Source of the DNA: an archaeon GW2011_AR10
Lineage (GTDB): Archaea; Iainarchaeota; Iainarchaeia; Iainarchaeales; GW2011-AR10
Length of the DNA: 64,000 nt
Assembly (NCBI GenBank): GCA_000830275.1
Contig: CP010424.1
Location: forward strand, 1,071,311 to 1,135,310
Reading direction: 5' to 3'
Both the position numbers and the translations under genes were made by a program. Positions 1 through 64,000 of this stretch are shown here, one piece after another (the first letter of the stretch is position 1; each line of letters begins with the position of its first letter). The notes under the pieces are model-generated. The model ran no database searches and was not told where the DNA came from. It saw nothing but the letters and a program-made list of their open reading frames with translations.

Positions 1-327
1 AAGGTTTTACAGCTACGAGCTGGCAGAAGCACTAGACTGGATTCAGGCAAGTGTTCTTCAAAACTTCAAAGATTTTGCAGAAAAACAGGGCTCAAAGCAG
101 ATTCACCGCGATTCGAGCAGGGTTTTTGTCAAAACAAAAACCCCACTTCTGCTAGTGGAAAGGTTTTCCTCAAAGCAAGGCATTCCAAGGCCATTGGTAA
201 AGAAAACCCTAAAAATAGCCTCCTTCGGCTGAAACCTTTTAAGAAAAGGTTTGCGAAAAGGGGCCTTCGGCTGAACCACGGCTTGTCAGGCATAAACGAA
301 GCTTTTTTAATTTTTGTATAGATAATT

Positions 328-564
328 ATGTTCTATAAGCTGATTTTAGCGATCCCTATGGAAGTTCTTACGAGATTCGAGAAAACTAGGCTGATTAGTG
401 CGCGTGCACTCCAGTTATCTTTGGGGGCGCCCCCGTTCTTGAAGGCAAAAAAGGGGATGTCAATGCTTGATTTGGCTAACGAGGAGCTTAACGCAAAACT
501 TATTCCTTTGGCTATTTTAAGGCAGTTTCCCAGCGGAGAAGTAAAAAAAGTAGAGGTTTTTTGA
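328..564 (+). CDS. rpoK: DNA-directed RNA polymerase subunit Rpo6/K (omega-like)
   Basis: Motif TRFEKTRLISARALQLSLGAP matches the Rpo6/RpoK core (tkFErARiiGaRAlQismGAp). The true start is probably the internal Met at 358 (MEVLTRFEK...). Confidence 0.6.
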   Translation: MFYKLILAIPMEVLTRFEKTRLISARALQLSLGAPPFLKAKKGMSMLDLANEELNAKLIPLAILRQFPSGEVKKVEVF

Positions 565-747
565 TTGGGCAAAGCGGTTCCAAAAAACATTAAGGCAAGG
601 GCAAGGTCCTTAATGGAGGCATTTCCTGATGTGTTTTCATCAGATTTTGAGAAAAACAAGGAGTTCTTGAATTCGCTTGGCTTGCCTTTCTTTAAGTCAA
701 CGCGAAACAACGTTGCTGGCTATATTTCAAGGCAAAAGCACAAGTAA
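565..747 (+). CDS. rps17e: 30S ribosomal protein eS17
   Basis: TTG start abutting the rpoK stop. The sequence MGKAV..IKARARSLMEAFPDVFSSDFEKNKEF...RNNVAGYISRQ follows the S17e pattern (G..R..IKR.AR.L.E.YP..F..DFE.NK......RN.iAGY). Confidence 0.65.
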   Translation: MGKAVPKNIKARARSLMEAFPDVFSSDFEKNKEFLNSLGLPFFKSTRNNVAGYISRQKHK

Positions 748-749
748 AC

Positions 750-2813
750 TCATTCAATGCCTTGGCTGACAGGCACGGTTACCCCATTTTCGTCTTTTTC
801 TCTTTCAAGAATGTAGAGGGTGCTGCTTGCAGCATTGGTCATTTCCCTGTCATGGGTTATGATAAAGATTTGCTCCACTAATTCAGGCAGATGCTCTTTC
901 ATCATTTTGCTTAAACCTGAGACAGTGCTGCTGTCAAGGTTGTGGGTTGGCTCGTCTAGAATAAGCCAGCCAAGGTTCTGGGTTAAGACAAGTGAAACCG
1001 CTATTCTAACGGTTATTGCAGCTGCAGAGCGCTCTCCACCGCTTAATATGCCTTCAGTGTTCACCCACTTTCCATCCATTTCCTTAACCTCAATTTCATA
1101 GTTTCCTGCTTCATTTATGTGAACTCGTGCACTCACATAGTCATTGTAAGGGTAAATTCTGGGCCATATGTCCTCCATTGCATCATTTACTGCGTCAATC
1201 AAAGTTGTCCTCAGCTCTGTTTGCGCAGCCCTCAGCGCGTTAATGAACAGCGAAAACTTTTCATTTGTCCCCTCAATTTCCTTGGTGGTTTCCTCCAGCT
1301 CCCTGATTTTTTCAAGCTGTTGTTTCACTGCCTTGATGTGCTGGCTTAGTTCTGCTATAAATTCTTCATCCAAAGAAATCTCTTTTCTAACCGAACTTGC
1401 TGACTCTTTTAATTCAGTTGCAAGGTTGCGTTTCTTCTGCAGTTTTTCTTCATCAAACTCAAGGCCACTCAACTGCTTTTCAAGTTTCTCTTTTTCTTCT
1501 TTTAGGGCAATTGCTTCTTGCTGTTTTTTTCCAGCGTTTTTTGCCTTTTCCAGAAGCTCCCGTAGTTCAAGTCCATGCTCCTTTAATTTTTCAATTGCTT
1601 CTTCTTTCAGCCTGATATTCTCCTCGTTTTCTGAGATTTTTTCCACAGCTTGTTTTTCCTTTCTTTCAACTGTTTTCATTTCCTGAATAATTTTTTGCCG
1701 TTCAGCGTTGTTTTCATCAATCAACTCTTTCTTTGTGTGCTCTTCGAGTTTCCTCCTGCACACAGGGCACTCGGCTTTTGCTTCAGCCAATCCAACTGAA
1801 GACTCTTTAAGCTCAAATGCTTTCTGTTCTAACAGCCCTTTGCTCTGAAGCAAGTGGTTCAATTCTTTTTGCAGCAACTTTTCATTCTCCTTCAGTTCCT
1901 TTGCCTGCTTCTCTTTTTCTGCGACTTTTATTTTCAGCTCCTTGGAATTCGCTTCAATTTCTTCAAGGCTCTTTCCCATAGTTTTTGCCCTGATTTCTTC
2001 AAGGCTTTTCTGTGTTTCCTCTATTTTGGTTTCAGTTTTAACAATCAGTTCCTTAAAGAACTTGAACTCTTTCTCCTTTTTCTCCATCTCTTCCACTGCT
2101 TTGCTCACTTCAAGCAGCTTGGATTTCTTTTGTTCCAGCGATTTTTTAAGCTCGCCTATTTTTTCTTCTTTCTCTTTTCTTTTTTTCTCGGTTTCCTCCA
2201 GCTGCTTTGAGTCAAATGACTTTCTTTGCTCTTCAACCCATTTTTTTCTTTCCAAAACATCCCTTTTCAGCCGGTTCAAAACGCTTATGGCATTGCTTCT
2301 TACTCTCTCATACCGGTTCAGCTGCAGCAGGTCATCAAACTTTTCTTTCCGCTGCGAAGCATTAAGCTTCAAAAAAAAGTCTATCTGGTTTTGTTCAGAG
2401 TATACGCCTCTGCTGAACAGCTCGTAAGGAATCTCGGTTAACTCCTCTATTTTTCTAGTGACATCAGTTGGTTGCGGTCCGGCAATAAGCCGGTCTTCCT
2501 CAAAAAGCTTCGCTTGGTTAGAGCCGTGCCTTTTCACTATTCTTTCAACAGAATAATTCTTCCCGTTGTAGTCAAACCCGACTTTGATTATGGATTCGCT
2601 TTGGATTGTTGGCTTTGCCATTATAATTTCTTCCAGCTTCAATGCCCGTGCATTCAGTTCAGGAAAAGTCCCATACAGGGCAAAAGAAATCGCGTTCATA
2701 ACTGAGCTTTTTCCAGAGCCCATTTTTCCGATTAAGACATTTGTGCCTTTGCCAAACTCAAACTCTGACTTGGCGTGACTGCGCCAGTTCTCCAAATAAA
2801 CTCTCTTAATCAT
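750..2813 (-). CDS. rad50: Rad50 ATPase (SMC-like DNA double-strand break repair)
   Basis: N-terminal Walker A GKMGSGKSS; a long charged coiled coil; a central CPVC zinc hook; C-terminal LILDEPTHNLD (Walker B/D-loop). The ORF track starts at TTG 2840, but a Met at 2813 (MIKRVYLENWRSH...) fits the conserved Rad50 N-terminus. No mre11 gene is adjacent. Confidence 0.75.
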   Translation of the reverse strand: MIKRVYLENWRSHAKSEFEFGKGTNVLIGKMGSGKSSVMNAISFALYGTFPELNARALKLEEIIMAKPTIQSESIIKVGFDYNGKNYSVERIVKRHGSNQAKLFEEDRLIAGPQPTDVTRKIEELTEIPYELFSRGVYSEQNQIDFFLKLNASQRKEKFDDLLQLNRYERVRSNAISVLNRLKRDVLERKKWVEEQRKSFDSKQLEETEKKRKEKEEKIGELKKSLEQKKSKLLEVSKAVEEMEKKEKEFKFFKELIVKTETKIEETQKSLEEIRAKTMGKSLEEIEANSKELKIKVAEKEKQAKELKENEKLLQKELNHLLQSKGLLEQKAFELKESSVGLAEAKAECPVCRRKLEEHTKKELIDENNAERQKIIQEMKTVERKEKQAVEKISENEENIRLKEEAIEKLKEHGLELRELLEKAKNAGKKQQEAIALKEEKEKLEKQLSGLEFDEEKLQKKRNLATELKESASSVRKEISLDEEFIAELSQHIKAVKQQLEKIRELEETTKEIEGTNEKFSLFINALRAAQTELRTTLIDAVNDAMEDIWPRIYPYNDYVSARVHINEAGNYEIEVKEMDGKWVNTEGILSGGERSAAAITVRIAVSLVLTQNLGWLILDEPTHNLDSSTVSGLSKMMKEHLPELVEQIFIITHDREMTNAASSTLYILEREKDENGVTVPVSQGIE

Positions 2814-2854
2814 TAAACGGTAACCCCCGTTCGGCTGCAAAGTCAGCCGGCACC

Positions 2855-2956
2855 TTGTACGTGTCCTTCCTTCGGAAGGACGGTAGTTCGTTCTCAGTTT
2901 GCAAGTTGTACGTGTCCTTCCTTCGGAAGGATGGTAGTTCGTTCTCAGTTTGCAAG
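2855..2956. repeat. Tandem 2 x 51-bp structured repeat (family-1 hairpin element; 7-bp stem GTCCTTC/GAAGGAC with CUUCG loop)
   Basis: Two near-identical 51-bp units (2855-2905, 2906-2956), one mismatch in the stem. A related GTGCC..GGCAT hairpin follows at 2957-2990. The spurious ORF 2806..3078 translates this repeat (NLQTENELPSFRRKDTY twice). Confidence 0.8.
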
Positions 2957-3063
2957 TTGTGCCGTGCGTTGCATGGCATTGGCCTGCCTTTTAGGTCTCG
3001 CACAATTGGTGTCATAACTAAAATTATAGCAAAACGCTTAAGTAATTGAACATTGAACTTGCG

Positions 3064-3120
3064 TTTTGCATCTAGCAAACAGCAATAAAAAGTTCAAAAA
3101 TATAAGCTGTTTGCTATAGT
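3064..3120. promoter_or_regulatory. Family-2 palindromic element TAGCAAACAGC-N22-GCTGTTTGCTATA upstream of rad50
   Basis: Perfect 11-bp inverted arms at 3073-3083 and 3106-3116. The same arms occur at 49283-49293 / 49316-49326 upstream of topA. Confidence 0.6.
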
Positions 3121-3133
3121 AGTTAAAATTATT

Positions 3134-3397
3134 TTAAAGTAAGGTCATCTGCTCTAATTCTGCGTCCTCAACGGTTTTTAGGGCCTTTATTTTGCTTGTT
3201 ACGTCCTCGATTGCCATTTCATCCTTTTCTGGCACCAGCACGCCAAGCTTTAAGACTTCAATTCCAAAGCCTATTGGCTCACGCTTTACATCCTTAACCT
3301 TGCAGTTCTTCAGCTGCCTTAAATCCTGCTCGGTTTCAGCTAGCTTTTCTGGGTCCTTTGGTATGACCTTGAAAACCGCAAAAGTGCTTCCAACCAT
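3134..3397 (-). CDS. Translation elongation factor aEF-1 beta
   Basis: An 87-aa acidic protein; AVFKVIPKDPE...REPIGFGIEVLKLGVLV matches archaeal EF-1beta (vikVmPesPe...eepiAFGLkalkl.vvv). Confidence 0.75.
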   Translation of the reverse strand: MVGSTFAVFKVIPKDPEKLAETEQDLRQLKNCKVKDVKREPIGFGIEVLKLGVLVPEKDEMAIEDVTSKIKALKTVEDAELEQMTLL

Positions 3398-3481
3398 AAA
3401 CTGCGACCTCCGTTTTAACTGAAACCGCAGTTAACTAAAACTTTGGCAACTGAAATATGTTTAATTATTTCTTTCGCCAAA

Positions 3482-3610
3482 GTTTTACACGGTGTGCCAT
3501 ACTCCTTTCAGTTGTATGGCACTGGCTCGGCTCTTGCGAGCCTCGCAAAATGGTAACCTCAATTTACGAGGTGTGGCATTTTCAGTGCCACGTGCTCGTT
3601 TCACTCGCAT
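3482..3610. repeat. Two family-1 hairpin units (GTGCCAT..TTTCAG..ATGGCAC; GTGGCA..TTTCAG..TGCCAC), each preceded by TTTACAC/TTTACGAGG
   Basis: Direct sequence inspection. Stems of 6-7 bp with conserved TTTCAG in the loop; the TGGCTCG motif is shared with the copy at 59590-59610. Confidence 0.65.
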
Positions 3611-3621
3611 AAATTAACCCA

Positions 3622-3777
3622 TTATGGGCCAACAAACCCGCATTTCTTGCAGGTGTAAGTTTTAGAGGTTGCCCGCGCCTTATGTGAGCGCACAATCCAT
3701 TCTTCAAAACAGCCAGGGCACCTGAATTCCACAAAGTCGCCGATGACCTGCGTGTTAGTTGTACTGCAAATCTTCAT
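3622..3777 (-). CDS. Zn-ribbon protein (COG2888-like), conserved neighbour of aEF-1beta
   Basis: C-terminal 51 aa MKICSTT..FRCPGCFEEWIVRSHKARATSKTYTCKKCGFVGP with two CxxC pairs. The 94-aa track ORF (to 3906) has a non-conserved N-terminal extension running up to the tRNA gene, so the internal Met at 3777 is used. Confidence 0.5.
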   Translation of the reverse strand: MKICSTTNTQVIGDFVEFRCPGCFEEWIVRSHKARATSKTYTCKKCGFVGP

Positions 3778-3910
3778 TTCAATCAAACCAAAGTTTAAAT
3801 AATTAGGGTTATACGTAATTCCTATAGAGTATCCTTTAAAAAGCTTTGGCGGAGCCACTTTTTTGCAAACCTTTTGTTGAAAAGGTTTTGGTGGAGCCAG
3901 AGCCAATAAA

Positions 3911-3984
3911 GGGCCTATAGCTTAGTGGACCAGAGCAAACGGCTTCGGACCGTTAGATCGGGGGTTCGAGTCCCTCTAGGCCCG
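3911..3984 (+). tRNA. tRNA-Arg (anticodon TCG)
   Basis: Hand-folded cloverleaf: acceptor GGGCCTA/TAGGCCC, D-stem GCTT/GAGC, anticodon stem AACGG/CCGTT with loop CTTCGGA (U33, anticodon TCG), T-arm GGGGG-TTCGAGT-CCCTC, discriminator G. No encoded CCA. Confidence 0.8.
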
Positions 3985-3985
3985 T

Positions 3986-4044
3986 AAAAACGGAAAGCTC
4001 CGTTTGCGAGCTGTACGTGTCCAACTTTCAGTGGGACGGTAGTA
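3986..4044. repeat. Family-1 element immediately 3' of tRNA-Arg (AAACGG-AAAGCT-CCGTTT hairpin, then GCGAGCTGTACGTGTCC..TTTCAG..GGGACGGTAGT)
   Basis: Near-identical to the copy inside the tRNA-Gly intron (59297-59358) and to the tandem units at 2855-2956. Confidence 0.7.
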
Positions 4045-4097
4045 CTGCTTCAGCCAGCGAGGTGCCTGTAAAACGGAAAATATTTAAAATTTGAGGA

Positions 4098-4781
4098 ATG
4101 AAAATGCCGCGGCCAAGAAAAAGATTGGAAAGGAAAAAGCCAGTTTATGGTACAGGGGCGATGGAGGGAGTAGAGTCAATAGTAAAAAGACTTAAAGGAA
4201 GAAAACTTGTTCACAAAGTATTCCGTTTGGGTTGGCTTGAAAAACACCTTGATTTTGGCGGAAATTTAAGGTGGATTTCTGAAAGATATGGAACAATGAT
4301 GCAAGACGCAAGAAGAGACTCCAACCTAATGGGTAGAAAAAGTCTTCATACAATTCCGCCAAACCAGTGGAAAATGTCAACCTTTATATTGGCAGGCCAT
4401 TCGGTGGATGTAATTAATACTGCAAGAAGGCTTGGAATTCCAACGCCAAAAGTTTTTAGGTCAGTTTTGGTTGACAAAAAATATTACGCTATCGAAATGA
4501 GTGACTTATCGAAGCGCGGCACAACTATCCTTGCTGGTCATCAGCTAAATTACGCACAGTATCAGAGAGGCATAAGCAATTATGAAGAATTAATGCGACA
4601 AATATGGGGGGATACAGAAAAATTGGGCAAGGCAGGTTATGTGGAAAGCTCACAACACTTACCTTTTGGGGGCTGGCTGATCAGAGTTAACAATAAAACC
4701 AAGATTGCGGAACGGTTCTTTGTTGATGCAACAAACTTCGTTTACATAAAAGAACCAGAAATTGTAAAAAAGAAAAAATGA
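4098..4781 (+). CDS. Hypothetical protein, possibly a degenerate RIO/Bud32-like small kinase fold
   Basis: 227 aa. Weak resemblances only: a Gly-rich GTGAMEGVES segment followed by a VHKVFR lysine, LAGHSVDVINT, FVDATNF. Not confidently assignable. Confidence 0.3.
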   Translation: MKMPRPRKRLERKKPVYGTGAMEGVESIVKRLKGRKLVHKVFRLGWLEKHLDFGGNLRWISERYGTMMQDARRDSNLMGRKSLHTIPPNQWKMSTFILAGHSVDVINTARRLGIPTPKVFRSVLVDKKYYAIEMSDLSKRGTTILAGHQLNYAQYQRGISNYEELMRQIWGDTEKLGKAGYVESSQHLPFGGWLIRVNNKTKIAERFFVDATNFVYIKEPEIVKKKK

Positions 4782-4782
4782 T

Positions 4783-6180
4783 TCAGTATTCCCCGAATTC
4801 CTCTTTTCCTTTAAGGTAAGAGGAGAACCATTCCTTGAATGCCTTGTTTTTATTGTAGAAAGCCAAGACTTTGGGGTCAGCCATTACTCCTGACCTTTTC
4901 TTTAGTGCCCTTGCAATATTGGCTTTTTCAGTCTGGCTCAATTTTTTCAGTAGTTCCTTCAGGAAAATTGTTGCAACCCAGTGCTTTCTTTCAATTTCCA
5001 CAACCCATCTTCCATGTTCAATGCGGGGCCCACTCAACGGGTTTTTGTGAAATTTCAGGAATCTTTCGCTGTGCGGTTCATTTGTTACTTCAGGCCCAAC
5101 TCTTTTAGCTGCTCTTTCCAGCTTGTTGGACTTTAAGTCAAAAACTATCACTGCATGCATTTTTTCATCAGTCCACTCAGATGAACGCAGAACCGCAAAC
5201 TCTTTTCTTTCAAGCTCGTTAACAATTTTTTTCCGCATTCTTTTCAGCTGCCCCCAGAAAACATCTGAAACAGTTTTTGCAGGGTAAGAGAACTCTATTA
5301 CAATCAGGCCCTCTTTTTCAATGAACTTTTTTGCCTGTGCTGCAGTCAAAGTCTTTGCTTTCTTTCCGAAGAAAAAATTTGTGGAAGGCTTTTTCAGGAA
5401 AGCCCGCGCAGCAGCAATGACTCTGGAGAACTGGTTCAATGAGAGTGCAGCGGCAACGTTCCTGTTTTTGTCAACAGGGTCAACTACAATTAGTGGCGCT
5501 CCAAACGTTTTCCTTGCATAATCTTCAGCTAACTGTTTTTCAATGTCAATAACTTCTTCTTTCTCCCATTTTGCAACTGCTTTGATAGTGCTCTCAAAGT
5601 CCCCGTAATTCAGAATAAGCAGCTCCGTTACATAGCCCGGAACAGAGCTTGTCTTAAGCTCCGCGCCGTACGCCTTAACCCCTTTCAGGAATTGCCTTAA
5701 CAGCCTTACCTCGTCCTTTTGTTTTTCGCTTAATTTTTTTTGAAGGTAAGCGTTGTGGAACGGGCTCCTGTCAACAGCGCTTTTTTTTGATTCAGTGCCA
5801 GTTATTTTGTAGCTTGGCACAATGTCCACTTTGAAACCGCTTATCTCGCCCCGAATGTAGGGGTGCTCTGAGTAAGCTTTCTCCCACTTGTGGCCCCTGA
5901 AAACTGCCTTTCCAATCCTCAGGCCCTCTCGTTCAAATTCTTTCCTTGAATAGTCTTCAGGGAAAAGAACAAAAATGTCAATGTCTCTGTCACCTTTCAA
6001 ATGCGTGCCCCGTGCAAGGCTTCCCGCGAGCAATACCTCAACCTGCCCTCTGCCAGTTTTCCTTACTTTTTCAATCAGCTTTCGCGAAAAAATTTCCTCT
6101 TCCAAGATTTCTTTTTTGCTTGGCTTGATTTTTTCCAGGACTTTTGCGAGAAGCTGCTTTATTTTAATCACCCAAATCAA
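4783..6180 (-). CDS. cca: CCA-adding enzyme (archaeal class I tRNA nucleotidyltransferase)
   Basis: GSLARGTHLKGDRDIDIFVLFP nucleotidyltransferase motif (GS...DxD); 465 aa, the typical archaeal CCA enzyme length. Confidence 0.75.
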   Translation of the reverse strand: MIWVIKIKQLLAKVLEKIKPSKKEILEEEIFSRKLIEKVRKTGRGQVEVLLAGSLARGTHLKGDRDIDIFVLFPEDYSRKEFEREGLRIGKAVFRGHKWEKAYSEHPYIRGEISGFKVDIVPSYKITGTESKKSAVDRSPFHNAYLQKKLSEKQKDEVRLLRQFLKGVKAYGAELKTSSVPGYVTELLILNYGDFESTIKAVAKWEKEEVIDIEKQLAEDYARKTFGAPLIVVDPVDKNRNVAAALSLNQFSRVIAAARAFLKKPSTNFFFGKKAKTLTAAQAKKFIEKEGLIVIEFSYPAKTVSDVFWGQLKRMRKKIVNELERKEFAVLRSSEWTDEKMHAVIVFDLKSNKLERAAKRVGPEVTNEPHSERFLKFHKNPLSGPRIEHGRWVVEIERKHWVATIFLKELLKKLSQTEKANIARALKKRSGVMADPKVLAFYNKNKAFKEWFSSYLKGKEEFGEY

Positions 6181-6244
6181 GTAATAGATTATAAATAGTA
6201 GAATATCATTAAATATAATGGTTTAAGAGTTTGCTTGGAAAGCG

Positions 6245-7816
6245 GTGGTTTTTTTGGCTTCTTCGTTGAAAGAAATTAAAGGAGTTAAAGTTGATTCCTA
6301 CGGTGAAACAGAGATATTTGAGGGCTTCCCTGTTTTTTTCTACTCAGTTGTTCAAGCCCCTCTATCAGAGCAGGAAAAAAACATTGCCTCTCTTTTAAGG
6401 AGCCTGATTGTGGGCAAGATTTCACTTGATGCAGCGCAGCAAAGTTCCGCACTTAAAATCGGCTCAGATTTCTTGGCAGAATTTCAGGACAGGATAATCA
6501 GCACTGTAAACTACAAGGAGGGGCTGAGCAAAATCATGTCCCCAGAGGACTACGATGCATTAAGGGTTGATCTGATTGCCTTGCTTAAACAGTTTTTTCC
6601 TAATCTGAAAAATACTCCTGAGCTGGTGAATCAGGTGCTGGATGCAACGGTTGGCTATGGCAGGATTTCTTCGCTGATGCGTGATTCAGAACTGGAGGAA
6701 ATAATGATTAACGGGTTCGACAGGCCAGTTTTTGTTTTCCACAAAACATTTGGGATGTGCAAAGCAAACCTTGTTTTCCAGAAAGGCCCTGAGCTGGAAC
6801 TATTAATCAACAAAATTGCCAGCACTGTGGGGAAAACATTTGACGATTCAGGCCCGCTGCTGGACGCAAGGCTGCTTGGCGGTAACAGAGCCAATGCAAC
6901 TTATCCATTAGTTACGCCTTTTGGCCCATCGCTTACAATCAGAAAGTTCACTAGAACCCCGCTATCAATAATTGACCTTATTGCGAACAGCACTCTATCC
7001 AGCGAGCTTGCAGCATTCCTTTGGGTTATGGTTGAAGGCTTAAACATTGAGCCAATGAACATTATAATTACCGGCGGCACCGGCAGCGGGAAGACAACAA
7101 CTCTTAATGTGTTGAGCTCTTTTATACGCCATCAGGACAGGATTGTTACAATAGAGGACACTCTTGAGCTTGACTTGGGCAGCCGAGAGAACTGGGTTCA
7201 GCTTGAGTCAAAGCCTCATTCCCGTGAGTCGCCTGAGGTGACAATGGATGACCTGTTAAAGAATGCTTTGAGGATGCGTCCTGACAGGATTCTTGTTGGA
7301 GAAGTTCGTGGCTCAGAAGCAAGAACGCTGTTTGTTGCAATGGACACTGGCCATCAGGGCAGCATGGGGACGTTGCACTCTAACAGCAGCAGTGAAATGA
7401 TTCTGAGGCTGAAGGCTGAGCCCATGGGTGTGCCAGAAGCAATGATTCCGCTGCTTGACCTCATCGTCGTTCAGTACAGGATGTACATTAAGGGAAAGGG
7501 CATTTTGAGGAGGATTGCACAGGTTTCTGAGGTTGCTTCAATGGAAAAGCAGGCCCTGCTCAGCAACGTTTTTGAGTGGAACCGCTCAGTTGACAAGATT
7601 GTTAAGACAGACATTCCAAGCCATATAATGGAAAAGCTGGCCGACAAAACAATGAGAACCAAAAAGGAAATCAGCCGCGAAATTGACGTGAGGAAAAAAG
7701 TGTTTGATTGGATGCTCGCAAACAATATACACTCCACTCCTGATGTTGAAACAGTAATTCAGCGCTACTATTATGATGCTGAAACAATACTTGAACGGGT
7801 TGCAGCTGACTTATAG
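6245..7816 (+). CDS. Type IV pilus/archaellum-type secretion ATPase (VirB11/FlaI/TadA family)
   Basis: Walker A GGTGSGKTTTLNVL, Asp box, His box TGHQGSMGTLHSNS. A paralog of the intein-containing ATPase at 27102-30257. Confidence 0.8.
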   Translation: MVFLASSLKEIKGVKVDSYGETEIFEGFPVFFYSVVQAPLSEQEKNIASLLRSLIVGKISLDAAQQSSALKIGSDFLAEFQDRIISTVNYKEGLSKIMSPEDYDALRVDLIALLKQFFPNLKNTPELVNQVLDATVGYGRISSLMRDSELEEIMINGFDRPVFVFHKTFGMCKANLVFQKGPELELLINKIASTVGKTFDDSGPLLDARLLGGNRANATYPLVTPFGPSLTIRKFTRTPLSIIDLIANSTLSSELAAFLWVMVEGLNIEPMNIIITGGTGSGKTTTLNVLSSFIRHQDRIVTIEDTLELDLGSRENWVQLESKPHSRESPEVTMDDLLKNALRMRPDRILVGEVRGSEARTLFVAMDTGHQGSMGTLHSNSSSEMILRLKAEPMGVPEAMIPLLDLIVVQYRMYIKGKGILRRIAQVSEVASMEKQALLSNVFEWNRSVDKIVKTDIPSHIMEKLADKTMRTKKEISREIDVRKKVFDWMLANNIHSTPDVETVIQRYYYDAETILERVAADL

Positions 7817-7821
7817 GCTCA

Positions 7822-8364
7822 TTAAAGTTTTTTTTCAAACAACTTGCCGTATACTGGCCCTTTTGGAGTCAGCTTTGACTCCATTAAGTCAATGCTTTTG
7901 ACTTTGAATTCTTTTATGAAGCTGGCCCTGTTTAGTTCTTCCGCTAGCTCGCTTACTTGTTTTCTGCCCAGCGATTTGTTCCGTGCAAGCGTTACGTGCG
8001 AGTGAAAACTATCGTTTTTCAGTTCAAGCAGTTCATCCAATTCTCTGCTAAGCTTTTCCAGTTCACTGCTTCCTTTTCCAACTCCAACCCATAAAACCCT
8101 TCCATTGAAGTGTCCAATGCCCTTCAACTCCACTGAAAACTTTTTTTGGGTGGTTTTCAGTAGGTTTTCTTTCAATTTTTCAATTGCTTCCGGGCTAAAG
8201 TAGCCAAGAAACTTTAGTGTGATGTGAAGGTTCTCTTCTTCCACAACCTTCATTTTGTCTTTCGGCAGCTTTGAGGAAAAAATGCCGACAATTTCTTTCC
8301 TGATTTCTTGCGGAATGTTGACTGCAACAAAAACCCGTTTGTTCATGAAAGTTTTTTCCTGCAT
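7822..8364 (-). CDS. thpR: RNA 2',3'-cyclic phosphodiesterase / 2'-5' RNA ligase (LigT/ThpR, 2H family)
   Basis: Two H-x-T-x motifs (HITLKF and HVTLAR); ~180 aa. Confidence 0.8.
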   Translation of the reverse strand: MQEKTFMNKRVFVAVNIPQEIRKEIVGIFSSKLPKDKMKVVEEENLHITLKFLGYFSPEAIEKLKENLLKTTQKKFSVELKGIGHFNGRVLWVGVGKGSSELEKLSRELDELLELKNDSFHSHVTLARNKSLGRKQVSELAEELNRASFIKEFKVKSIDLMESKLTPKGPVYGKLFEKKL

Positions 8365-8930
8365 GCTTCTTCGAATTTCCCAAGAGTGCCATAATTCTTT
8401 TCAAGTTTTCTGTTGGCTTTTTCCACTACAAATTCTAAGTGGCCCCTGCTAATTAGAATCTTGTCGTCTTTCTTTACCGGCAAGGACATTCGCTGAGTTC
8501 CCACTATTTCAAGCAAAAATTTCCCTTTTTTTGCCACCATTATTCCGCCTCTCTTGATGCCGCATTTCCTCATTATTTCCAGGATTTTTTTTGCTCCCTC
8601 AATGCTTTCCGCCCCGATGTGCAGGATTAGCGGCTCTTGTTTTAGCCACAGCTCGTCCTTGGTTTTTTCCTCAAGTGCATTCCAGACTTCGTCAGCTGAA
8701 ACGGTTGAATGCCATTTCCTGTGAAATGCAGATTCCTGCTTTGATTCCTCTGCGTTAACTTTTAACAGCACGATTCTGCCGGAGCAGCTGCTTGAAGTGA
8801 AAAACTGCTTGGTTGAAGCAATGAATCGGCATAGGGAAACCAGTTGGGGGTCCATTTTTCCGTTTATGGCAGCGTCCTCAAATGTTTTTTTGTGGTGTTC
8901 TTTCACCATTTCGAACCTTTTTTCAAGCAT
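8343..8930 (-). CDS. taw3: tRNA wybutosine-synthesis methyltransferase Taw3/TYW3-like
   Basis: ~195 aa with an SSCSGRI motif recalled as typical of the TYW3 family. Assignment from memory of the family signature. Confidence 0.5.
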   Translation of the reverse strand: MLEKRFEMVKEHHKKTFEDAAINGKMDPQLVSLCRFIASTKQFFTSSSCSGRIVLLKVNAEESKQESAFHRKWHSTVSADEVWNALEEKTKDELWLKQEPLILHIGAESIEGAKKILEIMRKCGIKRGGIMVAKKGKFLLEIVGTQRMSLPVKKDDKILISRGHLEFVVEKANRKLEKNYGTLGKFEEACRKKLS

Positions 8931-9002
8931 GCGGCCAACTCATTATGTAGAACTTACTACATTAAATTTTTAATCCTCTTCCAGGGAAATATTTTAGATA
9001 TA

Positions 9003-9809
9003 ATGTTAAAAAAGCCTTTATTTTTGCTCGCGCTCTTGGTTCTTTTTCCGCTTGCTTTAGCCGATGTACTTATGATTTCGCCGTTTGAGAAAACGCTTTC
9101 GGTTGGTGATGTGGTTGAACTTGGCTCAATCGCTCCAGGCGAATCCTTTGAACTGATATTCTCTGATGAAAGCCTTTTGGGGCAGGAAATTATGTGGAGC
9201 AAGGCTTCAGTGAAGCAGTCTTCGCTTCCTGCAGCATGGGCTGCCATTGACTCGGAGGAAGGAAAGAAAAGACTTGTTGTTTTGGTTTCAGTGCCTGCAG
9301 CAGCAAAACCAAATGTTTACCAGTTTAAAGTGGCTCTATCCAACGATGACTTTCAACTCAGCGAGGAAATAACAGCCAAAATAGATGTAAAGAAGGGCCT
9401 TATCAAAGCAGTAATTGACGAGGCAGAGCTAAACCAAAGCCCGATGGTAAACGAGAAAGTTAAGTTCAACATTGTTCTAACAAACTCCTCAATTTCTGAT
9501 CACAGGGTAAAGGTCAAGTCAACACTGCCTTTCAACTGGTTCGAGGAAAAAGAATTCATTGTGCCGGCAAAGCAGGTTGTAGAACAGCAACTGTTAGTGG
9601 CCCCAAGGGTTTTCGGCAGAAAGGCATTCTCGTTTTCTGTGGTTTCAGAGCTGAATGGAGAGCACATTTCCTCTTTTGATTCAGTGCTCAGCGTAAAACC
9701 AACGCTTAAGGGAAAGTTTGCTTCTTCTATTTCCGGGTTCCCGTTCTTCACTGTAACGCTGTTGCCTTACCATTTCTTTAACGCATTGTTCTCCTTGTTT
9801 TTTGTTTGA
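9003..9809 (+). CDS. Secreted hypothetical protein (signal peptide MLKKPLFLLALLVLFPLALA)
   Basis: The track ORF begins at 8844, overlapping taw3; the internal ATG at 9003 gives a canonical signal peptide. Confidence 0.5.
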   Translation: MLKKPLFLLALLVLFPLALADVLMISPFEKTLSVGDVVELGSIAPGESFELIFSDESLLGQEIMWSKASVKQSSLPAAWAAIDSEEGKKRLVVLVSVPAAAKPNVYQFKVALSNDDFQLSEEITAKIDVKKGLIKAVIDEAELNQSPMVNEKVKFNIVLTNSSISDHRVKVKSTLPFNWFEEKEFIVPAKQVVEQQLLVAPRVFGRKAFSFSVVSELNGEHISSFDSVLSVKPTLKGKFASSISGFPFFTVTLLPYHFFNALFSLFFV

Positions 9810-9829
9810 TTCCACTTGAATGAAGTCTT

Positions 9830-11422
9830 ATGGCAAAGCAGATGCTTGCACTGAACCGGATTCTTTCGGAGGTTAGAGAGGGCAGCATTCAGTCTCAGTT
9901 CCAGCTCAACAAGGTGAAAATCCGGGCAGCCAGAAAGTTCGGGTTAAAGCAACTTCCAACAAACGCTGAAATTATTGCTGAAGCATCAGAAGAGGACAGG
10001 CGCGCCTTTCAGAGAATCCTTTCCAGAAAACCTGTTAGAAGCATTTCAGGCGTAACAGTTGTTGCAGTAATGACAAAGCCTTATGGCTGTGTTGCCAAAT
10101 GCATTTACTGCCCTTCCTCTCTTGTGCCAGGCAAAGAAACCCCTAAAAGCTACACTGGCTTTGAGCCTTCAACAAGGCGCGGCATGATGTTCAACTTCAA
10201 CCCGTACAGGATTGTCGAGAACCGGCTGAAGCAGTACAGGGAAATAAACAATTTTTCTCCAAAAATTGAGCTCATACTTCAAGGAGGAACATTCACTGCG
10301 CTGCCTTTTTCTCATCAAAAATATTTTGTAAAGCGCTGCTTTGATGCGGTCCTCGGGAAAACAACAAGCTCTTTGAGTGAAGCGAAGTCACTTGCCGAAC
10401 ACAGCCAAAACCGGGTTGTAGGGTTGACAATCGAAACAAGGCCTGACTGGTGCAAGGAAAAGGAAATAAACCGGATGCTTTCCTATGGCGTAACCAGGGT
10501 TGAGTTAGGGGTGCAAAACCCTGACAATGAAATATACAGGCGCTCAAACAGGGGCCACACAGTTGAGGATGTTGTCGAGTCAACGCAGTTGCTGAAGGAT
10601 TCCTCGCTGAAAGTATTATATCATTTAATGCCAGGCTTGCCAGGCTCAACACCTGAAGCTGATTTGAGAAACTTTAGGAAAGTTTTTTCAGAGCAGGAAT
10701 TCTTGCCTGACATGGTAAAAATTTATCCCTGCCTTGTAATTGATGGCACACCACTTCACAGGTTATGGGAAAAAGGCTTGTTCGAACCGCTTTCAACAGA
10801 GAAAGCAGCAAAGCTTGTTGCAAGGCTTAAAGAGTTTATTCCAAGGTACGTAAGGGTTATGAGAATACAGCGCGACATTCCAAGTAATCTGGTTGCAGGC
10901 GGGGTAAAGAAAACAAATTTGCGGCAGCTAGTGGAAAAAGAGCTTGAAGCCAAAGGAATAAAGTGCAATTGCATTCGCTGCAGGGAAATCGGTTTCAAAA
11001 ACCTAAAGCATAGTGAGGTTGAAGGCCTTGCACCTGAGCTTTTAAGGGAAGACTACAATGCGAGCAAAGGCTCGGAAGTGTTCCTTTCATTTGAAGACAA
11101 GAAAAGCAATGCGTTGTTTGGATTCTGCAGGTTAAGAATTCCGTTCAAGCCGTTCAGAAAAGAAATCACTCCAAAAACCGCCCTCCTAAGGGAGCTGCAC
11201 GTTTACTCCAAGGCACTGGAACTTTCCTTAAAGCCTTCAAATGGAGAGTTCCAGCACAGGGGCTTTGGCCAAAAGCTTGTGTTGGAAGCTGAGAGAATTG
11301 CAAGGGAAGAGTTTGATTGCAACAAGATAGTGGTTATTGCGGGCATCGGCGTGAAGCAATACTACCGCGAAAAAATCGGTTATGCCAATGAAGGCGTTTA
11401 TGTTTCGAAATCCCTGCAATAA
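9830..11422 (+). CDS. elp3: Elongator complex protein 3 homolog (radical SAM + GNAT tRNA-modification enzyme)
   Basis: CVAKCIYCP (CxxxCxxC radical SAM cluster), a C-terminal QHRGFGQKLVLEAE acetyltransferase motif, 530 aa. Confidence 0.85.
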   Translation: MAKQMLALNRILSEVREGSIQSQFQLNKVKIRAARKFGLKQLPTNAEIIAEASEEDRRAFQRILSRKPVRSISGVTVVAVMTKPYGCVAKCIYCPSSLVPGKETPKSYTGFEPSTRRGMMFNFNPYRIVENRLKQYREINNFSPKIELILQGGTFTALPFSHQKYFVKRCFDAVLGKTTSSLSEAKSLAEHSQNRVVGLTIETRPDWCKEKEINRMLSYGVTRVELGVQNPDNEIYRRSNRGHTVEDVVESTQLLKDSSLKVLYHLMPGLPGSTPEADLRNFRKVFSEQEFLPDMVKIYPCLVIDGTPLHRLWEKGLFEPLSTEKAAKLVARLKEFIPRYVRVMRIQRDIPSNLVAGGVKKTNLRQLVEKELEAKGIKCNCIRCREIGFKNLKHSEVEGLAPELLREDYNASKGSEVFLSFEDKKSNALFGFCRLRIPFKPFRKEITPKTALLRELHVYSKALELSLKPSNGEFQHRGFGQKLVLEAERIAREEFDCNKIVVIAGIGVKQYYREKIGYANEGVYVSKSLQ

Positions 11423-11462
11423 GAAAAGCATTTATTTAAGTTTGGTAATCTCTTCTTAGGCC

Positions 11463-11765
11463 ATGAACCCAAAAGAAGAATTTATACGGTTTGTTCAGGA
11501 TAACCCCTCTTACTACTATATTGTGCAGTCAGGGCTTTTTCTGGAGCTCTTAAACTTCATTTGCTCTGCCGCAAAAAACACTACTGACATTTACTCGCAT
11601 TTTGCCGGCATTGAAAACTCTGACGTTGAAGAAATGCTGCAGGTGTTGCTGGCAGCCAAGCTTATTTCTAGGGCCAGGGGTTCAGACAGGGAAATATATT
11701 ACTGTACGGATGCAGCCAGAACCCTCATAGAAAAATACAATGCAGCCAAAAAGTTTATGGGTTGA
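11463..11765 (+). CDS. Hypothetical protein
   Basis: 100-aa ORF, no recognisable motif. Confidence 0.35.
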   Translation: MNPKEEFIRFVQDNPSYYYIVQSGLFLELLNFICSAAKNTTDIYSHFAGIENSDVEEMLQVLLAAKLISRARGSDREIYYCTDAARTLIEKYNAAKKFMG

Positions 11766-11874
11766 TAGGCTAATTTCAATCAGGTAATTCCACTGTTTTC
11801 AAACAGTGGTTAGGTAAAATTGCCCAATATATACTATATACTTTATAATGATATAAGGTGTAGAAGAGAATCTT

Positions 11875-12222
11875 ATGGCTAAATCGTTTATGGCTACCCT
11901 GGGGGTTGGAAAAGGGACCTGGGGCCACGTCGCAAGGCTTATTACTGAAGAGCAATTCAAAAAGATTGTCCTAATTTCAACAGAGTGGGGTAAAGAGAAT
12001 TTCGCCCCCCAAAAGGAATGCGACTGGGTTATTGTAAACAATAGGGCTGGATTTGAGGTAATAAAAGATGAAATCAAGGGAAAGCTGCCTGACGGGGAAA
12101 TATGCGTTTCACTAGTCAGCGGTTCAGGCAAAGAGCATATGGCACTGTTGGCAGCCTTAAAGGAATCAAACAAACCATTTCAAGTGGTAACTTTAACCGG
12201 TAACGGAGTAAAGTACTACTGA
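11875..12222 (+). CDS. Hypothetical protein
   Basis: 115-aa ORF, 2 bp upstream of the next gene (probable operon). Confidence 0.4.
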   Translation: MAKSFMATLGVGKGTWGHVARLITEEQFKKIVLISTEWGKENFAPQKECDWVIVNNRAGFEVIKDEIKGKLPDGEICVSLVSGSGKEHMALLAALKESNKPFQVVTLTGNGVKYY

Positions 12223-12223
12223 A

Positions 12224-12601
12224 GTGAGCCTGATGGCAGACATTTTTCTTCCCTTAGCAGTTTTGGTAATTCTAATCCTGGCAGTGCTTGTTTTAGTGCT
12301 TTTCAGGCAGAACCATTTTCTCCGCCAGCAAATTGAGGGACTGGTTTTTCAGAAAACGAGCCAGTCAGTAAAGTACGGGAAGCTCACAGAGCAGTTCATT
12401 CCCTTCACGCAGGATTTTCCTTTTGACGTGCAGCAGTTCCGCTTTATTGGAAACCCGATTGATGGAATAGTGTTTGACGAGGACAGCATATATTTTTGTG
12501 AATTCAAGACCGCGTCCTCACAGCTTAATGCAAGGCAGAAGAAAGTAAAAGAGCTTGTTGAAGAAAAGAAGGTTAAGTGGTTCGAGTTCAGGCTCCGTTA
12601 A
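12224..12601 (+). CDS. Membrane-anchored PD-(D/E)xK nuclease-like protein
   Basis: N-terminal TM helix, then PIDGIVFDEDSIYFCEFK (PD...D/E-x-K restriction-endonuclease-like core). Confidence 0.4.
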   Translation: MSLMADIFLPLAVLVILILAVLVLVLFRQNHFLRQQIEGLVFQKTSQSVKYGKLTEQFIPFTQDFPFDVQQFRFIGNPIDGIVFDEDSIYFCEFKTASSQLNARQKKVKELVEEKKVKWFEFRLR

Positions 12602-12609
12602 GGCTGCTG

Positions 12610-13653
12610 CTACCATCTCACTGCGTATCGTAGCAGTGCAGCAACCCCGCCTATGCCCTTAAGCTTTCTGCCGGCATCGTTTTTTACTGAAACAATATGG
12701 ATTTCTCCGTTGAGCTTTTCAGCCCTTTCAAGAAGCTCCTCTGCTTTTTTCCTGTTGGAGAGCAGAAACTCGTCGCTTACAAGCAAAGCCGAAATTGCCC
12801 CTGAATCAATTGCGTTCTCCGTTTCTTTCAGGCTTGCTGCTGCAAGGCCTTTTCCTTTTCCAAGCTCCTCGAAAACCCTTTCCACTAGTTTGGTTTCTTT
12901 TGCAAGCTGTGTTTCCTCCACAATTCTCTCCAAAATGCCTGACTTCAGCAGCTCGTTCAAACCACTTATTCCCACTGAATTGATTTGCTCAAAGAAAGCA
13001 TTAAGCTTAATTCCTTTTTCTTCCAAGTATTTTTCCAGATTGTTTTTTGTGAAGCCCGGCCCAGCAAAAACAATTTTTTCAGGCTTGATTTCTTCAATCT
13101 TGCTTATAATTTTCTCAAAGTAGTGGTTTTCTTTTTCCTCGTCCTTAAACCGTTTTCCATGCTTTCCTGCGATCAGCCTTCCTCTAGGCTCAAAATCAAA
13201 CTCTTTCAGCAAAGCGAATTCTGCTTCTTCGTCATCCAACACTACTAGAAGCGTTTTAACTCTTCCTGCAGCGCGCTTTGCTTTATGGAGTCTTTCAATC
13301 TGGTAGTTCTTCAACGCTTTTTTTTTCACTGTTATTTCCTTTCCCGGCACAACTTCTAGTGCGTGATGTGATTTAAGCTCCACATACTCTTCCGGTTTTC
13401 CTGTCATAACCACTCCAAGCACTCTGAGGTTTCCAGAGCTTTCATGGAATTCAATCCTTTCAGCGTCCAATTCCACAAAAATGTTTTCCTTTGAGGCCTT
13501 CAAGCCTTCTTCCTTTGGCTTTACTTTTCTTTCAGCCTTGCCGCTGACCACATCATGTTCTTCAATTAACCTTTCAAGGTGCCACAAATCATCCAGGTTG
13601 TCTGGCACAACTTTGAAGGAATTATTCTTTTGGTCAATTTTAAGGATTCGCAT
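12610..13653 (-). CDS. pelA: Pelota/Dom34 ribosome-rescue factor
   Basis: MRILKIDQKNNSFKVVPDNLDDLWHL N-terminus; eRF1-like domain architecture; 347 aa. Confidence 0.8.
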   Translation of the reverse strand: MRILKIDQKNNSFKVVPDNLDDLWHLERLIEEHDVVSGKAERKVKPKEEGLKASKENIFVELDAERIEFHESSGNLRVLGVVMTGKPEEYVELKSHHALEVVPGKEITVKKKALKNYQIERLHKAKRAAGRVKTLLVVLDDEEAEFALLKEFDFEPRGRLIAGKHGKRFKDEEKENHYFEKIISKIEEIKPEKIVFAGPGFTKNNLEKYLEEKGIKLNAFFEQINSVGISGLNELLKSGILERIVEETQLAKETKLVERVFEELGKGKGLAAASLKETENAIDSGAISALLVSDEFLLSNRKKAEELLERAEKLNGEIHIVSVKNDAGRKLKGIGGVAALLRYAVRW

Positions 13654-13710
13654 GAATTAATAATAGAGAAGCAGGGGTTTAAATTAGGTAATTCCTCTGT
13701 TGTTTTCCCA

Positions 13711-15228
13711 TTAAAAGAAATAGCGGGTTTCAACAGTGTAGGAAACTGTTTTTTCGCCTTTTGCCGGAACCTTGACCGTGAACTCAATTTCTGTTGCGCT
13801 TTTTTTCTCAAAGGCATCAGAGTTGCTTGTAACGGTTGCATAGGGGCCGATTCTCTCTACCACAACAACCTCTATTTCAGTGTCCTTCTGGTTTTCAAGG
13901 GTTATCTCGTAGCTGTCAAGGTAAACTCCTTTCCTTACATTAACTGATTCTGTCTGTATTCTTTCACCGCTCACATCAAAAGCGTTCCCGACAAACAGCC
14001 TTACCTCGTCCTCTGTTTTAGTATGGTCGATGCTGTCTTCCCCCAAAAACTGGAGCTGGCCGGAACTGTCTTCCTTGTAAACTCTTACAATTCCTTTAGG
14101 CAAAGGCACGCCAAGCGCTTGTTCCTCAGAATTCTTGAACTTAAGTTTAACTTGCACTTTGTTTCCCTGCGCTGCACCGTCAAACACAAACTCTTTCTGC
14201 ACAGGAACATTTTCTGAGGCAAGCAGTGAAATCTGCTTTGTCTCGTTGTCCTTTATATCGGTTGTTCTATCCAAAGTGTAAAGATGGTACTCAAAAAGCG
14301 CTTCCTCAGTGAAAGCCTTTGGCACTGCACCTCCAAGTGCTTCAGCATAATCGTAATACCTGTCAGGGTATGGCTGCACTGGACTAACCAAGTGAATGTC
14401 TCCTGCAACAAGCTTCAGTTTAGTGTTAGGGTATGAAGTGCCGGAGCTATTGGTTATTGTTGTCCAGCCAGAAAAATCCATTGCTGTTTCCTCTTCATTT
14501 ACCTTTGCAACATAGTCTGCTCTCCAGTTCATTCCAGAGGTTAAATAAACAGTCTGAGTGTTCCTTTTGCCAGTGCTTTCAGTCCATATTTTCCACACAA
14601 GTGTGGGCTTTGTTATCAAGCCTTCAGGCAACTCTGGAAAAGAAATCCTTGAAATGTTTGAAAGAGCCACAATTCCTTCCCCTGTTTCCAAGAGCAGGCC
14701 ATCGCTTGCATTCAGCAGCTTTCCGGTGAAAGTGGCTGTTGAATCGCCTTCAATCACTTCAACAGTTATTTCCTTGTCAATGTACTTTTCAAGCATTTTG
14801 GCCTCGCTCACTATGTCAAACTCGTAGTTTTGCTCCAGCACAATCGTGTCCTCAAAGCTTAGGTCCCGGAACAAAACAGATGTTGCGTCAATCTGCGAGG
14901 CAATGTCCTTGTACTCCACAAGATTCACTCCTGACTCCAAAAACATTTCCCTAACTTCTTTCACCAGCGCCAGGTTCTGGTTGTAAACAGTTAGTTCGGT
15001 GCTGGTCTTTTCGCCTGCTTTCTTTGCATCCCCCAGCTCTTGAAAGAACAGCTCTGGCTTTTCAACAGAAACCTTGTAAGAGTAATCGCTCACATTAACC
15101 AGTGGAGCGCTTTTCCTAACAGGCTTTAATTCCTCTATCTTGGGCAGCATTACCAGTACGCCGATAACCAGAATGGCAGCAACAGCCACAAGTGCAAATG
15201 CAATTACTTTCTTGTCCACAAAAACCAC
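13711..15228 (-). CDS. Membrane-anchored extracellular protein (DUF4139-like)
   Basis: N-terminal TM anchor and a large hydrophilic ectodomain; family recalled from motifs, unverified. Confidence 0.4.
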   Translation of the reverse strand: MVFVDKKVIAFALVAVAAILVIGVLVMLPKIEELKPVRKSAPLVNVSDYSYKVSVEKPELFFQELGDAKKAGEKTSTELTVYNQNLALVKEVREMFLESGVNLVEYKDIASQIDATSVLFRDLSFEDTIVLEQNYEFDIVSEAKMLEKYIDKEITVEVIEGDSTATFTGKLLNASDGLLLETGEGIVALSNISRISFPELPEGLITKPTLVWKIWTESTGKRNTQTVYLTSGMNWRADYVAKVNEEETAMDFSGWTTITNSSGTSYPNTKLKLVAGDIHLVSPVQPYPDRYYDYAEALGGAVPKAFTEEALFEYHLYTLDRTTDIKDNETKQISLLASENVPVQKEFVFDGAAQGNKVQVKLKFKNSEEQALGVPLPKGIVRVYKEDSSGQLQFLGEDSIDHTKTEDEVRLFVGNAFDVSGERIQTESVNVRKGVYLDSYEITLENQKDTEIEVVVVERIGPYATVTSNSDAFEKKSATEIEFTVKVPAKGEKTVSYTVETRYFF

Positions 15229-15335
15229 AAATAACTTGCATCCTCAAGTTTATAAATAATTCTCCTTTTTGTTAGGTTTTCCCCTAACAAACCAAATAAA
15301 TTTCCCTTTTAAACCTTTCAAAGCGCAGAATAGCT

Positions 15336-16166
15336 ATGCCTGACTTCATTAAGGTGCTGCAAGACATGGAAGCGTTGAACCGCTTTAAAGCCGCAATTTC
15401 AAGGCAGCACTCTCATGGAAAATTAAAGGCCGCATTCATTTCCTCGGTAAAAGAAAACACGTCCGGCCTAAAAAAAGTGGCAGTGCTTTTTTCTGGCGGA
15501 GTTGACTCCGCCTTGGTTGCAAAAGCAGTCAGCGAAGAAGTTAAAGAAACAGTTCTTTTTTGCTCTGGAACAAGTACGGCACCAGATTTAAACGATGCAG
15601 AAAAAGCGGCAAAGCAGCTTAACCTGCCTTTAGTGAAAATAATTGTTAAAGAAAAAGAATTGCCTTCTCTCATCAATGAGTCAAAAAAAATCATTAATTC
15701 CAATGCTGTTCTCCAGCTTCAGATTGCCGTGCCGGAACTGGCTTCAATGCAGGAAGCGAAAAGGCAGGGCTTTGAGTTTGTTTTCTGCGGTCAAGGGAGT
15801 GATGAGTTGTTCTGCGGCTACAATTCTTTCAGGAAAGTGCTGGCCGAAAAAGGGTTTGACGGAGTTCAAGAGGAAATCTGGAACAAGCTCGAGAATTTGT
15901 GGGAGCACGACCTGAAAAGGGATTTGTCAATAGCAGAGCACTTTAAACTGAAGTTAAAGGCACCGTTCTTATACTATGATTTCGCTTTGCAGGCAATGGC
16001 TTTTCCCTCTGAAACAAAAATTTTTTCACCAGAAGACGAGCTGCGAAAGCACCCAATAAGGCAGCTAGCCAAAGAGCTGGGCCTGCCTGCATCAATTTAC
16101 GCTAAAAGAAAAAAAGCAATACAGTATGGCTCTGGCATTGCAAGTAAAGTTAGTGGGCTGATTTAA
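15336..16166 (+). CDS. PP-loop ATP pyrophosphatase (asparagine synthetase-like C-terminal domain family)
   Basis: VLFSGGVDSALVA PP-loop (SGGxDS). No C-terminal Cys cluster, so not QueC. Confidence 0.5.
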   Translation: MPDFIKVLQDMEALNRFKAAISRQHSHGKLKAAFISSVKENTSGLKKVAVLFSGGVDSALVAKAVSEEVKETVLFCSGTSTAPDLNDAEKAAKQLNLPLVKIIVKEKELPSLINESKKIINSNAVLQLQIAVPELASMQEAKRQGFEFVFCGQGSDELFCGYNSFRKVLAEKGFDGVQEEIWNKLENLWEHDLKRDLSIAEHFKLKLKAPFLYYDFALQAMAFPSETKIFSPEDELRKHPIRQLAKELGLPASIYAKRKKAIQYGSGIASKVSGLI

Positions 16167-16443
16167 TTCAACTCAAAAGATACCTCGGCTTTTAAGCCGC
16201 GGTCATTGGTCTCGGTATCTTTTCAACACTTTGTCAAGTGAAATAAAAACACCTGTTTTCTTTTTGACAAAGTGTTGCGTTGACGGGTTCATGACGTCCA
16301 TTAAATGTTTGGATATCCCTGCCTTAAGCCTTTTAGAAAACCCAAGCAAAATCAGGGATTTTGCGGGCCTCGCAAAACCAAAGGTTTTACGAGGAGGCTT
16401 GCGAAAAAGAGGCTGCGCCTTTAGGCAGGGGAGGGCGTCATTT

Positions 16444-16980
16444 TTATGCCGGCGTGTTTTGAGTCCAGCGTATGCCGCTTGCTTCATCCGTAACAGTTAT
16501 CTCGCATGCTGGGCCTGAAATTTCAGTTGCAGAATAATTTTTCCTGTAATTAAATACATTGTAAATGTTGACATTTCCGGTTTGGCATGTGATTATTGTT
16601 GCGGCTTCCACTTTGCCTGCCTGAAAATTAATGATTTCCACTTCAATTGAGCAAGGCTTGATTTTTTCACTTGCCTTGGAAAAATAAAGGTCTGCCTTTT
16701 CCTGCAGTGTGTTTTGGAAATCTGCACTATTAATCTGGCATGGCGCGCCAGGATTTATGGGGTAAACCTCATCATACACTGAATCAGCTACTGCTTCGGT
16801 GAAGCTTTGCTCCGCAACAAAATATGAATTTTGCAGCCGGAATGAATTCGTTGTAATTGCTTGCTGTATAATATCTGATTTCATGTCTGCTGCAGGTATC
16901 CTCGCCAAATTAATTGCAAAAACAATAGCAACAATTGCCATTGCGCCAATAACCAGAGAATAGCTTCCTTTTCGCTTCAT
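16444..16980 (-). CDS. Pilin-like protein (class III signal peptide)
   Basis: N-terminus MKRKGSYSLVIGAMAIVAIVFA: basic residues, Gly, then a hydrophobic helix (PibD-type cleavage site). Confidence 0.45.
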   Translation of the reverse strand: MKRKGSYSLVIGAMAIVAIVFAINLARIPAADMKSDIIQQAITTNSFRLQNSYFVAEQSFTEAVADSVYDEVYPINPGAPCQINSADFQNTLQEKADLYFSKASEKIKPCSIEVEIINFQAGKVEAATIITCQTGNVNIYNVFNYRKNYSATEISGPACEITVTDEASGIRWTQNTPA

Positions 16981-17348
16981 CCGAATTCACCACAAAATCT
17001 TTTTTCATTTATCGGAGCAGCTCCTGCTCCTGTTCCAAGCCTTGAATTGTCGCTGCGTTCAAGGGTGTCCTCTCTTATGAACAAGTAATCGTATATTATA
17101 TTGCATTTGGATTGCTTTGCAGCTATGCTGAATGTTTCGCTCAAGCCGAAATCTGATGCTTCTCTGTTGAGGTAAAATCCAACGAGTGCTGCATCCGCGG
17201 TTTCCCTGTCAACAGAATAAATTGCTTTTTCCTCGCTTTGTTCAATCAAAAAATACGTTGTAAGCGTGGAAAAAACCACTATCACTATTAGAACAGCGAA
17301 CAATGCGTCAGAACTGAAAATAAAACCTTTTTCCTTCATGCTCTCCAC
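16977..17348 (-). CDS. Pilin-like protein (class III signal peptide)
   Basis: MESMKEKGFIFSSDALFAVLIVIVVF. Confidence 0.45.
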   Translation of the reverse strand: MESMKEKGFIFSSDALFAVLIVIVVFSTLTTYFLIEQSEEKAIYSVDRETADAALVGFYLNREASDFGLSETFSIAAKQSKCNIIYDYLFIREDTLERSDNSRLGTGAGAAPINEKRFCGEFG

Positions 17349-18001
17349 ACCTTTATCGTAGCGCCTGCCTCTTCAAGCGGGCAGCTTCCAGCTCCAGAAA
17401 TGCAGTTCTCAAAATCTGCCCTTTTTAGGTTTTTTCCATTCCCTTCAGTGTTGTAATAAACAAGTTTTCTTTCAATTGAATAAATGTCTTCAGTGCCAGA
17501 GCTGAAACTATTGCATCCAATTACTGGCACAACCAAGCTGCTAGGGTTCAATGCCCCACCACTTATTGTTAACTCGCAGTCGTAGTCAGCAGGAATCCCC
17601 AAATCTTCCTTGCGTATTACTTTAGCAAACCTGTCAGCTTGTCCCGGAGCAGTCCACCAGCCACCTTCATAATAGCCATAAGGCGATCTCCATTGTCCAG
17701 GTGGAACATCATTCCTGCTTACGGCTGTAACGCAGTTTTGCATGAAAAGAATTGATACATCATCATCAGGATCATCTGGCGTGCCATTGTCGTTTTCCAC
17801 CAGTTTGCAAACAATATCAGGATTGCTCACCAACAAATCAGAAGCAGTTTCTCCAACTATTTGGAGTTCTTCAAAAATTTCGTTCTCTTTCATGTTTTGA
17901 ACAGTCAATTCGCTGAAGTTTAGGATTAAGCCAATTGCAAGAACAGCCAAAATAACAGAAATAATGAAGTCCAATGAAAAAATTTGCCCGTTTTTGTTCA
18001 T
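17336..18001 (-). CDS. Pilin-like protein (class III signal peptide)
   Basis: MNKNGQIFSLDFIISVILAVLAIGLI. Confidence 0.45.
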   Translation of the reverse strand: MNKNGQIFSLDFIISVILAVLAIGLILNFSELTVQNMKENEIFEELQIVGETASDLLVSNPDIVCKLVENDNGTPDDPDDDVSILFMQNCVTAVSRNDVPPGQWRSPYGYYEGGWWTAPGQADRFAKVIRKEDLGIPADYDCELTISGGALNPSSLVVPVIGCNSFSSGTEDIYSIERKLVYYNTEGNGKNLKRADFENCISGAGSCPLEEAGATIKVWRA

Positions 18002-18007
18002 TTTTCA

Positions 18008-18445
18008 TCAACTTGAAAGCGTTAATTCGCCCCCGCATTTTGCACTGGAAATGTCGGTTACAATGCTGCTGGTGATTGGGACAACAGAATAAACATTTGT
18101 TTTAATTGTAGTTCCTGCAGCAGCTAATTTCTGATAATGGCTGCTGTCAACTGTAATAGTGATTGTGTTAGGAAGCACGGCATTTAAACCGCATTCTATT
18201 GGGTTAGAACCCAAAACCGAGATTTTTGGAATATTATAACTAATAACATGTCCGAATCCGGATATTTTTTTTTCATTAGCAAGCAGTTTGACTATGGCCG
18301 AGCCAATCTGTTTTTGCTGTGCACGAATGCTTAGTTCTTCCTGGTCTTTAGTGAACTCATCCCTAAAATTTGCAAGCGAAAGCATGAAAATGAGCATTAT
18401 TGTTACCGCTAGCACCAAATCAAAGCTTATCTGGCCTCTTTTCAT
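18008..18445 (-). CDS. Pilin-like protein (class III signal peptide)
   Basis: MKRGQISFDLVLAVTIMLIFML, a canonical [KR]G|Q prepilin site. Confidence 0.5.
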   Translation of the reverse strand: MKRGQISFDLVLAVTIMLIFMLSLANFRDEFTKDQEELSIRAQQKQIGSAIVKLLANEKKISGFGHVISYNIPKISVLGSNPIECGLNAVLPNTITITVDSSHYQKLAAAGTTIKTNVYSVVPITSSIVTDISSAKCGGELTLSS

Positions 18446-18477
18446 GCTAACTAATATAATATTCTATGTATATAAAA

Positions 18478-19686
18478 TTAGCGCCTTCCAGAAAGCCTCA
18501 GAAGCTTTGGCATCAATTGCAATCCGCTTAAATGTCCAAGAGTTCCTTTCCTGCAGGCTCTTTCAGAGAACTCCTTAACCTGGCCTCCTTTAATTCCTTG
18601 CCCGGCAACAAGCACCGGCACTGCGTCACTTGAATGCTTTTTCAGCTCACAAGGAGTTGAGTGGTCAGCAGTAACAGCAATAACAGTGTTTTTCAAGTCC
18701 AAAAACTCTTTTGCGGCTCTGTCAATTTTTTCAATGAACTTCTTTTTTCCTTCGGCGTTTCCATCTTCCCCAAAGCTGTCGGCTGCCTTAACGTGAACAA
18801 ACACGAAATCAAATTTTTTCAGCGCTTTTTTTGCAGCCAAAAACTTTGCTTTTACGTTCGTGTTCGGCAAACCTGTTGCGCCCTTAACTTTCAGCACTTT
18901 CATTCCAACGATTTTGGCAATGCCCTTGTACATTCCTGCTCCAGCAATCACTGTCGCTTTCAGGCCATACTTTTTCTTAAAGCCGGGAATGTATTTTACT
19001 TTTCCTGCGCCCCTACAAAGCAAATAATTTGCTTCAAGGAGGCCAAGCTTTTTTCGCTTCAGGTTTTCCGGGTGCATTAAAAGAATTTCATGCGCTCTTT
19101 CAGTGAACGCGTTCAGTATTTCAGCAGTGCGTTCTGCATTTCCAGAACTGTTTTCTGCCATGAATTTCAGTGGCTTCACCCCAATTTTCTTTGGGTCGTT
19201 CTGCGTTACTTTTTCACTCAGGCCTTTTCCCCTAACCACAACGACGGCTCTGTAGCCCGTTCCAGCTTTAACAAAAATTCTTGTACCGTTGATTTTGATT
19301 CCATCAAGTTTTTTCACAAATTTTTGAACTGACTCAATTCTTCCAGCGCGCCTGTCAACGATAATTCCTTTCTGGTCAACAGTAGCAATGTTTGCACGCA
19401 GCGCAATGTCCCCTTTCCTTAGCTTCAAGCCAATTCCTGCTGCTTCTATTGGGCCCCTGCCGCAGTAATACTTTCCAAGCGGATAACCAAAAATTGAGAG
19501 GTGCGCTTTGTCAGAATCAGGGTAAAGTTTTCTGTCAACTGCATTCATTGTGCCGGTTAAACCATTTGCTGCAAGCCTATCAAGATTTTTGGTCTTTGCT
19601 GCCTCAAGCGGGGTCTTTCCGCCAAATTTTTTTGTCGGCCTGTCTCCAAGGCCGTCGCATATCACCAGCAAAATTTTTTGCATCAA
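18478..19686 (-). CDS. apgM: 2,3-bisphosphoglycerate-independent phosphoglycerate mutase, archaeal type
   Basis: N-terminus MMQKILLVICDGLGDRP..., ~400 aa, metalloenzyme-superfamily layout. Confidence 0.8.
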   Translation of the reverse strand: MMQKILLVICDGLGDRPTKKFGGKTPLEAAKTKNLDRLAANGLTGTMNAVDRKLYPDSDKAHLSIFGYPLGKYYCGRGPIEAAGIGLKLRKGDIALRANIATVDQKGIIVDRRAGRIESVQKFVKKLDGIKINGTRIFVKAGTGYRAVVVVRGKGLSEKVTQNDPKKIGVKPLKFMAENSSGNAERTAEILNAFTERAHEILLMHPENLKRKKLGLLEANYLLCRGAGKVKYIPGFKKKYGLKATVIAGAGMYKGIAKIVGMKVLKVKGATGLPNTNVKAKFLAAKKALKKFDFVFVHVKAADSFGEDGNAEGKKKFIEKIDRAAKEFLDLKNTVIAVTADHSTPCELKKHSSDAVPVLVAGQGIKGGQVKEFSERACRKGTLGHLSGLQLMPKLLRLSGRR

Positions 19687-20052
19687 TTAAATCAATTCAA
19701 TTGCTGTTTTTATTCCTTTCGAATCAAATGCGTTGAAGCTTTCTGAATTGAAGGGGTAAGCAATTATGAGGTGAATTGAACCCATTTTTCCAAAAGTTGC
19801 AATGTCCTGCTTTGAAGGCCTGCTTGAATAGGAAGGGTGGCTGTGAACTGTGCCAATCATTTTTGAATCAAAAGGAATAAGGTGCGATTTTATTAAGGTG
19901 AAATTTCTGCCGTAAGTTGCGGGCACAACAATTAGCTCATCAACAATTTTCTCCCCCGGGCTTCCACCCAGCACCCCAAAAAACTCGTGGGGATAAGTGT
20001 TTTTGCTTGCTTCAATTATTGCTCCAAGCACTTCCCGCTTTATTTTGTACAT
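19687..20052 (-). CDS. JAMM/MPN+ metalloprotease
   Basis: EFFGVLGG...HSHPSYSSRPSKQD JAMM motif. Start set at the internal Met (20052) to avoid overlapping the upstream gene. Confidence 0.65.
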   Translation of the reverse strand: MYKIKREVLGAIIEASKNTYPHEFFGVLGGSPGEKIVDELIVVPATYGRNFTLIKSHLIPFDSKMIGTVHSHPSYSSRPSKQDIATFGKMGSIHLIIAYPFNSESFNAFDSKGIKTAIELI

Positions 20053-20060
20053 TAACTGCT

Positions 20061-21254
20061 TTAAGCCGCGAACCCCAAATAAAGCAATATTGTGGGGAAC
20101 ATTAGGAAAGCCATGCAATGGGTTCTCTTTATGCCTGTTGATAGCGGGAGCAGCCCAATTGCGGTTGAAACAAGAAACAGAATCATTCCGTATAGGCCGC
20201 TTAAAAATAGCACCAGCAGAAAAAGCAGTCCAAGAACATACTTGCTCAGGTTTCTGTAATTGACCGCTAAAATCCATTTAATTGCTTTTTTCCCTATTAT
20301 GTCTGTTGCAATATACCCAAAAGAAGCAGAAATCAGCACTGCTGCAAAAATCAGCAGAAGTGAAGTTTCATTCAATCCAATGAGTTGCTTCACTGTTGCT
20401 GCGGCCCCTGTTCTTGCTTTGCCAATCAAGAATAGCACGGCAAAACTGAAAATAGTGTTCGCAGTGTTAACCCCGCCGAGAACCACCAAAAACTCGTTTC
20501 TTGAAATCTTTTTTGTGAACTCTCCAAGAAGAAATGCCGCCGTGCTTGCTCCAACGCTTGGAAAGAATGACACGATTGCCCCTGCAACAGTGCTAAAAAA
20601 GCTTCCCTTGATTATTGTTTTCTTTTCTTCCTTGAACACTCCAGTTTTTTGCTCAGTTATAGAGTGCTCTTTAGTGAGAGAATAAACCAGTGTTGACGAC
20701 CCAAAAAAACCTGTCACAAGCGGAAAAAGCGTTTCCTGCATGGAACCGCTGTTTAAGCCAATAATTCCCGTGATGCCAGAAAGCAAAATTGTAGCAAGAG
20801 CCCATTTTTTCTTTCCCCCCTTTTCGCTTAAAACCATTAGTGCAATTAGTGCAACTAAAATAAACGGAATCAAGGAGTAAAGGAATTCTGCCAAACCAGC
20901 AATAAGCAGCCAAAAGAATGGCAGAAGCAAAATGCAGAAAAGCACTGAAAAAATCCCTCCGGCTGCAGTCAGCTTTATTGCGTAGAGCCCTTCGCCTTTC
21001 AAAAAAAAATAGTGGCCAGGCAGAACCGAGAGAAACGAGTCAGTGTCCGGTGCCCCAATTAAAATGCTTGGAATGAAGTCAACAAAACTGTGCACAACGC
21101 TTGTTGCAACAATAAGCAGGGCAATGTTCAAATCGTTGCTCTCCGAAAAAGCAAGGAAGAGAACCGCGATGGTGTTAACGTGTATTCCTGGCATCAGGCC
21201 GGTGAAAACTCCAAGCAGGCAGCCCAGCAGAATCCATGAAAGTGCTTCAATCAA
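20061..21254 (-). CDS. Polytopic membrane protein, TctA/DUF112-like
   Basis: ~12 TM segments with repeated G-x-x-PGI(H/G) motifs. Confidence 0.45.
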   Translation of the reverse strand: MIEALSWILLGCLLGVFTGLMPGIHVNTIAVLFLAFSESNDLNIALLIVATSVVHSFVDFIPSILIGAPDTDSFLSVLPGHYFFLKGEGLYAIKLTAAGGIFSVLFCILLLPFFWLLIAGLAEFLYSLIPFILVALIALMVLSEKGGKKKWALATILLSGITGIIGLNSGSMQETLFPLVTGFFGSSTLVYSLTKEHSITEQKTGVFKEEKKTIIKGSFFSTVAGAIVSFFPSVGASTAAFLLGEFTKKISRNEFLVVLGGVNTANTIFSFAVLFLIGKARTGAAATVKQLIGLNETSLLLIFAAVLISASFGYIATDIIGKKAIKWILAVNYRNLSKYVLGLLFLLVLFLSGLYGMILFLVSTAIGLLPLSTGIKRTHCMAFLMFPTILLYLGFAA

Positions 21255-21633
21255 TTCTTTTCACTTTTTCCGCAACTATTTCAATTTTTCCCTTGTATTC
21301 CTGGACAGTGCCTTCAATCCTGATAACCGCGCTGTTTTCAATTTCTTTCAGCTCTTTTTCGGTTGGGGAAAAAACCACTGCCTTGATGCTTTTCCCATCA
21401 ACCAGCTCAAACAACAGCGTGTTCTTTGAATAGAACCTGTTCTTCACTATTCCCTCAGTTGAAACCTTTTTCTGTAGCATTCCCCCGTTTATTTCCGGAA
21501 TGCTTACTTCAAGGGGTTTTGTTGCAGCGCTCATGGCTGCAAGCAGCAGTATTCCTGCAATTCCAATGCCTAAAGCCAGTTTTCTGAAGAAGAAATCGTC
21601 GAATTCCATTAAAGAATTAGGAGAAGAAAACAA
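21247..21633 (-). CDS. Membrane-anchored OB-fold protein
   Basis: A TM segment, then a ~90-aa beta-rich domain ending in EYKGKIEIVAEKV (OB-fold-like). Confidence 0.35.
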   Translation of the reverse strand: MFSSPNSLMEFDDFFFRKLALGIGIAGILLLAAMSAATKPLEVSIPEINGGMLQKKVSTEGIVKNRFYSKNTLLFELVDGKSIKAVVFSPTEKELKEIENSAVIRIEGTVQEYKGKIEIVAEKVKRID

Positions 21634-21657
21634 TAAAAAACTTCGTCAATCGTCGAA

Positions 21658-22227
21658 CTATATTATTTGTGTTGGTTTCCTTGTGAAAAACCTGTTTTCC
21701 ACCTTTATCTTTACCTTTTTTCCTACTGGCTGCTTTCCTTTGCTTTCAACAATGAACCGTCCTCCATTTGAAAGGGAAAGCAAGTCATAATCTGTTTCCA
21801 CCACTGCCATTTCGCTGTCACTTAACAGTACCTTTCCATAAGTGTAGTTTCTAACGACAAAAAGCTTGAACAGGACAAAGAAAACCAGCAGCCCAAAAAT
21901 CAGCACTGAAAAGAATGCCAGCCTTGTTATTGTGTCTGAAATAATGCTCTGTCCAATCCATGAGACCTGAATTGCCGTGGGCAGAACAATAAAAAACAAT
22001 GCATACCGGCTAAAGCCTTCCTTAACCTCTTTCCTTAAATCAATTACCAGAAGCTTCAAGTAAATTAAAATCAGCACAGCGTTCACTGCAAGAAAAACAG
22101 TTTCCCCCAAAAGCGGTGCAGCAATTACTGCTAAAAGCATCAGGAAAACGAGCAACTGCAGTGCAATTACTATGAAGCTCCTGTAGCTTAAATCCTTCAC
22201 GTTTTTTTCCAGAAAAGTTTTGAGCAT
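21658..22227 (-). CDS. Membrane protein, hypothetical
   Basis: Multiple TM helices. Confidence 0.4.
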   Translation of the reverse strand: MLKTFLEKNVKDLSYRSFIVIALQLLVFLMLLAVIAAPLLGETVFLAVNAVLILIYLKLLVIDLRKEVKEGFSRYALFFIVLPTAIQVSWIGQSIISDTITRLAFFSVLIFGLLVFFVLFKLFVVRNYTYGKVLLSDSEMAVVETDYDLLSLSNGGRFIVESKGKQPVGKKVKIKVENRFFTRKPTQII

Positions 22228-22231
22228 TCAA

Positions 22232-22630
22232 TCACGGACAGCGTGTTTCATATGGTGTGCCAGCGTTCACACTTAGTTTGAATTCGGATGTTGGACTCAG
22301 TTCCCATGCAGTTGAATCATCCACCGTGGTTATAATTTTTTGGCAATCAGAAGCGCTCAAACGAAAAGTTTTAGGAACTGTGTTAGCATCAATATTGACT
22401 GTCGGCGGGGCTCCTGTTACCTCGATTTTTTCAATGAAGTAGGCCTCTTCTAGGCTTTCATCAGTGGCGAATATGCTCACCAGCTTTTCCTTCACAATTG
22501 CGGGTGCGACCACGTAATCCACCACCTCAAAAAAGTTTCCCATTATTGCAGTTCCGACTATGAAGATCGCAGCGGTAACGAAAATTATTTCAAAGCTGGA
22601 TTGGCCTTTTTCTCTGAGCATGGAAACCAA
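22232..22630 (-). CDS. Pilin-like protein (class III signal peptide)
   Basis: MVSMLREKGQSSFEIIFVTAAIFIVG. Confidence 0.5.
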   Translation of the reverse strand: MVSMLREKGQSSFEIIFVTAAIFIVGTAIMGNFFEVVDYVVAPAIVKEKLVSIFATDESLEEAYFIEKIEVTGAPPTVNIDANTVPKTFRLSASDCQKIITTVDDSTAWELSPTSEFKLSVNAGTPYETRCP

Positions 22631-22631
22631 T

Positions 22632-23114
22632 TCAGATTCTTACTTCAACTTCATCAGCGGTAATTTTTTGAACAATAACCCTTTTCATCTGCGGTCCCTC
22701 AATTTCTGTGCCGTTAATACAGCGAAGCGTTATTTCTTCCAATATATCAAGGTCAAGAGCGCATTTTCCTGTGGCATCACAGGCAGGGTGCGATAAATCA
22801 GTGTTTATAAGCTCTGTTTCAAATCCAATCTTTTTTGTTGCTTCTTTGCAAAGCACTTTGCTTCCAGCTGGAACAAAAACAGTTATTGTCTGCTTGGTGT
22901 CAATGCCAAGTGTTCCTACAAGGTTTGTTGTATTAGCGATTTTTTCGGCTGCAAGCCTTGCTTCAGCCAGCCGTGCAACCTCTTTTGCACTGTCAACTGC
23001 AAGATTCACGTTTGGCTGGATAATTGTCTGAATGAACAGCAGCATTACTGCTACAAGGAAAATGAACTCGATTGCTGCCTGCCCTCTATTGCCTTTCACA
23101 GAAAAAAATTCCAA
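22632..23114 (-). CDS. Pilin-like protein (class III signal peptide)
   Basis: KGNRGQAAIEFIFLVAVMLLF. Confidence 0.5.
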   Translation of the reverse strand: MEFFSVKGNRGQAAIEFIFLVAVMLLFIQTIIQPNVNLAVDSAKEVARLAEARLAAEKIANTTNLVGTLGIDTKQTITVFVPAGSKVLCKEATKKIGFETELINTDLSHPACDATGKCALDLDILEEITLRCINGTEIEGPQMKRVIVQKITADEVEVRI

Positions 23115-24214
23115 ACCAAATCACCAACCAACTGAAGCAAAATATATGCAATTAATACTGCCGGAACAAACGGCACTGACTTTTTTACCGCCAGTTTGTT
23201 TTCAAGCTTTTTTTCATTCACCAGCTTTTTTAATTCCCTTATCTGCTCTTCTGTGAGACCACCTGCGGCCCTGCTGCTTGCAAGGATTCTTCCAGAAGGC
23301 CAAATCAGGCGCCTGACAGCGTCTACATTATTATTTCTGAAGTGCTTTATAATTGTTCCGATGCCTGCTTTTTCAAGCCTTTTCACTTTCCCTTTTTCTT
23401 CCACAATTGTTTCCCCGGAAATCATTCCCTCTTCCAGGGCAGTTATTTTAACGTTCTCTGCCAAAATTTCCCTGCTTGCAAAGTAAAGCTTCAGCAGCAG
23501 GAACAGGAAAAGCAGAGGCAGAAAAACCATTAAAGCGCCCTGAAGCGCAGAAACATAGTCAGTGTACAGCGCAAACGCAAAAACCACGGCTACAACAACG
23601 GCACTGATTTTTTTTCTCAAAAAACCAATTGCAAGCAGCATTGGCAGCACAAACAGTGCATCAAGCCTCATTGCTGCAACAACCGCGCTTAAGCCAGCAA
23701 CTAATATGCTGAAAGCCGCCAGATGAACAAACCTCTTTTTTATTTCAGCAAAAACTTTTTCCGAAAGGTCCTTGTTTTTTGCAATGCCGTTCAGTGAAAT
23801 CATTGCACCGTAGGGGAACATTGCGAATACGCTGAAAACAAAAAGCCAGAACGGGAAAACAGGCAAATGAATTGAAGCAAATAACGCCCCGTTCAACCCA
23901 ATTAAATCCCTTAATACTCCGTAATTAACGGGGTTCAATGCTGCGAGGCCAGTGAAAAGCTTTACATCGCCTCCAGCCCACACGCCGAGCTTCCACAGCA
24001 GCATTGCTCCGAGGAACGTTCCAATTGTTGCAATTCCAGAAAACAATATGAAGCCAAAATCATCAGTTAGAAATGAAAGGAACAAATGCAGGAGCAGCCC
24101 CAGCGCAATCATGGAGTAAGTTATTTTGTCTGAAACAATCCTTTCCCTTAAATCAGTGTAGGTTGCAACAGCAAGCAGGATAAAGGAAATAGAGAAAAAG
24201 AGAGCGGCTGCCAA
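23096..24214 (-). CDS. pibD: Prepilin/preflagellin peptidase (A24 family, PibD/FlaK-like)
   Basis: First catalytic Asp region TYTDLRERIVSD and second motif VWAGGDVKLF (GGDVKL); polytopic. Confidence 0.75.
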   Translation of the reverse strand: MAAALFFSISFILLAVATYTDLRERIVSDKITYSMIALGLLLHLFLSFLTDDFGFILFSGIATIGTFLGAMLLWKLGVWAGGDVKLFTGLAALNPVNYGVLRDLIGLNGALFASIHLPVFPFWLFVFSVFAMFPYGAMISLNGIAKNKDLSEKVFAEIKKRFVHLAAFSILVAGLSAVVAAMRLDALFVLPMLLAIGFLRKKISAVVVAVVFAFALYTDYVSALQGALMVFLPLLFLFLLLKLYFASREILAENVKITALEEGMISGETIVEEKGKVKRLEKAGIGTIIKHFRNNNVDAVRRLIWPSGRILASSRAAGGLTEEQIRELKKLVNEKKLENKLAVKKSVPFVPAVLIAYILLQLVGDLVWNFFL

Positions 24215-24226
24215 AACAACCCGCCC

Positions 24227-24409
24227 TTAGTTTTCAAGTAGAGAGCTTATTGTCGAGTCCCTGCTTTCAAGTATTTGCTGCTGTGCAACGTTTGAAACTG
24301 TCACAACCTGTAAAGCGATGACTGAAGCAGCCAGCACCAACAGCAACGCAAATGTTACTGTTATGAGGTATTCAAACGAAACCTGTGCTCGCTGCTCCAT
24401 GGAGATCAC
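24227..24409 (-). CDS. Small pilin-like protein
   Basis: MISMEQRAQVSFEYLITVTFALLLVLAA. Confidence 0.45.
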   Translation of the reverse strand: MISMEQRAQVSFEYLITVTFALLLVLAASVIALQVVTVSNVAQQQILESRDSTISSLLEN

Positions 24410-24418
24410 TTAACCCTG

Positions 24419-24766
24419 TTATACTCCAGCGCCTGGAGCGTTACAATTGGATGTTGGTATGAGTGGTGCTACTGGTGTTGGGTCATATCTTGATTTACAG
24501 ACTGTACTTGGTGCTGTTCCTGCAGGGCCGCAATAACATGTAACATTGTCTGGACCTATAACTTGTATTGAACCAACTAGCACATTAGTGCAACTCGTAG
24601 TTGTTGCCGGGTATTTTATGCACAAAGCATCAAATGCTTGTTTTTTTGATTCTGTTCCTCCGCTGCTTCCTAACCCTGATATTACACTGATGACTATCAC
24701 TGCAACAAGCACTGCTCCGCCGATTAACAGCAGGTATTCAAGTGCACCTTGTCCTTTTTTTTGCAT
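24419..24766 (-). CDS. Pilin-like protein (class III signal peptide)
   Basis: MQKKGQGALEYLLLIGGAVLVAVIVI. Confidence 0.5.
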   Translation of the reverse strand: MQKKGQGALEYLLLIGGAVLVAVIVISVISGLGSSGGTESKKQAFDALCIKYPATTTSCTNVLVGSIQVIGPDNVTCYCGPAGTAPSTVCKSRYDPTPVAPLIPTSNCNAPGAGV

Positions 24767-24847
24767 TCCTTGACCTCCTTTTAAAGTGTTTAAAGCATTA
24801 ATTTACTTATAATAATTCTTTCTTCTATTTAAATGTTTTGTGCTTTA

Positions 24848-25024
24848 AGGCGTTGATTCGAAGCCTGTAACTGTTCTTTCAAGTTCTTCCTTTGCTTCCT
24901 GCTGGCCTGTTGTTGCAATGCTTTTCAAGTACAAGCCAATTATTGCTGCTGTAAGAGTTATTCCGCCCAAAATCAGCAGCAGTTCAACTGAACTCTGCGC
25001 TCTTTCCTCCTTCAATAGCCTCAT
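24848..25024 (-). CDS. Small pilin-like protein (58 aa; not in the ORF track)
   Basis: Manual translation: MRLLKEERAQSSVELLLILGGITLTAAIIGLYLKSIATTGQQEAKEELERTVTGFESTP. Confidence 0.4.
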
Positions 25025-25957
25025 TTAACTCACCAAGTTCATTGAAAGCAATTGCCCTAAAATATAGGTAGTGTAAGCCACAAGTAATAGGATTGGAAAG
25101 TATATAATGCTTTTGCTTATCCTGCCCTCCCTCATAATTGCAATTACTAGGCTTGCTGCAAAAACCTCTACAAGGAGGTAAATTTGGATGCCTAGGTTAA
25201 TGATGCTGCTTGCGCTCTCAGCCCTCTGAATAATCAACTGGTCTTTGCTTATTTTTGCTGCAGTGCTTATCAGCACTGAGCTTATTGTTGCCACGAAACC
25301 GAAAATTAGTGGCGCAACGAAGCCTCCAGCAGCAACCATGAACAGCACTTGGAGAATTGTCCTAGTTTTTCTTTCAGCATTAATTCTGTGGATTGCCCTT
25401 ACATCCTCGCTTATTTCATCCAGAATGTCCGCGAGGCCTGCTCCTGCTTTCACTGAGTCAATTATGATTGTGACGGTTCTCTTCACAAGCCTTGAGTCCA
25501 CGTTCTGGCTTAAAGAGCTTAGCGCTGTTTCAAAGTTGTCTCCTTCCTCAAGTTTTCTAAGAACAGTGTTGATTTCTTTTTTCAAATAACCATATTCAGC
25601 GCTTGCAACTTCTCGCAATGCATACTCGTAAGTGCCACCAGCCCTTAAAGTGTCAGCCATCTGCTTTAATGCATCAGAAAGGTTCCTTTCAATGTCGTCA
25701 ATCCTCTGCGATGCCTTAAGGTAAGGGTAGCCAATCATTATATCGGCTATTACAAGGAACATAATAATTCCAAGCTGCCAGAGCTCTGGCACCAACAGAA
25801 TTATTGCCGCACCAACAACAAACGAGACAAGGAATGAAAGAATTATCCAAAGTACTGGGTCAACCTTGAAGTCTATTTGCTTCAAGTAAAGAGAGTACTT
25901 TTTTAGGAAACCGATTCTTTCCAGCAGCGGGATTTTTTTGGTTAAGTCAAGTGTCAT
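25025..25957 (-). CDS. TadC/FlaJ-like pilus assembly membrane protein (T2SS-F domain), part 1
   Basis: Cytoplasmic T2SSF-like helical domain (ALKQMADTLRAGGTYEYALREV...SVKAGAGLADIL) between TM segments. Confidence 0.6.
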   Translation of the reverse strand: MTLDLTKKIPLLERIGFLKKYSLYLKQIDFKVDPVLWIILSFLVSFVVGAAIILLVPELWQLGIIMFLVIADIMIGYPYLKASQRIDDIERNLSDALKQMADTLRAGGTYEYALREVASAEYGYLKKEINTVLRKLEEGDNFETALSSLSQNVDSRLVKRTVTIIIDSVKAGAGLADILDEISEDVRAIHRINAERKTRTILQVLFMVAAGGFVAPLIFGFVATISSVLISTAAKISKDQLIIQRAESASSIINLGIQIYLLVEVFAASLVIAIMREGRISKSIIYFPILLLVAYTTYILGQLLSMNLVS

Positions 25958-25960
25958 TCA

Positions 25961-27124
25961 TCACACCCTCGGTTGGACAAATTTCAGGTAAACAAGCAAA
26001 AGCGCAATAACAAGCGGCATTATCAGCGCGTAAAAGATTATTATAAACTGTGGAGTAAGCTGGAATGCCTGTGAAAAGTTTACTCCTAATGGTGCATTGG
26101 TTACTGCGCCAATTATTGCTACAAAAACAGGCAGAACAATTGCACCGAAAATGAATATTACCCCAAAAAAATTCATTTTTTCCGCGAAGTCCCTTATCTT
26201 CATTCTCAGCTCGAATGAAACGTCCTCAGCGATTTCCCCCATAACGTTTGAAAGGTTGCCGCCGGTTTTAAGCGCCCTGATGACGTGGAACAAGGCGCTC
26301 CTCAGCGCTCTTGACTGGGTTCTCAGCGCGAAGTGCCTTAACGCGTCTTTAGTGTCAGTGCCCTCCTCTATCTCATTAATTGTTCTTGAAAACTCGTCTG
26401 ATAAAACCCCGTAATCTGACTGCGCTATTGCCTGCAGCGCTTTGTAGAGGCCTATTCCTGCCTTTAATTCTGTTGCCATGTGCCTTAATGCGAAAGGAAG
26501 TTCAACACTCATTTCGTCGCCTCTTCTTTGAGCAATTGTCTTGGGTATAATCATCACAAGTATGAGCGTAATGAAGAAGAACAGGATTCCAATCAACAGC
26601 GCGCTCCAGATGGGCCATGCCCATAAAAACGAGACTATTGCCCCTATGACCATTCCAAAAATCAGGCCTATTGCGGCTGAAGCAACGCTTAATGCAAGGT
26701 ATTGCTGCGCTGAAAACTTCATGTTTGCGCTGTAAAGGTAGTATGCTAACTCTTTTGCTATTGGAAACCTCCTGAGGTTTCGGGTTAGTGGCTTGAATAG
26801 GAACTGGAATGAGAGGTAAAAGTTTCCAAGCTGCCTTATTATTGGGGATCTAAACTCTTTCAGCTCTTCAACAGGCTGAACGTTTATTTTTGCTGCTTCC
26901 CCTTCCGCTATTATGCCGCGCAGCTCGCTAAGCCTTCCCCCAACTTCTTCAAATTCAATGCCTTGCTCGCGGTACTTTTTCTTCATTTTGGCGACTATTT
27001 TTTCAACCTGCTCCAGGTCAACGGTTTCCGGCTCGGCTAATTCATCCTTTCCAGGGGCTTTTATGTCTGCCTTCTTGCTCTCAATTTTTTTCCTTAAGTC
27101 ATCAATTGAAGGCACGCTTTCCAC
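25961..27124 (-). CDS. TadC/FlaJ-like pilus assembly membrane protein (T2SS-F domain), part 2
   Basis: ELPFALRHMATELKAGIGLYKALQAIAQ T2SSF-like domain. Together with the previous gene this resembles a split two-domain FlaJ/TadC. Confidence 0.6.
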   Translation of the reverse strand: MESVPSIDDLRKKIESKKADIKAPGKDELAEPETVDLEQVEKIVAKMKKKYREQGIEFEEVGGRLSELRGIIAEGEAAKINVQPVEELKEFRSPIIRQLGNFYLSFQFLFKPLTRNLRRFPIAKELAYYLYSANMKFSAQQYLALSVASAAIGLIFGMVIGAIVSFLWAWPIWSALLIGILFFFITLILVMIIPKTIAQRRGDEMSVELPFALRHMATELKAGIGLYKALQAIAQSDYGVLSDEFSRTINEIEEGTDTKDALRHFALRTQSRALRSALFHVIRALKTGGNLSNVMGEIAEDVSFELRMKIRDFAEKMNFFGVIFIFGAIVLPVFVAIIGAVTNAPLGVNFSQAFQLTPQFIIIFYALIMPLVIALLLVYLKFVQPRV

Positions 27125-30100
27125 CCCTGCTCAGCAGGTATTTTTCGCATTCAGTTGAAACCCTGTTTATGTCCCTTACATCAGTTTCAACCAACTTCTT
27201 TAACACTTTTTCCCTTTCCTTAATTTCCGCTTCAATCTGTTTTCTTTGCATTCCTGTAAACCTTTCAAGCACTTTGAGGTAATTAACTGGCGCACTTGTT
27301 CTCTTTAAACTGTCCGTTGCGGCATCATACTCGAATATTGCCTGGGTTTTTGTTTTTCCTTCAAGCACGCCGTATACCTCAGAAATTTCTGTAATCCTCC
27401 TGATAGTACCCTTCTTTTTGTCGTGTAGCCTGTGCTCAACAATTATGAAGTCAAGGCCGCTCATCATTATTTCCGGCACGTTCATCGGGGGAGAAGTAAT
27501 CCTTACAATTGTTTCCTCCGGCGAATTAGCGTGAACTGTGCCAAGGCAGTTTGAAACAAATAGGCCGTTTGCAATGTAATTGTGGTTGTCTTTTACAGTC
27601 AAGTCATACATATAACCATTGAACTCTTCTTCTTCAATTTTCACAATTTCCTCAAATCGGAAATCTGAATTGACTAGCATTAAAACCTCTTTGCCCATTG
27701 AAGTGTTAGCGGTAATATTTGCGATTTTTTCTAGCTGGTTTCTTGAAGGGCTTCTTTTATTTGTTTCATATGCCTCAATGGTTGACCTTGTCTGCGTTCC
27801 CATTAATGAAGCCAGTTCTGTTTGCGTCATTGAAGCATCATTTCTTGCTTTTCTAATCAGTGCAGAAATTTTTGGGAACAAATCTTTTGCATTTTTTGAA
27901 CTTAAAATTAATTTTTCAAGTTTTTTACTTTTTTCAGCATGCCCAAATCCTATTTTGTTTGCAAATTTTTCTAAATTGTCCTTTCCATAAATTGATACCC
28001 TATAATATGGCCCAATTTTTCCTTTTCCGTCCCTTTCTTGGGTGTTTAGCGATGAATGAATGCCAAATCTTTGAATTATCATTGGAAGCTTTCTGGCTAT
28101 CCTGGGGTTGGAGGTTGAAAACTGAATTGATTGAGAGTGAAGATTTACGTGAGCATCTGCATCAAATAAGCCCCTGATAAGTTTTCCAAGCCCTGATTGG
28201 CTCGCGGTCAAAACTTTTTTATTTAATTCAAAAATTTTTGTCTTGTTTCCAAGAGGGATGTCATATTCGTTTACGATTTTTTTGACCAATTTTTTGTCAT
28301 AAACATTTACTCTTGAAAAGCCACCGAAATCTTTGATTGAAATCTTATTTTTTGTAACTTCCCCAATTCCCCTTTCAAAACTTTGTATAAGGGACGGTTC
28401 TTTGTTAACAAACTGGATTCCTTCGCTGTGGATGTGCCCGTCTCCGTAAATTAAACCCATAAGATACGGTTTAATTATTTCTTCACTTGCATTAATTGGA
28501 ATTTGCTTTGGAAACGCAATAAAGTCCCCTTTTTTTGCTTCTTCTGCATTTATTTCCTGAATGCCATTGTTTATTCTGTAAATGGGGTGGTCTTCAGTTA
28601 ACCTAATTTCTTTGCCTGACTTGGTTTTAATTCTTCTAATTTTTTGTCTTGCATTTTTTCTCCAAACCCTTATTACTGGGTTATCCTCAATTTTAAACGT
28701 TTTTTTGTTGAAGCTTGGGACAAATATTTCCCCCTTAATATCAACAAATTCAAAGTCCCCTTCTTTTAAGGGATTTTTTTCCATGAATTTATTTTCAACA
28801 AAATTTCCTATTTCCTCAATGTTGCCATTAGAAAACTGAATTAATGTATCGCCTGTTGTTGCACCATCATGGCCCGTATTCATTGCAGTGAACAATGAGA
28901 ATGCCTCATCGTGCCTTATTTCTCCTACAATTATCCTGTCAGGCCTCATCCTCAAAGAGTTCTTGGTTAAAATGTCAAGGCTTATTTCTCCTGTTCCTTC
29001 AATGCCCGGCGGCCTTCCCTCAAACCTTATCCAGTGCTTGAGCGGAAGATTCAATTCAGCAGTGTCTTCGATTGAAATAATTCTCTCGTGCCTTGGAATA
29101 AATGATGCCAGCACGTTCAATGTTGTTGTTTTGCCGCTTCCAGTGCCGCCTGAAATGACAATGTTTGCAGGCTTCACTCCCATGCCTTCAACGCAAGCCC
29201 ACAGAAAAGCTGAGGCTTCCAGTGTCACAGTGTTCATTTTAATCAAATCAATCATGGAGAAAGGGTCTCCCCTAAATTTCCTGATAGTTAAAGTTGCACC
29301 GCTGACTGAAGCCGGAGGGATTGTTGCGTTGACCCTGCTGCCGTCAGGCAGCCTTGCATCCAGAAGAGGAGCCGAAATGTCAATCCTTCTTCCCACTTGC
29401 CGTGCAATCCTGTTAACCAAGTCAATTATTTCTTGGTCAGAGAAAAACTCAATGTTTGTTGTCATCATCTCATACTGCCTGTGGAAAACGTAAACAGGCT
29501 GGCCTTGGCCGATAACCATTATTTCCTCAAGTTTGTCGTCGTTAACCAGCGGGTCAATCATGCCGTAGCCAACCATTTCTCTTACAACTGCATCAGCGTA
29601 AAAGTCAAACCTTGAGGCAGGAATGTTTAATTCAGGCGAGCTGCGTATTATCTCCATTATTCGCTGATAGTAAACGTTTCTTTTCTGCTCCGGGTCCCTG
29701 ATTTTGTAAGGAGTGATGCTGATAATTCTTGTTGCCGCTTCCTTTATGGTGTTAATGATTGTTTTCTCTGTGCCAGCGGAGCGCGGCACCGGAGTCCAAT
29801 AGTATAGCAGGGGCTCCCCCTCAACCCTGTAAATTTTTATGTTCCCATAAGAGTCTATTTCCTCCTTTTCTGCCTGCTCCATTTGTTTTTCGGTTTTGGA
29901 TTTGGCTGTCTTAACTGGAAGGCGCTGTTCAGTTGCAGGGGCAACTTCCAAAGCCTCTTGTTCTGTTTCCTTAACTGCTTCGGGTTTTTTTCTGGAGCTC
30001 GGTTCCTTTACTGATTCCCTTGGAATAACAATTTTTGTAAAAATTTTTGCAGGCTTAAACGGTTCTATTTCAGCAGGGGCTGCTTTGCGTTGAGCTTCTC

Positions 30101-30257
30101 CCTCCGGCATCCTTTTGAGGGCCTCAATGATTTTCTGCTTCTTTTGTTCCTTCTCTTCCTCGGCTTTTGAGTCAGCAACGCCTGCCTTTTTCTTCTTCAT
30201 TTGCTCAATCAAGTCACCCATATAGCTAGGCATGGCTAATCCATTATGAAGACGCAT
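27102..30257 (-). CDS. VirB11/FlaI/KlbA-type secretion ATPase interrupted by an intein
   Basis: Walker A ISGGTGSGKTTTLNVL. The His-box reads TGHDG|A...N|CLGTVHANS, where the paralog (6245-7816) has the uninterrupted TGHQGSMGTLHSNS. Long charged N-terminal extension. Confidence 0.8.
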   Translation of the reverse strand: MRLHNGLAMPSYMGDLIEQMKKKKAGVADSKAEEEKEQKKQKIIEALKRMPEGEAQRKAAPAEIEPFKPAKIFTKIVIPRESVKEPSSRKKPEAVKETEQEALEVAPATEQRLPVKTAKSKTEKQMEQAEKEEIDSYGNIKIYRVEGEPLLYYWTPVPRSAGTEKTIINTIKEAATRIISITPYKIRDPEQKRNVYYQRIMEIIRSSPELNIPASRFDFYADAVVREMVGYGMIDPLVNDDKLEEIMVIGQGQPVYVFHRQYEMMTTNIEFFSDQEIIDLVNRIARQVGRRIDISAPLLDARLPDGSRVNATIPPASVSGATLTIRKFRGDPFSMIDLIKMNTVTLEASAFLWACVEGMGVKPANIVISGGTGSGKTTTLNVLASFIPRHERIISIEDTAELNLPLKHWIRFEGRPPGIEGTGEISLDILTKNSLRMRPDRIIVGEIRHDEAFSLFTAMNTGHDGATTGDTLIQFSNGNIEEIGNFVENKFMEKNPLKEGDFEFVDIKGEIFVPSFNKKTFKIEDNPVIRVWRKNARQKIRRIKTKSGKEIRLTEDHPIYRINNGIQEINAEEAKKGDFIAFPKQIPINASEEIIKPYLMGLIYGDGHIHSEGIQFVNKEPSLIQSFERGIGEVTKNKISIKDFGGFSRVNVYDKKLVKKIVNEYDIPLGNKTKIFELNKKVLTASQSGLGKLIRGLFDADAHVNLHSQSIQFSTSNPRIARKLPMIIQRFGIHSSLNTQERDGKGKIGPYYRVSIYGKDNLEKFANKIGFGHAEKSKKLEKLILSSKNAKDLFPKISALIRKARNDASMTQTELASLMGTQTRSTIEAYETNKRSPSRNQLEKIANITANTSMGKEVLMLVNSDFRFEEIVKIEEEEFNGYMYDLTVKDNHNYIANGLFVSNCLGTVHANSPEETIVRITSPPMNVPEIMMSGLDFIIVEHRLHDKKKGTIRRITEISEVYGVLEGKTKTQAIFEYDAATDSLKRTSAPVNYLKVLERFTGMQRKQIEAEIKEREKVLKKLVETDVRDINRVSTECEKYLLSRGGKRAFN
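27549..28862 (-). mobile_element. Intein (438 aa, Ala1-type like Mja KlbA) with LAGLIDADG homing endonuclease
   Basis: Inserted exactly between G465 and C904. Starts with Ala, ends ...NHNYIANGLFVSN, with C as +1. Two LAGLIDADG motifs (LMGLIYGDGHI, LIRGLFDADAHV) plus an HTH-like segment. Confidence 0.75.
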
Positions 30258-30363
30258 TTCTCTTATTTAAACATTGCTTTGCGTTTTTTTTCTCAGCAGC
30301 CCAAGCACAGGCCCTTGTCTTTATGTTCAAGAGGGCTAATGCTTTTGAAGATGGAGACTGCTT

Positions 30364-31494
30364 TCATTTAGTGGCTTGCGCTTCCTGTTTTCCCATGAAG
30401 CCGTCAAGCACATTTAGGTTAAAGTTGAACAGGAAAACGTAAACAGGAGTTAAAACTAGCAGAATCACATACTGCAGTGCCACAAAAATTGCAATCAAAA
30501 TCGTGGCTCCACCCAGTGCAACAACAATTAATAGCGCCATATTTCCCTGCAGCACCGGGTAAAGCAGAACGCCTAGTGCGATCACTGCAATCATAAGAAA
30601 AACCGTGAAAATTGCCACAAAAAGCCCTATGATAAAGGCTAGTCCCATCAAAACAAGCAAGAACGCTATCTGCAATGCAATCAAAATGACTAGCTCTACG
30701 GGTTTGCTGAAACCTATTAGAATTCCCTGCAATAGTGCGCTGAAAGCATTAATGTTTTTCCTGTACATCAAATAAACGCCGAACTGCCCCAAAAAATAAT
30801 TCACCGCTGCAAAGAATACCAATCCGATAATTCCTACAACTGCCAGGAGCACAAGCGTGCTCGAGTCCTTCAAGAAAGCAAGCTGCGGCAGAACGCTTTC
30901 AAGCCCCAAGCCAGGTGAAAATAGATTCCAGAAAAAGCCAATCAATGCAAGAACCAAGAAAACAAGAAACGGAAGCATGGCAAGAAAAATCATTGTTTCA
31001 AGCAGTGAGAGGCTGAATCCCTTTGAAATGTTTGATGGAATTGATCGAACGCTTACTTCGCCTGTTTCAGCGCCTCTTATTGCGGAAAACATTGCTGCGT
31101 TCCCCAAAATCCTTAAAAAAAACATAATGACGAACAGCACTATTAACACAACGATTATCCAGAAAATTATTCCTTCAAAATTAATTTCCGAATCATTAAG
31201 CACTGCTAAAGCGCTTGCAATTGTATCGACATTGTTTTCTTCCTGTGCAACTGAAGAGCTGATGCCATTTTCGAGGCCGCCTGATGGTCTTTCCTGCAGC
31301 ACATCAAAAAAACCTGAAAAATCTCCTGAACCAAAATTGAAGTTTGCCCCACTATAGAAGCCGCTGCCAGTGAAAAGAGTGAAAACAAGGAGAATGAAAG
31401 CAAATCGCAGCCACCTTCCAACCATGTTCGGTTTGTTAAAGAAGGCTTCTGTCTGCTTGAAGCTTTTTCCCAGTGCATCAGTTGCGATCGGCAT
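30364..31494 (-). CDS. Polytopic membrane protein, hypothetical (end of pilus locus)
   Basis: ~8 TM helices, Gly/Phe-rich loop. Confidence 0.4.
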   Translation of the reverse strand: MPIATDALGKSFKQTEAFFNKPNMVGRWLRFAFILLVFTLFTGSGFYSGANFNFGSGDFSGFFDVLQERPSGGLENGISSSVAQEENNVDTIASALAVLNDSEINFEGIIFWIIVVLIVLFVIMFFLRILGNAAMFSAIRGAETGEVSVRSIPSNISKGFSLSLLETMIFLAMLPFLVFLVLALIGFFWNLFSPGLGLESVLPQLAFLKDSSTLVLLAVVGIIGLVFFAAVNYFLGQFGVYLMYRKNINAFSALLQGILIGFSKPVELVILIALQIAFLLVLMGLAFIIGLFVAIFTVFLMIAVIALGVLLYPVLQGNMALLIVVALGGATILIAIFVALQYVILLVLTPVYVFLFNFNLNVLDGFMGKQEAQATK

Positions 31495-31526
31495 TTTCCT
31501 TAGAATAGATTGGTGGTTTTGCCTAT

Positions 31527-33257
31527 TTATTTCTTTTCATCTATTTCCTTCCGCAGTTTTTCAACAAAACCATCAATTTTTTCGTTAAAGCGAACTTTTC
31601 CGTTCCGCTCCCTAACCGCAATTGTTTTATTGTTTTTCTCTTTCTCTCCCACGATTACAATGTAGTTTACTTTCTGCATCTGCGCGTTTCTCACCTTGTA
31701 GGAAACAGTTTCATTGCTGAGGTCAAGTTTGCTCCTAATCCCTGATTCCACAAGCTTTCTGTGCACTTCCTCCGCGTACTTGTTGAAATTTTCCCCCACA
31801 GCTAAAATCCTAACCTGCTCCGGGCTGAGCCACAAGGGAAACGCTCCAGCAAAGTGCTCGATTAGTATTCCGATGAATCTCTCCATTGAGCCATAAACAA
31901 CCCTGTGAAGCATTATTGGCATTTCTCGCTCATCTTTTTCGTTAATGAAAAACAGCTCAAACTTTTCAGGCATTAAAAAATCAACCTGGATTGTTGCGCA
32001 CTGCCATGTCCTGCCAAGAGAGTCCTTTATGTGGAAATCAATTTTTGGACCATAGAATGCCCCATCCCCTTCATTCACTTTGAACTTTGCTTTCCTTTTC
32101 TTTAAGGTGTTCTCTAGTGCAGCAGTGGCCTTTTTCCACGCTTCATCCGAGCCCATCGCGTTCTCCGGCTTTGTGCTAAGCTCTATGTGGTAAGAGAAAC
32201 CGCATTTGCCGTAAACAAAGTCAATTAACTCAATTACTTTTCCAATCTCTTCCTCTATCTGCTTCAGAGAGCAAAAAATGTGTGCATCATCCTGCGTGAA
32301 CTTCCTCACCCTGAACAGGCCGTTCAGGACACCGCTTAATTCATGCCTGTGCACAATTCCGAATTCAGTTATCCTTTGTGGAAGCTCCCTGTAAGAATGC
32401 CGCGAGTTCTTGTATATGAGGATGTGGCCAGGGCAATTCATTGGCTTAATGGCGTAACCCTCTTCATCTATTTCAGTGAAGTACATGTTTTCCTTGTAGT
32501 GGTCCCAGTGCCCTGACTTCTTCCAGAGTTCTTCCTTCATTATTATTGGCGTTGTCACTTCAACGTAGCCGCGCTTGAACTGCTCTTTCCTCAAAAAGCC
32601 CTCTAGCTCGTTCCAGACAATTTTTCCTTTTGGGTGAAAGAAAACTGTGCCAGGCGCTTCCTCCTGCATCGAGAAAAGGTCAAGCTCTTTGCCCAGCCTC
32701 AAGTGGTTTCTTTTCTCGGCTTTCTCTACTCTCTTGACCCACTCTTCGAGCATGCTTTTTTCCGGGAAAGCAATGCCATAAATTCTCTGCAGCATAGGAT
32801 TTTTTTCGCTGCCCCTCCAGTAGGCCCCGGATGTCTTAACAAGCTTCACTGCCTTGATTTTGCCCGTGCTTTCAACGTGGCCCCCCTTGCATAAATCCAG
32901 AAACTTCCCTTGGCTGAAAACAGTGAGCTTTTTTCCCTCACCTGCAAACTCGTTTATTAGCTCTTGCTTGAATTGGTTGCCCTTAAACAACTGTAAGGCT
33001 TCTTCTTTGCTGATTTCTTTGCCTACAATTTTGTCATTTCTCTTAATAATTTCACTCATTTTCTGCTCTATTTTTTTCAAATCATCAGGAGTGAATGGTT
33101 TTTTCACATCAAAGTCATAGTAGAAGCCTTCCTCTATCGGCGGCCCAATAGTTGGTTTTGCATCAGGGAAAAGGCTTGTAACCGCTTCAGCCAAAACATG
33201 TGAGGCAGTATGCCACAACTGTTGCCTGTATTCTTGCTCGGACCATTTTCCAGCCAT
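31527..33257 (-). CDS. thrS: Threonyl-tRNA synthetase
   Basis: N-terminal editing-domain motif WHTASHVLAEAV (HxxxH); class II core with FRVRKFTQDDAHIF; C-terminal anticodon-binding domain. Confidence 0.8.
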   Translation of the reverse strand: MAGKWSEQEYRQQLWHTASHVLAEAVTSLFPDAKPTIGPPIEEGFYYDFDVKKPFTPDDLKKIEQKMSEIIKRNDKIVGKEISKEEALQLFKGNQFKQELINEFAGEGKKLTVFSQGKFLDLCKGGHVESTGKIKAVKLVKTSGAYWRGSEKNPMLQRIYGIAFPEKSMLEEWVKRVEKAEKRNHLRLGKELDLFSMQEEAPGTVFFHPKGKIVWNELEGFLRKEQFKRGYVEVTTPIIMKEELWKKSGHWDHYKENMYFTEIDEEGYAIKPMNCPGHILIYKNSRHSYRELPQRITEFGIVHRHELSGVLNGLFRVRKFTQDDAHIFCSLKQIEEEIGKVIELIDFVYGKCGFSYHIELSTKPENAMGSDEAWKKATAALENTLKKRKAKFKVNEGDGAFYGPKIDFHIKDSLGRTWQCATIQVDFLMPEKFELFFINEKDEREMPIMLHRVVYGSMERFIGILIEHFAGAFPLWLSPEQVRILAVGENFNKYAEEVHRKLVESGIRSKLDLSNETVSYKVRNAQMQKVNYIVIVGEKEKNNKTIAVRERNGKVRFNEKIDGFVEKLRKEIDEKK

Positions 33258-33491
33258 CAGCTCACGTTAATACTTAGAACCGCAAAAGAAGAAATAGGTT
33301 TCTGTTCCTGCCTGCTCAACAGTTGGTTTTGCTGATGTCAAAAACCACCGACTGAAGTCGGTGGCATGTTTTGATGCTTCTAATAGAAGCAAGTGGTTTT
33401 TGACAGTAGCAATTCCACTAAACCACTGTTTCAAAACAGTGGAATTGCCTGATTTGAATACCGCCATACACTGCCATATAACATCAATTAA

Positions 33492-34775
33492 TTGTTTTCT
33501 TTAATAATACTTTATATGAAGGGACCGCATGGAAAGGTCACTCCGTCTCCTGAGGTTTGCGTTAAGTGCAAGGGCCGCCTTTGGTGCGGGCCAAACTGCT
33601 TCATTCTTGATAGGTTCGAGAAAAAGCAGAGCGCACTAAAATCAATGGAGGGCAGGGAACTGCATGGAAAAACCCCTCCAGGCGTTTTTGTTTCATGGTA
33701 TGGTTACCCAAAAATAAACTTTTCCCCAATGGCTCCTGCCCTTCCAAGCGAAGATTCCTGGATGACTGATGACACAGACAAATGGTTCGGCTTGCATGCA
33801 GAAAAAATAATTTCTTTCAGGGAAAACCTTGTGAGGGGCAGTATGCAGCTCAAGGCAAAGCAGGCTTCAAACCCATCATATGCATTGCTTGACGTGCAGG
33901 AAACACTTATGGCAAAAAAGCCGGTGGAAATTGAAATGGAGCTAAAGAATGCACCGCACGCAAGGAGCCTCTCGTTTTCCGACTTTCATGCGCCGATGGG
34001 CCCGCAAGCAGAACTCAAAAAATTCACCTTAACAGAGAACCCTTCCGTTAACAGAAGAATTGATTCCCTTGTTTCAGACACTGATGTAAAAGCAAAAGAC
34101 GCAATGGTTGAGCTTTATGGGAGCAATGTTGGGGTAAACCAGCTTCACAAGATTTTAAGCGCCGGAATGCTCGGAGTGAAAAAAAACAGGAAGTTAACCC
34201 CAACTAGGTGGTCTATTGTGGCAATTGATAGCAACTTATCAGAGCACTTCATTGAAGAAAGAATAAAGCACTTCCCTCAATTGCAGCAAATCCAGTTATT
34301 TCACTCAGCGTACCTTGAAAACTACTACTTCATCCTGCTTTTGCCGCGCGAGTGGAGCTTCGAACTGCTTGAGGCATGGATGCCTGGGGCTTCTTGGGCA
34401 TTGGAAGCAAAGGAACCGCAGTTCATGGCTGATTACGAATTCTATGATGGAAGAAAGGATTACGCTGAAAACACTGCTGGCGGCTACTATGCTGCAAGAA
34501 TTGCAATTGCAGAGCACCTTCTTGAAAAAAAAAGGCAGGCAACAGCACTGGTTTTCAGGGAGATTGGAGATTCAGGGATTCCAAGCCTTGGAGTTTGGAA
34601 ATGCAGGGAAACAGTGCGAGATGCAATGAAAAAGAAGCCGCTCTCATTCAACAGCCTTGGGCTGGCACTAAAGTACGTTGAGTCAAAGCTTTCAATCCAG
34701 TTAAAGTACTGGAAAAAGCACTCACAGATTTTAGACCAAGTGCTCCACCAGAAAAAGCTGTCCGACTTCTCTTAA
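33492..34775 (+). CDS. Nre-family putative DNA repair protein (DUF650/DUF651)
   Basis: N-terminal CVKCKGRLWCGPNC zinc-finger signature; ~430 aa; family recalled from this motif. Confidence 0.5.
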   Translation: MFSLIILYMKGPHGKVTPSPEVCVKCKGRLWCGPNCFILDRFEKKQSALKSMEGRELHGKTPPGVFVSWYGYPKINFSPMAPALPSEDSWMTDDTDKWFGLHAEKIISFRENLVRGSMQLKAKQASNPSYALLDVQETLMAKKPVEIEMELKNAPHARSLSFSDFHAPMGPQAELKKFTLTENPSVNRRIDSLVSDTDVKAKDAMVELYGSNVGVNQLHKILSAGMLGVKKNRKLTPTRWSIVAIDSNLSEHFIEERIKHFPQLQQIQLFHSAYLENYYFILLLPREWSFELLEAWMPGASWALEAKEPQFMADYEFYDGRKDYAENTAGGYYAARIAIAEHLLEKKRQATALVFREIGDSGIPSLGVWKCRETVRDAMKKKPLSFNSLGLALKYVESKLSIQLKYWKKHSQILDQVLHQKKLSDFS

Positions 34776-34779
34776 AGTT

Positions 34780-35742
34780 TTACTCGTCTTTTTTCATGAA
34801 TTGAGCGAGCAGTGCTTCTAACTGGATTCTCTCATTTGCTCCTTCAACCAGCCTGAAATTGTATTCCCCTATCTTGTCAACCAATTCAATCTTTCTCTTG
34901 CTTGGGAGCTCTTTTTCTGGCATAGCAATCACTTCACGGTACATTTGAGTTACAACGTCTTCCCCCGACATTCCATAGTCATACATTAGGCTGCGGAGTT
35001 TTTCCCCGGCTTCAATAAAATTTCCTTTTAGCGCTAAGTCAATCATTTCCCTTATTTCAGCCGGCCGTGCCCTGCTTGCAACATTGAAAACACTTTTCTC
35101 GTCAACTTTTTTGCTCAATGAACTGCTTGCCTGCAGGACATTGACTGCCTTCCTCAAGTCGCCTTCGCTTACATAATTGATTGCTTCAATTGCTTTCGCA
35201 TCAACTGTTATTCCTTCTTTTTCTGCAATCTCCCTGATTTTCTTTTCCACTTCCTGTGGGGAAAGGCCGCGAAACCTGAAAATAACGCACCTTGATTGGA
35301 TTGGCTCGATAATTCTCGAAGAGTAATTGCAGCTCAGAATAAACCTTGTGGTTCTGGTGTACTTTTCCATTGTTCTCCTGAGTGCCTGCTGTGCATCAGC
35401 AGTCAGGGCATCTGATTCATCAAGAAAAATTATTTTGAAGCCAGAATCGAATGCAAGCGTTCTTGCAAACTCTTTGATTGTTGTCCTTACAACGTCGATG
35501 CCACGGTCATCACTCGCATTGAGCTCTAAAAAATTCTGGTTAAAAGATTTGCCAAACAATTCTTTTGAAAGAGCAACCGCTGCAGAGGTTTTTCCAACCC
35601 CAGCCGGGCCGGCAAACAACATGTTGGGAACGTTCCTGTCCTCGGCAGCCTTTTTCAATCTTGCAGTTATTTCTTTTTGCCCAACGAGTTCGTCAAGTTT
35701 TTGCGGCCTGTGCTTTTCAATCCAAGGCAATCCAATGTCCAT
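34780..35742 (-). CDS. rfcS: Replication factor C small subunit
   Basis: [20 protein letters not shown] Walker A, DESD Walker B, SRC motif IIEPIQSRC. Confidence 0.85.
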
Positions 35743-35807
35743 TCTACCCCCAGAAAGAATTTTCCATGATAACAGTTTTAAACTAATGTCAGCACTTATT
35801 TATATAA

Positions 35808-35940
35808 CAAATGACCTTACTTTGTCAAACATTTTTGTCATTTGCTATCTGTCAGGTGACAATAAATATTCAAAAATTAAAGCAGGTTGCTATAGCAAAT
35901 GAACAATAATTGTTCAATTATTAATGTAATTCGCTATAAC
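35808..35940. promoter_or_regulatory. Family-2 repeat element (TTTGCTATA-containing) upstream of rfcS
   Basis: 35837-35880 is the reverse complement of 49386-49429 (2 mismatches in 44 bp). TTGCTATA motifs are repeated. Confidence 0.6.
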
Positions 35941-35964
35941 AAAAAATTTTGTGGAGCGTAGACA

Positions 35965-36444
35965 ATGAACTCAAACCAAGCCTTAAAAGTTGTTTTTCTG
36001 TTTATTCTGTCGTACATTCTGCTTTACTCGCTTGGAGCTGTTTTTGGGGCCTTGACTGGCTTCAGGGATTGGGGTTTCACCACCAACATATTCAAGCTAG
36101 ATTACTTTTACTTTCTAATCCCTATTCCGGCCTTCTTTTTCATGTTCTTCTTGGTTGACTGGATTGAGCAATACTTTGAAACAAAGCTTACGAGAAACTT
36201 TATTTTCCCTGTTTTTTTCGTTGCACTGGCGCTTATCGCATACTATGTTGCAGTATTCTGGTTTTACTGTAACCTGTTCAGCTTGGCCGAGGAATCAGTG
36301 TGCTCTGCCAACGGCTCATCTGCTGCAATGCAGTATGTCTCACAAACCTTTGTTTCCTCTCTTTTACAGTCACCTTACATAATTTTCGTGCTTGCAGCGG
36401 TTTTGGGGTGGCTTTCAAAGCTCTTGGTCGAGCGCTTCGAGTAG
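35965..36444 (+). CDS. Membrane protein, hypothetical
   Basis: 4-5 TM helices. Confidence 0.4.
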   Translation: MNSNQALKVVFLFILSYILLYSLGAVFGALTGFRDWGFTTNIFKLDYFYFLIPIPAFFFMFFLVDWIEQYFETKLTRNFIFPVFFVALALIAYYVAVFWFYCNLFSLAEESVCSANGSSAAMQYVSQTFVSSLLQSPYIIFVLAAVLGWLSKLLVERFE

Positions 36445-36498
36445 CTGCGCCCAATGCTTTTTAAGCCTTTCAAGTGAAAAATATATGGGGTAAAATGC

Positions 36499-37242
36499 AT
36501 GGTGGCAAAACTGGTTTCAAGGGTCTTAAAGCACTATTCAGATAATTTCATTACCGTGCTTGGTTTTGCCATGCTGCTGGTTTTCGTGCTTTTGTTCCTG
36601 CAGCTGCCGTCCAATTTCCTTTCCTCCGGCTCCATAATGCTGGAATTCAGCATCTTGTCCGAGAACTTGCTTGAGTCAGCTGTTCTGCTTCTCTCTGTAA
36701 TTGTTTTCCTGCTGATTTACTCTGCCTTTGTCGCATTAATTGTTTTCGCCGTAAGGAAAGACTTCGGAAAAGTGAAGCTTTACTATTACTTGAACGAAAA
36801 AGTGTACAGCTTCGCTAAAAGATACTTTTTGTTTAACCTGGGTTTCTCTGCGGCCCTTTTCGTGCTTTTATCCGCATTTGTTTATTTGTCCGCGCCAGAA
36901 GCATTAACTGCTTTTGTGCTTTTCGTGGTTGCCGCGCTTTTCATTTTTGTGCCGCAGTCAATTGTTGTTGATGAGGGCTCTATAGAGGCATCGATTTTAA
37001 ACAATTTTGAGTTCATAGGCCAGAACAAGAAATACTTTTTTTTGGTTCTGGCTGCAGGCATAGTGCTGGTTGCATTAATCAACCTCGCTGAATTTTTTAT
37101 TGACAGCCTTTTCTTTGTCGGCAGCTTCATAACCATTGCATTGTCGCTTATTGTGGTTGTGCCGCTAATGGAAATACTAAAAACTGAGTTGTATACAAGA
37201 AAGTTTGAATTGGTTAAACGCACCATTCACATAAGCCGATAA
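36499..37242 (+). CDS. Membrane protein, hypothetical
   Basis: 6-7 TM helices. Confidence 0.4.
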   Translation: MVAKLVSRVLKHYSDNFITVLGFAMLLVFVLLFLQLPSNFLSSGSIMLEFSILSENLLESAVLLLSVIVFLLIYSAFVALIVFAVRKDFGKVKLYYYLNEKVYSFAKRYFLFNLGFSAALFVLLSAFVYLSAPEALTAFVLFVVAALFIFVPQSIVVDEGSIEASILNNFEFIGQNKKYFFLVLAAGIVLVALINLAEFFIDSLFFVGSFITIALSLIVVVPLMEILKTELYTRKFELVKRTIHISR

Positions 37243-37255
37243 ACCAGCACAAAAT

Positions 37256-38932
37256 TCAAGCCTTTGCATCCAATAAAATGAATTCCGCGTTTTCATCCAT
37301 TAATGCTTCAAGTTCTTTTATGCTGTTGCATGAGTGCAACCGCAAAAAATTTTTCTTGAATGGCGCGAGAGCATTTCCTTTTGCTTCCGGCACTTCAGCA
37401 AAAAACTTTCGGTTAACTTCCGCAAATTTGGCTATGCCGGCGGCGTCGCTGAACTCATTCACAACCCACTTGTTTCCTGTGCTTTTGAGGACTGCTGAAA
37501 GCATTTTTTCCGCGAGCTTTGCGTTTCCTTCCCCGCCAAGATTCATTGCTGCGCTCTCAAGGCCATAGATTCCCAGGGCTGGCACAAATTTTTCTATTTC
37601 AATTTCGTTCTCTTTAAGGTAAGGCTTTTCCGATAGAATGGTTTCCTTTAAATCAGCTGCTGCCTTGAATTCACCAAGTGTTTCCTCAAGCAATTCAAAG
37701 AAGCCGTTTTCCTGCGAGTCAAAAGCCATTTTTTCGAGGTTTAATCCAAAATACTGGCTGATGCCCTGGCCTTTATCCAGATAAATTTTCTCAGTTAAAG
37801 GTACAACTCTCTGCTTTGAGCAGTTGAGGAAAAGAAGCCCTTTTTCAAGCAGCGGCCGGTCAATGAGCTTCAGCCTAAATTTTGAATCGCATGAAACCGC
37901 AATAGAAAAATTGAATTCCGACCTGTTTTCATTAAATGTGTGGATTGTTTCCAAGGCGAAATCAACTGCATCATCTATTTGGGCAGGGCTTAAGTCCAAT
38001 TCTCCATCAGAGAAGAGGTCAAGGCCTAGCACTGGTTTAACATCCGTGCATTCGAAAAGTGCCCTGTCAACCTGCCCCAACAGCATCAGCGCATAAAACC
38101 GTTTCTTTTTCTTCGAGCTTTTCCCTAGCAGCTTGGCAAAAGAAAAATTTGCCGAACGTGCAGCCGGAGCCAGCGAAGAAAATTTTTTTAATGCGCCAAG
38201 TTTTTTTCCAAACTCAATTACTGCATTTTCAATTGAGGTTGAATTTAACTTCAAAAAAGTTGACTGTGCATAAGGCTTCGAGCTGAAGTCCTCCGCTGCG
38301 ACAATGTGGGCCAAGGAGTCAAAATGGAGCTGCCTTGCTTTTTCCGGAATCGCTTCAAGCCAGTTGAATTCCAGGAGTATGTCCTTGTTCTCGTAAATGC
38401 CTCTGCTTAACTTTTTTTTGACGTCAAAAACCGGGAGGCCGAGCCTTGCATACTGCCTGTGTGCTTCTTCCTGCCCGAACTCCAGCAGCTTGACATTAAC
38501 CATTTCCCTGATTAATGCGGTATTCAAGTAATTTATGTTTAGGTCCTTTATTTTGTCTTCAACTTCGGCACCAATTTTTTCTGCGGTTGTTCTGCTCAAA
38601 GTCGTTTCTTTCAGGAGTGAGTGAATTATGTTGCCTCTGTCAAAACTTTCTCTTACGCCGCTGGAAGTGTACACACTCAGCTTCTCGAATGATGAATACA
38701 CTTCCGCTGCCTTGGGGTTGATTTCTCTCAGCAGCTCAACCGCTTTTTTTCTGAGTTTTTTCTCTGGCTGCTTTTCGTTTTCAAGCCCCTTGATTATTTT
38801 TAGGATATCCCATTTTGTAGCGCCGGCTTCCTGGAATTCCTTTGCAATCTTTTCAACTGTTTCCTTTACTGGGCTTCCATCCATAACTACATTAGTGTGC
38901 CAAAAAAGTTTAATTAAAATCCCAGAAAACAA
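37256..38932 (-). CDS. ATP-cone domain protein of unknown function
   Basis: Residues ~95-160 (VYTSSGVRESFDRGNIIHSLLKE...AEKIGAEVEDKIKDL...TALIREMV) fit the ATP-cone pattern, with a second degenerate copy N-terminal. No glycyl-radical or P-loop motif was seen. Confidence 0.3.
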   Translation of the reverse strand: MFSGILIKLFWHTNVVMDGSPVKETVEKIAKEFQEAGATKWDILKIIKGLENEKQPEKKLRKKAVELLREINPKAAEVYSSFEKLSVYTSSGVRESFDRGNIIHSLLKETTLSRTTAEKIGAEVEDKIKDLNINYLNTALIREMVNVKLLEFGQEEAHRQYARLGLPVFDVKKKLSRGIYENKDILLEFNWLEAIPEKARQLHFDSLAHIVAAEDFSSKPYAQSTFLKLNSTSIENAVIEFGKKLGALKKFSSLAPAARSANFSFAKLLGKSSKKKKRFYALMLLGQVDRALFECTDVKPVLGLDLFSDGELDLSPAQIDDAVDFALETIHTFNENRSEFNFSIAVSCDSKFRLKLIDRPLLEKGLLFLNCSKQRVVPLTEKIYLDKGQGISQYFGLNLEKMAFDSQENGFFELLEETLGEFKAAADLKETILSEKPYLKENEIEIEKFVPALGIYGLESAAMNLGGEGNAKLAEKMLSAVLKSTGNKWVVNEFSDAAGIAKFAEVNRKFFAEVPEAKGNALAPFKKNFLRLHSCNSIKELEALMDENAEFILLDAKA

Positions 38933-38997
38933 ACCACTGCTTTTGAAAAGCTAACTTTTTATACCTTTTGTGTTTGAATTACTAATGAATTGTTGGT

Positions 38998-39477
38998 GTG
39001 TTTATGGAACTGGTTTTGGACAAGGTTGACCACAAAATAATCCAGCACTTGCTTCAGGACGGCAGAAGCTCTTTTAGTTCCATTGCAAAGGACGTTAACC
39101 TTACCGATGTTGCAATAAAAAAAAGGGTTGAGAGGCTTAAGAGGAAAGGCGTCATAAGCGCCATAACTGCTGACTTAAACTTAAAGGTTTTAGGGTATGA
39201 GAACCCGATTTTTGTTCAAATCCGTTCCGAGATTTCGAAGAACAAGGAGCTTATAAAGCGCTTGAAGGAGTTTGACTACATCATTGAGCTTCACCAAGTT
39301 TTAGGGGAGTACAACCTTCTTGCAAAGCTTGTGGTGCCAAACCTTTCGCTTGCAGAAAAATTCATTGAGAAGCTTGGCGTGCTCGATGGAGTGCTTGACA
39401 TTAAAACCCTTGTCATTTTAAGCGAGCTCAAGAAAACGAATTCTTTGCCCATATTCTCCCTGCAGAAAAAACTTTAA
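38998..39477 (+). CDS. Lrp/AsnC-family transcriptional regulator
   Basis: HTH KIIQHLLQDGRSSFSSIAKDVNLTDVAIKKRVERL plus a C-terminal RAM-like domain. Confidence 0.8.
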   Translation: MFMELVLDKVDHKIIQHLLQDGRSSFSSIAKDVNLTDVAIKKRVERLKRKGVISAITADLNLKVLGYENPIFVQIRSEISKNKELIKRLKEFDYIIELHQVLGEYNLLAKLVVPNLSLAEKFIEKLGVLDGVLDIKTLVILSELKKTNSLPIFSLQKKL

Positions 39478-39540
39478 GGCAAAAACCATACTTCGTCAAT
39501 TGTCGAAACCTTTTTATTCTCTTTGCCGTAAACTTATTTT

Positions 39541-39714
39541 ATGCTGTCAGAGTCAAAGGCGCAGATTTCAGTTGAGTTAATAATCGTAATTGCAGCAGTT
39601 GTGGCGATTGTTCTGTTGCTCGTTTCACAGCTCCGAGAGACAACAAGTGAAGGCGCAAAAGTAATAGACGAAAAAACAGAGAAAATATTCAAGGAAATAG
39701 ATGAAATAAAATGA
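39541..39714 (+). CDS. Small pilin-like protein (57 aa; not in the ORF track)
   Basis: Manual translation: MLSESKAQISVELIIVIAAVVAIVLLLVSQLRETTSEGAKVIDEKTEKIFKEIDEIK. Overlaps the next gene by ATGA. Confidence 0.45.
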   Translation: MLSESKAQISVELIIVIAAVVAIVLLLVSQLRETTSEGAKVIDEKTEKIFKEIDEIK

Positions 39715-40124
39715 AGCACAGCGCGCAGGCAAGCCTTGAACTCGCAATTGTTATTGCGGCTTTTCTCAGCATGTTTCTTCTGCTGCTGCCAAGCATTCAT
39801 GCATTGTTTGATGCAGGAATTTTCTCATTCGACGTAAAGAACGCGCAGCAGTTTCTCCACAGTTTCAAGGAAACAGCAAGGCAGCTCAGTGTTTTTTCTT
39901 CAGGCTCAGAGAAAACAATTGAGTCAGCGGTTCTAACAAAGTGGGTAATCTACTCGAAACAAAACAAGGTTTTCCTGCAGGTTCATTCAGAGGAAGCCGG
40001 AAAAACAAAGCTGCTTGAAGCGGAGCTGCCATTAACGGTTGAAATGCAGGAACTTGAGCTGCAAAAAGAAGCAAGGCTCCGCCTTGTAAAAAGCAGCAGC
40101 CATGTTTTAGTGGTAAACGGTTAA
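39711..40124 (+). CDS. Pilin-like protein (class III signal peptide)
   Basis: MKHSAQASLELAIVIAAFLSMFLLLLP. Confidence 0.5.
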   Translation: MKHSAQASLELAIVIAAFLSMFLLLLPSIHALFDAGIFSFDVKNAQQFLHSFKETARQLSVFSSGSEKTIESAVLTKWVIYSKQNKVFLQVHSEEAGKTKLLEAELPLTVEMQELELQKEARLRLVKSSSHVLVVNG

Positions 40125-40466
40125 TACAAACCGTTGCAGTTTCAAGGTGCTTCCGACAAAATGCATTTCCTCAGCTAACACCTTCTCGTAGGGCTTTTTG
40201 ATTCCTTCATTCAAAAAAATTTTCCCGCCGTTGAATTCAATCATTCCTTTTTTCTCAGAGAAAACAAAATTGAAATCTGACTCCAGTTCCTCCTCTGAGA
40301 AATTTCTTTCCCGAAGCCACACAATCAGCAGGTCGTGTTGTTTTTGCGCAATGCTCAGCTCATCCAGCCCATGCGCAGGGAAAGTGAATGGGATTAAAAG
40401 CAGCGAGAACAACAGCAGAATGGAAAAAGCCGCCTCCAATGAAAGATAAAAGCCGGGCTCATTCAT
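40107..40466 (-). CDS. Pilin-like protein
   Basis: MNEPGFYLSLEAAFSILLLFSLLLIP. Confidence 0.4.
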   Translation of the reverse strand: MNEPGFYLSLEAAFSILLLFSLLLIPFTFPAHGLDELSIAQKQHDLLIVWLRERNFSEEELESDFNFVFSEKKGMIEFNGGKIFLNEGIKKPYEKVLAEEMHFVGSTLKLQRFVLTVYH

Positions 40467-40926
40467 CGCATATCACCAAGACAATTTTTGCTTTTCTTTC
40501 AGTTGCCGCCTTAACCACTGCAAACCTTTCAAAGCCAGTGCAGTTTTTTCCTGCATTCCCTTTAAACAACAACTCTTTGCTTCCGTCCTTGAACAGTAGA
40601 TAGAGTTCCAGAACATTCAAGCCGTCAAGCAGTTCTTTGTTTTCCCTGATTTTCCCAAGCAAAGCATAGTCAAGCACGTTTTGTTCCACTCTCATAAGTT
40701 CAGGGTTATAATGGGCTGCTCCAAGGCTTGGATTGTTTTCATCAGAGTTTTTGATGAGGGAATCAAGAATGAACAATCCTTTTCGCTGCAGCTCGAACTC
40801 CCTTTCAATTGAAGCGCTTTGCAGTGCAACATTACTTGCCTGCACTAACATCAGGTAAACCATTAAGGCCATTACAATAACTGACACTGCCAAATCAATG
40901 CTGAATATAATGCCCCTATCTTTCAT
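40459..40926 (-). CDS. Pilin-like protein
   Basis: MKDRGIIFSIDLAVSVIVMALMVYLML. Confidence 0.45.
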   Translation of the reverse strand: MKDRGIIFSIDLAVSVIVMALMVYLMLVQASNVALQSASIEREFELQRKGLFILDSLIKNSDENNPSLGAAHYNPELMRVEQNVLDYALLGKIRENKELLDGLNVLELYLLFKDGSKELLFKGNAGKNCTGFERFAVVKAATERKAKIVLVICDE

Positions 40927-41263
40927 AGCGTTCCCTTATAGCAACTTTGATTTTGGTTTTCCCGTTTTCCTCAAAGCTTGTTGTGCTCTTGTTCACGAGG
41001 GCTGTTCCAACTTCAAAACCATTAAGGTCAAAAAAAACTTTTCCGCCTTTTACAGTGCATTCAGTTCCTTCTCCTGCTTCAAGTTCGCCGCTGTTTGAAT
41101 ACACTGAGTCAATAAGTGAAGCGCATTTGTTTGCTGAGAGCTTGGCATTGAAAGTTTCAAGAGATGAATCTGCTTTTGTTTCAGCTGAGGCAACTGCCGC
41201 TGTAAAAAGTGCAAGAACGGATAAAAATACAGTGAAAGAAATCAGCGGTTCAAGAGCAGCCAA
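40916..41263 (-). CDS. Pilin-like protein
   Basis: MAALEPLISFTVFLSVLALFTAAVASA. Confidence 0.4.
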   Translation of the reverse strand: MAALEPLISFTVFLSVLALFTAAVASAETKADSSLETFNAKLSANKCASLIDSVYSNSGELEAGEGTECTVKGGKVFFDLNGFEVGTALVNKSTTSFEENGKTKIKVAIRERYER

Positions 41264-41931
41264 GGTTTCACCTTAACAAATCTTTTGTTGTAACCTGAAG
41301 GAAGAAGGAACTCTTGGTGAAAATCTCCAGAGGAAATCCTTGCGCGCAACGCCTCTGACCTGAGAATTCCTCCAGTGAAATGAAATTCTACAACAAGAAT
41401 TGTTTCCCCAGCGTCAACAAGAAGAACCCCTGCATTTCTTCTAATATCTTGCGTTTCAGGCACTTTTCTCTCTCCAGTGCTTCTGTCAACCACTTCAAAC
41501 CTCACTGATGGGTTGTCAGTATAGAATTCTTCTGTTTCCTTTGCCAGTTGGATAACTGCTTCTGCTGCATGCTCTTCAAGGCTTGCCTGCAAGTAATTGT
41601 GCCTGTCGATTTCCTTGCTGATGGTTTCCATCACTGCAAAGTCAAGGTTGTTTTCAAGCTCTGCCCTGACAAAGCTGGCTTTCTCCATTGCCAGCAGCTC
41701 CGACAATGTTGATGAAAGAGTTTCTTCAGAGTAAACAGCGTAGGCCTGCAATACTGCGTTGAGCTGGATGAATGCCAGCACAAGAAAAAAGGAGAACACT
41801 CCTTTGGAATTCATGTAAAAGAATAGCATCAAAACCAATAAAAATATTACGTCAATTGACGAAATAAGGTTTTTTAGTTGTTCGCCAAAAGGATTAATAC
41901 CCTTTTGAATGAAAAATTTCTTGATTGGCAT
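41242..41931 (-). CDS. Membrane protein, hypothetical (pilus-cluster associated)
   Basis: The track ORF runs to 42099, overlapping the S2P gene by ~190 bp; an internal Met at 41931 (MPIKKFF...) is used. Start uncertain. Confidence 0.3.
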   Translation of the reverse strand: MPIKKFFIQKGINPFGEQLKNLISSIDVIFLLVLMLFFYMNSKGVFSFFLVLAFIQLNAVLQAYAVYSEETLSSTLSELLAMEKASFVRAELENNLDFAVMETISKEIDRHNYLQASLEEHAAEAVIQLAKETEEFYTDNPSVRFEVVDRSTGERKVPETQDIRRNAGVLLVDAGETILVVEFHFTGGILRSEALRARISSGDFHQEFLLPSGYNKRFVKVKPWLLLNR

Positions 41932-42514
41932 GAATTCAAGGGAGCGGAACGACCTCATAATAAGCTGGGCCACAATCAGTTTGGCGTTTGCATTCATTTT
42001 AAGTGACGGCTTCTTCGACTTGTTCAATTTTTCGATTGCCCTCCTCGTTTCAATTATAGGTGTTGGAACCGGCTTTGTTCTCCACGAGCTCGCCCACAAA
42101 TACGTTGCAATAAGGTTTGGAGCGCAAGCAGAGTTCAGGGCATGGAAAATTGGTTTAATACTGGCGCTGGTGCTGCCAATAATAACGTTTGGAAGGTTTC
42201 TGTTCGCAGCGCCCGGGGCGGTCTACATTTTTGGCGAGCGGATTTCGGTGAAGCAAAACGGCCTGATTTCAATTGCGGGGCCGCTGACAAACATTGTCGT
42301 AGCCTTTGTTTTTCTTTCGCTTCTTTTGCTGTTCGAAACTTCACAGCTGTTGAATACAATTGCGGTTTCAGGGGCAAAAATAAATTTTTTCCTCGCATTT
42401 TTTAACATGATTCCTTTCGGCCCCCTGGATGGAACAAAAGTGTTCTCCTGGAACAAAGCGGTTTGGGCAATTGTTTTCTTTTTCTCCTTTTTCGCTGTTT
42501 TCTTCCTGTTTTAA
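41909..42514 (+). CDS. Site-2 protease family zinc metalloprotease (M50)
   Basis: HELAHK zinc motif in a TM helix plus NMIPFGPLDG (NxxPxxxLDG). Confidence 0.8.
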   Translation: MKNFLIGMNSRERNDLIISWATISLAFAFILSDGFFDLFNFSIALLVSIIGVGTGFVLHELAHKYVAIRFGAQAEFRAWKIGLILALVLPIITFGRFLFAAPGAVYIFGERISVKQNGLISIAGPLTNIVVAFVFLSLLLLFETSQLLNTIAVSGAKINFFLAFFNMIPFGPLDGTKVFSWNKAVWAIVFFFSFFAVFFLF

Positions 42515-42582
42515 TTAGCAATCTTGCCTGCGGATGCTGCTGTCATGCGATTTTTTAATCATTTCTTCCGTATATTCAACCA

Positions 42583-43239
42583 ATGAATGCACGCATTTTA
42601 CTTGGCTTTGCTTTCCTTGTCCTTGTTTTGGTGCTCTTGTCTGGTTGCCCGAAGCCCCCATTGGAGGATGATGACTCTGGCCAGATTGAGCCGGAACCAG
42701 AGCCGGAAGTTGACTTATGCGAAAACATTTCATGCAATGACAAATGCGAGAACACCACGCTTTTTTCAGGCGGCAGCTGCGTTGAAGGGAGCTGCATTTA
42801 CGCTGCCACAGTTGAGAATGCTGCTGAATGCGGTTACGAAGAGAGAGCCCTGCAGCTTGACACGCAGTTCAGGAGCTGCAGCTGGGATTTCTACTCCAAA
42901 AACTTTGACTTCTTTTTCACGATAAAGAATGTCGGCGAAGTTCCTGTTCCAGAAAACGCTTCAATCTGGATTATAGGCGAGGGCATTTCCAAAAAAACTT
43001 ATGACATAACCAACAGGGAGTACGGCATCAACCAGATTCTGTGGGGTGAAAGGAACTGGAGCGCATACCCTTATCAGGGTAACAGGTGGCGGGTAACAGA
43101 TTACGCGGAATTCCAACAATTTGGCTTCAAGCTGGTTTACTGCGAGGGCATAAACGTTTTCATACAGCAATGCAGCGAAGAAAACGGAACAGTGTTATTT
43201 GAAGGCAATACGGGAGAATTGTGTGAGGTAAGAGAGTAA
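42583..43239 (+). CDS. Secreted Cys-rich lipoprotein, hypothetical
   Basis: Signal peptide with lipobox-like LLSGC, an acidic linker, and multiple Cys. Confidence 0.45.
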   Translation: MNARILLGFAFLVLVLVLLSGCPKPPLEDDDSGQIEPEPEPEVDLCENISCNDKCENTTLFSGGSCVEGSCIYAATVENAAECGYEERALQLDTQFRSCSWDFYSKNFDFFFTIKNVGEVPVPENASIWIIGEGISKKTYDITNREYGINQILWGERNWSAYPYQGNRWRVTDYAEFQQFGFKLVYCEGINVFIQQCSEENGTVLFEGNTGELCEVRE

Positions 43240-43243
43240 TCCT

Positions 43244-45430
43244 TTATCTGACATAAGTCGGCTTAATTGTTGTTGTGGTTGTTGCCCTGAATTCTTGGTA
43301 TGATTCCAGAACCTCTTTTCTTATTGATGGAAGAATCTTTGCCATTGCTTCAACCAAGTGAGACTTTTTAACTTCTGTTGCCTTCATGTTGCTTTCCTGA
43401 AGGCTTATCAGTGCGGCCTCCCTAATCATGCCCTCAATGTCTGCTCCGCTATAGCCCTCGGTTTTCTTTGCTATTTCCTCTAGTGATACGTCTTTTGCTA
43501 GTGGCACGCTTTTGCTGTGCACTCTAAGAATTGAGAGCCTTGCCTTTTCATCCGGTGCAGGAATCAAGATCATCTTATCAACTCTGCCGGGCCTCATAAG
43601 CGCTGGGTCAATAAGGTCAGGCCGGTTTGTCGCAGCAATGAATATCACATCCTTCAGTCTTTCAATGCCATCAAGCTCTGTCAGCAGCTGGTTCACAACT
43701 CTTTCTCCAACCCCTGAATCAGTGCTTTGACCGCGTGTTGAAGCAATTGCATCGATTTCGTCAAAGAAAATGATTGCAGGCGAAACCTGCCTTGCCCTGT
43801 GAAAAATTTTTCTGATTCCTTTTTCGCTTTCTCCAACCCACATGCTAATGAGCTGTGGTCCCTTGATTGAAATAAAGTTTGCCTCGCTTTCAGTTGCCAC
43901 TGCTTTTGCCAAAAGAGTTTTGCCGCAACCCGGAGGACCGTACAGCAGTACACCGCTTGGCGGATTGATTCCCAGCCTTTTGAATGATTCACTGTGCTTT
44001 AAAGGCCACTCTACTGCCTGCTTTAATTCCCTTTTCACGTTCTCTAAACCGCCAATGTCCTTCCACCTAATGTTTGGCACCTCAATTGTCACTTCCCTTA
44101 AAGCGCTCGGCTGCACGTCCTTCAATGCTTCCTGGAAATCGGTTTTGTTCACTTCCAGTGATTCAAGCACTTCAGTGGGAATCTTGTCCTCATCTAAATC
44201 TATTTTTGGAAGGTAACGGTGCAGGGCTTTCATTGCAGCCTCTTTCACGAGTGCTTCAATGTCCGCGCCAACAAACCCGTGCGTGACAGACGCAAGGTAA
44301 TCCAAGTCAACATTTTTTGCCAACGGCATTCCCCTCGAATGAATCTGAATGATTTGCTTTCTTCCGCCCTTGGTTGGAACGCCTATCTCAATTTCCCTGT
44401 CAAATCTTCCAGGCCTTCTAAGCGCCTCATCCAAGGAGTTAACCCTGTTGGTTGCAGCAATAACAATTACGTTGCCTCTTGCCTCCATGCCATCCATTGC
44501 TGAAAGAATCTGTGCAACAACCCTTCTTTCAACTTCCCCTATTACTTCATCCCTTTTTGGGGCAATTGAGTCTATTTCATCAAAGAAAATAATGCTTGGA
44601 GCATTCTTTTCAGCTTCTTTGAAAACTTCCCGGACTCTTTCCTCTGCTTCCCCAACAAATTTTGACATAATGCTTGGAGAATTTATTGAAATGAAATGTG
44701 CCTGGGTTTCAGTTGCCACTGCTTTTGCGAGAAGGGTTTTTCCTGTTCCGGGAGGGCCGTGAAGCAGAACGCCCTTCGGCGGGTTAATGCCTAGTTTCCT
44801 GAAGATTTCAGGGTGCTTCATTGGAAGCTCTATCATATCCTTGATTTTTTGGATTTGCTCTTTCAAGCCGCCAATGTCCTCGTAAGCAATTTTTGGAATT
44901 CCAGCAAGGGAATCCTTAACAGGCTCTTCCTTCAGTACAAACTGGGTGAAATCAGTTATTTTAACAATGCCGCGCGGGGTTGTGTCAACCACCTGGTAAA
45001 CAAAGCCGGAGCCAAAAACACTGATCCAAACGTTGTCTCCTTTGGTTAATGGCCTTCCAATGAAATTCTTTTTCAGTATCCTGTCATAGCCTGAAGCAAT
45101 TATTCTGACTTCCTGTGTTGGAGCAAGCACAACCCTTTTGGCTTCAAAAAAATTTGCTTTTCTTACCGCAACCTTTTCTCCTAGCGCGCTCCCCGAATTA
45201 TGCCTTATAAAGTTGTCCATCCGAATTATGCCCTTACCTTCATCCTCTGCTCTTGCAGGCCAGATAACAGCAGCAGTTCTTTTCGGGCCCTCAATTTCAA
45301 CTATGTCACCAGAGGTTACGCCGAGTTCTTCTTTTGTTCTCTTGTCCAGCGTGATAATGTTCCTTCCCACATGGCTTGGATCAGGGTCCTCAACCCTCAA
45401 TATTGCGTCCTTTTTTTTGTTTGAAAACAT
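43244..45430 (-). CDS. cdc48: Cdc48/VCP-like AAA+ ATPase
   Basis: N-domain plus two AAA modules ([15 protein letters not shown] and [15 protein letters not shown]), each with DEID Walker B and an SRH region. Confidence 0.9.
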
Positions 45431-45472
45431 TCCATCGCCTTAACAAATCATTTTGAACCAAACGTTAATAAG

Positions 45473-46285
45473 CTATTCCATTTGAACCGTTAAGTCGCCG
45501 TTAGGCAGCATTGAAATTATTTCATCCAATTCAAAAACGTTTTTCGCGCCGGCTTTTTCCTCAAACAATTTCCTGAGCTGCTTCGCGGTTTCACCCTTTG
45601 ACTGCTGGCCCTGTTCAACCTTAAAGAAAAACGCTGAATTCTTTTTCACCGCGCTTAAAGGCCCGGAAATTACTTTCCATTCACCGTTCTCTTTCATTGC
45701 CCCTATTGCAAACTCTAATTTTGTTTTCCTGAACCAGTTTCGTTTTCCGTAAATCATGAAGGCTCCTGCTCCAAGAGCCTCTCCCGCCGGGGCTTTCTTG
45801 CTCACTTGCTCCGGCATCACGCTGTAAACATCTGCTGTTGCAAGCTTCTGCTTCCACGCCCTTGAAAAAACCGCTGCAAAAACCGATGCTTCCTCCAAGC
45901 TTTTCTTCGGAGCAGAATTTTTCTCTGTTTTAAGAATTGTGTGAGGTGCGCCAAAAATTTCTGCGTGAAAGTATAGGTCGCCATCTTCCATGTGTTTTTT
46001 CACCAAAGCTTCGTTGCTGCCTGCATCCCTGCCTGCAACAACAAGCAAGCCATCGCTTGTCCTGAACCAGTGGAACCTCTCAAACCATTGCCTCTTTTTT
46101 TTCCTCGTGATTTCCCTGCTTTCAGCCTTCAACGCATTCTTTTCTTCAGCCTCTGCTATTTTTCCCTCAATTAGCGGGATTGCCTTGCTGAGGCCAGCAA
46201 GTTTTTTTTTGGCCTTCTTTGATTTCTGGTAGTAGAGGTCAGCGTTCTGCTGCAGCGATTTCTTCAAATCAATTGCCAGTTGCAT
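45473..46285 (-). CDS. NFACT-R (DUF814) domain protein, Rqc2/NEMF/FbpA-family C-terminal half
   Basis: WFERFHWFRTSDGLLVVAGRDAGSNEALVKKHMEDGDLYFHAEIFGAPHTIL matches the DUF814 core (FhwF.s..G..vvvGRna.eNe.L.kk....D.wfHa....GsHvil). Only 270 aa, so it lacks the NFACT-N domain. Lies 42 bp upstream of cdc48. Confidence 0.7.
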   Translation of the reverse strand: MQLAIDLKKSLQQNADLYYQKSKKAKKKLAGLSKAIPLIEGKIAEAEEKNALKAESREITRKKKRQWFERFHWFRTSDGLLVVAGRDAGSNEALVKKHMEDGDLYFHAEIFGAPHTILKTEKNSAPKKSLEEASVFAAVFSRAWKQKLATADVYSVMPEQVSKKAPAGEALGAGAFMIYGKRNWFRKTKLEFAIGAMKENGEWKVISGPLSAVKKNSAFFFKVEQGQQSKGETAKQLRKLFEEKAGAKNVFELDEIISMLPNGDLTVQME

Positions 46286-46824
46286 TACTCCAGCCCCTGC
46301 ATGTGCTTTACGATTTCCAGCACAGACTTGGTGCGGGAAGCGTTTTTGTGCAGTGGTTCAGTTGCATAGAATATTTCTTTGTCCTTTATCAGGTTGAATA
46401 TGTTTGGAATTGACTCATAATACTTTTTCAATGAATCCTGGTGGTATGATTCAATGTCCGTGTAAATGTGTGAGGCCATCATGTTCCAGTTGCCTGACCC
46501 GATTATGGCGCTTAGCCTGTACAAATGCGGGTCACTTGAAACTACGCCCAAGAATTCATTAAACAACTCTTTTTGGCTTGTGTCTATCTGGAGCATTACT
46601 ATGACTTCAAGCTTGTATCCTAGTTTTCTGAAATCAATTTTTGGCCCAAATCCGCTCAGCACCCCCTCCCTTGAAAGAAAATCCAGCGAACTCTTGATTG
46701 TTGCCTTGTGGTAACCGGTCAGCCGCTTTATGTGGCGAACATTAGGTGTTACAGCATTTTTCTGCAGGAGCGCTTCCAGAATCTTTACCCTGATCTCATC
46801 GTTAACCTTCTTGTTAATGGCCAT
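46285..46824 (-). CDS. HTH transcriptional regulator (Lrp/TrmB-like wHTH), hypothetical
   Basis: N-terminal wHTH-like segment VRHIKRLTGYHKATIKSSLDFLSREGVL. Confidence 0.35.
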   Translation of the reverse strand: MAINKKVNDEIRVKILEALLQKNAVTPNVRHIKRLTGYHKATIKSSLDFLSREGVLSGFGPKIDFRKLGYKLEVIVMLQIDTSQKELFNEFLGVVSSDPHLYRLSAIIGSGNWNMMASHIYTDIESYHQDSLKKYYESIPNIFNLIKDKEIFYATEPLHKNASRTKSVLEIVKHMQGLE

Positions 46825-47112
46825 TAAAAAACCCCAGCATATTCAATATGGGCTGGCATTCATTTTTAAATGTAATTTTTGTTACATCTATTTTGTCTAA
46901 AATTATAAAAAGAAGGACATCGTCAATATTATTGTAAATTAGAATTGGGGGGATCCAATCCTAAAAAATAAAAAAAATAAAAATGTAGAACGGGGTTAGG
47001 CTCACCAAGCTGATTTGGAATCCTGTATGTAGCCCCGTTCTCACCTCTAATATTTTCGGTGGGGTTTGAGGTGGTAATTCAAATCGTATTGTTAGGGCTA
47101 ATTTTTGTCGGC

Positions 47113-49221
47113 TTACTGTTTAGGCTTTTGTATAACCGCGGTTGAAATGGCTTCAGAGTCCTTCTTTTTTACAGTATTTTCAAGCTTTTTTTCCCCAGCT
47201 TTTTTCCAGTCTGCTTTTGAAGGGCATTGCGGGAAAATGCACATTTCGTAACGGTATCGTTTTCCAAAAACTTTTATAACTGGCTTTCCGCACTGCTCGC
47301 AGAGCTTGTCAGTGGAAACAATTTTTCCCTTCTGTGGAAGAGGATATGTATTCATGCAGTCAGGGTATCGGTTGCATGCAAGGAACCACTTGCCGTTCTT
47401 GCTCTTGAGCTTTCTCAGTTGGCCTTTACCGCACTTGTCGCATGTTCCAATAACTGAGTCGGCTTGCAGTGCTTTCCGCAAGTCGCTCCCAACATTATTC
47501 TTGTTCTTAAGCATGTCCTCCAGTATGATTCCCAAAAAGTCCCTTGACTCGTCCACAACCTCTTTTTTTGATTTTTTGCCTGCTGCAACCAAGTCCATTT
47601 CTTTTTCTAGTTCTGCAGTCATCTTTGGCTCGGTTACCCTCTTAGCGTACTTATCCAGTGAATCAATTACTGCAAAGGCAACCTGGTTTGGCTCCATTGC
47701 CTTTAGCCCGGCAATGTAATGCCTTGCATAAAGCTTTTGAAGTATCTCGTGCCTTGTAGCCTTTGTGCCGAGATTCAAGTCCTCCATTAGCTTGATAAGG
47801 CTTGACTGAGAGTAACGCGGCGGCGGCACAGTTTCCTTTTCAAGCAAGTTCATTTTCAGCAGCTTCACTTCATCTCCTTCAAGCATTTCCGGCAGGATTA
47901 CTTCAGTGATTTTAGAGTAAGGGTAGACGTCCTTCCAGCCCGCCTTCAAAATAAGCTGCCCCCTTGCAATGAATGGCTCGCCATTAACATGGATTTCAAC
48001 ACTCTGGTTTTCAGTTTCAGCGTCCTCTGAGAGAGTGGCAAGGAACCTCCTAACAATCAGCTCGTAAATTTTCCACTGCCTTTCACTCAATTTGCTTTTA
48101 GGGGCAGCAGAAACAGGGTGAATTGGAGGATGGTCTTTTGAAGCTTTCTCGCCGGCGCTTGGCACAAGCTTGCCTCTGCTGAGAATTTCTCCAACCAAAT
48201 GAGAGAACTCGTTTACTTTCACCATCTCGTCCAGTATCTGCTTCAAGTCAATTGTTGGGGGGTAATGTGTGTTATCCGTTCTTGGGTAAGATGTATAACC
48301 CTGCTGGTAGAGGAACTCTGCGTGGTTCATGGCTTCCCCTACACTCATTCCAATTGCTGTTGCAGCACGCAAAAAGTTGGTTGTATTGAATGGTGTTGGC
48401 CTTGCAAGAACTCGCTTCTTCCTTGAAATGCTTTTTACAATTCCGCGTTCGGATTTTTTTTCCATAATTTTTTCGGCAGTTTCCTTGTCCCACATCTGAC
48501 CATTCTTGTGTTCTGTCTCAAAATTTTTGGAATCCTTTTCGAACAGCGCTGAAACAACCCAGTACTTCTTTGATTTGAACGCGTTCCGTTCCTTTTCCCT
48601 TTTTACAAGTATTGCGAGCACAGGTGTCTGCACCCTGCCAGCGCTCAAAAAGTCCTTTCCAAGCTGGCCGCTTACAAGCGACAGAAAACGCGTTAAAACA
48701 GCTCCCCAAAGGAGGTCAATTTCCCGCCGTGAATCAGCTGAATCAGCAAAGTTGAAGTCAACTTTTGCCAGTTTTGCGAAGGCATCCTCTATGTCCTTCT
48801 GCGTTATTGCCGAAAAATACGCTCTTTTCACTGCAATTTTTGGCTTTGATTGCTTGACAATGTTCAGCGCTTCAACACCAATTGATTCTCCCTCGCGGTC
48901 AGCATCAGTTGCAATAATCACTTCATCAGCTTTTTCTCCAAGGCTTTTCAAAGCGGAGGCAATCACCTTCTCTTTGGTTAAGTACTCTATCTCCGCTGTT
49001 GCAAGCTTCTTTAAGTCGGTTCCAAGCCAGTAGCTGTACTTTTTTGGGAAATCAACGTCAACAATGTGGCCCCGCAGCGGCACAACAACCCAGTCTTGCT
49101 CCGCTCTCTTGAAGGAGAAAATAATTGCTTTGCCGGAAGCAGTGGCAGGTACTTCCTTGCCTGCGAGAATCGAGGCAATCCTTCTCCCAGCAATGGCTTT
49201 CTCTGAAATAATCATCTTCAT
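47113..49221 (-). CDS. topA: DNA topoisomerase I (type IA)
   Basis: TOPRIM at the N-terminus (VIIATDADREGE); a topo IA core; C-terminal zinc ribbons (CDKCGKG...C..C, CEQCGKPV...C..C). Confidence 0.85.
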   Translation of the reverse strand: MKMIISEKAIAGRRIASILAGKEVPATASGKAIIFSFKRAEQDWVVVPLRGHIVDVDFPKKYSYWLGTDLKKLATAEIEYLTKEKVIASALKSLGEKADEVIIATDADREGESIGVEALNIVKQSKPKIAVKRAYFSAITQKDIEDAFAKLAKVDFNFADSADSRREIDLLWGAVLTRFLSLVSGQLGKDFLSAGRVQTPVLAILVKREKERNAFKSKKYWVVSALFEKDSKNFETEHKNGQMWDKETAEKIMEKKSERGIVKSISRKKRVLARPTPFNTTNFLRAATAIGMSVGEAMNHAEFLYQQGYTSYPRTDNTHYPPTIDLKQILDEMVKVNEFSHLVGEILSRGKLVPSAGEKASKDHPPIHPVSAAPKSKLSERQWKIYELIVRRFLATLSEDAETENQSVEIHVNGEPFIARGQLILKAGWKDVYPYSKITEVILPEMLEGDEVKLLKMNLLEKETVPPPRYSQSSLIKLMEDLNLGTKATRHEILQKLYARHYIAGLKAMEPNQVAFAVIDSLDKYAKRVTEPKMTAELEKEMDLVAAGKKSKKEVVDESRDFLGIILEDMLKNKNNVGSDLRKALQADSVIGTCDKCGKGQLRKLKSKNGKWFLACNRYPDCMNTYPLPQKGKIVSTDKLCEQCGKPVIKVFGKRYRYEMCIFPQCPSKADWKKAGEKKLENTVKKKDSEAISTAVIQKPKQ

Positions 49222-49269
49222 TCAATCAACTCAAGCTATGGCAAAATGCTTATTTATTTGAACAAAAAT

Positions 49270-49470
49270 TGCATTTTGCAACTAGCAAACAGCAAATTAA
49301 TGCTCAAAAATCAAAGCTGTTTGCTATATATCAAATGACATTAATAATTGAACATTTATTATTCATTTGCTATAGCAGGCGACATTAATTTTTGAGCATT
49401 TATTGTCGCCTGACAGATAGCAAATGACCTTATTTTTTCAAATATTTTCGCCATTTGCTATATTTTTGGC
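49270..49470. promoter_or_regulatory. Family-2 palindromic/inverted-repeat element cluster upstream of topA
   Basis: TAGCAAACAGC (49283-49293) and GCTGTTTGCTA (49316-49326), as at 3073/3106. 49386-49429 is the reverse complement of 35837-35880. Four TTTGCTATA copies. Confidence 0.65.
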
Positions 49471-49484
49471 ATCAGCAAGAAAAA

Positions 49485-50051
49485 TCAGGTTTTCTGGATT
49501 TTTTTCAGCTTATCCCAGTAAAGCACCAGCGCTATAATTACTACTGCTAACGCAACCAGTGAAATGCTCAACAAAAAGCTTGCGTCTTCTCCGGCAGAAA
49601 CCGGCGAAGCCAAGGGCGCGGCCCCTTTCACTGTTTCTTCAGCGATTCCAATTTCTTCAAAGGCCCTGCCATCACTGGCATTGGAAGTTAGTGCTGGTTG
49701 CTGCAATAATCCAATTGAGCCCAGCAACATCAGCAGCACTCCAGCGAACGCAACCGAGGCAACGCTTAACACAATCAGCACTGTTGTCTCTGTTTCCTTT
49801 GCTTTCACAAGCTGCTTTCCCTTTCGCGTCAAGGAATAGTACTTCCACTTCCTTCCCTCATCTATTAGTTCAACGAGCCTGTTTTCCAGCAGAACTCCTA
49901 AATGCTGCTTCGTGCTTGGGCTGCTCAATGAAAGCTTTTTTGCCAGTTCCGTCAATGTATGGTTTCTTTCATCCAGCAGCTTCAAGATTTTTACTCGGTT
50001 CTCGGAGGAAAGGGACTTGAATTCTGGGGCTGAAAGCGTTATCTCCGGCAT
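49485..50051 (-). CDS. ArsR-family wHTH regulator with C-terminal transmembrane segments
   Basis: ENRVKILKLLDERNHTLTELAKKLSLSSPSTKQHL HTH, followed by two hydrophobic helices. Confidence 0.55.
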   Translation of the reverse strand: MPEITLSAPEFKSLSSENRVKILKLLDERNHTLTELAKKLSLSSPSTKQHLGVLLENRLVELIDEGRKWKYYSLTRKGKQLVKAKETETTVLIVLSVASVAFAGVLLMLLGSIGLLQQPALTSNASDGRAFEEIGIAEETVKGAAPLASPVSAGEDASFLLSISLVALAVVIIALVLYWDKLKKIQKT

Positions 50052-50069
50052 TTTTGTCCTCTTTAAAGC

Positions 50070-50408
50070 TCACGGAAACAAGATTATGAGCAGAACCAGC
50101 ATTGCAAACAACAACAAAGCAAGATCCCTGTTATAGTATGCAATCAAACCCACAATTGCTGGCGCGATTATCAGCAGGGGAGTGAAACCAACCAATGGTG
50201 TCTGGGTTATTACAACTGCGTAAACTGCTCCGATTGTTATCAGGAAAAAAAGGAATGCAACAAACGTGGCAATTTTTCCCGTAACATAATCCCCGATTCT
50301 TTCAAACAAGGGGTCACTTCTGCATGCCTTCCCAGATTTAGTCTTTTTGGGCGCTTCAGTTTCCTCTTCAACTTCTTCCTCTTCTTCCCCGGATTCCTCT
50401 TCCGCCAT
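50070..50408 (-). CDS. Small membrane protein with acidic N-terminus, hypothetical
   Basis: EEESGEEEEEVEEETE, then 3 TM helices. Confidence 0.35.
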   Translation of the reverse strand: MAEEESGEEEEEVEEETEAPKKTKSGKACRSDPLFERIGDYVTGKIATFVAFLFFLITIGAVYAVVITQTPLVGFTPLLIIAPAIVGLIAYYNRDLALLLFAMLVLLIILFP

Positions 50409-50496
50409 ATTTTTATATAGGGGCTTCTACCCTTTTTAAGTGTTTCATTTTGTTAAGTCAACTGCTTTACAATTCCTTTCCCCAAAAATCGCGGTT

Positions 50497-50612
50497 AAAT
50501 GTGCCTTGCGGCACAGCCTTTTAAAAAAAGGCTGGCGAAAATGTGGCTTCGCCGAAGCCTTTTAAAAAAAGGCTGGCGAAAATGTGCCTTGCGGCAAAAC
50601 CTTTTTATAGCA
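50497..50612. repeat. Tandem ~41-bp hairpin repeat (family 3: GTGCCTTGCGGCAC / AGCCTTTTAAAAAAAGGCT / GGCGAAAATGTG)
   Basis: ~2.5 direct copies. Each unit contains two hairpins, one with a palindromic CCTTTTAAAAAAAGG stem-loop. Lies in the divergent promoter region. Confidence 0.75.
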
Positions 50613-50641
50613 ATTAAGTTCTATTACATTAGAATTAAGAT

Positions 50642-51526
50642 TTGTGTGACTCTTTAATGTTTTTGCAGCAAGACCTAGTTTCAGAAATTTTTTATACATT
50701 AGGGATAATCCCAGATTATGTTACGATTCAACTAGTGCCGGGAATTCTAAACGGTCAAGCGTTTGAAATAATTGTTGGATTTCTTTTGGCTCTCATTCTG
50801 CTAATGATACTTTACAAAGGAACCCAATTAATGTATAATTTTATTAAGCGCTTTTTCTTTTTCTTGTTTATTATATTGGTGCTTTGGCTATTTCTTAGGA
50901 ATTTTGGGCATAAGATTTTCACACAAAACCCTGATCCTGTTATTGCTATCATTGGAATAATTGGTTTGCTTTTGGGTTTGGCTGCATTCATTATCTCGGT
51001 TTTTTCATTAAAACACCATGCCATACAAATGACCACAAAAGGAACCGTTCCTGTAGAAGAAGAAATAACGGTGAAAGAGCCGAGTGCTCCAGCGATTAAG
51101 AAAACACAAATTCAGCAGCCTGAAATGCTTGCGGAGCAAGCGCTTATCCCGAAGGACTTTTACGGCCACCTTAAAACTGACAGGAGCCTGCTTGCTGTAA
51201 TCAGCTATATTATAATTGCGCAGTTCGGGGTGTTTTCAGGCATAACAGTTTCCGCTCCAAACGTAGGCGTTGGCCTGGTTTTCTTTGCTGTCTTCTTCAT
51301 TGCGGCATTCGCGTTCATTAAAATCTCTTACCACGACTACAGGCGCGGGGTAATGCACCTTGTTACTGCCTCCTTTTTCGGTGCAGCGCTTTCGATTGTA
51401 CTGGGGCACTTCTGGGTGGAAGTCCCGCTTGAAACGCTGCTTTCCCTTAGGTACTTTGAAACCCCATCCATGGTTGCATTCGTGACCGGCATTGCAGTTT
51501 CCCTCCTGCTTGGAAGCAAAGACTAA
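50642..51526 (+). CDS. Membrane protein, hypothetical
   Basis: ~7 TM helices. Confidence 0.4.
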   Translation: MCDSLMFLQQDLVSEIFYTLGIIPDYVTIQLVPGILNGQAFEIIVGFLLALILLMILYKGTQLMYNFIKRFFFFLFIILVLWLFLRNFGHKIFTQNPDPVIAIIGIIGLLLGLAAFIISVFSLKHHAIQMTTKGTVPVEEEITVKEPSAPAIKKTQIQQPEMLAEQALIPKDFYGHLKTDRSLLAVISYIIIAQFGVFSGITVSAPNVGVGLVFFAVFFIAAFAFIKISYHDYRRGVMHLVTASFFGAALSIVLGHFWVEVPLETLLSLRYFETPSMVAFVTGIAVSLLLGSKD

Positions 51527-51794
51527 AGAACTGCCAACAAAAAATTATGGAATTAACGGCGTCTTGCTGTTTTTCACGCATTTTGGGAGTTAAGGAGCAG
51601 GGAGCATTGCTCCCAGCAGAAGAATCAGTTTAGTGCCCTTAACTCTTTTGCCTAATTCAGTGAGCCTTTTCTGATACCATTACTGTTTCCCTGTTTTTAA
51701 ACTTCTTTGAACACCTCACTGCCGGTGCAGTGCTTTTTCCAACCGCAACTGCCAATGCAAAAAATTATATAGTTGGAGCGCCTTTTATTAATGG

Positions 51795-52490
51795 ATGAAT
51801 ATTAATATTAGCATTGAAAAAAAGCCGGTCCTGGCTTTGGTTACATTAATTGCATTGGTGGCTATTTTCAGTTTGGTTATAGCCTATAATCCAAACTGGC
51901 GCATTACTCCCGGAAACCCTGTTACTTTTGGTCACAGCCCCGACGAAATTGGAATTACCACAGTTTGCACCTTGGGGCAGGCACTAACTTTAACCGCAAG
52001 TGGTTGGAGTTGCGTTAATGTTGGGGGCGGCGGAGGCGGTCTTCAAATTGATTTTTCTGATATGGGGCAGACAATTTCCTCTGGTTCTGATGGAACCCTG
52101 ACTATTAATACCAATATTTTGCCTAATGGGGATTACCCTTATTACTCTGTTCCTCCTGGAGGCTCTAAGGAAATAATAATATTGGATTCCAGTTATGCAA
52201 ACTACGCCGACACCAAGGCGGTTGTTATTGCCACCTATTTCGAGGGGGATGGTGGGGGCCCTGGCAGAGTATCATTTTATGTTGAGGCTAAAGACAGTTC
52301 TGGTTCGTGGAAAGTCATAAGCGTTGATGGTTTACACTTTAACGCAGCAGAAGGCTACCATCAGTCAGGTGCACAGTTTATTGTTCCGGCTGTCGGAAAA
52401 GGCCCTGCTGATTTAAGAATCAGGGTTCAATACGCTTCCGGTGCAACTTCAATAAAAATTATATTAAAAAGAGTCGGCGTAATTTATTAA
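51795..52490 (+). CDS. Secreted/anchored surface protein, hypothetical
   Basis: N-terminal TM/signal anchor, Gly-rich ectodomain. Confidence 0.45.
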   Translation: MNINISIEKKPVLALVTLIALVAIFSLVIAYNPNWRITPGNPVTFGHSPDEIGITTVCTLGQALTLTASGWSCVNVGGGGGGLQIDFSDMGQTISSGSDGTLTINTNILPNGDYPYYSVPPGGSKEIIILDSSYANYADTKAVVIATYFEGDGGGPGRVSFYVEAKDSSGSWKVISVDGLHFNAAEGYHQSGAQFIVPAVGKGPADLRIRVQYASGATSIKIILKRVGVIY

Positions 52491-52538
52491 TTGCGCAAAA
52501 TTCTATTAATGGATGAAAATTAATATTAGCGTTGAAAA

Positions 52539-54698
52539 TTGATTCGAATGAAAAAATTTTTTTCACAGTTGTTTGTGCTGCTTTTTCTGGTTTTTTTTAT
52601 TCCGTTCGTTGCTGCACAGGACTGCACTATTAAGCCAAGCTGCCTTGCTTCAGAGTTTGCAGTTTTCTCTGTTCCAAGCACAACAAATGCTCACGCGTCA
52701 ACCGCTGTTTCTGGTGCAGGCTCTTACTCCAATAAAGTCTGCTGCCCGTCCTCCGAATTTTCGGGCAACAGCTGCAGTGATCCAAATAAGGACGTTGCCC
52801 TGAACCTTTACAATGCAATGAACTCGCATGTAGAGCAGGATGGTTTGGGCAATTACTTTAATCCCGTTTGCCTTACTGCTGCAACGCAAGTAACCTGCTG
52901 GTACACAAGCGATGATTGTTCTGTTGCTGATGGTGTTGGAGTTGCAAGCATCTGGGATGGGCTCTGGGAAACAGGGGATGCAATTCAAATCACTAACGCC
53001 CACGTTGAGCAATACAATGGCTCGGGCAATTACCCGATAAACGTTTGCTGTTCTGCTTCGGCTCCCTCAACTGATGTTTGCGGTGACGGAACCGTTTCAG
53101 GCACAGAGGTTTGTGATCCTGCCCAAACTCCTGCAGAAATTGCGGCAATCTGCGGTGCAGGCAACGTCTGCGTTCCAGCTGGCCTTGCAACTGAATGCAC
53201 TTGCAATGCGCCTCCGATAGTGCAAATCATTGCACCTCCTGATGGGGCATCGTATGACATTGATGATGACATGCCCGTGTTGTTTGAAGGAACTGTAAGT
53301 GATATGGATGATGGCACAATATTTAACAGGTTTAATCCTCCTCCTCTTGGAAGGGTTGTGTGGCAGTCAAGCCTTGAAACAGTTGACGGCGGTTTCTTTG
53401 GTTGGGATGCCTTGTGGTTTGAGCGCCAGTTAACAAAAGTCGGAACACACACAATAACCCTTTATTACACTGATTCTGAGGCAGCGCAGGCAAGCACTAC
53501 TGTTGACATCACTGTTTCGCAGTGCAGCGATGGAGCAGTTACAGGAGATGAAGAATGCGACATTGGCGGCATTAGTGGCGCGCCAGCCGTTGCATGCACG
53601 AACCCGGTTCAAACATGCAACCTTGACTGTGAATGTGTTTCAGGCCCTGCAACCCCAACATGCAATCTTTCAGTATCAGATAACACTGTCGGCCCCGGGG
53701 ATTCAGTAACAGTTGACGTTTCATTGGACGATTTTTCTACAAATCCTACTACATTTGGCAGCGTTTCATGCGGTGATGCTGCCTCATATGAAGCAGACTT
53801 TTCCTGTACCGGCAACAATTGTTCCTTTTCCTGCGGCCCTTACTCAGCCAATGGAACAATAGAGAATTTGCAGTTGAATGATGGCGTAACAACTGTAACT
53901 TGCAGTGGCGCGGTTGATATTAGTGTAGGCTCTCCAAGTGTGCCTTCGTGTTCAATTTATGCAATCCCCACAACAGTTGCTTCCGGTGGAAATGTTCTTG
54001 TAACTTTCATTTACTATGATTTCTCTGCAACCCCAAGCTTTTTAGGAATTGATTGCGGCAATGGCGCAACCCCAAGCTCCTTTAATTGCGCACCAACGTG
54101 CTATCTTACCTGCGATTCTTACTCAACCAATGGAACAATTGAGAACGCGGTTTTAAGTGATGGCGGAACCTCTGTTAACTGCGCAAACTCATATAATATT
54201 ACTGTTTCAGGCGGCCCCGGTCCAGGGCCTGCAGGAGATATTTGGGGTGTGAAGCTTTTGGCAAGCGATGATTACAATTCTTCGTCAAACTTTAGGGTAA
54301 TGGTTAGCATTACAAATTTTTCCACCGCACAAAAAGACGCTGATATTACTGTGCAGCTTGTTGACCACTTAAGCGGGCTGCCTCTTTCTCCAGCAATAAC
54401 TGCAACAAAAACCATGCTTGTTGCCGGAAACAGCTCTACGCTTGATGTGGAATTCATTGAAGCAGATTTCTCTTCACCAATTCTTCCGAGAAATTACAGA
54501 GTTGTTGCTTCCGTTCCTGCCTACAATGATGGCATAACAATTGAAACTGTTATCGGAAACAATACTGATAGTAAAGTTGTTGTTGTCGGCGAGGCAAAGG
54601 CTGTTGCAATTTCCGAGCTGCCTTTGGAGCTTGTTGCAGTCATAGCTTTGGTTGTTTTAAGTATTCTTGGCGGTGCAGTTCCAGCCAAAAAAAATTGA
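52539..54698 (+). CDS. Large Cys-rich cell-surface protein with C-terminal TM anchor
   Basis: Signal peptide MKKFFSQLFVLLFLVFFIPFVAAQ; an internally duplicated Cys-rich domain (CTGNNCSFSCGPYSANGTIENLQLNDG / CAPTCYLTCDSYSTNGTIENAVLSDG); C-terminal hydrophobic helix then KKN. Confidence 0.6.
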   Translation: MIRMKKFFSQLFVLLFLVFFIPFVAAQDCTIKPSCLASEFAVFSVPSTTNAHASTAVSGAGSYSNKVCCPSSEFSGNSCSDPNKDVALNLYNAMNSHVEQDGLGNYFNPVCLTAATQVTCWYTSDDCSVADGVGVASIWDGLWETGDAIQITNAHVEQYNGSGNYPINVCCSASAPSTDVCGDGTVSGTEVCDPAQTPAEIAAICGAGNVCVPAGLATECTCNAPPIVQIIAPPDGASYDIDDDMPVLFEGTVSDMDDGTIFNRFNPPPLGRVVWQSSLETVDGGFFGWDALWFERQLTKVGTHTITLYYTDSEAAQASTTVDITVSQCSDGAVTGDEECDIGGISGAPAVACTNPVQTCNLDCECVSGPATPTCNLSVSDNTVGPGDSVTVDVSLDDFSTNPTTFGSVSCGDAASYEADFSCTGNNCSFSCGPYSANGTIENLQLNDGVTTVTCSGAVDISVGSPSVPSCSIYAIPTTVASGGNVLVTFIYYDFSATPSFLGIDCGNGATPSSFNCAPTCYLTCDSYSTNGTIENAVLSDGGTSVNCANSYNITVSGGPGPGPAGDIWGVKLLASDDYNSSSNFRVMVSITNFSTAQKDADITVQLVDHLSGLPLSPAITATKTMLVAGNSSTLDVEFIEADFSSPILPRNYRVVASVPAYNDGITIETVIGNNTDSKVVVVGEAKAVAISELPLELVAVIALVVLSILGGAVPAKKN

Positions 54699-54742
54699 GC
54701 TACTGCGCGTAGAAGTGAATTTAAAGGCTCCTTGAGAATGCG
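54651..54742. repeat. Direct repeat copy 1 (~92 bp) flanking the TA cassette; includes the 3' end of the surface-protein gene
   Basis: ~94% identical to 55582-55673. Confidence 0.8.
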
Positions 54743-54795
54743 CTGCCGGCAAATCAAGACAAATAATTTTAAATGCATTTGTATACAATTGTAAT

Positions 54796-55284
54796 ATGTT
54801 TGTTTCAAACACTTCAACCCTGATACTGCTGGCAAAAGTTGATTTGCTGGGCCAATTCATTGAAAATTTTGGGAAAATCGAGATAACTGGAGAGGTAAGC
54901 AAAGAGTTTTCTGCAAAAGATTCTTTTGATGCAAAATTTATAAGCCGCTTAATTGAAGAGAAAAAAGTAATCGTCAAAAAAGCGGAGAGTAACATGGTTT
55001 CTGGTATTTTGATGGAGTTTTCCTTGGATAAGGGCGAGGCAACGGCGTTTGCATTATTTAATGAAAAAAGGCACAAAGCAATTTTGACGGACGACTATGA
55101 ATTAATAAAACTGTGCATGCTGAGGGAAGTACAGTTTCTTTCTGCAATGGCAATAGTTGTCAGAATGAAAGAAAAAAAGATTTTGAGCAAAGAAGAAGCC
55201 CTGCAAAAAATCAATGAATTAAACTCTTATGGGCGATATTCAAGAGAGTTGCTCGATTTTTACGTTTCGGAGGTGAAAAAGTGA
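54796..55284 (+). CDS. PIN-like nucleic-acid-binding protein (DUF3368/COG2405), putative toxin
   Basis: VSNTSTLILLAKVDLLGQF N-terminus matches the DUF3368 start (vvDtS.LIaLakig.LdLL). Confidence 0.55.
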   Translation: MFVSNTSTLILLAKVDLLGQFIENFGKIEITGEVSKEFSAKDSFDAKFISRLIEEKKVIVKKAESNMVSGILMEFSLDKGEATAFALFNEKRHKAILTDDYELIKLCMLREVQFLSAMAIVVRMKEKKILSKEEALQKINELNSYGRYSRELLDFYVSEVKK

Positions 55285-55568
55285 GAACTACATCAGTAAG
55301 ATTGGAAGAACCGGAATCGGTCACGGCTTTTCAGAAAGTCCTAAAGGAAAAAAAATCAGAAGTGTTGCGGCAGCTAATAGAAAAAGGCCGCAAGGCAAAG
55401 TCGCTGGAATTGTTCAAGCAAAAAAAAGTATCCCTCGGCCTTGGAGCAAGACTGGCAGGTTTAACAGTAAGCGGGTATTTGGACCTATTGGAAGAAAACA
55501 GGATACCGCTAAACCTTTCCAGACGAGAAGCACAAAAAGCATTAAATACTGCGAGAAAAGTAATGTAA
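55281..55568 (+). CDS. UPF0175-family antitoxin-like protein (COG2886)
   Basis: VSLGLGARLAGLTVSGYLDLLEENRIPLN matches the UPF0175 core (isLgkAAelAGms..eF..lL.e.gIp). Overlaps the upstream gene by 4 bp. Confidence 0.55.
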   Translation: MRTTSVRLEEPESVTAFQKVLKEKKSEVLRQLIEKGRKAKSLELFKQKKVSLGLGARLAGLTVSGYLDLLEENRIPLNLSRREAQKALNTARKVM

Positions 55569-55581
55569 GCCATATCCAAAG

Positions 55582-55673
55582 GTTGTTTTAAGCATTCTTG
55601 ACGGTGCAGTTCCAGCCAAAAAAAATTGAGCTACTGCGCGTAGAAGTGAATTTAAGGGCTCCTTGTGAGTGCG
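55582..55673. repeat. Direct repeat copy 2 (~92 bp) flanking the TA cassette
   Basis: See copy 1; ends at the orc1 upstream region. Confidence 0.8.
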
Positions 55674-55719
55674 TTTCCGGTGCAAGCCTTTTAATCTTCT
55701 TCCGACAATATTTTTTTTG

Positions 55720-56850
55720 ATGAAGAAAAACATTTTTGAGCGCTCCGGCAAGGAGAAGCAGGTTTTTAAGGATGAAAAGTACCTTTACCCCGAGTTTGTG
55801 CCGGAGAGGCTTCCGCACCGTGACAGGGAAATTGATGCGCTAGTGTATGGCTTTAATCCTTTGGTTAAGGGGGGGAAACCGCACAACTTTTTTGTTGTCG
55901 GGCCAACAGGCGTTGGAAAAACTGCCTGCGTGAAGTATGTTTTGAATGAGCTGCAGGAATACAGCGACAGGGCAAAAGCCCTTTACTTGAACTGCTTCGA
56001 GTTCAATGCAAGGCACGCAATTCTCTCCAAAATAGCGAATTTTTTGGGCGCTCCTGTTCCAAGGCGCGGGATTGCAACAGATGAAATTTATTCGAGGTTC
56101 CTTGAGGCCTTGAAGAAGGCTGATTTTTCCCCAGTAATTGTTTTGGATGAAGTTGACCAGCTTCTTTTGAAGGCTGATGGGTCAAAGCTTTTGTATGATT
56201 TGCTGCGCGTAGTGGAGTATGAGAGGGCAAGAGTTGCCTTGGTGCTTATTTCGAATGACATTGAGTTGACAGCAAAACTTGATTCCCGCGTGAGGAGCTC
56301 CCTCACAGAGGAAAAAATTGTTTTTGAGTCCTACACTCCAGCGCAGTTGAAGGACATTCTGCGCGAGAGGGCATCCTTTGCTTTTTTGTCTGGGGCACTT
56401 GGAGAGGAAGTAATACCTGTTGCTGCAGCTCACGCCGCAAGGCTTGGGGGAGACGCAAGAATTGCAATTGAATCCTTGTTGAAGGCGGGAAGGGAAGCAG
56501 AGAAAGAGAATTCCGGCAAAGTTGAAGTGAAGCACTTGAAAAAATCTTTTGAGTCAGTTGATGCGGTTTCTTTGCTGAAAGGAATTAGGCACTTGAATGA
56601 AAGCGAGGCACTGCTGCTTAAGCTTATTGCTGAAAAGCCCGGCATTTTTTCCGGGGAACTGTTCAAGGCCTTTGGCGGGAAAACTGAACCGCTTTCAGAG
56701 AGGAGGCTCCGCGATCTGTTGAATGGCTTGGAGAAAAAAAACTTTGTTTTCTCAGAGCAAGTCAGCCTAGGCAACAAGGGCAAAACAAGAAGTTTTTCGT
56801 GCAGGCTTCCAAGAGAGCCACTAATGCGGGAGCTTAACCGAAACCAATAA
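55720..56850 (+). CDS. cdc6: Orc1/Cdc6 replication initiator
   Basis: FVVGPTGVGKTACVKYVL Walker A, VLDEVD Walker B, C-terminal winged helix. Start placed at ATG 55720 (MKKNIFERSG...) rather than the upstream extension that runs into the repeat. Confidence 0.85.
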   Translation: MKKNIFERSGKEKQVFKDEKYLYPEFVPERLPHRDREIDALVYGFNPLVKGGKPHNFFVVGPTGVGKTACVKYVLNELQEYSDRAKALYLNCFEFNARHAILSKIANFLGAPVPRRGIATDEIYSRFLEALKKADFSPVIVLDEVDQLLLKADGSKLLYDLLRVVEYERARVALVLISNDIELTAKLDSRVRSSLTEEKIVFESYTPAQLKDILRERASFAFLSGALGEEVIPVAAAHAARLGGDARIAIESLLKAGREAEKENSGKVEVKHLKKSFESVDAVSLLKGIRHLNESEALLLKLIAEKPGIFSGELFKAFGGKTEPLSERRLRDLLNGLEKKNFVFSEQVSLGNKGKTRSFSCRLPREPLMRELNRNQ

Positions 56851-56897
56851 AAATTCCCGCAACCATAAATATACTACTAACTTTTCCAGTTGGTTTT

Positions 56898-57713
56898 ATG
56901 GCAAAAACCTATAAGAGGTCTGCAACTAGGGCCCTGAAAAAGCAGATAAAATCCCTGAAAAAAGAGGGCACAAAAATTAAGTCAAAGACCTCAAAGCTTG
57001 ATGTTGAGCTGAAGAAGCTGAAGGACGGCCTCGAAAAGCTTAAGGGGAAAGGCGTGAAGAAAAAACAGCTTTCGAGGTACAACTTGTTCATTCGTGACCA
57101 GCTGAAGAAGGGCAGGACATTTGTTCAGGCAGTGCGGCTTTGGAAGAGAGCCGAGAAAGCAACAAGGGTTTTAAGAAAAAAGCCAAGCACAAAAAGCAAA
57201 ACAGTGAAGCCAAAATCAGTTCCCAAAAAGAAATCAGCAGGCCATAAAACCGCCAAAAAAGCAAAAAGCAGTAAAGCGAAAACAAAGCCTGCCAGGAAAA
57301 AAATAACTAAAAAGGTTATAAGAAAGGTTAAGGTTCCAACTGTTATTACAAAGTTTAAGCCAAGGATAATTGAGAAAGATGTTCTTTCCAAGGAAAAAAT
57401 TGACCAGATTGTTTCAAGGCTTGACGAAAAACAGAAATCAATGATTGACTCAATAATGTTGCAGATGAAGTATCCAAAACAAGCAATGGTTTCTGAAAGC
57501 GCGGTTGTTCCATCAGATGAGGAAATCGCGATAAAACTCACGAGGCTTTACTTCCGAGAAATAGCTCAACTCGGATTTAAGCGCGGCCTAGAGCTTGATG
57601 CAATAATCAATGCTTACCTTTACTCTCTTGCAAGAGTGCAGAGGATGGGCTTTGAAAGCCAAGAGATAATTGACGCAATAAGAAAATCGGAGATAAGCAG
57701 GAAAGCGTTTTAG
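56898..57713 (+). CDS. Lys-rich DNA-binding-like protein with C-terminal paralogous domain
   Basis: A histone-H1-like K-rich region; the segment LSRYNLFIRDQLKKGRTFVQAVRLWKR loosely resembles an HMG box; the C-terminal ~45 aa are shared with the next ORF. Confidence 0.4.
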   Translation: MAKTYKRSATRALKKQIKSLKKEGTKIKSKTSKLDVELKKLKDGLEKLKGKGVKKKQLSRYNLFIRDQLKKGRTFVQAVRLWKRAEKATRVLRKKPSTKSKTVKPKSVPKKKSAGHKTAKKAKSSKAKTKPARKKITKKVIRKVKVPTVITKFKPRIIEKDVLSKEKIDQIVSRLDEKQKSMIDSIMLQMKYPKQAMVSESAVVPSDEEIAIKLTRLYFREIAQLGFKRGLELDAIINAYLYSLARVQRMGFESQEIIDAIRKSEISRKAF

Positions 57714-57724
57714 GGGGCGGTTAA

Positions 57725-58003
57725 ATGGAGAAAAAAAATTCTTTGTCGGATGAAGAGGTTGCATTTGAGATTGTGAAGCTTTACTTTGAGGAAATAGCAA
57801 GGCTTGGCTTTAAGAGGAGCCTGGACCTTGATGCAATAATCAATGCTTACTTTTACACAAACGAAAGGCTGAAGAACAAGAGCAAGGACTTGGAAGAAAT
57901 AAGGAAAAAGGTTTTAGAGGAAGAGAGAAAGCTTGCAACCGAAACAAAAGAAGAGCTTTTCCCAAGCCTTGAGGAATTAAAGCAAAAACTTGGGGATGCC
58001 TAA
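57725..58003 (+). CDS. Small protein sharing the VKLYFEEIARLGFKRSLDLDAIINAYFY domain with the upstream gene
   Basis: A 24-bp identical DNA stretch (57593-57616 vs 57827-57850). Confidence 0.4.
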   Translation: MEKKNSLSDEEVAFEIVKLYFEEIARLGFKRSLDLDAIINAYFYTNERLKNKSKDLEEIRKKVLEEERKLATETKEELFPSLEELKQKLGDA

Positions 58004-58009
58004 CAAAAT

Positions 58010-59197
58010 TCAGTGTGACAACTGTATTTTTATCACGTCGTTGTTTTTGAGCTCGTGGTCTTTTCCTATTCTTTGGCCTGTCCTGCAGTCAACTGCTGCG
58101 ATGAACCTTTCAACGAAGCCTGAGTGAATTGCTTCCGCCAGCCTAATAGCAGTTGAGCCCTTTCTCAGCAAGTAAGCGTCAGGCAAAAAGTTTCCTTTCC
58201 CGCTCTGCCACTTGTTTGAGTCCTGCACTGGGTAAACAACTATTAGGCTCAAAAGCCCGAAAGCAGTTTTATTGATTGCCTGTTGGACGCCGGTGCTGCC
58301 CCACTTTTTCAAAACATTTGACATTATGAATTCTAGTGCTTTCCTCTGCTTTTCTGGGAGTTCTTGTTTCAGCAGCTTGAATTCGCTGCTGCCTGGCACA
58401 TACTCAATTATTCCTGCTTTTGCTGCTTTCCTTAACGCAAGCTCCGCTTCACTGCAGCACGGGATTATAATGTGCTGCGGGAACTCCTTGACAAGCCTTT
58501 CATAGTTTTCCTTTGCGCCCTCCAAATCAATCTTGTTTGCAACAACAATCATTGGCTTGCTTTTTTTTCTTATTTCCTCAGAAAATCGCAGTATTTCCTC
58601 CTCACTCCATGAGTCTGGCTTTTCGCTGAAGGAGCCTTTCTCCAGAACGCTTTTGACTTCATCTTCTGTTATGCCTAGGCCTGTTAGCTGATTTGCAAGC
58701 CCCTCGCTTGCTTTCCCTGCAAGGGATGCCTGCTTCGAGATTTTGCCCCAGTTCTTGGTGAGAATTCCATTAATCCAATAGCTTATTTCTTTTTCAAGGA
58801 ACCGCACATCCTCTGCCGGGTCATTGCTCTCAACGGAGTTTCCCTCAAGGTCTGTTCTCCCGCTTGCATCAAGCACCTGAATCAGTGCTTTTGCCTGCAT
58901 CAAGTCATTCATGAAAGCATTTCCAAGGCCCTTTCCTTTGTGGGCGTCAGGCACCAATCCTGCAACATCCAGCAAAGTGATTGGAATAAGCCTTATGCTA
59001 TTCTCGCACTTGCTGTTAACGGGCTGGCAGGGCTTTTCTTTTTCCTCGTGCACGCATTTTGTTGAAACATATGCTGTGCCCTGGTTGGGCTTGATTGTTG
59101 TGAAAGGCCGGTTCGCTATTTCCACATCAACAAGCGTTGCTGCGCTAAAAAAAGTTGATTTTCCCTTGTTTGGGCCCCCTACAACGCCTATAATCAT
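58010..59197 (-). CDS. Obg-family GTPase (YchF/OLA1-like) with C-terminal TGS-like domain
   Basis: G1 GVVGGPNKGKST, a FTT effector region, C-terminal ...NDVIKIQLSH. Confidence 0.6.
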   Translation of the reverse strand: MIIGVVGGPNKGKSTFFSAATLVDVEIANRPFTTIKPNQGTAYVSTKCVHEEKEKPCQPVNSKCENSIRLIPITLLDVAGLVPDAHKGKGLGNAFMNDLMQAKALIQVLDASGRTDLEGNSVESNDPAEDVRFLEKEISYWINGILTKNWGKISKQASLAGKASEGLANQLTGLGITEDEVKSVLEKGSFSEKPDSWSEEEILRFSEEIRKKSKPMIVVANKIDLEGAKENYERLVKEFPQHIIIPCCSEAELALRKAAKAGIIEYVPGSSEFKLLKQELPEKQRKALEFIMSNVLKKWGSTGVQQAINKTAFGLLSLIVVYPVQDSNKWQSGKGNFLPDAYLLRKGSTAIRLAEAIHSGFVERFIAAVDCRTGQRIGKDHELKNNDVIKIQLSH

Positions 59198-59261
59198 TTT
59201 GCCCCGAAATCACTTCTCTTTCAATCATTCTTTAATTTTAACTGAAAAAAATTATGTGCAG

Positions 59262-59444
59262 GCAGCTGTAGTGTAATGGCAGCATCCGAGCTTCCCAAAA
59301 GCGGAAAGGCCCGTTTACGACCTGTACTTGTTCCACTTTCAGTGGGACGGTAGTTCAAGGTTTGCTCAAGTTTGCTCATACGGCCTTAGTTATTTTCACG
59401 ATTGGAATGAGCTCGTAGCCCGGGTTCGAGTCCCGGCAGCTGCA
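59262..59444 (+). tRNA. tRNA-Gly (anticodon CCC) with ~112-nt intron at position 37/38
   Basis: Exon 1 is 59262-59297 (acceptor GCAGCTG, D-stem GTGT/GCAT, anticodon stem CGAGC, loop TTCCCAA); exon 2 is 59410-59444 (A-GCTCG-TAGC-CCGGG-TTCGAGT-CCCGG-CAGCTGC-A). The intron, 59298-59409, contains a family-1 element. An alternative register gives Trp(CCA) but needs C33. Confidence 0.6.
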
Positions 59445-59625
59445 TTAAACCGTATTCGGTTTACGAATGTGCCATGCTCCGTTTCACTTTGCATGGCACT
59501 GCTCAAACGGAAAGATCCGTTTACGACCTATATGTGTGCCATCTTCGATGGCACGATAATTTTGCTCAGTTGCAAGGTGTGCAATCTGCGATGGCACTGG
59601 CTCACTTCGTTCTCCAAAAAAAGAA
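59445..59625. repeat. Cluster of 3-4 family-1 hairpin units (GTGCCAT..ATGGCAC stems; AAACGG-loop-CCGTTT hairpins; TTTACGA linkers)
   Basis: Direct inspection; shares TTTACGACCT, AAACGGAAAG and TGGCTC motifs with copies at 2855-3000, 3482-3610, 3986-4044. Confidence 0.65.
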
Positions 59626-59929
59626 AGAAGAGAAAGGGTCAGTTGACCCTTTTTAATTCCTTTATCCTTTCCTCGATTCCTTTGACTTCGTTTTCAAGGC
59701 TGTCCTTGTATTCTTCCAGCATTTCTATTTTCTCTTCTTTTGTAAGGTACCTTCTTGGGGCTTCAAAGCCTTCCCCGCAACATACGTAACTCACTCCAAT
59801 TCCTCCCGAACATTTAATTTGTATCGGTTATACGATACTTAAGTAGTATTTATACTAAGGCATATTTATATATATCGGTCACCCAATATTAGTATGCATG
59901 ATACTAGTTATGCCAGATACTGTTGTGAC

Positions 59930-60199
59930 ATGCGCGGCATGCTTTCCTTTCTCATTCTTTTCTTGCTCTCGAAGAAGAAAATGCATGGGCAGGAACTTGC
60001 AGAAGAAATCGGGCGAAGGAAAGGCTCGAAGCCCAGCCCCGGCACAATTTACCCTGCACTCAAGGGCCTGAGGGAAGAAGGCCTGATTGCTGAGAAAAGG
60101 GAGGGAAAGAAAGTTACTTACAGTTTAACCAAGGAAGGCGAAGCAGGTTTAAAGGATGCAAAAAAGCAGTTCTGCAGGACCTTTGTGGGCGTTTTCTAG
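59930..60199 (+). CDS. PadR-family transcriptional regulator
   Basis: MHGQELAEEIG...SPGTIYPALKGLREEGLI, a PadR wHTH. The track ORF starts at 59894; the Met at 59930 matches the PadR N-terminus. Confidence 0.7.
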   Translation: MRGMLSFLILFLLSKKKMHGQELAEEIGRRKGSKPSPGTIYPALKGLREEGLIAEKREGKKVTYSLTKEGEAGLKDAKKQFCRTFVGVF

Positions 60200-60236
60200 T
60201 AAACTGTATTAATTGTTTTTGCACTAAATAATTTTT

Positions 60237-61592
60237 ATGCCGGAACTATGGACTGAAAAGTTTTTCCCTGCAACACTTGAAGAGTTCATTGGAAATTCCG
60301 AAATTGTAAGCGAAGCAGAAAAGTGGGCTTCGGCTTGGAAGCAGGGAAAAAAACAGAAACCGCTTTTGCTGTGGGGTTACCCCGGCGTTGGAAAAACCTG
60401 TCTTGCGTTGCTGATTGCAAAGCTAAAAAACTGGGGCGTCTTTGAGCTAAATTCTTCTGCTTTCAGAAACAAGGACATTATTGAGAGGGTTGCCGGTGCA
60501 GCAGCCATGAATGCAAGCTTTTCCGGGGAAAAACGCCTGATATTGTTTGACGAGGTTGATGGGTTAAGTAGCAGTGACCGGGGCGGAGCCGGTGCAATGC
60601 TTTCAATCATAAAGGAAACCCAAAACCCGGTCATACTTACTGCTAATGACATTTACTCGGACAAAAGACTTGCTCCTTTCAGGGTTGCTGCAACTCCACT
60701 TGAGTTCAAGAAAATAAACTATTTGAGCATTGCAAAAAGGTTAAGGGAAATTCTGCAGCTGGAAGGAGCAGAGTTTGAGGAGGAAGCAGTCAAACAGCTT
60801 GCCAAATCCTCTGAAGGTGACTTTCGCTCTGCACTGCTTGATGCACAGTTTCTTTCCGTAGGTGGAAAAATAACTCTTCCCTCATTGGATGCATTGGGGG
60901 GGAGGGAGAGGCAGGAAAAGATATTCAAGGTTCTGTTTAAAATATTCAAGGGAAAAGATTTTGAGGAAATCAGGAAGTCAAGGTTTGCTGCTGAGGTAAG
61001 CGATGACCTGCTCAGTGCCTGGATTGAAGAAAACATTGCAAGGCAGTTCACTGGCAACGATGTTGCAGCTGCTTTCGATGCCTTAAGCAGGGCAGACATT
61101 TTTGAGGGAAGAATAATGCGGAGACAGCATTACGGCTTCAAGCGCTATTCCTCTGATTTAATGAGCGCAGGAGTGGGTCTTTCAAGAACAAAAGAATACC
61201 ATTCTTTCACGCCGTTTCAGTTTCCGACAATTCTGTCAATGCTTTCAAGGTCAATTGCTTTGAGAGCAATGAAAAAAGAGCTTGCAAAAAAAATCGGGAA
61301 ACAGACCCACTCTTCTTCTAGAGAAGTTATGGCTTACGACTTTCCTTTTTTTAGACAAGTGTTAGAAGATAAGGAAAAAATGGTTGAGTTTGCAGCGCAG
61401 TTTGAGCTGGATGAAAACGAAATTGCTTTCATGCTGAACTCAAAGCCCGAAACAAAAAAGGTTCAATCGCTTCTGCTTGAAGCACAGCAGCTCAGGGCAA
61501 AAGAGCTGGCTCCAAAAAAAGTTCCACCCGCTGTTGCCAGCAAGCAATCAGGAGAAGCAGGCAAGGACAGCAGGCAGGCAAGACTGTTCTAA
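60237..61592 (+). CDS. rfcL: Replication factor C large subunit
   Basis: WTEKFFPATLEEFIGN...LLLWGYPGVGKT Walker A, DEVDGL Walker B; ~450 aa. Confidence 0.8.
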   Translation: MPELWTEKFFPATLEEFIGNSEIVSEAEKWASAWKQGKKQKPLLLWGYPGVGKTCLALLIAKLKNWGVFELNSSAFRNKDIIERVAGAAAMNASFSGEKRLILFDEVDGLSSSDRGGAGAMLSIIKETQNPVILTANDIYSDKRLAPFRVAATPLEFKKINYLSIAKRLREILQLEGAEFEEEAVKQLAKSSEGDFRSALLDAQFLSVGGKITLPSLDALGGRERQEKIFKVLFKIFKGKDFEEIRKSRFAAEVSDDLLSAWIEENIARQFTGNDVAAAFDALSRADIFEGRIMRRQHYGFKRYSSDLMSAGVGLSRTKEYHSFTPFQFPTILSMLSRSIALRAMKKELAKKIGKQTHSSSREVMAYDFPFFRQVLEDKEKMVEFAAQFELDENEIAFMLNSKPETKKVQSLLLEAQQLRAKELAPKKVPPAVASKQSGEAGKDSRQARLF

Positions 61593-63260
61593 CTAGATTT
61601 CGAGCTCAATGACGCAGGTTTTCTCTTCAACGCCAAACCCTTTCAGTGTTTTCTGGCTTAATTCTCCTATAATTCCTTTTCTTCCGCCGACTGAAATCTC
61701 CCCTGTTTTTCCTTTTACGAGCGCTGGGTGCTCTGCTTCCTTAAGCGAGTAATTCCAGTTCATGTTCCTGCACACTGCCTCAAGCACCGACTTTGCTGAC
61801 GAAAAGTCTGCTCTTGGGTCACTCAAAACAATGCATAGCTTGATTTTTTCTTCCACTCCTGTCTCAAATTGAGGATTCAATTCAAGTGTTTTTCCAACCT
61901 CGAATATTTTGTGGGGAAACGAAACATGCTTGTTTTTGGAAAGGAACTCAAGCAGTTCAGGAAATATTGTTTTTCTAAATGCTTCCCAGTTGGAGGAAAC
62001 AGGGTTAGCGATTTCAACAAACCGTTCCCCGACCAAACCTGTTTTTTGTTCTTGTTTTTCCTTTGAACTCATAGTGAATGTAAGCACTTCTTGAAGCCCC
62101 AAGCCAACGCACACATCCCTGATTAAATCCATCCAAATTGTTTCAGGCCTCTCTTCTCCAATTACCGGCATCCTTATTGGTTCAGGCTCAATTCGGTTAT
62201 ACCCGTATGAAATAATTATGTCTTCCACTATGTCAATTGGGTGCAGAATGTCCTGCCTGTAGTCAGGGTACTCTACCTCAACCTTTTTTCCTTTCACTTT
62301 AGCGTTCATTCCGCTTCTCCCTGCCAATAAAACAATTTCATTCGGCTTAAAACTTATTCCAGAAACCTTATTTGCATATTCTAAGGCAAAAGAAATTTTC
62401 TTTGTTCCAAACTGCGGTGTTTCAATGCTTTTCGACGGATAACTTTTTGTTTTAGGGAAATTGATTTTAACTGCCTCGATTTTTCCGCCTCTGTCAGCCA
62501 ACGCCATGACCATTACCTTCAAAGCAGTATTGACGGTTTCCCAGTTCCATCCAGTGACCTCCAAAAAAAGGTTCCTTGTTTTTTCCGTTACCTTTCCCGT
62601 TTCCTCAGAGTTAATTATTGGCGGCATAGATGCAACAACGTTCCTTGAATCAATCACTATTGGGAAGCGCTCAGTTCCCTGCAAAAGGTGGCCAAACTCT
62701 TTTCCTTTGGGGTGCTCAGCTAAAATCTCCGATGGCCTCATTTTCACCCTGTATTCAAGCGGAGCAAACTCTATTTCGTTATTTCCAAGGCCCTTGTAAT
62801 AAATTGGTGGCGTCATCTTGTCAAAGTCATAGAGGCCAATTCCTGTTTCCCTTCTCTTCCTCCCAAATGTTGTGCTGACTTTTTCCTGCAACTGAATCAT
62901 CTGTACAAGCAAATTCTCAGTTACCTTAACTCCCCTGATCACCGCACAGCAAATGAACGGCCTTGACTTCTCAACTGACTTGTCGATAGTGCAGGATGTC
63001 CTTGCCTTTCCAACGCGATACTTCCTTATTCCTTTTTCCCTGCCGATTCTTGCCCTGATTTCCCTTGCAATTCCCTCCGTGCTCCACAGCTCCGGCCTGT
63101 TGGTTTCCTTGACATCAATAGAGAGTTTGTCCCCATCGCTGCCATCAATTTCCCCTTTTACGTACATTAATGCTTCTTCAAGCCCTTCCAGCGAAAACGT
63201 TTTCCCCACAAGCTTTTCCAAGTCCCTCTTGCTTACTTCCAGTGTCGGCATTTCACTCAC
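61593..63260 (-). CDS. pheT: Phenylalanyl-tRNA synthetase beta subunit (archaeal type)
   Basis: [17 protein letters not shown]... N-terminus typical of archaeal PheT; B3/4 and B5 domain layout; 555 aa. Confidence 0.8.
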
Positions 63261-64000
63261 GCACCATCCTGCTTTCCCTCAGCCAATCCAAGTCATCGCT
63301 GAACAAATACCTTATGTCCTTTATGCCAAGCTTGAACATTGCAAGCCTGTCAATGCCCATTCCCCATGCAATTGCTGGTTCTTCAATTCCAAGTGCATGC
63401 ATCATTTCTGGCCTGAAAATTCCTGCGCCGGCAAACTCAACCCAGCCGAGCTTCGGGTGCTTTGCCGAAAGCTGCACTGACGGCTCAGTGAAAGGGTAAT
63501 AATCCGGGTAAAACTTCACTGCTTCTGCTCCTGCAATTTCCGTTGCAAACTGCTTGAGCATTCCAAGGAGGCTTCTGAAGTTCAGGTTCTCTCCAACAAT
63601 GAATCCTTCAAGCTGGTTGAACTCAATCAAGTGGGATGCATCCATCACATCGGGCCTGTAACAGCGAGCAATCGCAAAATATTTGCCAGGCACTTCAATG
63701 CCTTGCACCAGCTGCCTTGCGGAATGAGCTGTTCCGTGAGCTGCAGGCATGACCTTTTCAGCAATGTCCTCACTCCAAGTGTACCTCCAGCCAATGCTCT
63801 CAGTGTTGCCGCCGTGCTCGTGCGCTGCCTTAACCGAGTTGACAATTCTTTTGTGCGGCAGCCTTCCCTTGCGTGGCGCCTTCAACTGATACGTGTCAGT
63901 CCAGCTCCTAGCAGGATGGTTCTGCGGCTGAAACAAAACATCGAAGTTGTAGAACTCCTGTGTTATGAGTGGCGCGTACATTTCCTTGAAGCCAAGCTGA
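63253..64000 (-). CDS. pheS: Phenylalanyl-tRNA synthetase alpha subunit (N-terminus beyond the window)
   Basis: Class II motifs including [25 protein letters not shown] (motif 3). The ORF is open to the window edge. Confidence 0.8.

Follow-up and report, generated by a model that had tools for sequence, protein, structure and literature searches.

The locus is a predicted two-gene toxin–antitoxin (TA) unit between a surface-protein gene and orc1 in the DPANN archaeon GW2011_AR10. Coordinates refer to the window, by which we mean the whole 64,000-nucleotide stretch of DNA analysed (Table 1). The surface gene has no Pfam match, and its translation reads as a hydrophobic C-terminal anchor followed by a KK tail. 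The orc1 start is the ATG at 55720 in all assemblies, and the gene's own TATA-like element (CCTTTTAATC) sits just beyond the second copy of a direct repeat that brackets the gene pair. The 831 nt between the two copies hold a promoter/operator, a PIN-fold gene, a UPF0175 gene, and nothing else, and have a GC content of 37.5% compared with 43.1% for the window and 46–47% for both neighbouring genes. Pfam annotation revealed no integrase or transposase within 6 kb on either side of the insert.

Table 1. Features between the end of the surface-protein gene and orc1, in window positions
Feature	Coordinates	Strand	Basis or remark
Surface-protein gene, 716 aa, secreted/anchored	52548..54698	+	ORF list and called gene; context
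Direct repeat copy 1	54650..54749	+	Functional 3' end of surface gene (54650–54698) plus 51 nt downstream
TATA-like element, cassette-borne, ATAATTTTAAATG	54763..54775	+	About –30 from ORF1 ATG; putative promoter
Palindromic operator-like site TGCATTTGTATACAATTGTA	54774..54793	+	Abuts ATG; predicted binding site of UPF0175 protein
ORF1, 162 aa, PIN-fold DUF3368-like putative toxin	54796..55284	+	AF2, Foldseek, family alignment, PADLOC
ORF2, 95 aa, UPF0175 (COG2886) HTH-type putative antitoxin/autorepressor	55281..55568	+	Pfam, PADLOC, gene pairing
Direct repeat copy 2	55581..55680	+	Non-coding relic of surface gene 3' end plus matching 51-nt stretch
orc1/cdc6 replication-initiator gene	55720..56850	+	TIGR02928 (301.6 bits), Cdc6_lid, AAA_22; context

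The flanking direct repeat

The two copies are 100 nt long, identical at 93/100 positions, and spaced 931 nt apart. Their seven mismatches fall at repeat positions 13, 21, 76, 86, 89, 94, and 96, and the longest perfect run is 54 nt (54671–54724). A search with the 53-nt core pattern (54672–54724 and 55603–55655) gave exactly two matches in the window compared with 0 expected from 100 shuffles. When 155 pseudo-cassettes of the same size were slid across the window, the real cassette scored 145 bits and the runner-up 32 bits. The confinement of mismatches to the edges of the repeat, outside the perfect core, is mildly non-random (P about 0.03) and may point to recombination or gene conversion involving homologous sequences that already existed, rather than simple drift after duplication. 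Single-strand folding of both strands of both copies was no better than that of shuffles (z –0.6 to +0.9), and the repeat has no Rfam match.

Copy 1 carries the final 16 codons of the surface gene and its stop codon; the translation, VVLSILGGAVPAKKN followed by the stop, is the real C-terminus. The same frame in copy 2 reads VVLSILDGAVPAKKN and a stop, with a Gly-to-Asp change, and because a TAA closes this frame eight codons upstream, copy 2 is a dead relic of the gene end. It ends 40 nt before the orc1 ATG. The initial annotation had described repeats of about 92 bp that were about 94% identical, the first with the stop codon and 3' end of the surface gene and the second just upstream of orc1. 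That pair falls inside the longer one found here, and both placements were correct. The arrangement, with the same seven differences between copies, is identical in all independent same-species assemblies retrieved that span the site, including a 1.24-Mb genome, and so is not an assembly artefact.

A PIN-fold gene coupled to a UPF0175 gene

The AF2 model of ORF1 (pLDDT 95.5, pTM 0.89) confirmed a PIN fold, of the Rossmann-like alpha/beta/alpha type, at the level of predicted structure. In a Foldseek comparison with the PDB, the top 38 matches were all PIN or PIN-like proteins (among them PAE2754, AF0591, VapC20, SMG6, and Nob1), with a best E of 2.9e-4 and TM of up to 0.64. Because sequence searches with either the single sequence or a family profile gave no links to solved structures, the PIN assignment rests on this predicted fold. 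The motifs of ORF1 are SNTST, where Asn5 replaces the first catalytic Asp, E37, G80-E81, and D99-D100. In PIN-domain proteins, conserved acidic residues (Asp in strand 1, Glu, Asp, Asp) make up a metal-binding active site. The family alignment shows E37 as nearly invariant and no variation at E81, D99, or D100; at position 5, most of the clade shares the Asn of the window protein and only a few members have Asp. For comparison, COG2405 proteins have 2–5 conserved acidic residues and a variable active site (Matelska et al. 2017, PMC5499597).

The name DUF3368 fits ORF1 less closely. With PF11848.13 (DUF3368; threshold 27.3 bits) ORF1 itself gave no hit and its relatives scored 7.5–18.7 bits in the expected C-terminal region, so that ORF1 and its close and distant relatives all lie under the threshold (0–18.7 bits). 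Precomputed matches to the newer PF11848.14, recorded without a weak flag, label ORF1 as DUF3368, and in UniRef the protein is named DUF3368 domain-containing protein. The label DUF3368(PIN) given initially thus holds for the fold and for the PF11848.14 and source-database names, but not for the PF11848.13 threshold or the first catalytic Asp. Because PF11848.13 misses ORF1 and Asn stands in for this Asp, nuclease toxicity of ORF1 is not assured. The UPF0175 label of ORF2 was borne out by Pfam (PF03683, residues 36–86), with 31.3 bits against a cutoff of 27.9 and an E of 1.7e-7.

The order of the genes, PIN-like first and then UPF0175, and their 4-bp overlap were as first described; the GTG start of ORF2 overlaps the ORF1 stop in the sequence GTGA. 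This order had been noted as the reverse of the usual antitoxin-first arrangement; it is no peculiarity of the locus, because toxin-first is the norm in the clade: a UPF0175 gene lies directly downstream of the PIN gene in 70/80 related loci, and the reversed order occurs in none. As is typical of type II TA systems, the locus has a pair of small neighbouring genes in the same orientation that is conserved across genomes, together with a palindromic operator in the promoter, which is a conserved sequence element with predicted binding. Both proteins also matched the components of the PADLOC candidate PDC-S70 (ORF1 1.6e-14, ORF2 1.3e-5). To our knowledge PDC-S70 is only a candidate phage-defence system and no defence phenotype is known; nothing at the window locus bears on defence.

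The upstream region of ORF1 appears to belong to the cassette. The TATA-like element matches the family consensus GAAAG(G/A)TTTAAATA; an element of the TATA-like kind occurs in 35/56 unique cassette upstream regions, mostly near –30. Judged from the sequence, this position implies a leaderless or near-leaderless transcript. The adjoining palindrome TGCATTTGTATACAATTGTA is self-complementary at 16/20 positions around a core, TGTATACA, at 54780–54787. A GTATAC-centred palindrome, TTACAnTTGTATACAAnTGTAA, is found at the matching position in 34/56 unique cassette upstream regions, and bacterial-type family members retain TTACA...TGTAA. Nucleotide homology with the closest cassette, which is in another context (L038), starts at the TATA element, 8–10 nt past the end of copy 1, and spans only the region from there to the stop codon.

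Pairs of COG2405 (DUF3368, PIN-like) and COG2886 (UPF0175) are predicted type II TA systems, and COG2405 PINs are reported to occur in association with UPF0175 (Makarova et al. 2009, PMC2701414; Matelska et al. 2017, PMC5499597). Like these pairs, which are mostly archaeal and cyanobacterial, the window unit has co-oriented, overlapping PIN-fold and UPF0175 HTH genes, but its clade lies under the PF11848.13 threshold, mostly has Asn for the first catalytic Asp, and is uniformly toxin-first. VapBC modules (PF01850 PIN with AbrB/RHH) also combine a PIN-fold toxin and a small DNA-binding partner in a compact operon, and it is to VapC proteins that ORF1 is structurally most similar. By contrast, VapBC is antitoxin-first and has an antitoxin of another fold family, the acidic tetrad of ORF1 is incomplete, and ORF1 has no sequence-level match to PF01850. 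In the literature searched we found no experimental work on the PIN/UPF0175 pair of this clade.

Repeats and contexts across the cassette family

We scored direct repeats around related cassettes with a threshold of 30 bits, using mismatched flank pairs, shifted pseudo-cassettes, and window pseudo-cassettes as controls. Bracketing repeats above this threshold were present at 14/50 loci, corresponding to 12/41 independent sites. Among the controls they occurred in 0/150 mismatched flank pairs, 0/66 shifted pseudo-cassettes, and 1/154 pseudo-cassettes in the window. The difference between 12/41 sites and 1/220 positional controls is significant (Fisher p = 6e-10). The repeats are locus-specific and 19–442 nt long, and at 13 repeat-positive loci (12 sites) they enclose 823–1202 nt of unique DNA that is the cassette alone. 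In at least eight loci, a flanking gene that is intact has its 3' end within one of the two copies. A single cassette lineage (86–91% identical) is found at three sites with three different repeat pairs. The other 29/41 sites are without repeats, so either the repeats have decayed there or many insertions occur without them.

A site that lacks the cassette was sought in several sets of genomes. Among the same-species assemblies examined (contigs with exact orc1, ORF1, or surface proteins), no cassette-free allele was found; contigs spanning the site all have the cassette, with the two copies of the repeat unchanged. The cassette is at orc1 in 0/21 related Iainarchaeia genomes, made up of 19 GTDB relatives with orc1 proteins 48–64% identical to that of the window and the two closest metagenomic relatives (68–70%). 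The genome with the nearest non-identical orc1 (70% identical) is without the surface gene, and this gene was not seen upstream of orc1 in any relative examined. Because the surface gene is also missing there, no relative examined is an exact empty site. A surface gene followed directly by orc1 was not found; no close enough relative was present in the collections and contigs searched. The closest homologues of the cassette (77–80% amino acid identity) are in other contexts, one of them beside a NAC gene. At a young sibling insertion (L044), the flanking protein occurs on just one further contig (L128), a mosaic whose sequence switches inside the operator half-site and which is not clean evidence. 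Viral or plasmid carriers of the cassette family were absent from IMG/VR and PLSDB.

Origin of the cassette

We think it likely, with a probability of roughly 0.7, that 54750–55580 is a self-contained, horizontally acquired type II TA cassette that was inserted with duplication of about 100 bp of target near the 3' end of the surface gene. Because no empty site was found, we infer this insertion with duplication rather than observe it. The initial claim of a cassette integrated by recombination or target duplication thus has indirect support, from the relic in copy 2, the 21 relatives that lack the cassette at orc1, the homologues in other contexts, and the footprint at 12/41 sites. Taken by itself, the locus would be an ordinary acquired TA module.

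The proposed cassette would bring its own TATA promoter and palindromic operator together with two translationally coupled genes, the first for a PIN-fold DUF3368-like toxin and the second for a UPF0175 HTH antitoxin. It would have entered the short stretch that surrounds the surface gene's 3' end and lies immediately before orc1, and the repeats would have arisen when about 100 bp of target was duplicated, an event termed insertion with long target duplication. Copy 1 would then keep the end of the surface gene intact and copy 2 would give orc1 about 90 nt of native upstream sequence, and because the duplication kept both, neither neighbour would have been damaged. Probably a linear or circular cassette was joined to widely staggered breaks that were then filled in, or the template was switched during replication. 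If the encoded proteins act as toxin and antitoxin with autoregulation through the operator, as we suppose, this addictive module may guard the insert from loss by recombination between the repeats, allowing the copies to persist to 7% divergence.

Insertion with long target duplication was reportedly described for restriction-modification (RM) gene units by Nobusato et al. in 2000 (Gene 259:99). RM units have since been found with long target duplications, including repeats that overlap gene 3' ends (PMC2853133; PMC3874152). True empty sites were shown for RM systems in bacteria only, and no archaeal case passed the screen (Furuta, Abe & Kobayashi 2010, PMC2853133). By the criteria of Nobusato et al. 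and Furuta et al., the event is recognised by repeats longer than 30 bp around an insert of less than 20 kb with a complete gene unit, no mobility gene in or beside the insert, a repeat that is not multi-copy, and an empty site in a related genome where the repeated sequence is single. In the window the repeats are 100 nt, the insert is 831 nt and holds both genes, and the repeat has only these two copies in 64 kb. RM-unit repeats are unique in the genome. Like RM units, the cassette is a small, presumably addictive unit without a mobility gene, bounded by long, locus-specific direct repeats of variable length (tens to hundreds of bp) that may overlap a gene 3' end. It differs in its cargo, which is a TA pair, and in its host, which is a DPANN archaeon, and no empty site was found for it. 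The authors of the RM work raised the idea that the restriction enzyme contributes by breaking DNA (PMC2853133), and a PIN toxin offers no obvious equivalent of this.

The repeats could also have been made by Campbell-type integration, in which a small circle with the cassette and a target copy of about 100 bp enters by a single homologous crossover, so that the copies are attL/attR-like hybrids rather than products of fill-in duplication. Such a circle might come from repeat–repeat excision in another cell of the population. This predicts locus-specific repeats of variable length, as observed, and mismatches confined to the repeat edges, around a 54-nt perfect core, fit a crossover in the core between two slightly diverged copies. 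However, it leaves unexplained how the cassette first picks up a piece of each new target, and the three sites of one cassette lineage each bear their own repeat pair. The same-species assemblies examined show neither hybrid or alternative repeat variants nor a cassette-free allele, and IMG/VR and PLSDB gave no carrier. We regard this route as unlikely. There is a smaller chance still, and a slim one, that the repeats are the attL and attR sites of a larger integrase-bearing virus or plasmid in the 3' end of the surface gene, later deleted down to its addictive TA module. Integrative elements commonly target gene 3' ends and bring a replacement end (discussed in PMC2853133). When such elements decay, a TA module is often what survives last. 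Against this, only 831 nt separate the repeats, no recombinase gene lies within 6 kb on either side, the repeat lengths of the family are unlike fixed att sites, and viral contigs and plasmids gave no matches. Because the repeat-positive loci all enclose only the cassette, equally precise decay would be needed many times.

It is highly improbable that the repeats have a function of their own as DNA elements and have been retained in two copies for reasons unrelated to arrival of the cassette, such as Orc1-binding origin boxes, orc1 regulatory sites, or integron attC-type sites. Copy 2 is directly upstream of orc1, constraint could account for the perfect core, and the core contains GTTCCAGCC(A)8, which loosely resembles the cores of archaeal origin boxes. 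But half of copy 1 is coding, copy 2 repeats those codons and the stop, the sequences of sibling repeats are unrelated, and the core was not seen conserved upstream of orc1 in the cassette-free relatives examined. The absence of a significant fold and of an Rfam match also argues against such elements. Archaeal ORB repeats consist of several short conserved boxes that usually lie in inverted orientation on either side of an AT-rich unwinding element next to orc1. We rejected this reading for the window repeat, which has just two copies, both in direct orientation and half coding, lacks an inverted partner, and has a core motif that is neither enriched nor clustered near orc1; candidate origin-like 41-nt repeats lie elsewhere in the window, at 50473–50605. 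Integron cassettes resemble the window unit in that they comprise one or two genes, in many cases a TA module, between repeated sequences of 60–140 bp. However, attC sites are element-borne, imperfect palindromes that form hairpins and depend on IntI, whereas the window repeats appear target-derived and are partly coding, site-specific, and unfolded. We also rejected the attC reading, since the repeats have no significant fold, differ per locus, and include host coding sequence, and no integrase is nearby.

A cyanobacterial locus offers a further comparison with the repeat-flanked unit. In Microcystis aeruginosa, a ParE/ParD-like module is enclosed by a pair of identical direct repeats of 152 bp (Klemencic et al. 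2021, PMC7935541). As in the window, a TA pair on the chromosome follows an unrelated gene and has long direct repeats on either side, but it is a single anecdotal locus without a family-wide analysis, and its repeats contain internal inverted repeats and start past the stop of the upstream gene.

We consider the result moderately interesting as an extension of a known module and a known event type to archaeal TA cassettes. A whole archaeal TA cassette family repeatedly carries the footprint of long target duplication, which had been documented with empty sites only for bacterial RM units. With many independent, differently aged junctions and sharp ends (TATA box to stop codon), the family is suited to inferring how the ends are joined. 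The data suggest a rule that repeat-flanked insertions are lost quickly by recombination unless their cargo is addictive. If this is true, RM and TA units are seen with such repeats because only addictive cargo escapes loss. A more speculative proposal, which we think very unlikely to hold as a whole, is that DPANN archaea have a class of minimal mobile elements in the form of TA cassettes running from promoter to stop, which enter without a recombinase, with long, variable target duplications, by the route proposed in 2000 for RM units, and build up preferentially directly upstream of orc1. Taken furthest, the proposal would have the PIN-fold protein, which is related to structure-specific nucleases, act with its HTH partner on the left-end palindrome in their own insertion, and not solely as toxin and antitoxin.

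The slot upstream of orc1 is also occupied in other genomes. VapBC modules fill it in two relatives, and the one in the closest relative (L118) has no significant flanking repeats. In total, a TA module lies directly upstream of orc1 in 5/21 Iainarchaeia genomes, with four toxin families, which hints at a hotspot beside the replication initiator gene.

Direct repeats and probable insertion of the cassette

In GW2011_AR10, a DPANN archaeon (Iainarchaeia/Diapherotrites), the plus strand carries in order p231, a gene for a surface protein, ORF1, ORF2 and orc1/cdc6. The protein encoded by ORF1 is identical to one on a 1.24-Mb contig of this organism. The initial annotation reported that the two-gene cassette of ORF1 and ORF2 is flanked by direct repeats, and these repeats are real. 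The two copies extend over 100 nt, are 93% identical and have a longest perfect run of 54 nt in common. A 53-nt pattern within this run has two exact matches in the window compared with zero expected. Copy 1 comprises the real C-terminus of the surface protein (VVLSILGGAVPAKKN, followed by the stop codon) together with 51 nt downstream. Copy 2 contains the same surface-gene codons apart from one Gly-to-Asp change; with its frame shut 8 codons upstream, it is no gene but what remains of the end of one. When a cassette-sized gap was slid across the whole window (155 positions), a strong bracketing repeat was found at the real cassette only (145 bits, with the runner-up at 32 bits). Both the repeat structure and the same seven differences between the copies were seen in all retrieved independent same-species assemblies that span the site. 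The repeat structure is neither a product of chance nor an assembly artefact.

Features of the cassette locus and of related loci (positions without an L number are those of the window; L numbers denote related loci or contigs)
Feature	Position	Strand	Details
~41-nt repeats	50473-50605		three to four, with palindrome AGCCTTTTAAAAAAAGGCT
Surface-protein gene	52548-54698	+	716 aa
Internal repeats of surface-protein gene	53827-53903, 54106-54182		279-nt period, 74% identical; also 54525-54548
Repeat copy 1	54650-54749
54-nt perfect run	54671-54724		position in copy 1
53-nt pattern	54672-54724, 55603-55655
Inserted segment	54750-55580		used for GC content
TATA-like element	54763-54775		ATAATTTTAAATG
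Operator-like palindrome	54774-54793		TGCATTTGTATACAATTGTA, 16/20 self-complementary
ORF1	54796-55284	+	162 aa
Codon 5 of ORF1	54808-54810		Asn, motif SNTST
ORF2	55281-55568	+	95 aa, GTG start, 4-bp overlap with ORF1
Repeat copy 2	55581-55680
orc1/cdc6	55720-56850	+
First gene 3' of orc1	56898-57713		271 aa
Second gene 3' of orc1	57725-58003		92 aa
DUF3368-like PIN pair, AR10	54796-55568		upstream of orc1
ParE pair	L020:5417-5889		upstream of orc1
VapBC-type PIN pair	L024:5257-5834		upstream of orc1
MazF/PemK pair	L025:5027-5549		upstream of orc1
VapBC-type PIN pair	L118:7259-7847		upstream of orc1
Near-identical cassettes	L083:3937-4850, L085:2262-3177
Sibling locus matched by contig L128	L044:2279-3032

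The further proposal that the cassette was inserted beside orc1 appears essentially right. The order HTH, tm112, (tm289), orc1, ..., GTPase is kept in 21 related genomes, and upstream of orc1 all 21 lack both this cassette and the surface gene. The inserted segment contains 37.5% GC versus 43.1% in the window as a whole and 46-47% in the genes on either side, which would fit a foreign origin, with the caveat that the segment is short. No integrase or transposase was found within 6 kb of the cassette. There was no empty site among the contigs whose orc1 or surface gene is identical to that of the window, since all of those that span the site carry the cassette. Among other orc1 genes, the closest reaches only 70% identity. 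From this indirect but consistent support we infer an insertion. Neither a Pfam match nor, in any relative, a homologue adjoining orc1 was obtained for the surface-protein gene, and it may therefore itself be a recent or fast-evolving arrival in a variable region; its internal repeats suggest tandem domain repeats.

Extent of the proposed mobile unit and recurrence of the repeats

Upstream regions from 56 non-redundant cassettes have in common the element GAAAG(G/A)TTTAAATA at about -31 and the palindrome TTACAnTTGTATACAAnTGTAA, which ends at the ATG. Bacterial-type members carry TTGACA/TATAAT instead of the TATA element and retain TTACA...TGTAA. The window counterparts of the two elements are the TATA-like ATAATTTTAAATG and the palindrome TGCATTTGTATACAATTGTA, so that the cassette brings along a putative control region. 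The closest cassette that we found in another genomic context adjoins a NAC gene (L038). Nucleotide homology between this cassette and the window runs from 8-10 nt past the end of copy 1 to the UPF0175 stop codon, which lies 12 nt before copy 2. These limits point to a mobile unit that reaches from promoter to stop codon (~815 nt), with the repeats tight against both ends.

Several cassettes that are 95-100% identical have flanks that diverged on one side or that contain extra genes (L083/L085, L104/L105 and L051/L053). For L083/L085 the block of homology stops exactly at the outer edges of short bracketing repeats, a hint that cassette and repeats together can be moved or exchanged as one piece. 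Contig L128 is 99.9% identical to the sibling locus L044 as far as the cassette-type BRE/TATA, repeat copy 1 included. Within the left half of the operator palindrome (TTACA|) it changes to a ferredoxin-like gene, and it diverges on the other side as well. The switch reflects either a chimeric assembly or a genuine breakpoint of recombination within the palindrome.

For 80 related metagenomic cassettes, we compared the 700 nt upstream with the 700 nt downstream of each. Direct repeats scoring above 30 bits bracketed the cassette at 14 of the 50 testable loci, the window included; counted as independent insertion sites, these are 12 of 41. As controls, 150 mismatched flank pairs and 66 shifted pseudo-cassettes from the same contigs gave no repeat above 26.3 bits, and with the window scan added the comparison is 12/41 sites versus 1/220 controls (Fisher p = 6e-10). 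The repeat sequences are unrelated from site to site and vary in length from 19 to 442 nt, and the enclosed DNA is always 823-1202 nt, that is, the cassette alone. In at least eight loci a neighbouring gene that is intact has its 3' end covered by one repeat copy; this gene is either upstream and co-directional or downstream and convergent. The other copy is a fragment, just as in the window. One cassette lineage with 86-91% identity (L055/L068, L051/L053 and L063) occupies three sites with three different repeat pairs. These properties would be expected if each insertion duplicates its own target.

Origin of the repeats

We consider it probable (about 0.7) that the window repeats arose by insertion with long target duplication. 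Most probably, the cassette would have been joined at breaks with a stagger of ~100 nt that were then filled in, or a replication template switch would have taken place. Duplication of the target would explain how both neighbours escaped damage in this gene-dense genome: the surface gene still has its own end, and orc1 still has ~90 nt of the native sequence upstream of it, with a TATA-like element of its own lying just beyond copy 2. Loss through recombination between the repeats would presumably be counter-selected by an addictive toxin-antitoxin pair, so that inserts would persist, here long enough for 7% divergence. Addiction may be the reason that restriction-modification and toxin-antitoxin units are the cargo with this footprint.

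The variable repeats, and a perfect core that is mildly non-random (P about 0.03), would also fit a Campbell-type integration of a small circle with homology to the target, but this process cannot account for the first arrival at new sites and we regard it as unlikely. Decay of an integrase-borne element would have had to be identical and precise at a dozen sites, making this origin very doubtful. That the repeats are functional in themselves, as origin boxes or attC, is highly improbable given their coding content, the lack of a fold or an Rfam match for them, a motif that is not clustered and repeat sequences at sibling sites that bear no relation to them.

The term insertion with long target duplication comes from Kobayashi's group, who applied it to restriction-modification units of bacteria, Helicobacter among them. 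These units lie between long, variable, locus-specific direct repeats, have no mobility gene and may have a repeat that takes in the 3' end of the gene next to it; the group's screen yielded no archaeal case (PMC2853133; PMC3874152). The window and its sibling cassettes have this same pattern. A limited literature search for toxin-antitoxin modules with such repeats returned one anecdotal case, a Microcystis ParE/ParD pair enclosed by 152-bp repeats (PMC7935541). Both the module and the type of insertion event are already known. What is added here is that long target duplications recur, across the family and with solid statistics, at archaeal toxin-antitoxin cassettes, along with an apparent hotspot for such modules beside orc1.

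The two genes and the surroundings of orc1

ORF2 belongs to UPF0175, as had been proposed, with 31.3 bits compared with a curated Pfam threshold of 27.9. For ORF1, the proposed PIN fold stands, whereas assignment to DUF3368 depends on the source: the precomputed PF11848.14 annotation and UniRef support it and PF11848.13 gives no match. ORF1 relatives score 7.5-18.7 bits against PF11848.13 at the expected C-terminal region (cutoff 27.3 bits). The AlphaFold2 model of ORF1 has a pLDDT of 95.5 (input alignment of 47 sequences) and PIN/VapC-type proteins account for all of its best PDB matches, so that the predicted fold settles the superfamily as PIN. The two proteins match both components of the PADLOC candidate system PDC-S70, and pairing of UPF0175 with a COG2405/DUF3368-PIN protein is an established predicted toxin-antitoxin family (PMC2701414, PMC5499597). 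The family numbers ~3,700 cluster representatives at E<=1e-3. The toxin gene does come first, as the initial annotation stated, but this is the usual order of the clade and not peculiar to the locus; among 80 related loci, UPF0175 directly follows the PIN gene in 70 and precedes it in none. In the family alignment of ORF1 relatives (A1), the position of the first catalytic PIN Asp is Asn in ORF1 and most of the DPANN clade, Asp is kept by a few clade members, and E81, D99 and D100 are invariant. Nuclease activity of ORF1 is therefore plausible, not assured, and the conserved Asp-to-Asn change suggests that this activity was altered or lost under selection.

A toxin-antitoxin module lies directly upstream of orc1 in 5 of 21 Iainarchaeia genomes, and four toxin families are represented. 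The VapC PINs of the two VapBC-type pairs (L024 and L118) are identical at only 53 of 123 positions. Bracketing repeats are significant at two of the four other modules, with 20 nt and 40 bits at the ParE pair (L020) and 30 nt and 44 bits at the MazF/PemK pair (L025) against a control maximum of 26. The slot next to orc1 may be an insertion hotspot for such modules.

The two genes 3' of orc1 have paralogous C-terminal parts, and each matches the other's homologues in relatives. This pair is kept at that position 3' of orc1 across Iainarchaeia and is without a Pfam assignment. On the other side, 5 kb upstream of orc1, the ~41-nt repeats sit in the 248 nt that separate tm112 from the divergently oriented tm289, and the window's cumulative GC skew reaches its lowest point near 50-52 kb. 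These repeats may mark an origin of replication or serve another regulatory purpose.

Follow-up and report, generated by a model that had tools for sequence, protein, structure and literature searches.

Between positions 59262 and 59444 of the window (the whole stretch of 64,000 nucleotides analysed here), two segments that together resemble a tRNA are separated by 112 nucleotides. The host is an uncultured Diapherotrites/Iainarchaeota (DPANN) archaeon. The locus raises two questions: whether it is a working tRNA gene, and what accounts for an intron of this length. As to the first, the evidence points strongly to a working tRNA-Gly(CCC) gene with a spliceable, 112-nt archaeal-type intron one base 3' of the anticodon. 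The gene and its immediate surroundings comprise the following features.

59230-59244, plus strand: putative archaeal promoter, the A/T-rich TATA-like CTTTAATTTTAACTG, 18-32 nt 5' of the tRNA
59262-59297, plus strand: 5' exon of tRNA-Gly(CCC), tRNA positions 1-37, anticodon CCC at 59294-59296 (ARAGORN intron search; pair list)
59298-59409, plus strand: 112-nt intron at the canonical 37/38 position (ARAGORN i(37,112); a motif scan recovers exactly 59298-59409)
59410-59444, plus strand: 3' exon, tRNA positions 38-73, with discriminator A as its last base and CCA not encoded (ARAGORN)
59631-59660, plus strand: terminator-like hairpin AAAGGGUC-AGUU-GACCCUUU followed by a U-rich run (terminator scan)

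The promoter scanner used covers sigma-70-type promoters only, and the TATA-like call at 59230-59244 rests on reading the sequence. The terminator-like hairpin is common to a convergent DUF5320-like ORF (Pfam) at 59639-59794 on the minus strand.

When the intron search of ARAGORN was applied, the locus was reported as tRNA-Gly(ccc) at 59262-59444 with intron i(37,112). Joining 59262-59297 to 59410-59444 yields a 71-nt cloverleaf in which ARAGORN, run on the spliced sequence, pairs all stem positions: 7 bp in the acceptor stem, 4 bp in the D stem (two of them G-U), 5 bp in the anticodon stem and 5 bp in the T stem. The invariant bases U8, A14, G18-G19, U33, A37, U54-U55-C56, A58 and C61 and the discriminator A73 can all be read intact. 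In the ARAGORN drawing, the anticodon loop is U-U-CCC-A-A, the first acceptor pairs are G1-C72 and C2-G71, and the discriminator is A. An NCC anticodon with U33, a purine at 37, A73, G1-C72 and C2-G71 make up what we take to be the glycine identity elements, all of which this gene has, and its GCA... start, short D loop, 4-nt variable loop and A73 presumably represent the usual look of an archaeal tRNA-Gly. The exons are contiguous, on one strand and in normal order, i.e., the gene is neither split nor permuted. The locus is base-for-base the same in five independent assemblies, and a sixth differs by one base, outside the gene. The organism is represented in, among others, GCA_013332025.1, JGI 3300025309 and 3300009296, ENA ERZ28563625, ERZ27254763 and ERZ4903072, and the groundwater set PRJNA268031 (ERZ909595). 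When its intron search is off, ARAGORN misses the gene, as does the Rfam tRNA model at gathering score, and routine annotation would therefore overlook it.

At the exon-intron junctions, the transcript can form a bulge-helix-bulge, whose halves are listed here with a slash marking each cut (geometry according to PMC4090602), together with the part of the intron that provides the partner strands.

59292-59300, plus strand: 5' half, with central strand UUCC (59292-59295), bulge CA/A (59296-59298, cut after 59297) and inner strand AA (59299-59300), from the pair list
59402-59410, plus strand: 3' half, with inner strand UU (59402-59403), central strand GGAA (59404-59407) and bulge UG/A (59408-59410, cut after 59409)
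59383-59409, plus strand: 3' portion of the intron, not repeated in the window, which contributes one strand to both the inner and the central helix; candidate remnant of a short ancestral intron (blastn-short; constrained fold)

In the central helix, U32 U33 C34 C35 (59292-59295) pair with GGAA (59404-59407), and the bulges are of 3 nt each, C36 A37 / A on the 5' side and U G / A38 on the 3' side. The pairing of the first two anticodon bases with the intron in a central 4-bp helix is the archaeal rule (PMC4090602). The inner helix opens with A59299-U59403 and A59300-U59402 and, in a constrained fold, is lengthened by long-range pairing of 59302-59311 with 59383-59400; this helix and the 5-bp anticodon stem flank the motif. 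The unconstrained minimum-energy fold of the region favours a shifted register over the bulge-helix-bulge. Although a motif scan finds the loose form of the pattern frequent in shuffled sequence, the motif counts here because its six pairs sit where the cloverleaf had fixed them beforehand. By our own arithmetic, six Watson-Crick pairs at such positions have a chance of about 2e-4, or 3e-3 when G-U pairs are allowed. In Pfam scans of the 64-kb window (46 ORFs) and the fetched flanks, EndA and RtcB are absent.

These results agree with the first-pass annotation on several points. It had proposed a tRNA-Gly(CCC), and the intron mode of ARAGORN, the check it had asked for, returned this isotype and anticodon. 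It had also placed an intron at the canonical position, 59298-59409, whose removal would let the stems pair, and both the coordinates and the fully paired 71-nt cloverleaf bear this out. The UUCC/GGAA helix and the two 3-nt bulges lie at 59297/59298 and 59409/59410, where it had suggested looking for a bulge-helix-bulge. Its claim that the intron is about 5x longer than usual holds against a median taken as 12-25 nt, yet 112 nt is still inside the published range of 11-129 nt for archaeal tRNA introns (PMC4090602).

Two other readings of the gene have to be weighed. If the register is moved by one base, the gene would be a tRNA-Trp(CCA) with a 110-nt intron, in which the anticodon stem GAGCU/AGCUC pairs 5/5 and for which long Trp introns are a known precedent (PMC4090602). 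However, this register requires a C at position 33, where U is universal, and a second base at 26, and leaves the central helix only 3/4 paired. ARAGORN picks Gly(CCC), C and D boxes are absent, and the tRNA body looks like an archaeal tRNA-Gly and resembles the tRNA-Gly(CCC) of a DPANN contig (L049). We hold a Trp identity to be extremely improbable; C33 and the incomplete central helix keep it second-best, which is the rank it had been given before. The other reading, also very unlikely, is that of a tRNA-Gly(CCC) pseudogene, killed by insertion of a repeat into the anticodon loop with loss of splicing. A tRNA-Gly(CCC) can be dispensable where tRNA-Gly(UCC) reads GGG; the gene is missing at the syntenic site of the closest relative, and the insert is indeed a repeat. 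A decayed gene, however, is at odds with the intactness of all stem pairs and invariant tRNA bases and with a sequence that is the same across several assemblies. Furthermore, a random insertion would produce the perfect central helix and two 3-nt bulges with a chance of about 1e-3 or less, and the 3' part of the intron is complementary to the 5' part of the inserted module, which lengthens the inner helix.

The second question concerns what fills the intron of this tRNA-Gly(CCC) gene. Its 5' part is composed as follows.

59298-59316, plus strand: hairpin 1, AAA(G)CGG-AAAGGC-CCGUUU (alignment with the copy behind tRNA-Arg; constrained fold)
59317-59362, plus strand: type-1 core module ACGACC-UGUAC-U-UGUUCCAC-UUUCA-GUGGGACGGUAGU (model R1, 59.7 bits; pair counts; repeat family D1)
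59359-59378, plus strand: tandem 10-mer GGUUUGCUCA, AGUUUGCUCA at the module tail (sequence reading)

The core contains a hairpin of 12 bp (59325-59352), interrupted by a single bulged base, and the 5' half of hairpin 1 pairs instead with 59383-59403 in the bulge-helix-bulge fold. The tandem 10-mer is similar to ...CAGUUUGCAAG, the linker that separates modules at 2888-2905. In a within-window search, 59302-59354 matches 3991-4043 with 86.8% identity over 53 nt (E = 5.5e-9), and another alignment gives 86% over 58 nt. With blastn-short, the last 55 nt of the intron (59355-59409) match nothing significant elsewhere in the window; the 3' part reads …GAUUGGAAUG. The intron owes its length to a stretch of about 60-90 nt, from 59297 to roughly 59380, that is a copy of a lineage-specific family of hairpin modules, whose other members in the window are listed below with the tRNA-Arg gene that one of them follows.

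3911-3984, plus strand: tRNA-Arg(TCG) without intron, whose 3' flank holds the closest paralogue of the intron element (ARAGORN / Rfam tRNA model)
3986-4051, plus strand: copy behind tRNA-Arg, with hairpin AAACGG-AAAGCU-CCGUUU (3988-4005) and type-1 core (4006-4051); reference of family D1, R1 62.3 bits
59445-59610, plus strand: structured 3' trailer of tRNA-Gly with three modules (fold z-score -6.5; R1; alignments)
59447-59499, plus strand: trailer module 1, hairpin AAACCG-UAUU-CGGUUU (59447-59462) and type-2 hairpin GUGCCAUGC...GCAUGGCAC (59469-59499), from alignments
59505-59568, plus strand: trailer module 2, hairpin AAACGG...CCGUUU (59505-59522) and core module (59523-59568, R1 57.4 bits)
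59572-59605, plus strand: trailer module 3, terminal, GCAAGGUGUGC...AUGGCACUGGCUCA, from alignments
2814-3000, plus strand: intergenic cluster in the EF-1beta/Rad50 spacer, with two small hairpins, a tandem pair of type-1 modules (2850-2895, 2901-2946) and, at its end, a type-2 module (2946-2990)
3487-3600, plus strand: third cluster, in the spacer between a small Zn-finger gene and EF-1beta, with a type-2 module (3491-3530), hairpin GGCUC-UUGC-GAGCC, and UUUACGAGGU-GUGGCAU-UUUCA-GUGCCAC (3565-3595)

Repeat search, pattern and model R1 find five type-1 copies, every one on the plus strand. Across the five, 98.3% of stem cells pair and 6 of the 12 pairs have changed on both sides, a covariation score that none of 500 shuffles reached. 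Conservation extends to the loop YUUCR and to the flanks UGUAC / GGUAGU, and a U-G pair is invariant. The core pattern TGTACKTGTYCN11GGAYGGTAGT has 4 matches in the window versus 0 expected, and tandem module units of 51 nt are found. Present at four loci, with five copies of type 1 and further variants of type 2, the family consists of short, multi-copy, non-coding imperfect palindromes with conserved flanks and in these traits is REP/MITE-like. In one strain, the top of the stem and the loop are fully swapped with compensation, so that the fold is kept, among strains that are 99% identical. Folding energy is alike on both strands of the modules and gives no functional strand. The type-2 module at 3491-3530 is very like 59465-59503.

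The position of the modules relative to tRNA genes differs among loci. Hairpin 1 starts 1-3 nt past the end of tRNA-Arg (3985), past that of tRNA-Gly (59445) and, in the intron, past the 5' splice site (59298), and the whole element behind tRNA-Arg begins 2 nt past the 3' end of that tRNA. Both spacer clusters lie in an operon on the opposite strand, with no tRNA before them. The alignment of the intron with the segment behind tRNA-Arg confirms what had been noticed at first reading, namely that the intron houses the element seen 3' of tRNA-Arg. This "family-1 element", however, is not confined to tRNA 3' ends: it belongs to a modular hairpin-repeat family that also fills the intergenic spacers 2814-3133 and 3398-3621. 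The small Zn-finger gene by EF-1beta carries the Pfam domain HVO_2753_ZBP in the window, and the ORF of a relative is labelled Ribosomal_aS21.

The modules were compared with known classes of RNA and repeat. At gathering score, Rfam reports only tRNA-Arg in the whole window, leaving the modules without a match, and E-value scans of 59150-59700 and 2780-4120 give chance-level matches only. Neither a C box RUGAUGA (with at most one mismatch) nor a D box CUGA occurs in the intron, the trailer or the copy behind tRNA-Arg; no C/D-box Rfam family scores above chance there. The ACA triplet is absent from the intron and the trailers, which sets them apart from H/ACA RNAs. For lack of such boxes, we rejected the idea that the intron encodes a guide of the C/D or H/ACA type, in accordance with the initial view that the intron carries a hairpin element and not a C/D guide. 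Excision of the trailer modules by EndA has no support, given a loose motif scan matches them no more than shuffled sequence. A CRISPR array or replication-origin boxes as the source of the hairpins were rejected: on reading the sequence, the 51-nt units repeat whole, without spacers, and stem sequence varies while pairing is kept.

Comparison with relatives suggests the modules are lineage-specific and recent. No module is found behind tRNA-Arg in 16 syntenic relatives (13 + 3 more), an oligo-T run follows the tRNA almost directly in the five trailers read, and tRNA-Arg introns of 15-23 nt are present in 6 of the 16 orthologues. Applied to 472 kb of relatives' DNA, model R1 yielded one weak match (L024, 21.7 bits). 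The EF-1beta/Rad50 spacer measures 320 nt here versus 36-56 nt in two relatives; in a third (L043) it is about 720 nt, with an extra ORF between the genes. The spacer between the Zn-finger gene and EF-1beta is 224 nt here versus 9 nt in L043. The core pattern has 0 matches in metagenome_contigs, a collection evidently without this organism's own contigs, and 0 in viral_contigs. No such hairpin family came up in the repeat-related literature searched for this clade of very compact genomes.

The tRNA-Gly gene itself is also absent from the corresponding sites: in the closest relative RFC-L adjoins the GTPase with no tRNA-Gly between them, and no tRNA lies at the GTPase-syntenic site in twelve GTDB relatives and three closer contigs. 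The tRNA introns in the relatives' loci are of 15-42 nt. They include a 42-nt intron with the same UUCC/GGAA helix in the tRNA-Gly(CCC) of L049. Another DPANN contig, L050, has one tRNA-Lys with two introns of roughly 39 nt, and a separate hairpin repeat occurs there in the non-canonical tRNA-Lys intron, in the leaders of two tRNAs and in the trailer of one.

The account that we consider best, and to which we give fair though not strong credence as a whole, is that of a functional tRNA gene, spliced by EndA, in which a passenger hairpin repeat specific to this lineage has lengthened an ancestrally short intron. Transcription of the tRNA-Gly would continue through a structured trailer of about 190 nt to the hairpin at 59631-59660 and its U-run. 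The anticodon arm and the intron would fold into the bulge-helix-bulge, the archaeal splicing endonuclease (EndA) would cleave after 59297 and 59409, and an RtcB-type ligase would join the 71-nt tRNA, the intron probably being made circular. As for its history, the module was most likely inserted or copied into the loop of a short ancestral intron, of which the 3' part of roughly 27 nt, bearing the helix partners, may be the remnant. The splicing motif would have stayed intact, and the module would be a largely neutral passenger removed by splicing. Taken separately, this part of the account, a "passenger repeat that enlarged a short intron", has in our view only slightly better than even prospects. 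Several features that suggest selection on the module speak against it: the pairing maintained through double changes, the conserved YUUCR loop and flanks, the compensated swap, the single orientation, and the position of hairpin 1 at processing sites.

It is quite possible, though we would not expect it, that the modules act as DNA, either as REP/MITE-like selfish palindromes moved by a transposase encoded elsewhere (e.g., IS200/IS605 or RAYT) or as protein binding sites; a compact genome would offer few places where landing is tolerated, and the intron would simply be one of them. This reading has much in common with the passenger part of the preferred account and differs from it only in naming a mechanism of spread at the DNA level. 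It fits modules that are multi-copy, lineage-specific, found in intergenic or otherwise removed sequence, arranged in tandem 51-nt units, and all oriented alike, regardless of which way the genes beside them run. Conserved GTAC/GTAG tetranucleotides flank the imperfect palindrome, an arrangement that we liken to bacterial REPs, and the patchy replacement between strains suggests gene conversion between copies. On the other hand, Pfam finds no transposase domain in the 46 ORFs of the 64-kb window, a further 14 kb of flanking DNA yield no more than a weak DDE_Tnp_1 fragment, and neither terminal inverted repeats nor target duplications were recognised at module borders. The G-U pairs, including the invariant U-G, moreover favour selection on the plus strand as RNA or single-stranded DNA. 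The DDE_Tnp_1 fragment lies about 7 kb from the tRNA-Gly gene, just past the right end of the window.

We find rather doubtful a further reading, in which the modules are functional small RNAs matured through tRNA processing and the tRNA-Gly intron and the trailers serve as their expression cassettes, much as the tRNA-Trp intron delivers a C/D-box RNA. RNase Z at the tRNA 3' end, or EndA at the 5' splice site, would make a 5' end just before a protective hairpin, and the intron copy would persist as a stable circle. The start of hairpin 1 within 1-3 nt of all three processing sites agrees with this, as do the compensatory changes that keep the structure, the constant U-G pair and YUUCR loop, and the strain swap that preserves the fold. 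The tRNA-Gly trailer folds far better than shuffles (z = -6.5), both tRNAs of the window carry modules, every copy is in tRNA sense, and the L050 repeat in tRNA leaders, trailer and intron is analogous. Nevertheless, known guide-RNA boxes and an Rfam family are both missing, folding energies are alike on both strands, and two clusters lie in opposite-strand operon spacers rather than behind a tRNA. The modules are also absent from the sites examined in close relatives, and an ancient essential role is therefore impossible.

The preferred account, a spliced tRNA-Gly gene with a repeat-enlarged intron, can be set against known systems. With the canonical archaeal 37/38 pre-tRNA intron, processed by EndA and RtcB, the locus shares the position, the 4-bp central helix involving bases 34-35 and the two 3-nt bulges (PMC4090602); it differs in length, as 112 nt exceeds the typical medians (12-25 nt) and approaches the upper limit of the reported 11-129 nt, the extra being mostly genomic repeat. 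The euryarchaeal tRNA-Trp(CCA) intron, which encodes a box C/D guide, has a median of about 65 nt, and about 105 nt in Haloferax by the figure of the first-pass annotation. Like it, the tRNA-Gly intron is long, canonically placed and houses a discrete structured element that splicing is predicted to release. Unlike it, the intron belongs to another isoacceptor, has no identified guide complementarity, and carries an element that is multi-copy and also present outside introns; lacking boxes C, D, C' and D', it has no C/D-type kink-turn.

In Thermoproteales, intron transposition and similarity between introns and leaders of split tRNAs have been described (Fujishima et al. 2010, summarised in PMC4090602). 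As in that case, a near-identical sequence is shared within one genome by an intron and another tRNA-linked non-coding segment, which points to recent movement or copying of intron material. In contrast with it, the paralogue here is a 3' trailer/intergenic repeat and not an intron, the host belongs to DPANN, and tRNA-Gly, with contiguous halves, is not a split gene. Bacterial REP/BIME and MITE-like repeats share with the modules the short, multi-copy intergenic palindromes, compensated stems, conserved flanking tetranucleotides, tandem arrangement and variability among strains. The modules depart from them in their archaeal host, in having one copy within a tRNA intron and others at tRNA 3' ends, and in showing no transposase, inverted-repeat ends or target duplication. 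Small RNAs that are linked to tRNAs, co-transcribed with them and freed by RNase Z or RNase P, are known in Nanoarchaeum and some viruses; the modules similarly begin right at the tRNA 3' processing site, but belong to no recognised small-RNA class.

Given default finders miss the gene, genomes of this lineage appear to be without tRNA-Gly(CCC), and this apparent loss skews completeness and codon-capacity estimates for metagenome-assembled DPANN genomes. The identity of about 87% between intron and trailer is direct sequence evidence that intron content can be recruited from flanking repeats, or the reverse, and is relevant to the question of how tRNA introns arise and lengthen in archaea. The hairpin family may be a selfish element or a new small-RNA class. 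Two unrelated hairpin families share the same pattern, one in this genome (tRNA-Gly intron; tRNA-Arg and tRNA-Gly trailers) and one in L050. A broader, and at present unlikely, proposal is that hairpin repeats, each peculiar to one genome of this DPANN clade, move between tRNA introns and the leaders and trailers of tRNAs, either as small RNAs matured by the enzymes of tRNA processing, the intron copy being freed as a circle, or as raw material for the gain and enlargement of archaeal tRNA introns. If true, such movement of hairpins would be a concrete, testable route of archaeal intron gain.

With its intron search enabled, the check suggested in the first-pass annotation, ARAGORN called a tRNA-Gly(ccc) gene at 59262-59444 with a 112-nt intron, i(37,112), at 59298-59409, the same intron coordinates and tRNA-Gly(CCC) identity as that annotation had proposed. 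Joining exons 59262-59297 and 59410-59444 yields a valid 71-nt cloverleaf in which all stem positions are paired, and in which U8, A14, G18-G19, U33, A37, the T loop UUCGAGU and a discriminator A are present. Over the window, neither ARAGORN at its default settings nor the tRNA model of Rfam recovered this gene; both returned a single tRNA, the tRNA-Arg(TCG) at 3911-3984. The tRNA-Gly region presents no differences among five assemblies, and a sixth has one base changed, outside the gene. Given that archaeal tRNA introns span 11-129 nt, with medians of 12-25 nt (tRNA-Trp excepted; PMC4090602), the intron is within the known range, and its earlier description as unusually long holds only relative to the medians, against which 112 nt is extreme.

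The archaeal splice motif, or bulge-helix-bulge (BHB), consists of a 4-bp helix between two 3-nt bulges, and the first two bases of the anticodon pair with the intron within this helix (PMC4090602). The tRNA-Gly motif fits this description and forms at the junctions where it had been anticipated (slashes mark the splice junctions):

59292-95, + strand: U32 U33 C34 C35, paired with GGAA at 59404-07 in the central helix
59296-98, + strand: 5' bulge, C36 A37/A
59408-10, + strand: 3' bulge, U G/A38

The inner helix opens with two A-U pairs. In a BHB-constrained fold it is lengthened where 59302-59311 pairs with 59383-59400, and the intron takes the shape of a rod with the repeat hairpin as its cap. 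Loose BHB-type motifs proved frequent by chance in a motif scan; what counts is therefore that six Watson-Crick pairs occur where the cloverleaf had already fixed the positions, and for this our own arithmetic gives a chance of approximately 2e-4 to 3e-3. The tRNA-Trp(CCA) register, previously listed as an alternative that requires C33, is weaker, its central helix being paired at three of four positions. The reading best supported by these sequence features is that the tRNA-Gly(CCC) gene is functional and would be spliced by EndA, the splicing endonuclease. The excised intron would be expected to circularise, as is known for excised introns in other archaea. No gene for EndA, the ligase RtcB or a transposase was found within the 64-kb window.

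Intron positions 59302-59354 match 3991-4043 with 86.8% identity (E = 5.5e-9), a copy that begins 2 nt beyond tRNA-Arg, which bears out the proposal of an element common to the intron and the 3' side of tRNA-Arg. No repeats of the intron's last 55 nt were found in the window. The common unit comprises hairpin 1 (AAACGG-loop-CCGUUU) and a core module in which UGUAC-N-UGU precedes, and GGUAGU follows, a stem and return stem joined by a YUUCR loop. The window contains five core modules, all on the + strand:

2850-2895, + strand: core module
2901-2946, + strand: core module
4006-4051, + strand: core module behind tRNA-Arg
59317-59362, + strand: core module inside the tRNA-Gly intron
59523-59568, + strand: core module in the tRNA-Gly trailer

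Aligning these copies shows a 12-bp hairpin, interrupted by a single bulged base, that is conserved in 98.3% of cells; both sides are changed at 6 of the 12 pairs, and the observed covariation score was not reached by any shuffle. A type-2 hairpin, GUGCCAURC…GYAUGGCAC-UGGC, is found beside core modules:

2946-2990: type-2 hairpin
3491-3530: type-2 hairpin
59465-59503: type-2 hairpin
59572-59605: type-2 hairpin

The tRNA-Gly trailer (59445-59610) is made of three modules, with a fold z of -6.5, and is closed by a terminator-like hairpin and U-run. The spacers at 2814-3133 (320 nt) and 3398-3621 (224 nt) are packed with hairpin modules, all in + orientation and antisense to an operon encoding a small Zn-finger protein, EF-1beta and Rad50.

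In a strain with 99.07% identity over 1.5 kb (L044), 10 of 14 differences are within the module behind tRNA-Arg (12133-12166, equivalent to window 4012-4043). Eight of these amount to a swap of stem top and loop, from GUCCAAC-UUUCA-GUGGGAC to GUCCCUU-CUUCG-AAGGGAC, which is fully compensated and leaves pairing perfect. Such a swap suggests gene conversion among the copies, or else rapid structure-constrained change. No C, D or ACA box was found in any copy, and no Rfam family matched the element, permissive thresholds included. Hence, in agreement with the contrast drawn in the first-pass annotation, the element is something other than the C/D-box type found in introns of tRNA-Trp.

The genes around tRNA-Gly are housekeeping genes (Orc1/Cdc6, GTPase, PadR, RFC large subunit and PheRS). 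Many contigs labelled Candidatus Diapherotrites, among them GCA_013332025.1 and one of 1.24 Mb, carry the neighbouring GTPase, which is of the YchF type, and the CCA-adding enzyme with identical sequence. In GTDB, the closest species representatives belong to Candidatus Iainarchaeum, with 58-59% identity. In the closest relative by GTPase (GCA_974426465.1, 75% identity), 46 nt separate RFC-L from the GTPase, and tRNA-Gly, PadR and module are missing from this site. Comparing window 59445-60236 with 9954-10001 of the relative's locus, between RFC-L and GTPase, the absent block comprises tRNA-Gly, its trailer, a DUF5320-like ORF (59639-59794, - strand) and PadR (59894-60199); it was either inserted in the window genome or lost from the relative.

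The pairing of CCA-enzyme gene and tRNA-Arg is kept in 16 relatives, none of which carries the module behind tRNA-Arg; the five trailers read each have an oligo-T run nearly directly behind the tRNA. Six of the 16 tRNA-Arg(TCG) orthologues (L025, L033, L034, L035, L037 and L041) contain canonical introns that are short (15-23 nt), and ARAGORN mislabels the L034 and L041 genes as tRNA-SeC. The EF-1beta/Rad50 spacer measures 36-56 nt in two relatives versus 320 nt here, and the Zn-finger-gene/EF-1beta spacer 9 nt in a third (L043) versus 224 nt here; in L043 an extra ORF separates EF-1beta and Rad50. The core pattern had no match in metagenome and viral collections, and R1, a model of the type-1 core, gave a single weak match over 472 kb of related DNA. 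This match (L024 2169-2335, 21.7 bits, E = 0.003) is on a contig whose CCA enzyme is 56% identical, with several similar hairpins directly after that gene on the same strand, which hints at divergent versions of the family in related genomes. Judged by its absence from the relatives' sites and the collections, the hairpin-module family appears to be young and limited to the GW2011_AR10 lineage.

An intron in tRNA-Gly(CCC) is not unique to this genome, since another DPANN archaeon (L049) has one of 42 nt at the canonical position, with the same UUCC/GGAA helix. It is one of two tRNAs noted on that contig (3056-3168 and 5329-5439); the other, directly after a PadR gene, appears to be Val(UAC) and contains an insert ~41 nt long ahead of the anticodon stem, and its ARAGORN label, Cys, is wrong. 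A further DPANN contig (L050, JGI 3300038558) has a tRNA-Lys(CUU) with two introns of ~39 nt each. Its hairpin GAAGGCGUC-AAGA-GACGCCUUC (3410-3477, 6966-6988 and 7195-7217) is located just upstream of two tRNA genes, in the second tRNA's trailer, and also within the non-canonical (D-arm) intron of tRNA-Lys(CUU). The sharing between intron and flank is the same as in the window, although the sequences are unrelated.

Other features were observed in the window. A 227-aa ORF without Pfam match (4098-4781) separates the tRNA-Arg element from the CCA-enzyme gene, and may be co-transcribed with tRNA-Arg, given that no T-run intervenes until ~4075; in most relatives examined the tRNA is at most a few hundred bases from the CCA gene, some having other intervening ORFs. 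A type II/IV secretion (T2SSE/PilB-like) ATPase of 1051 aa (27102-30257, - strand) is split by an intein with LAGLIDADG homing-endonuclease and HTH domains. Two 100-nt direct repeats with 93% identity (54650-54749 and 55581-55680) flank a DUF3368/UPF0175 gene pair (54796-55568) just upstream of Orc1/Cdc6, a segment that may be a small inserted cassette. Intergenic palindromes TATAGCAAA…TTTGCTATA (3025-3118, 35804-35848, 49237-49356 and 49417-49461) make up a separate repeat family that bears no relation to the hairpin modules. A/T-rich palindromic boxes AGCCTTTT-AAA-AAAAGGCT, followed by GCGAAAA, recur upstream of genes (233-267, 16381-16415 and 50515-50590, with a similar one at 3866-3900 upstream of tRNA-Arg) and may be promoter or regulator sites.

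Regarding origin, all helix partners come from the 3' part of the intron that is not repeated, and this part is about as long as a normal intron. The best-supported account of this arrangement is that a short tRNA-Gly intron grew by gaining a copy of the hairpin repeat, which would have left the splicing motif untouched. As for role, the module may be a passenger, whether neutral or selfish; it may be a palindromic repeat operating at the DNA level; or it may be a small RNA exploiting tRNA processing. The last would be consistent with hairpin 1 starting 1-3 nt past each processing site and with compensatory change maintaining the fold, including the strain's swap (8 of 14 differences), yet two clusters are in spacers of an opposite-strand operon and the family is missing from close relatives. 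The novelty is in what the intron contains: a genomic hairpin repeat common to a tRNA intron and to tRNA flanks.
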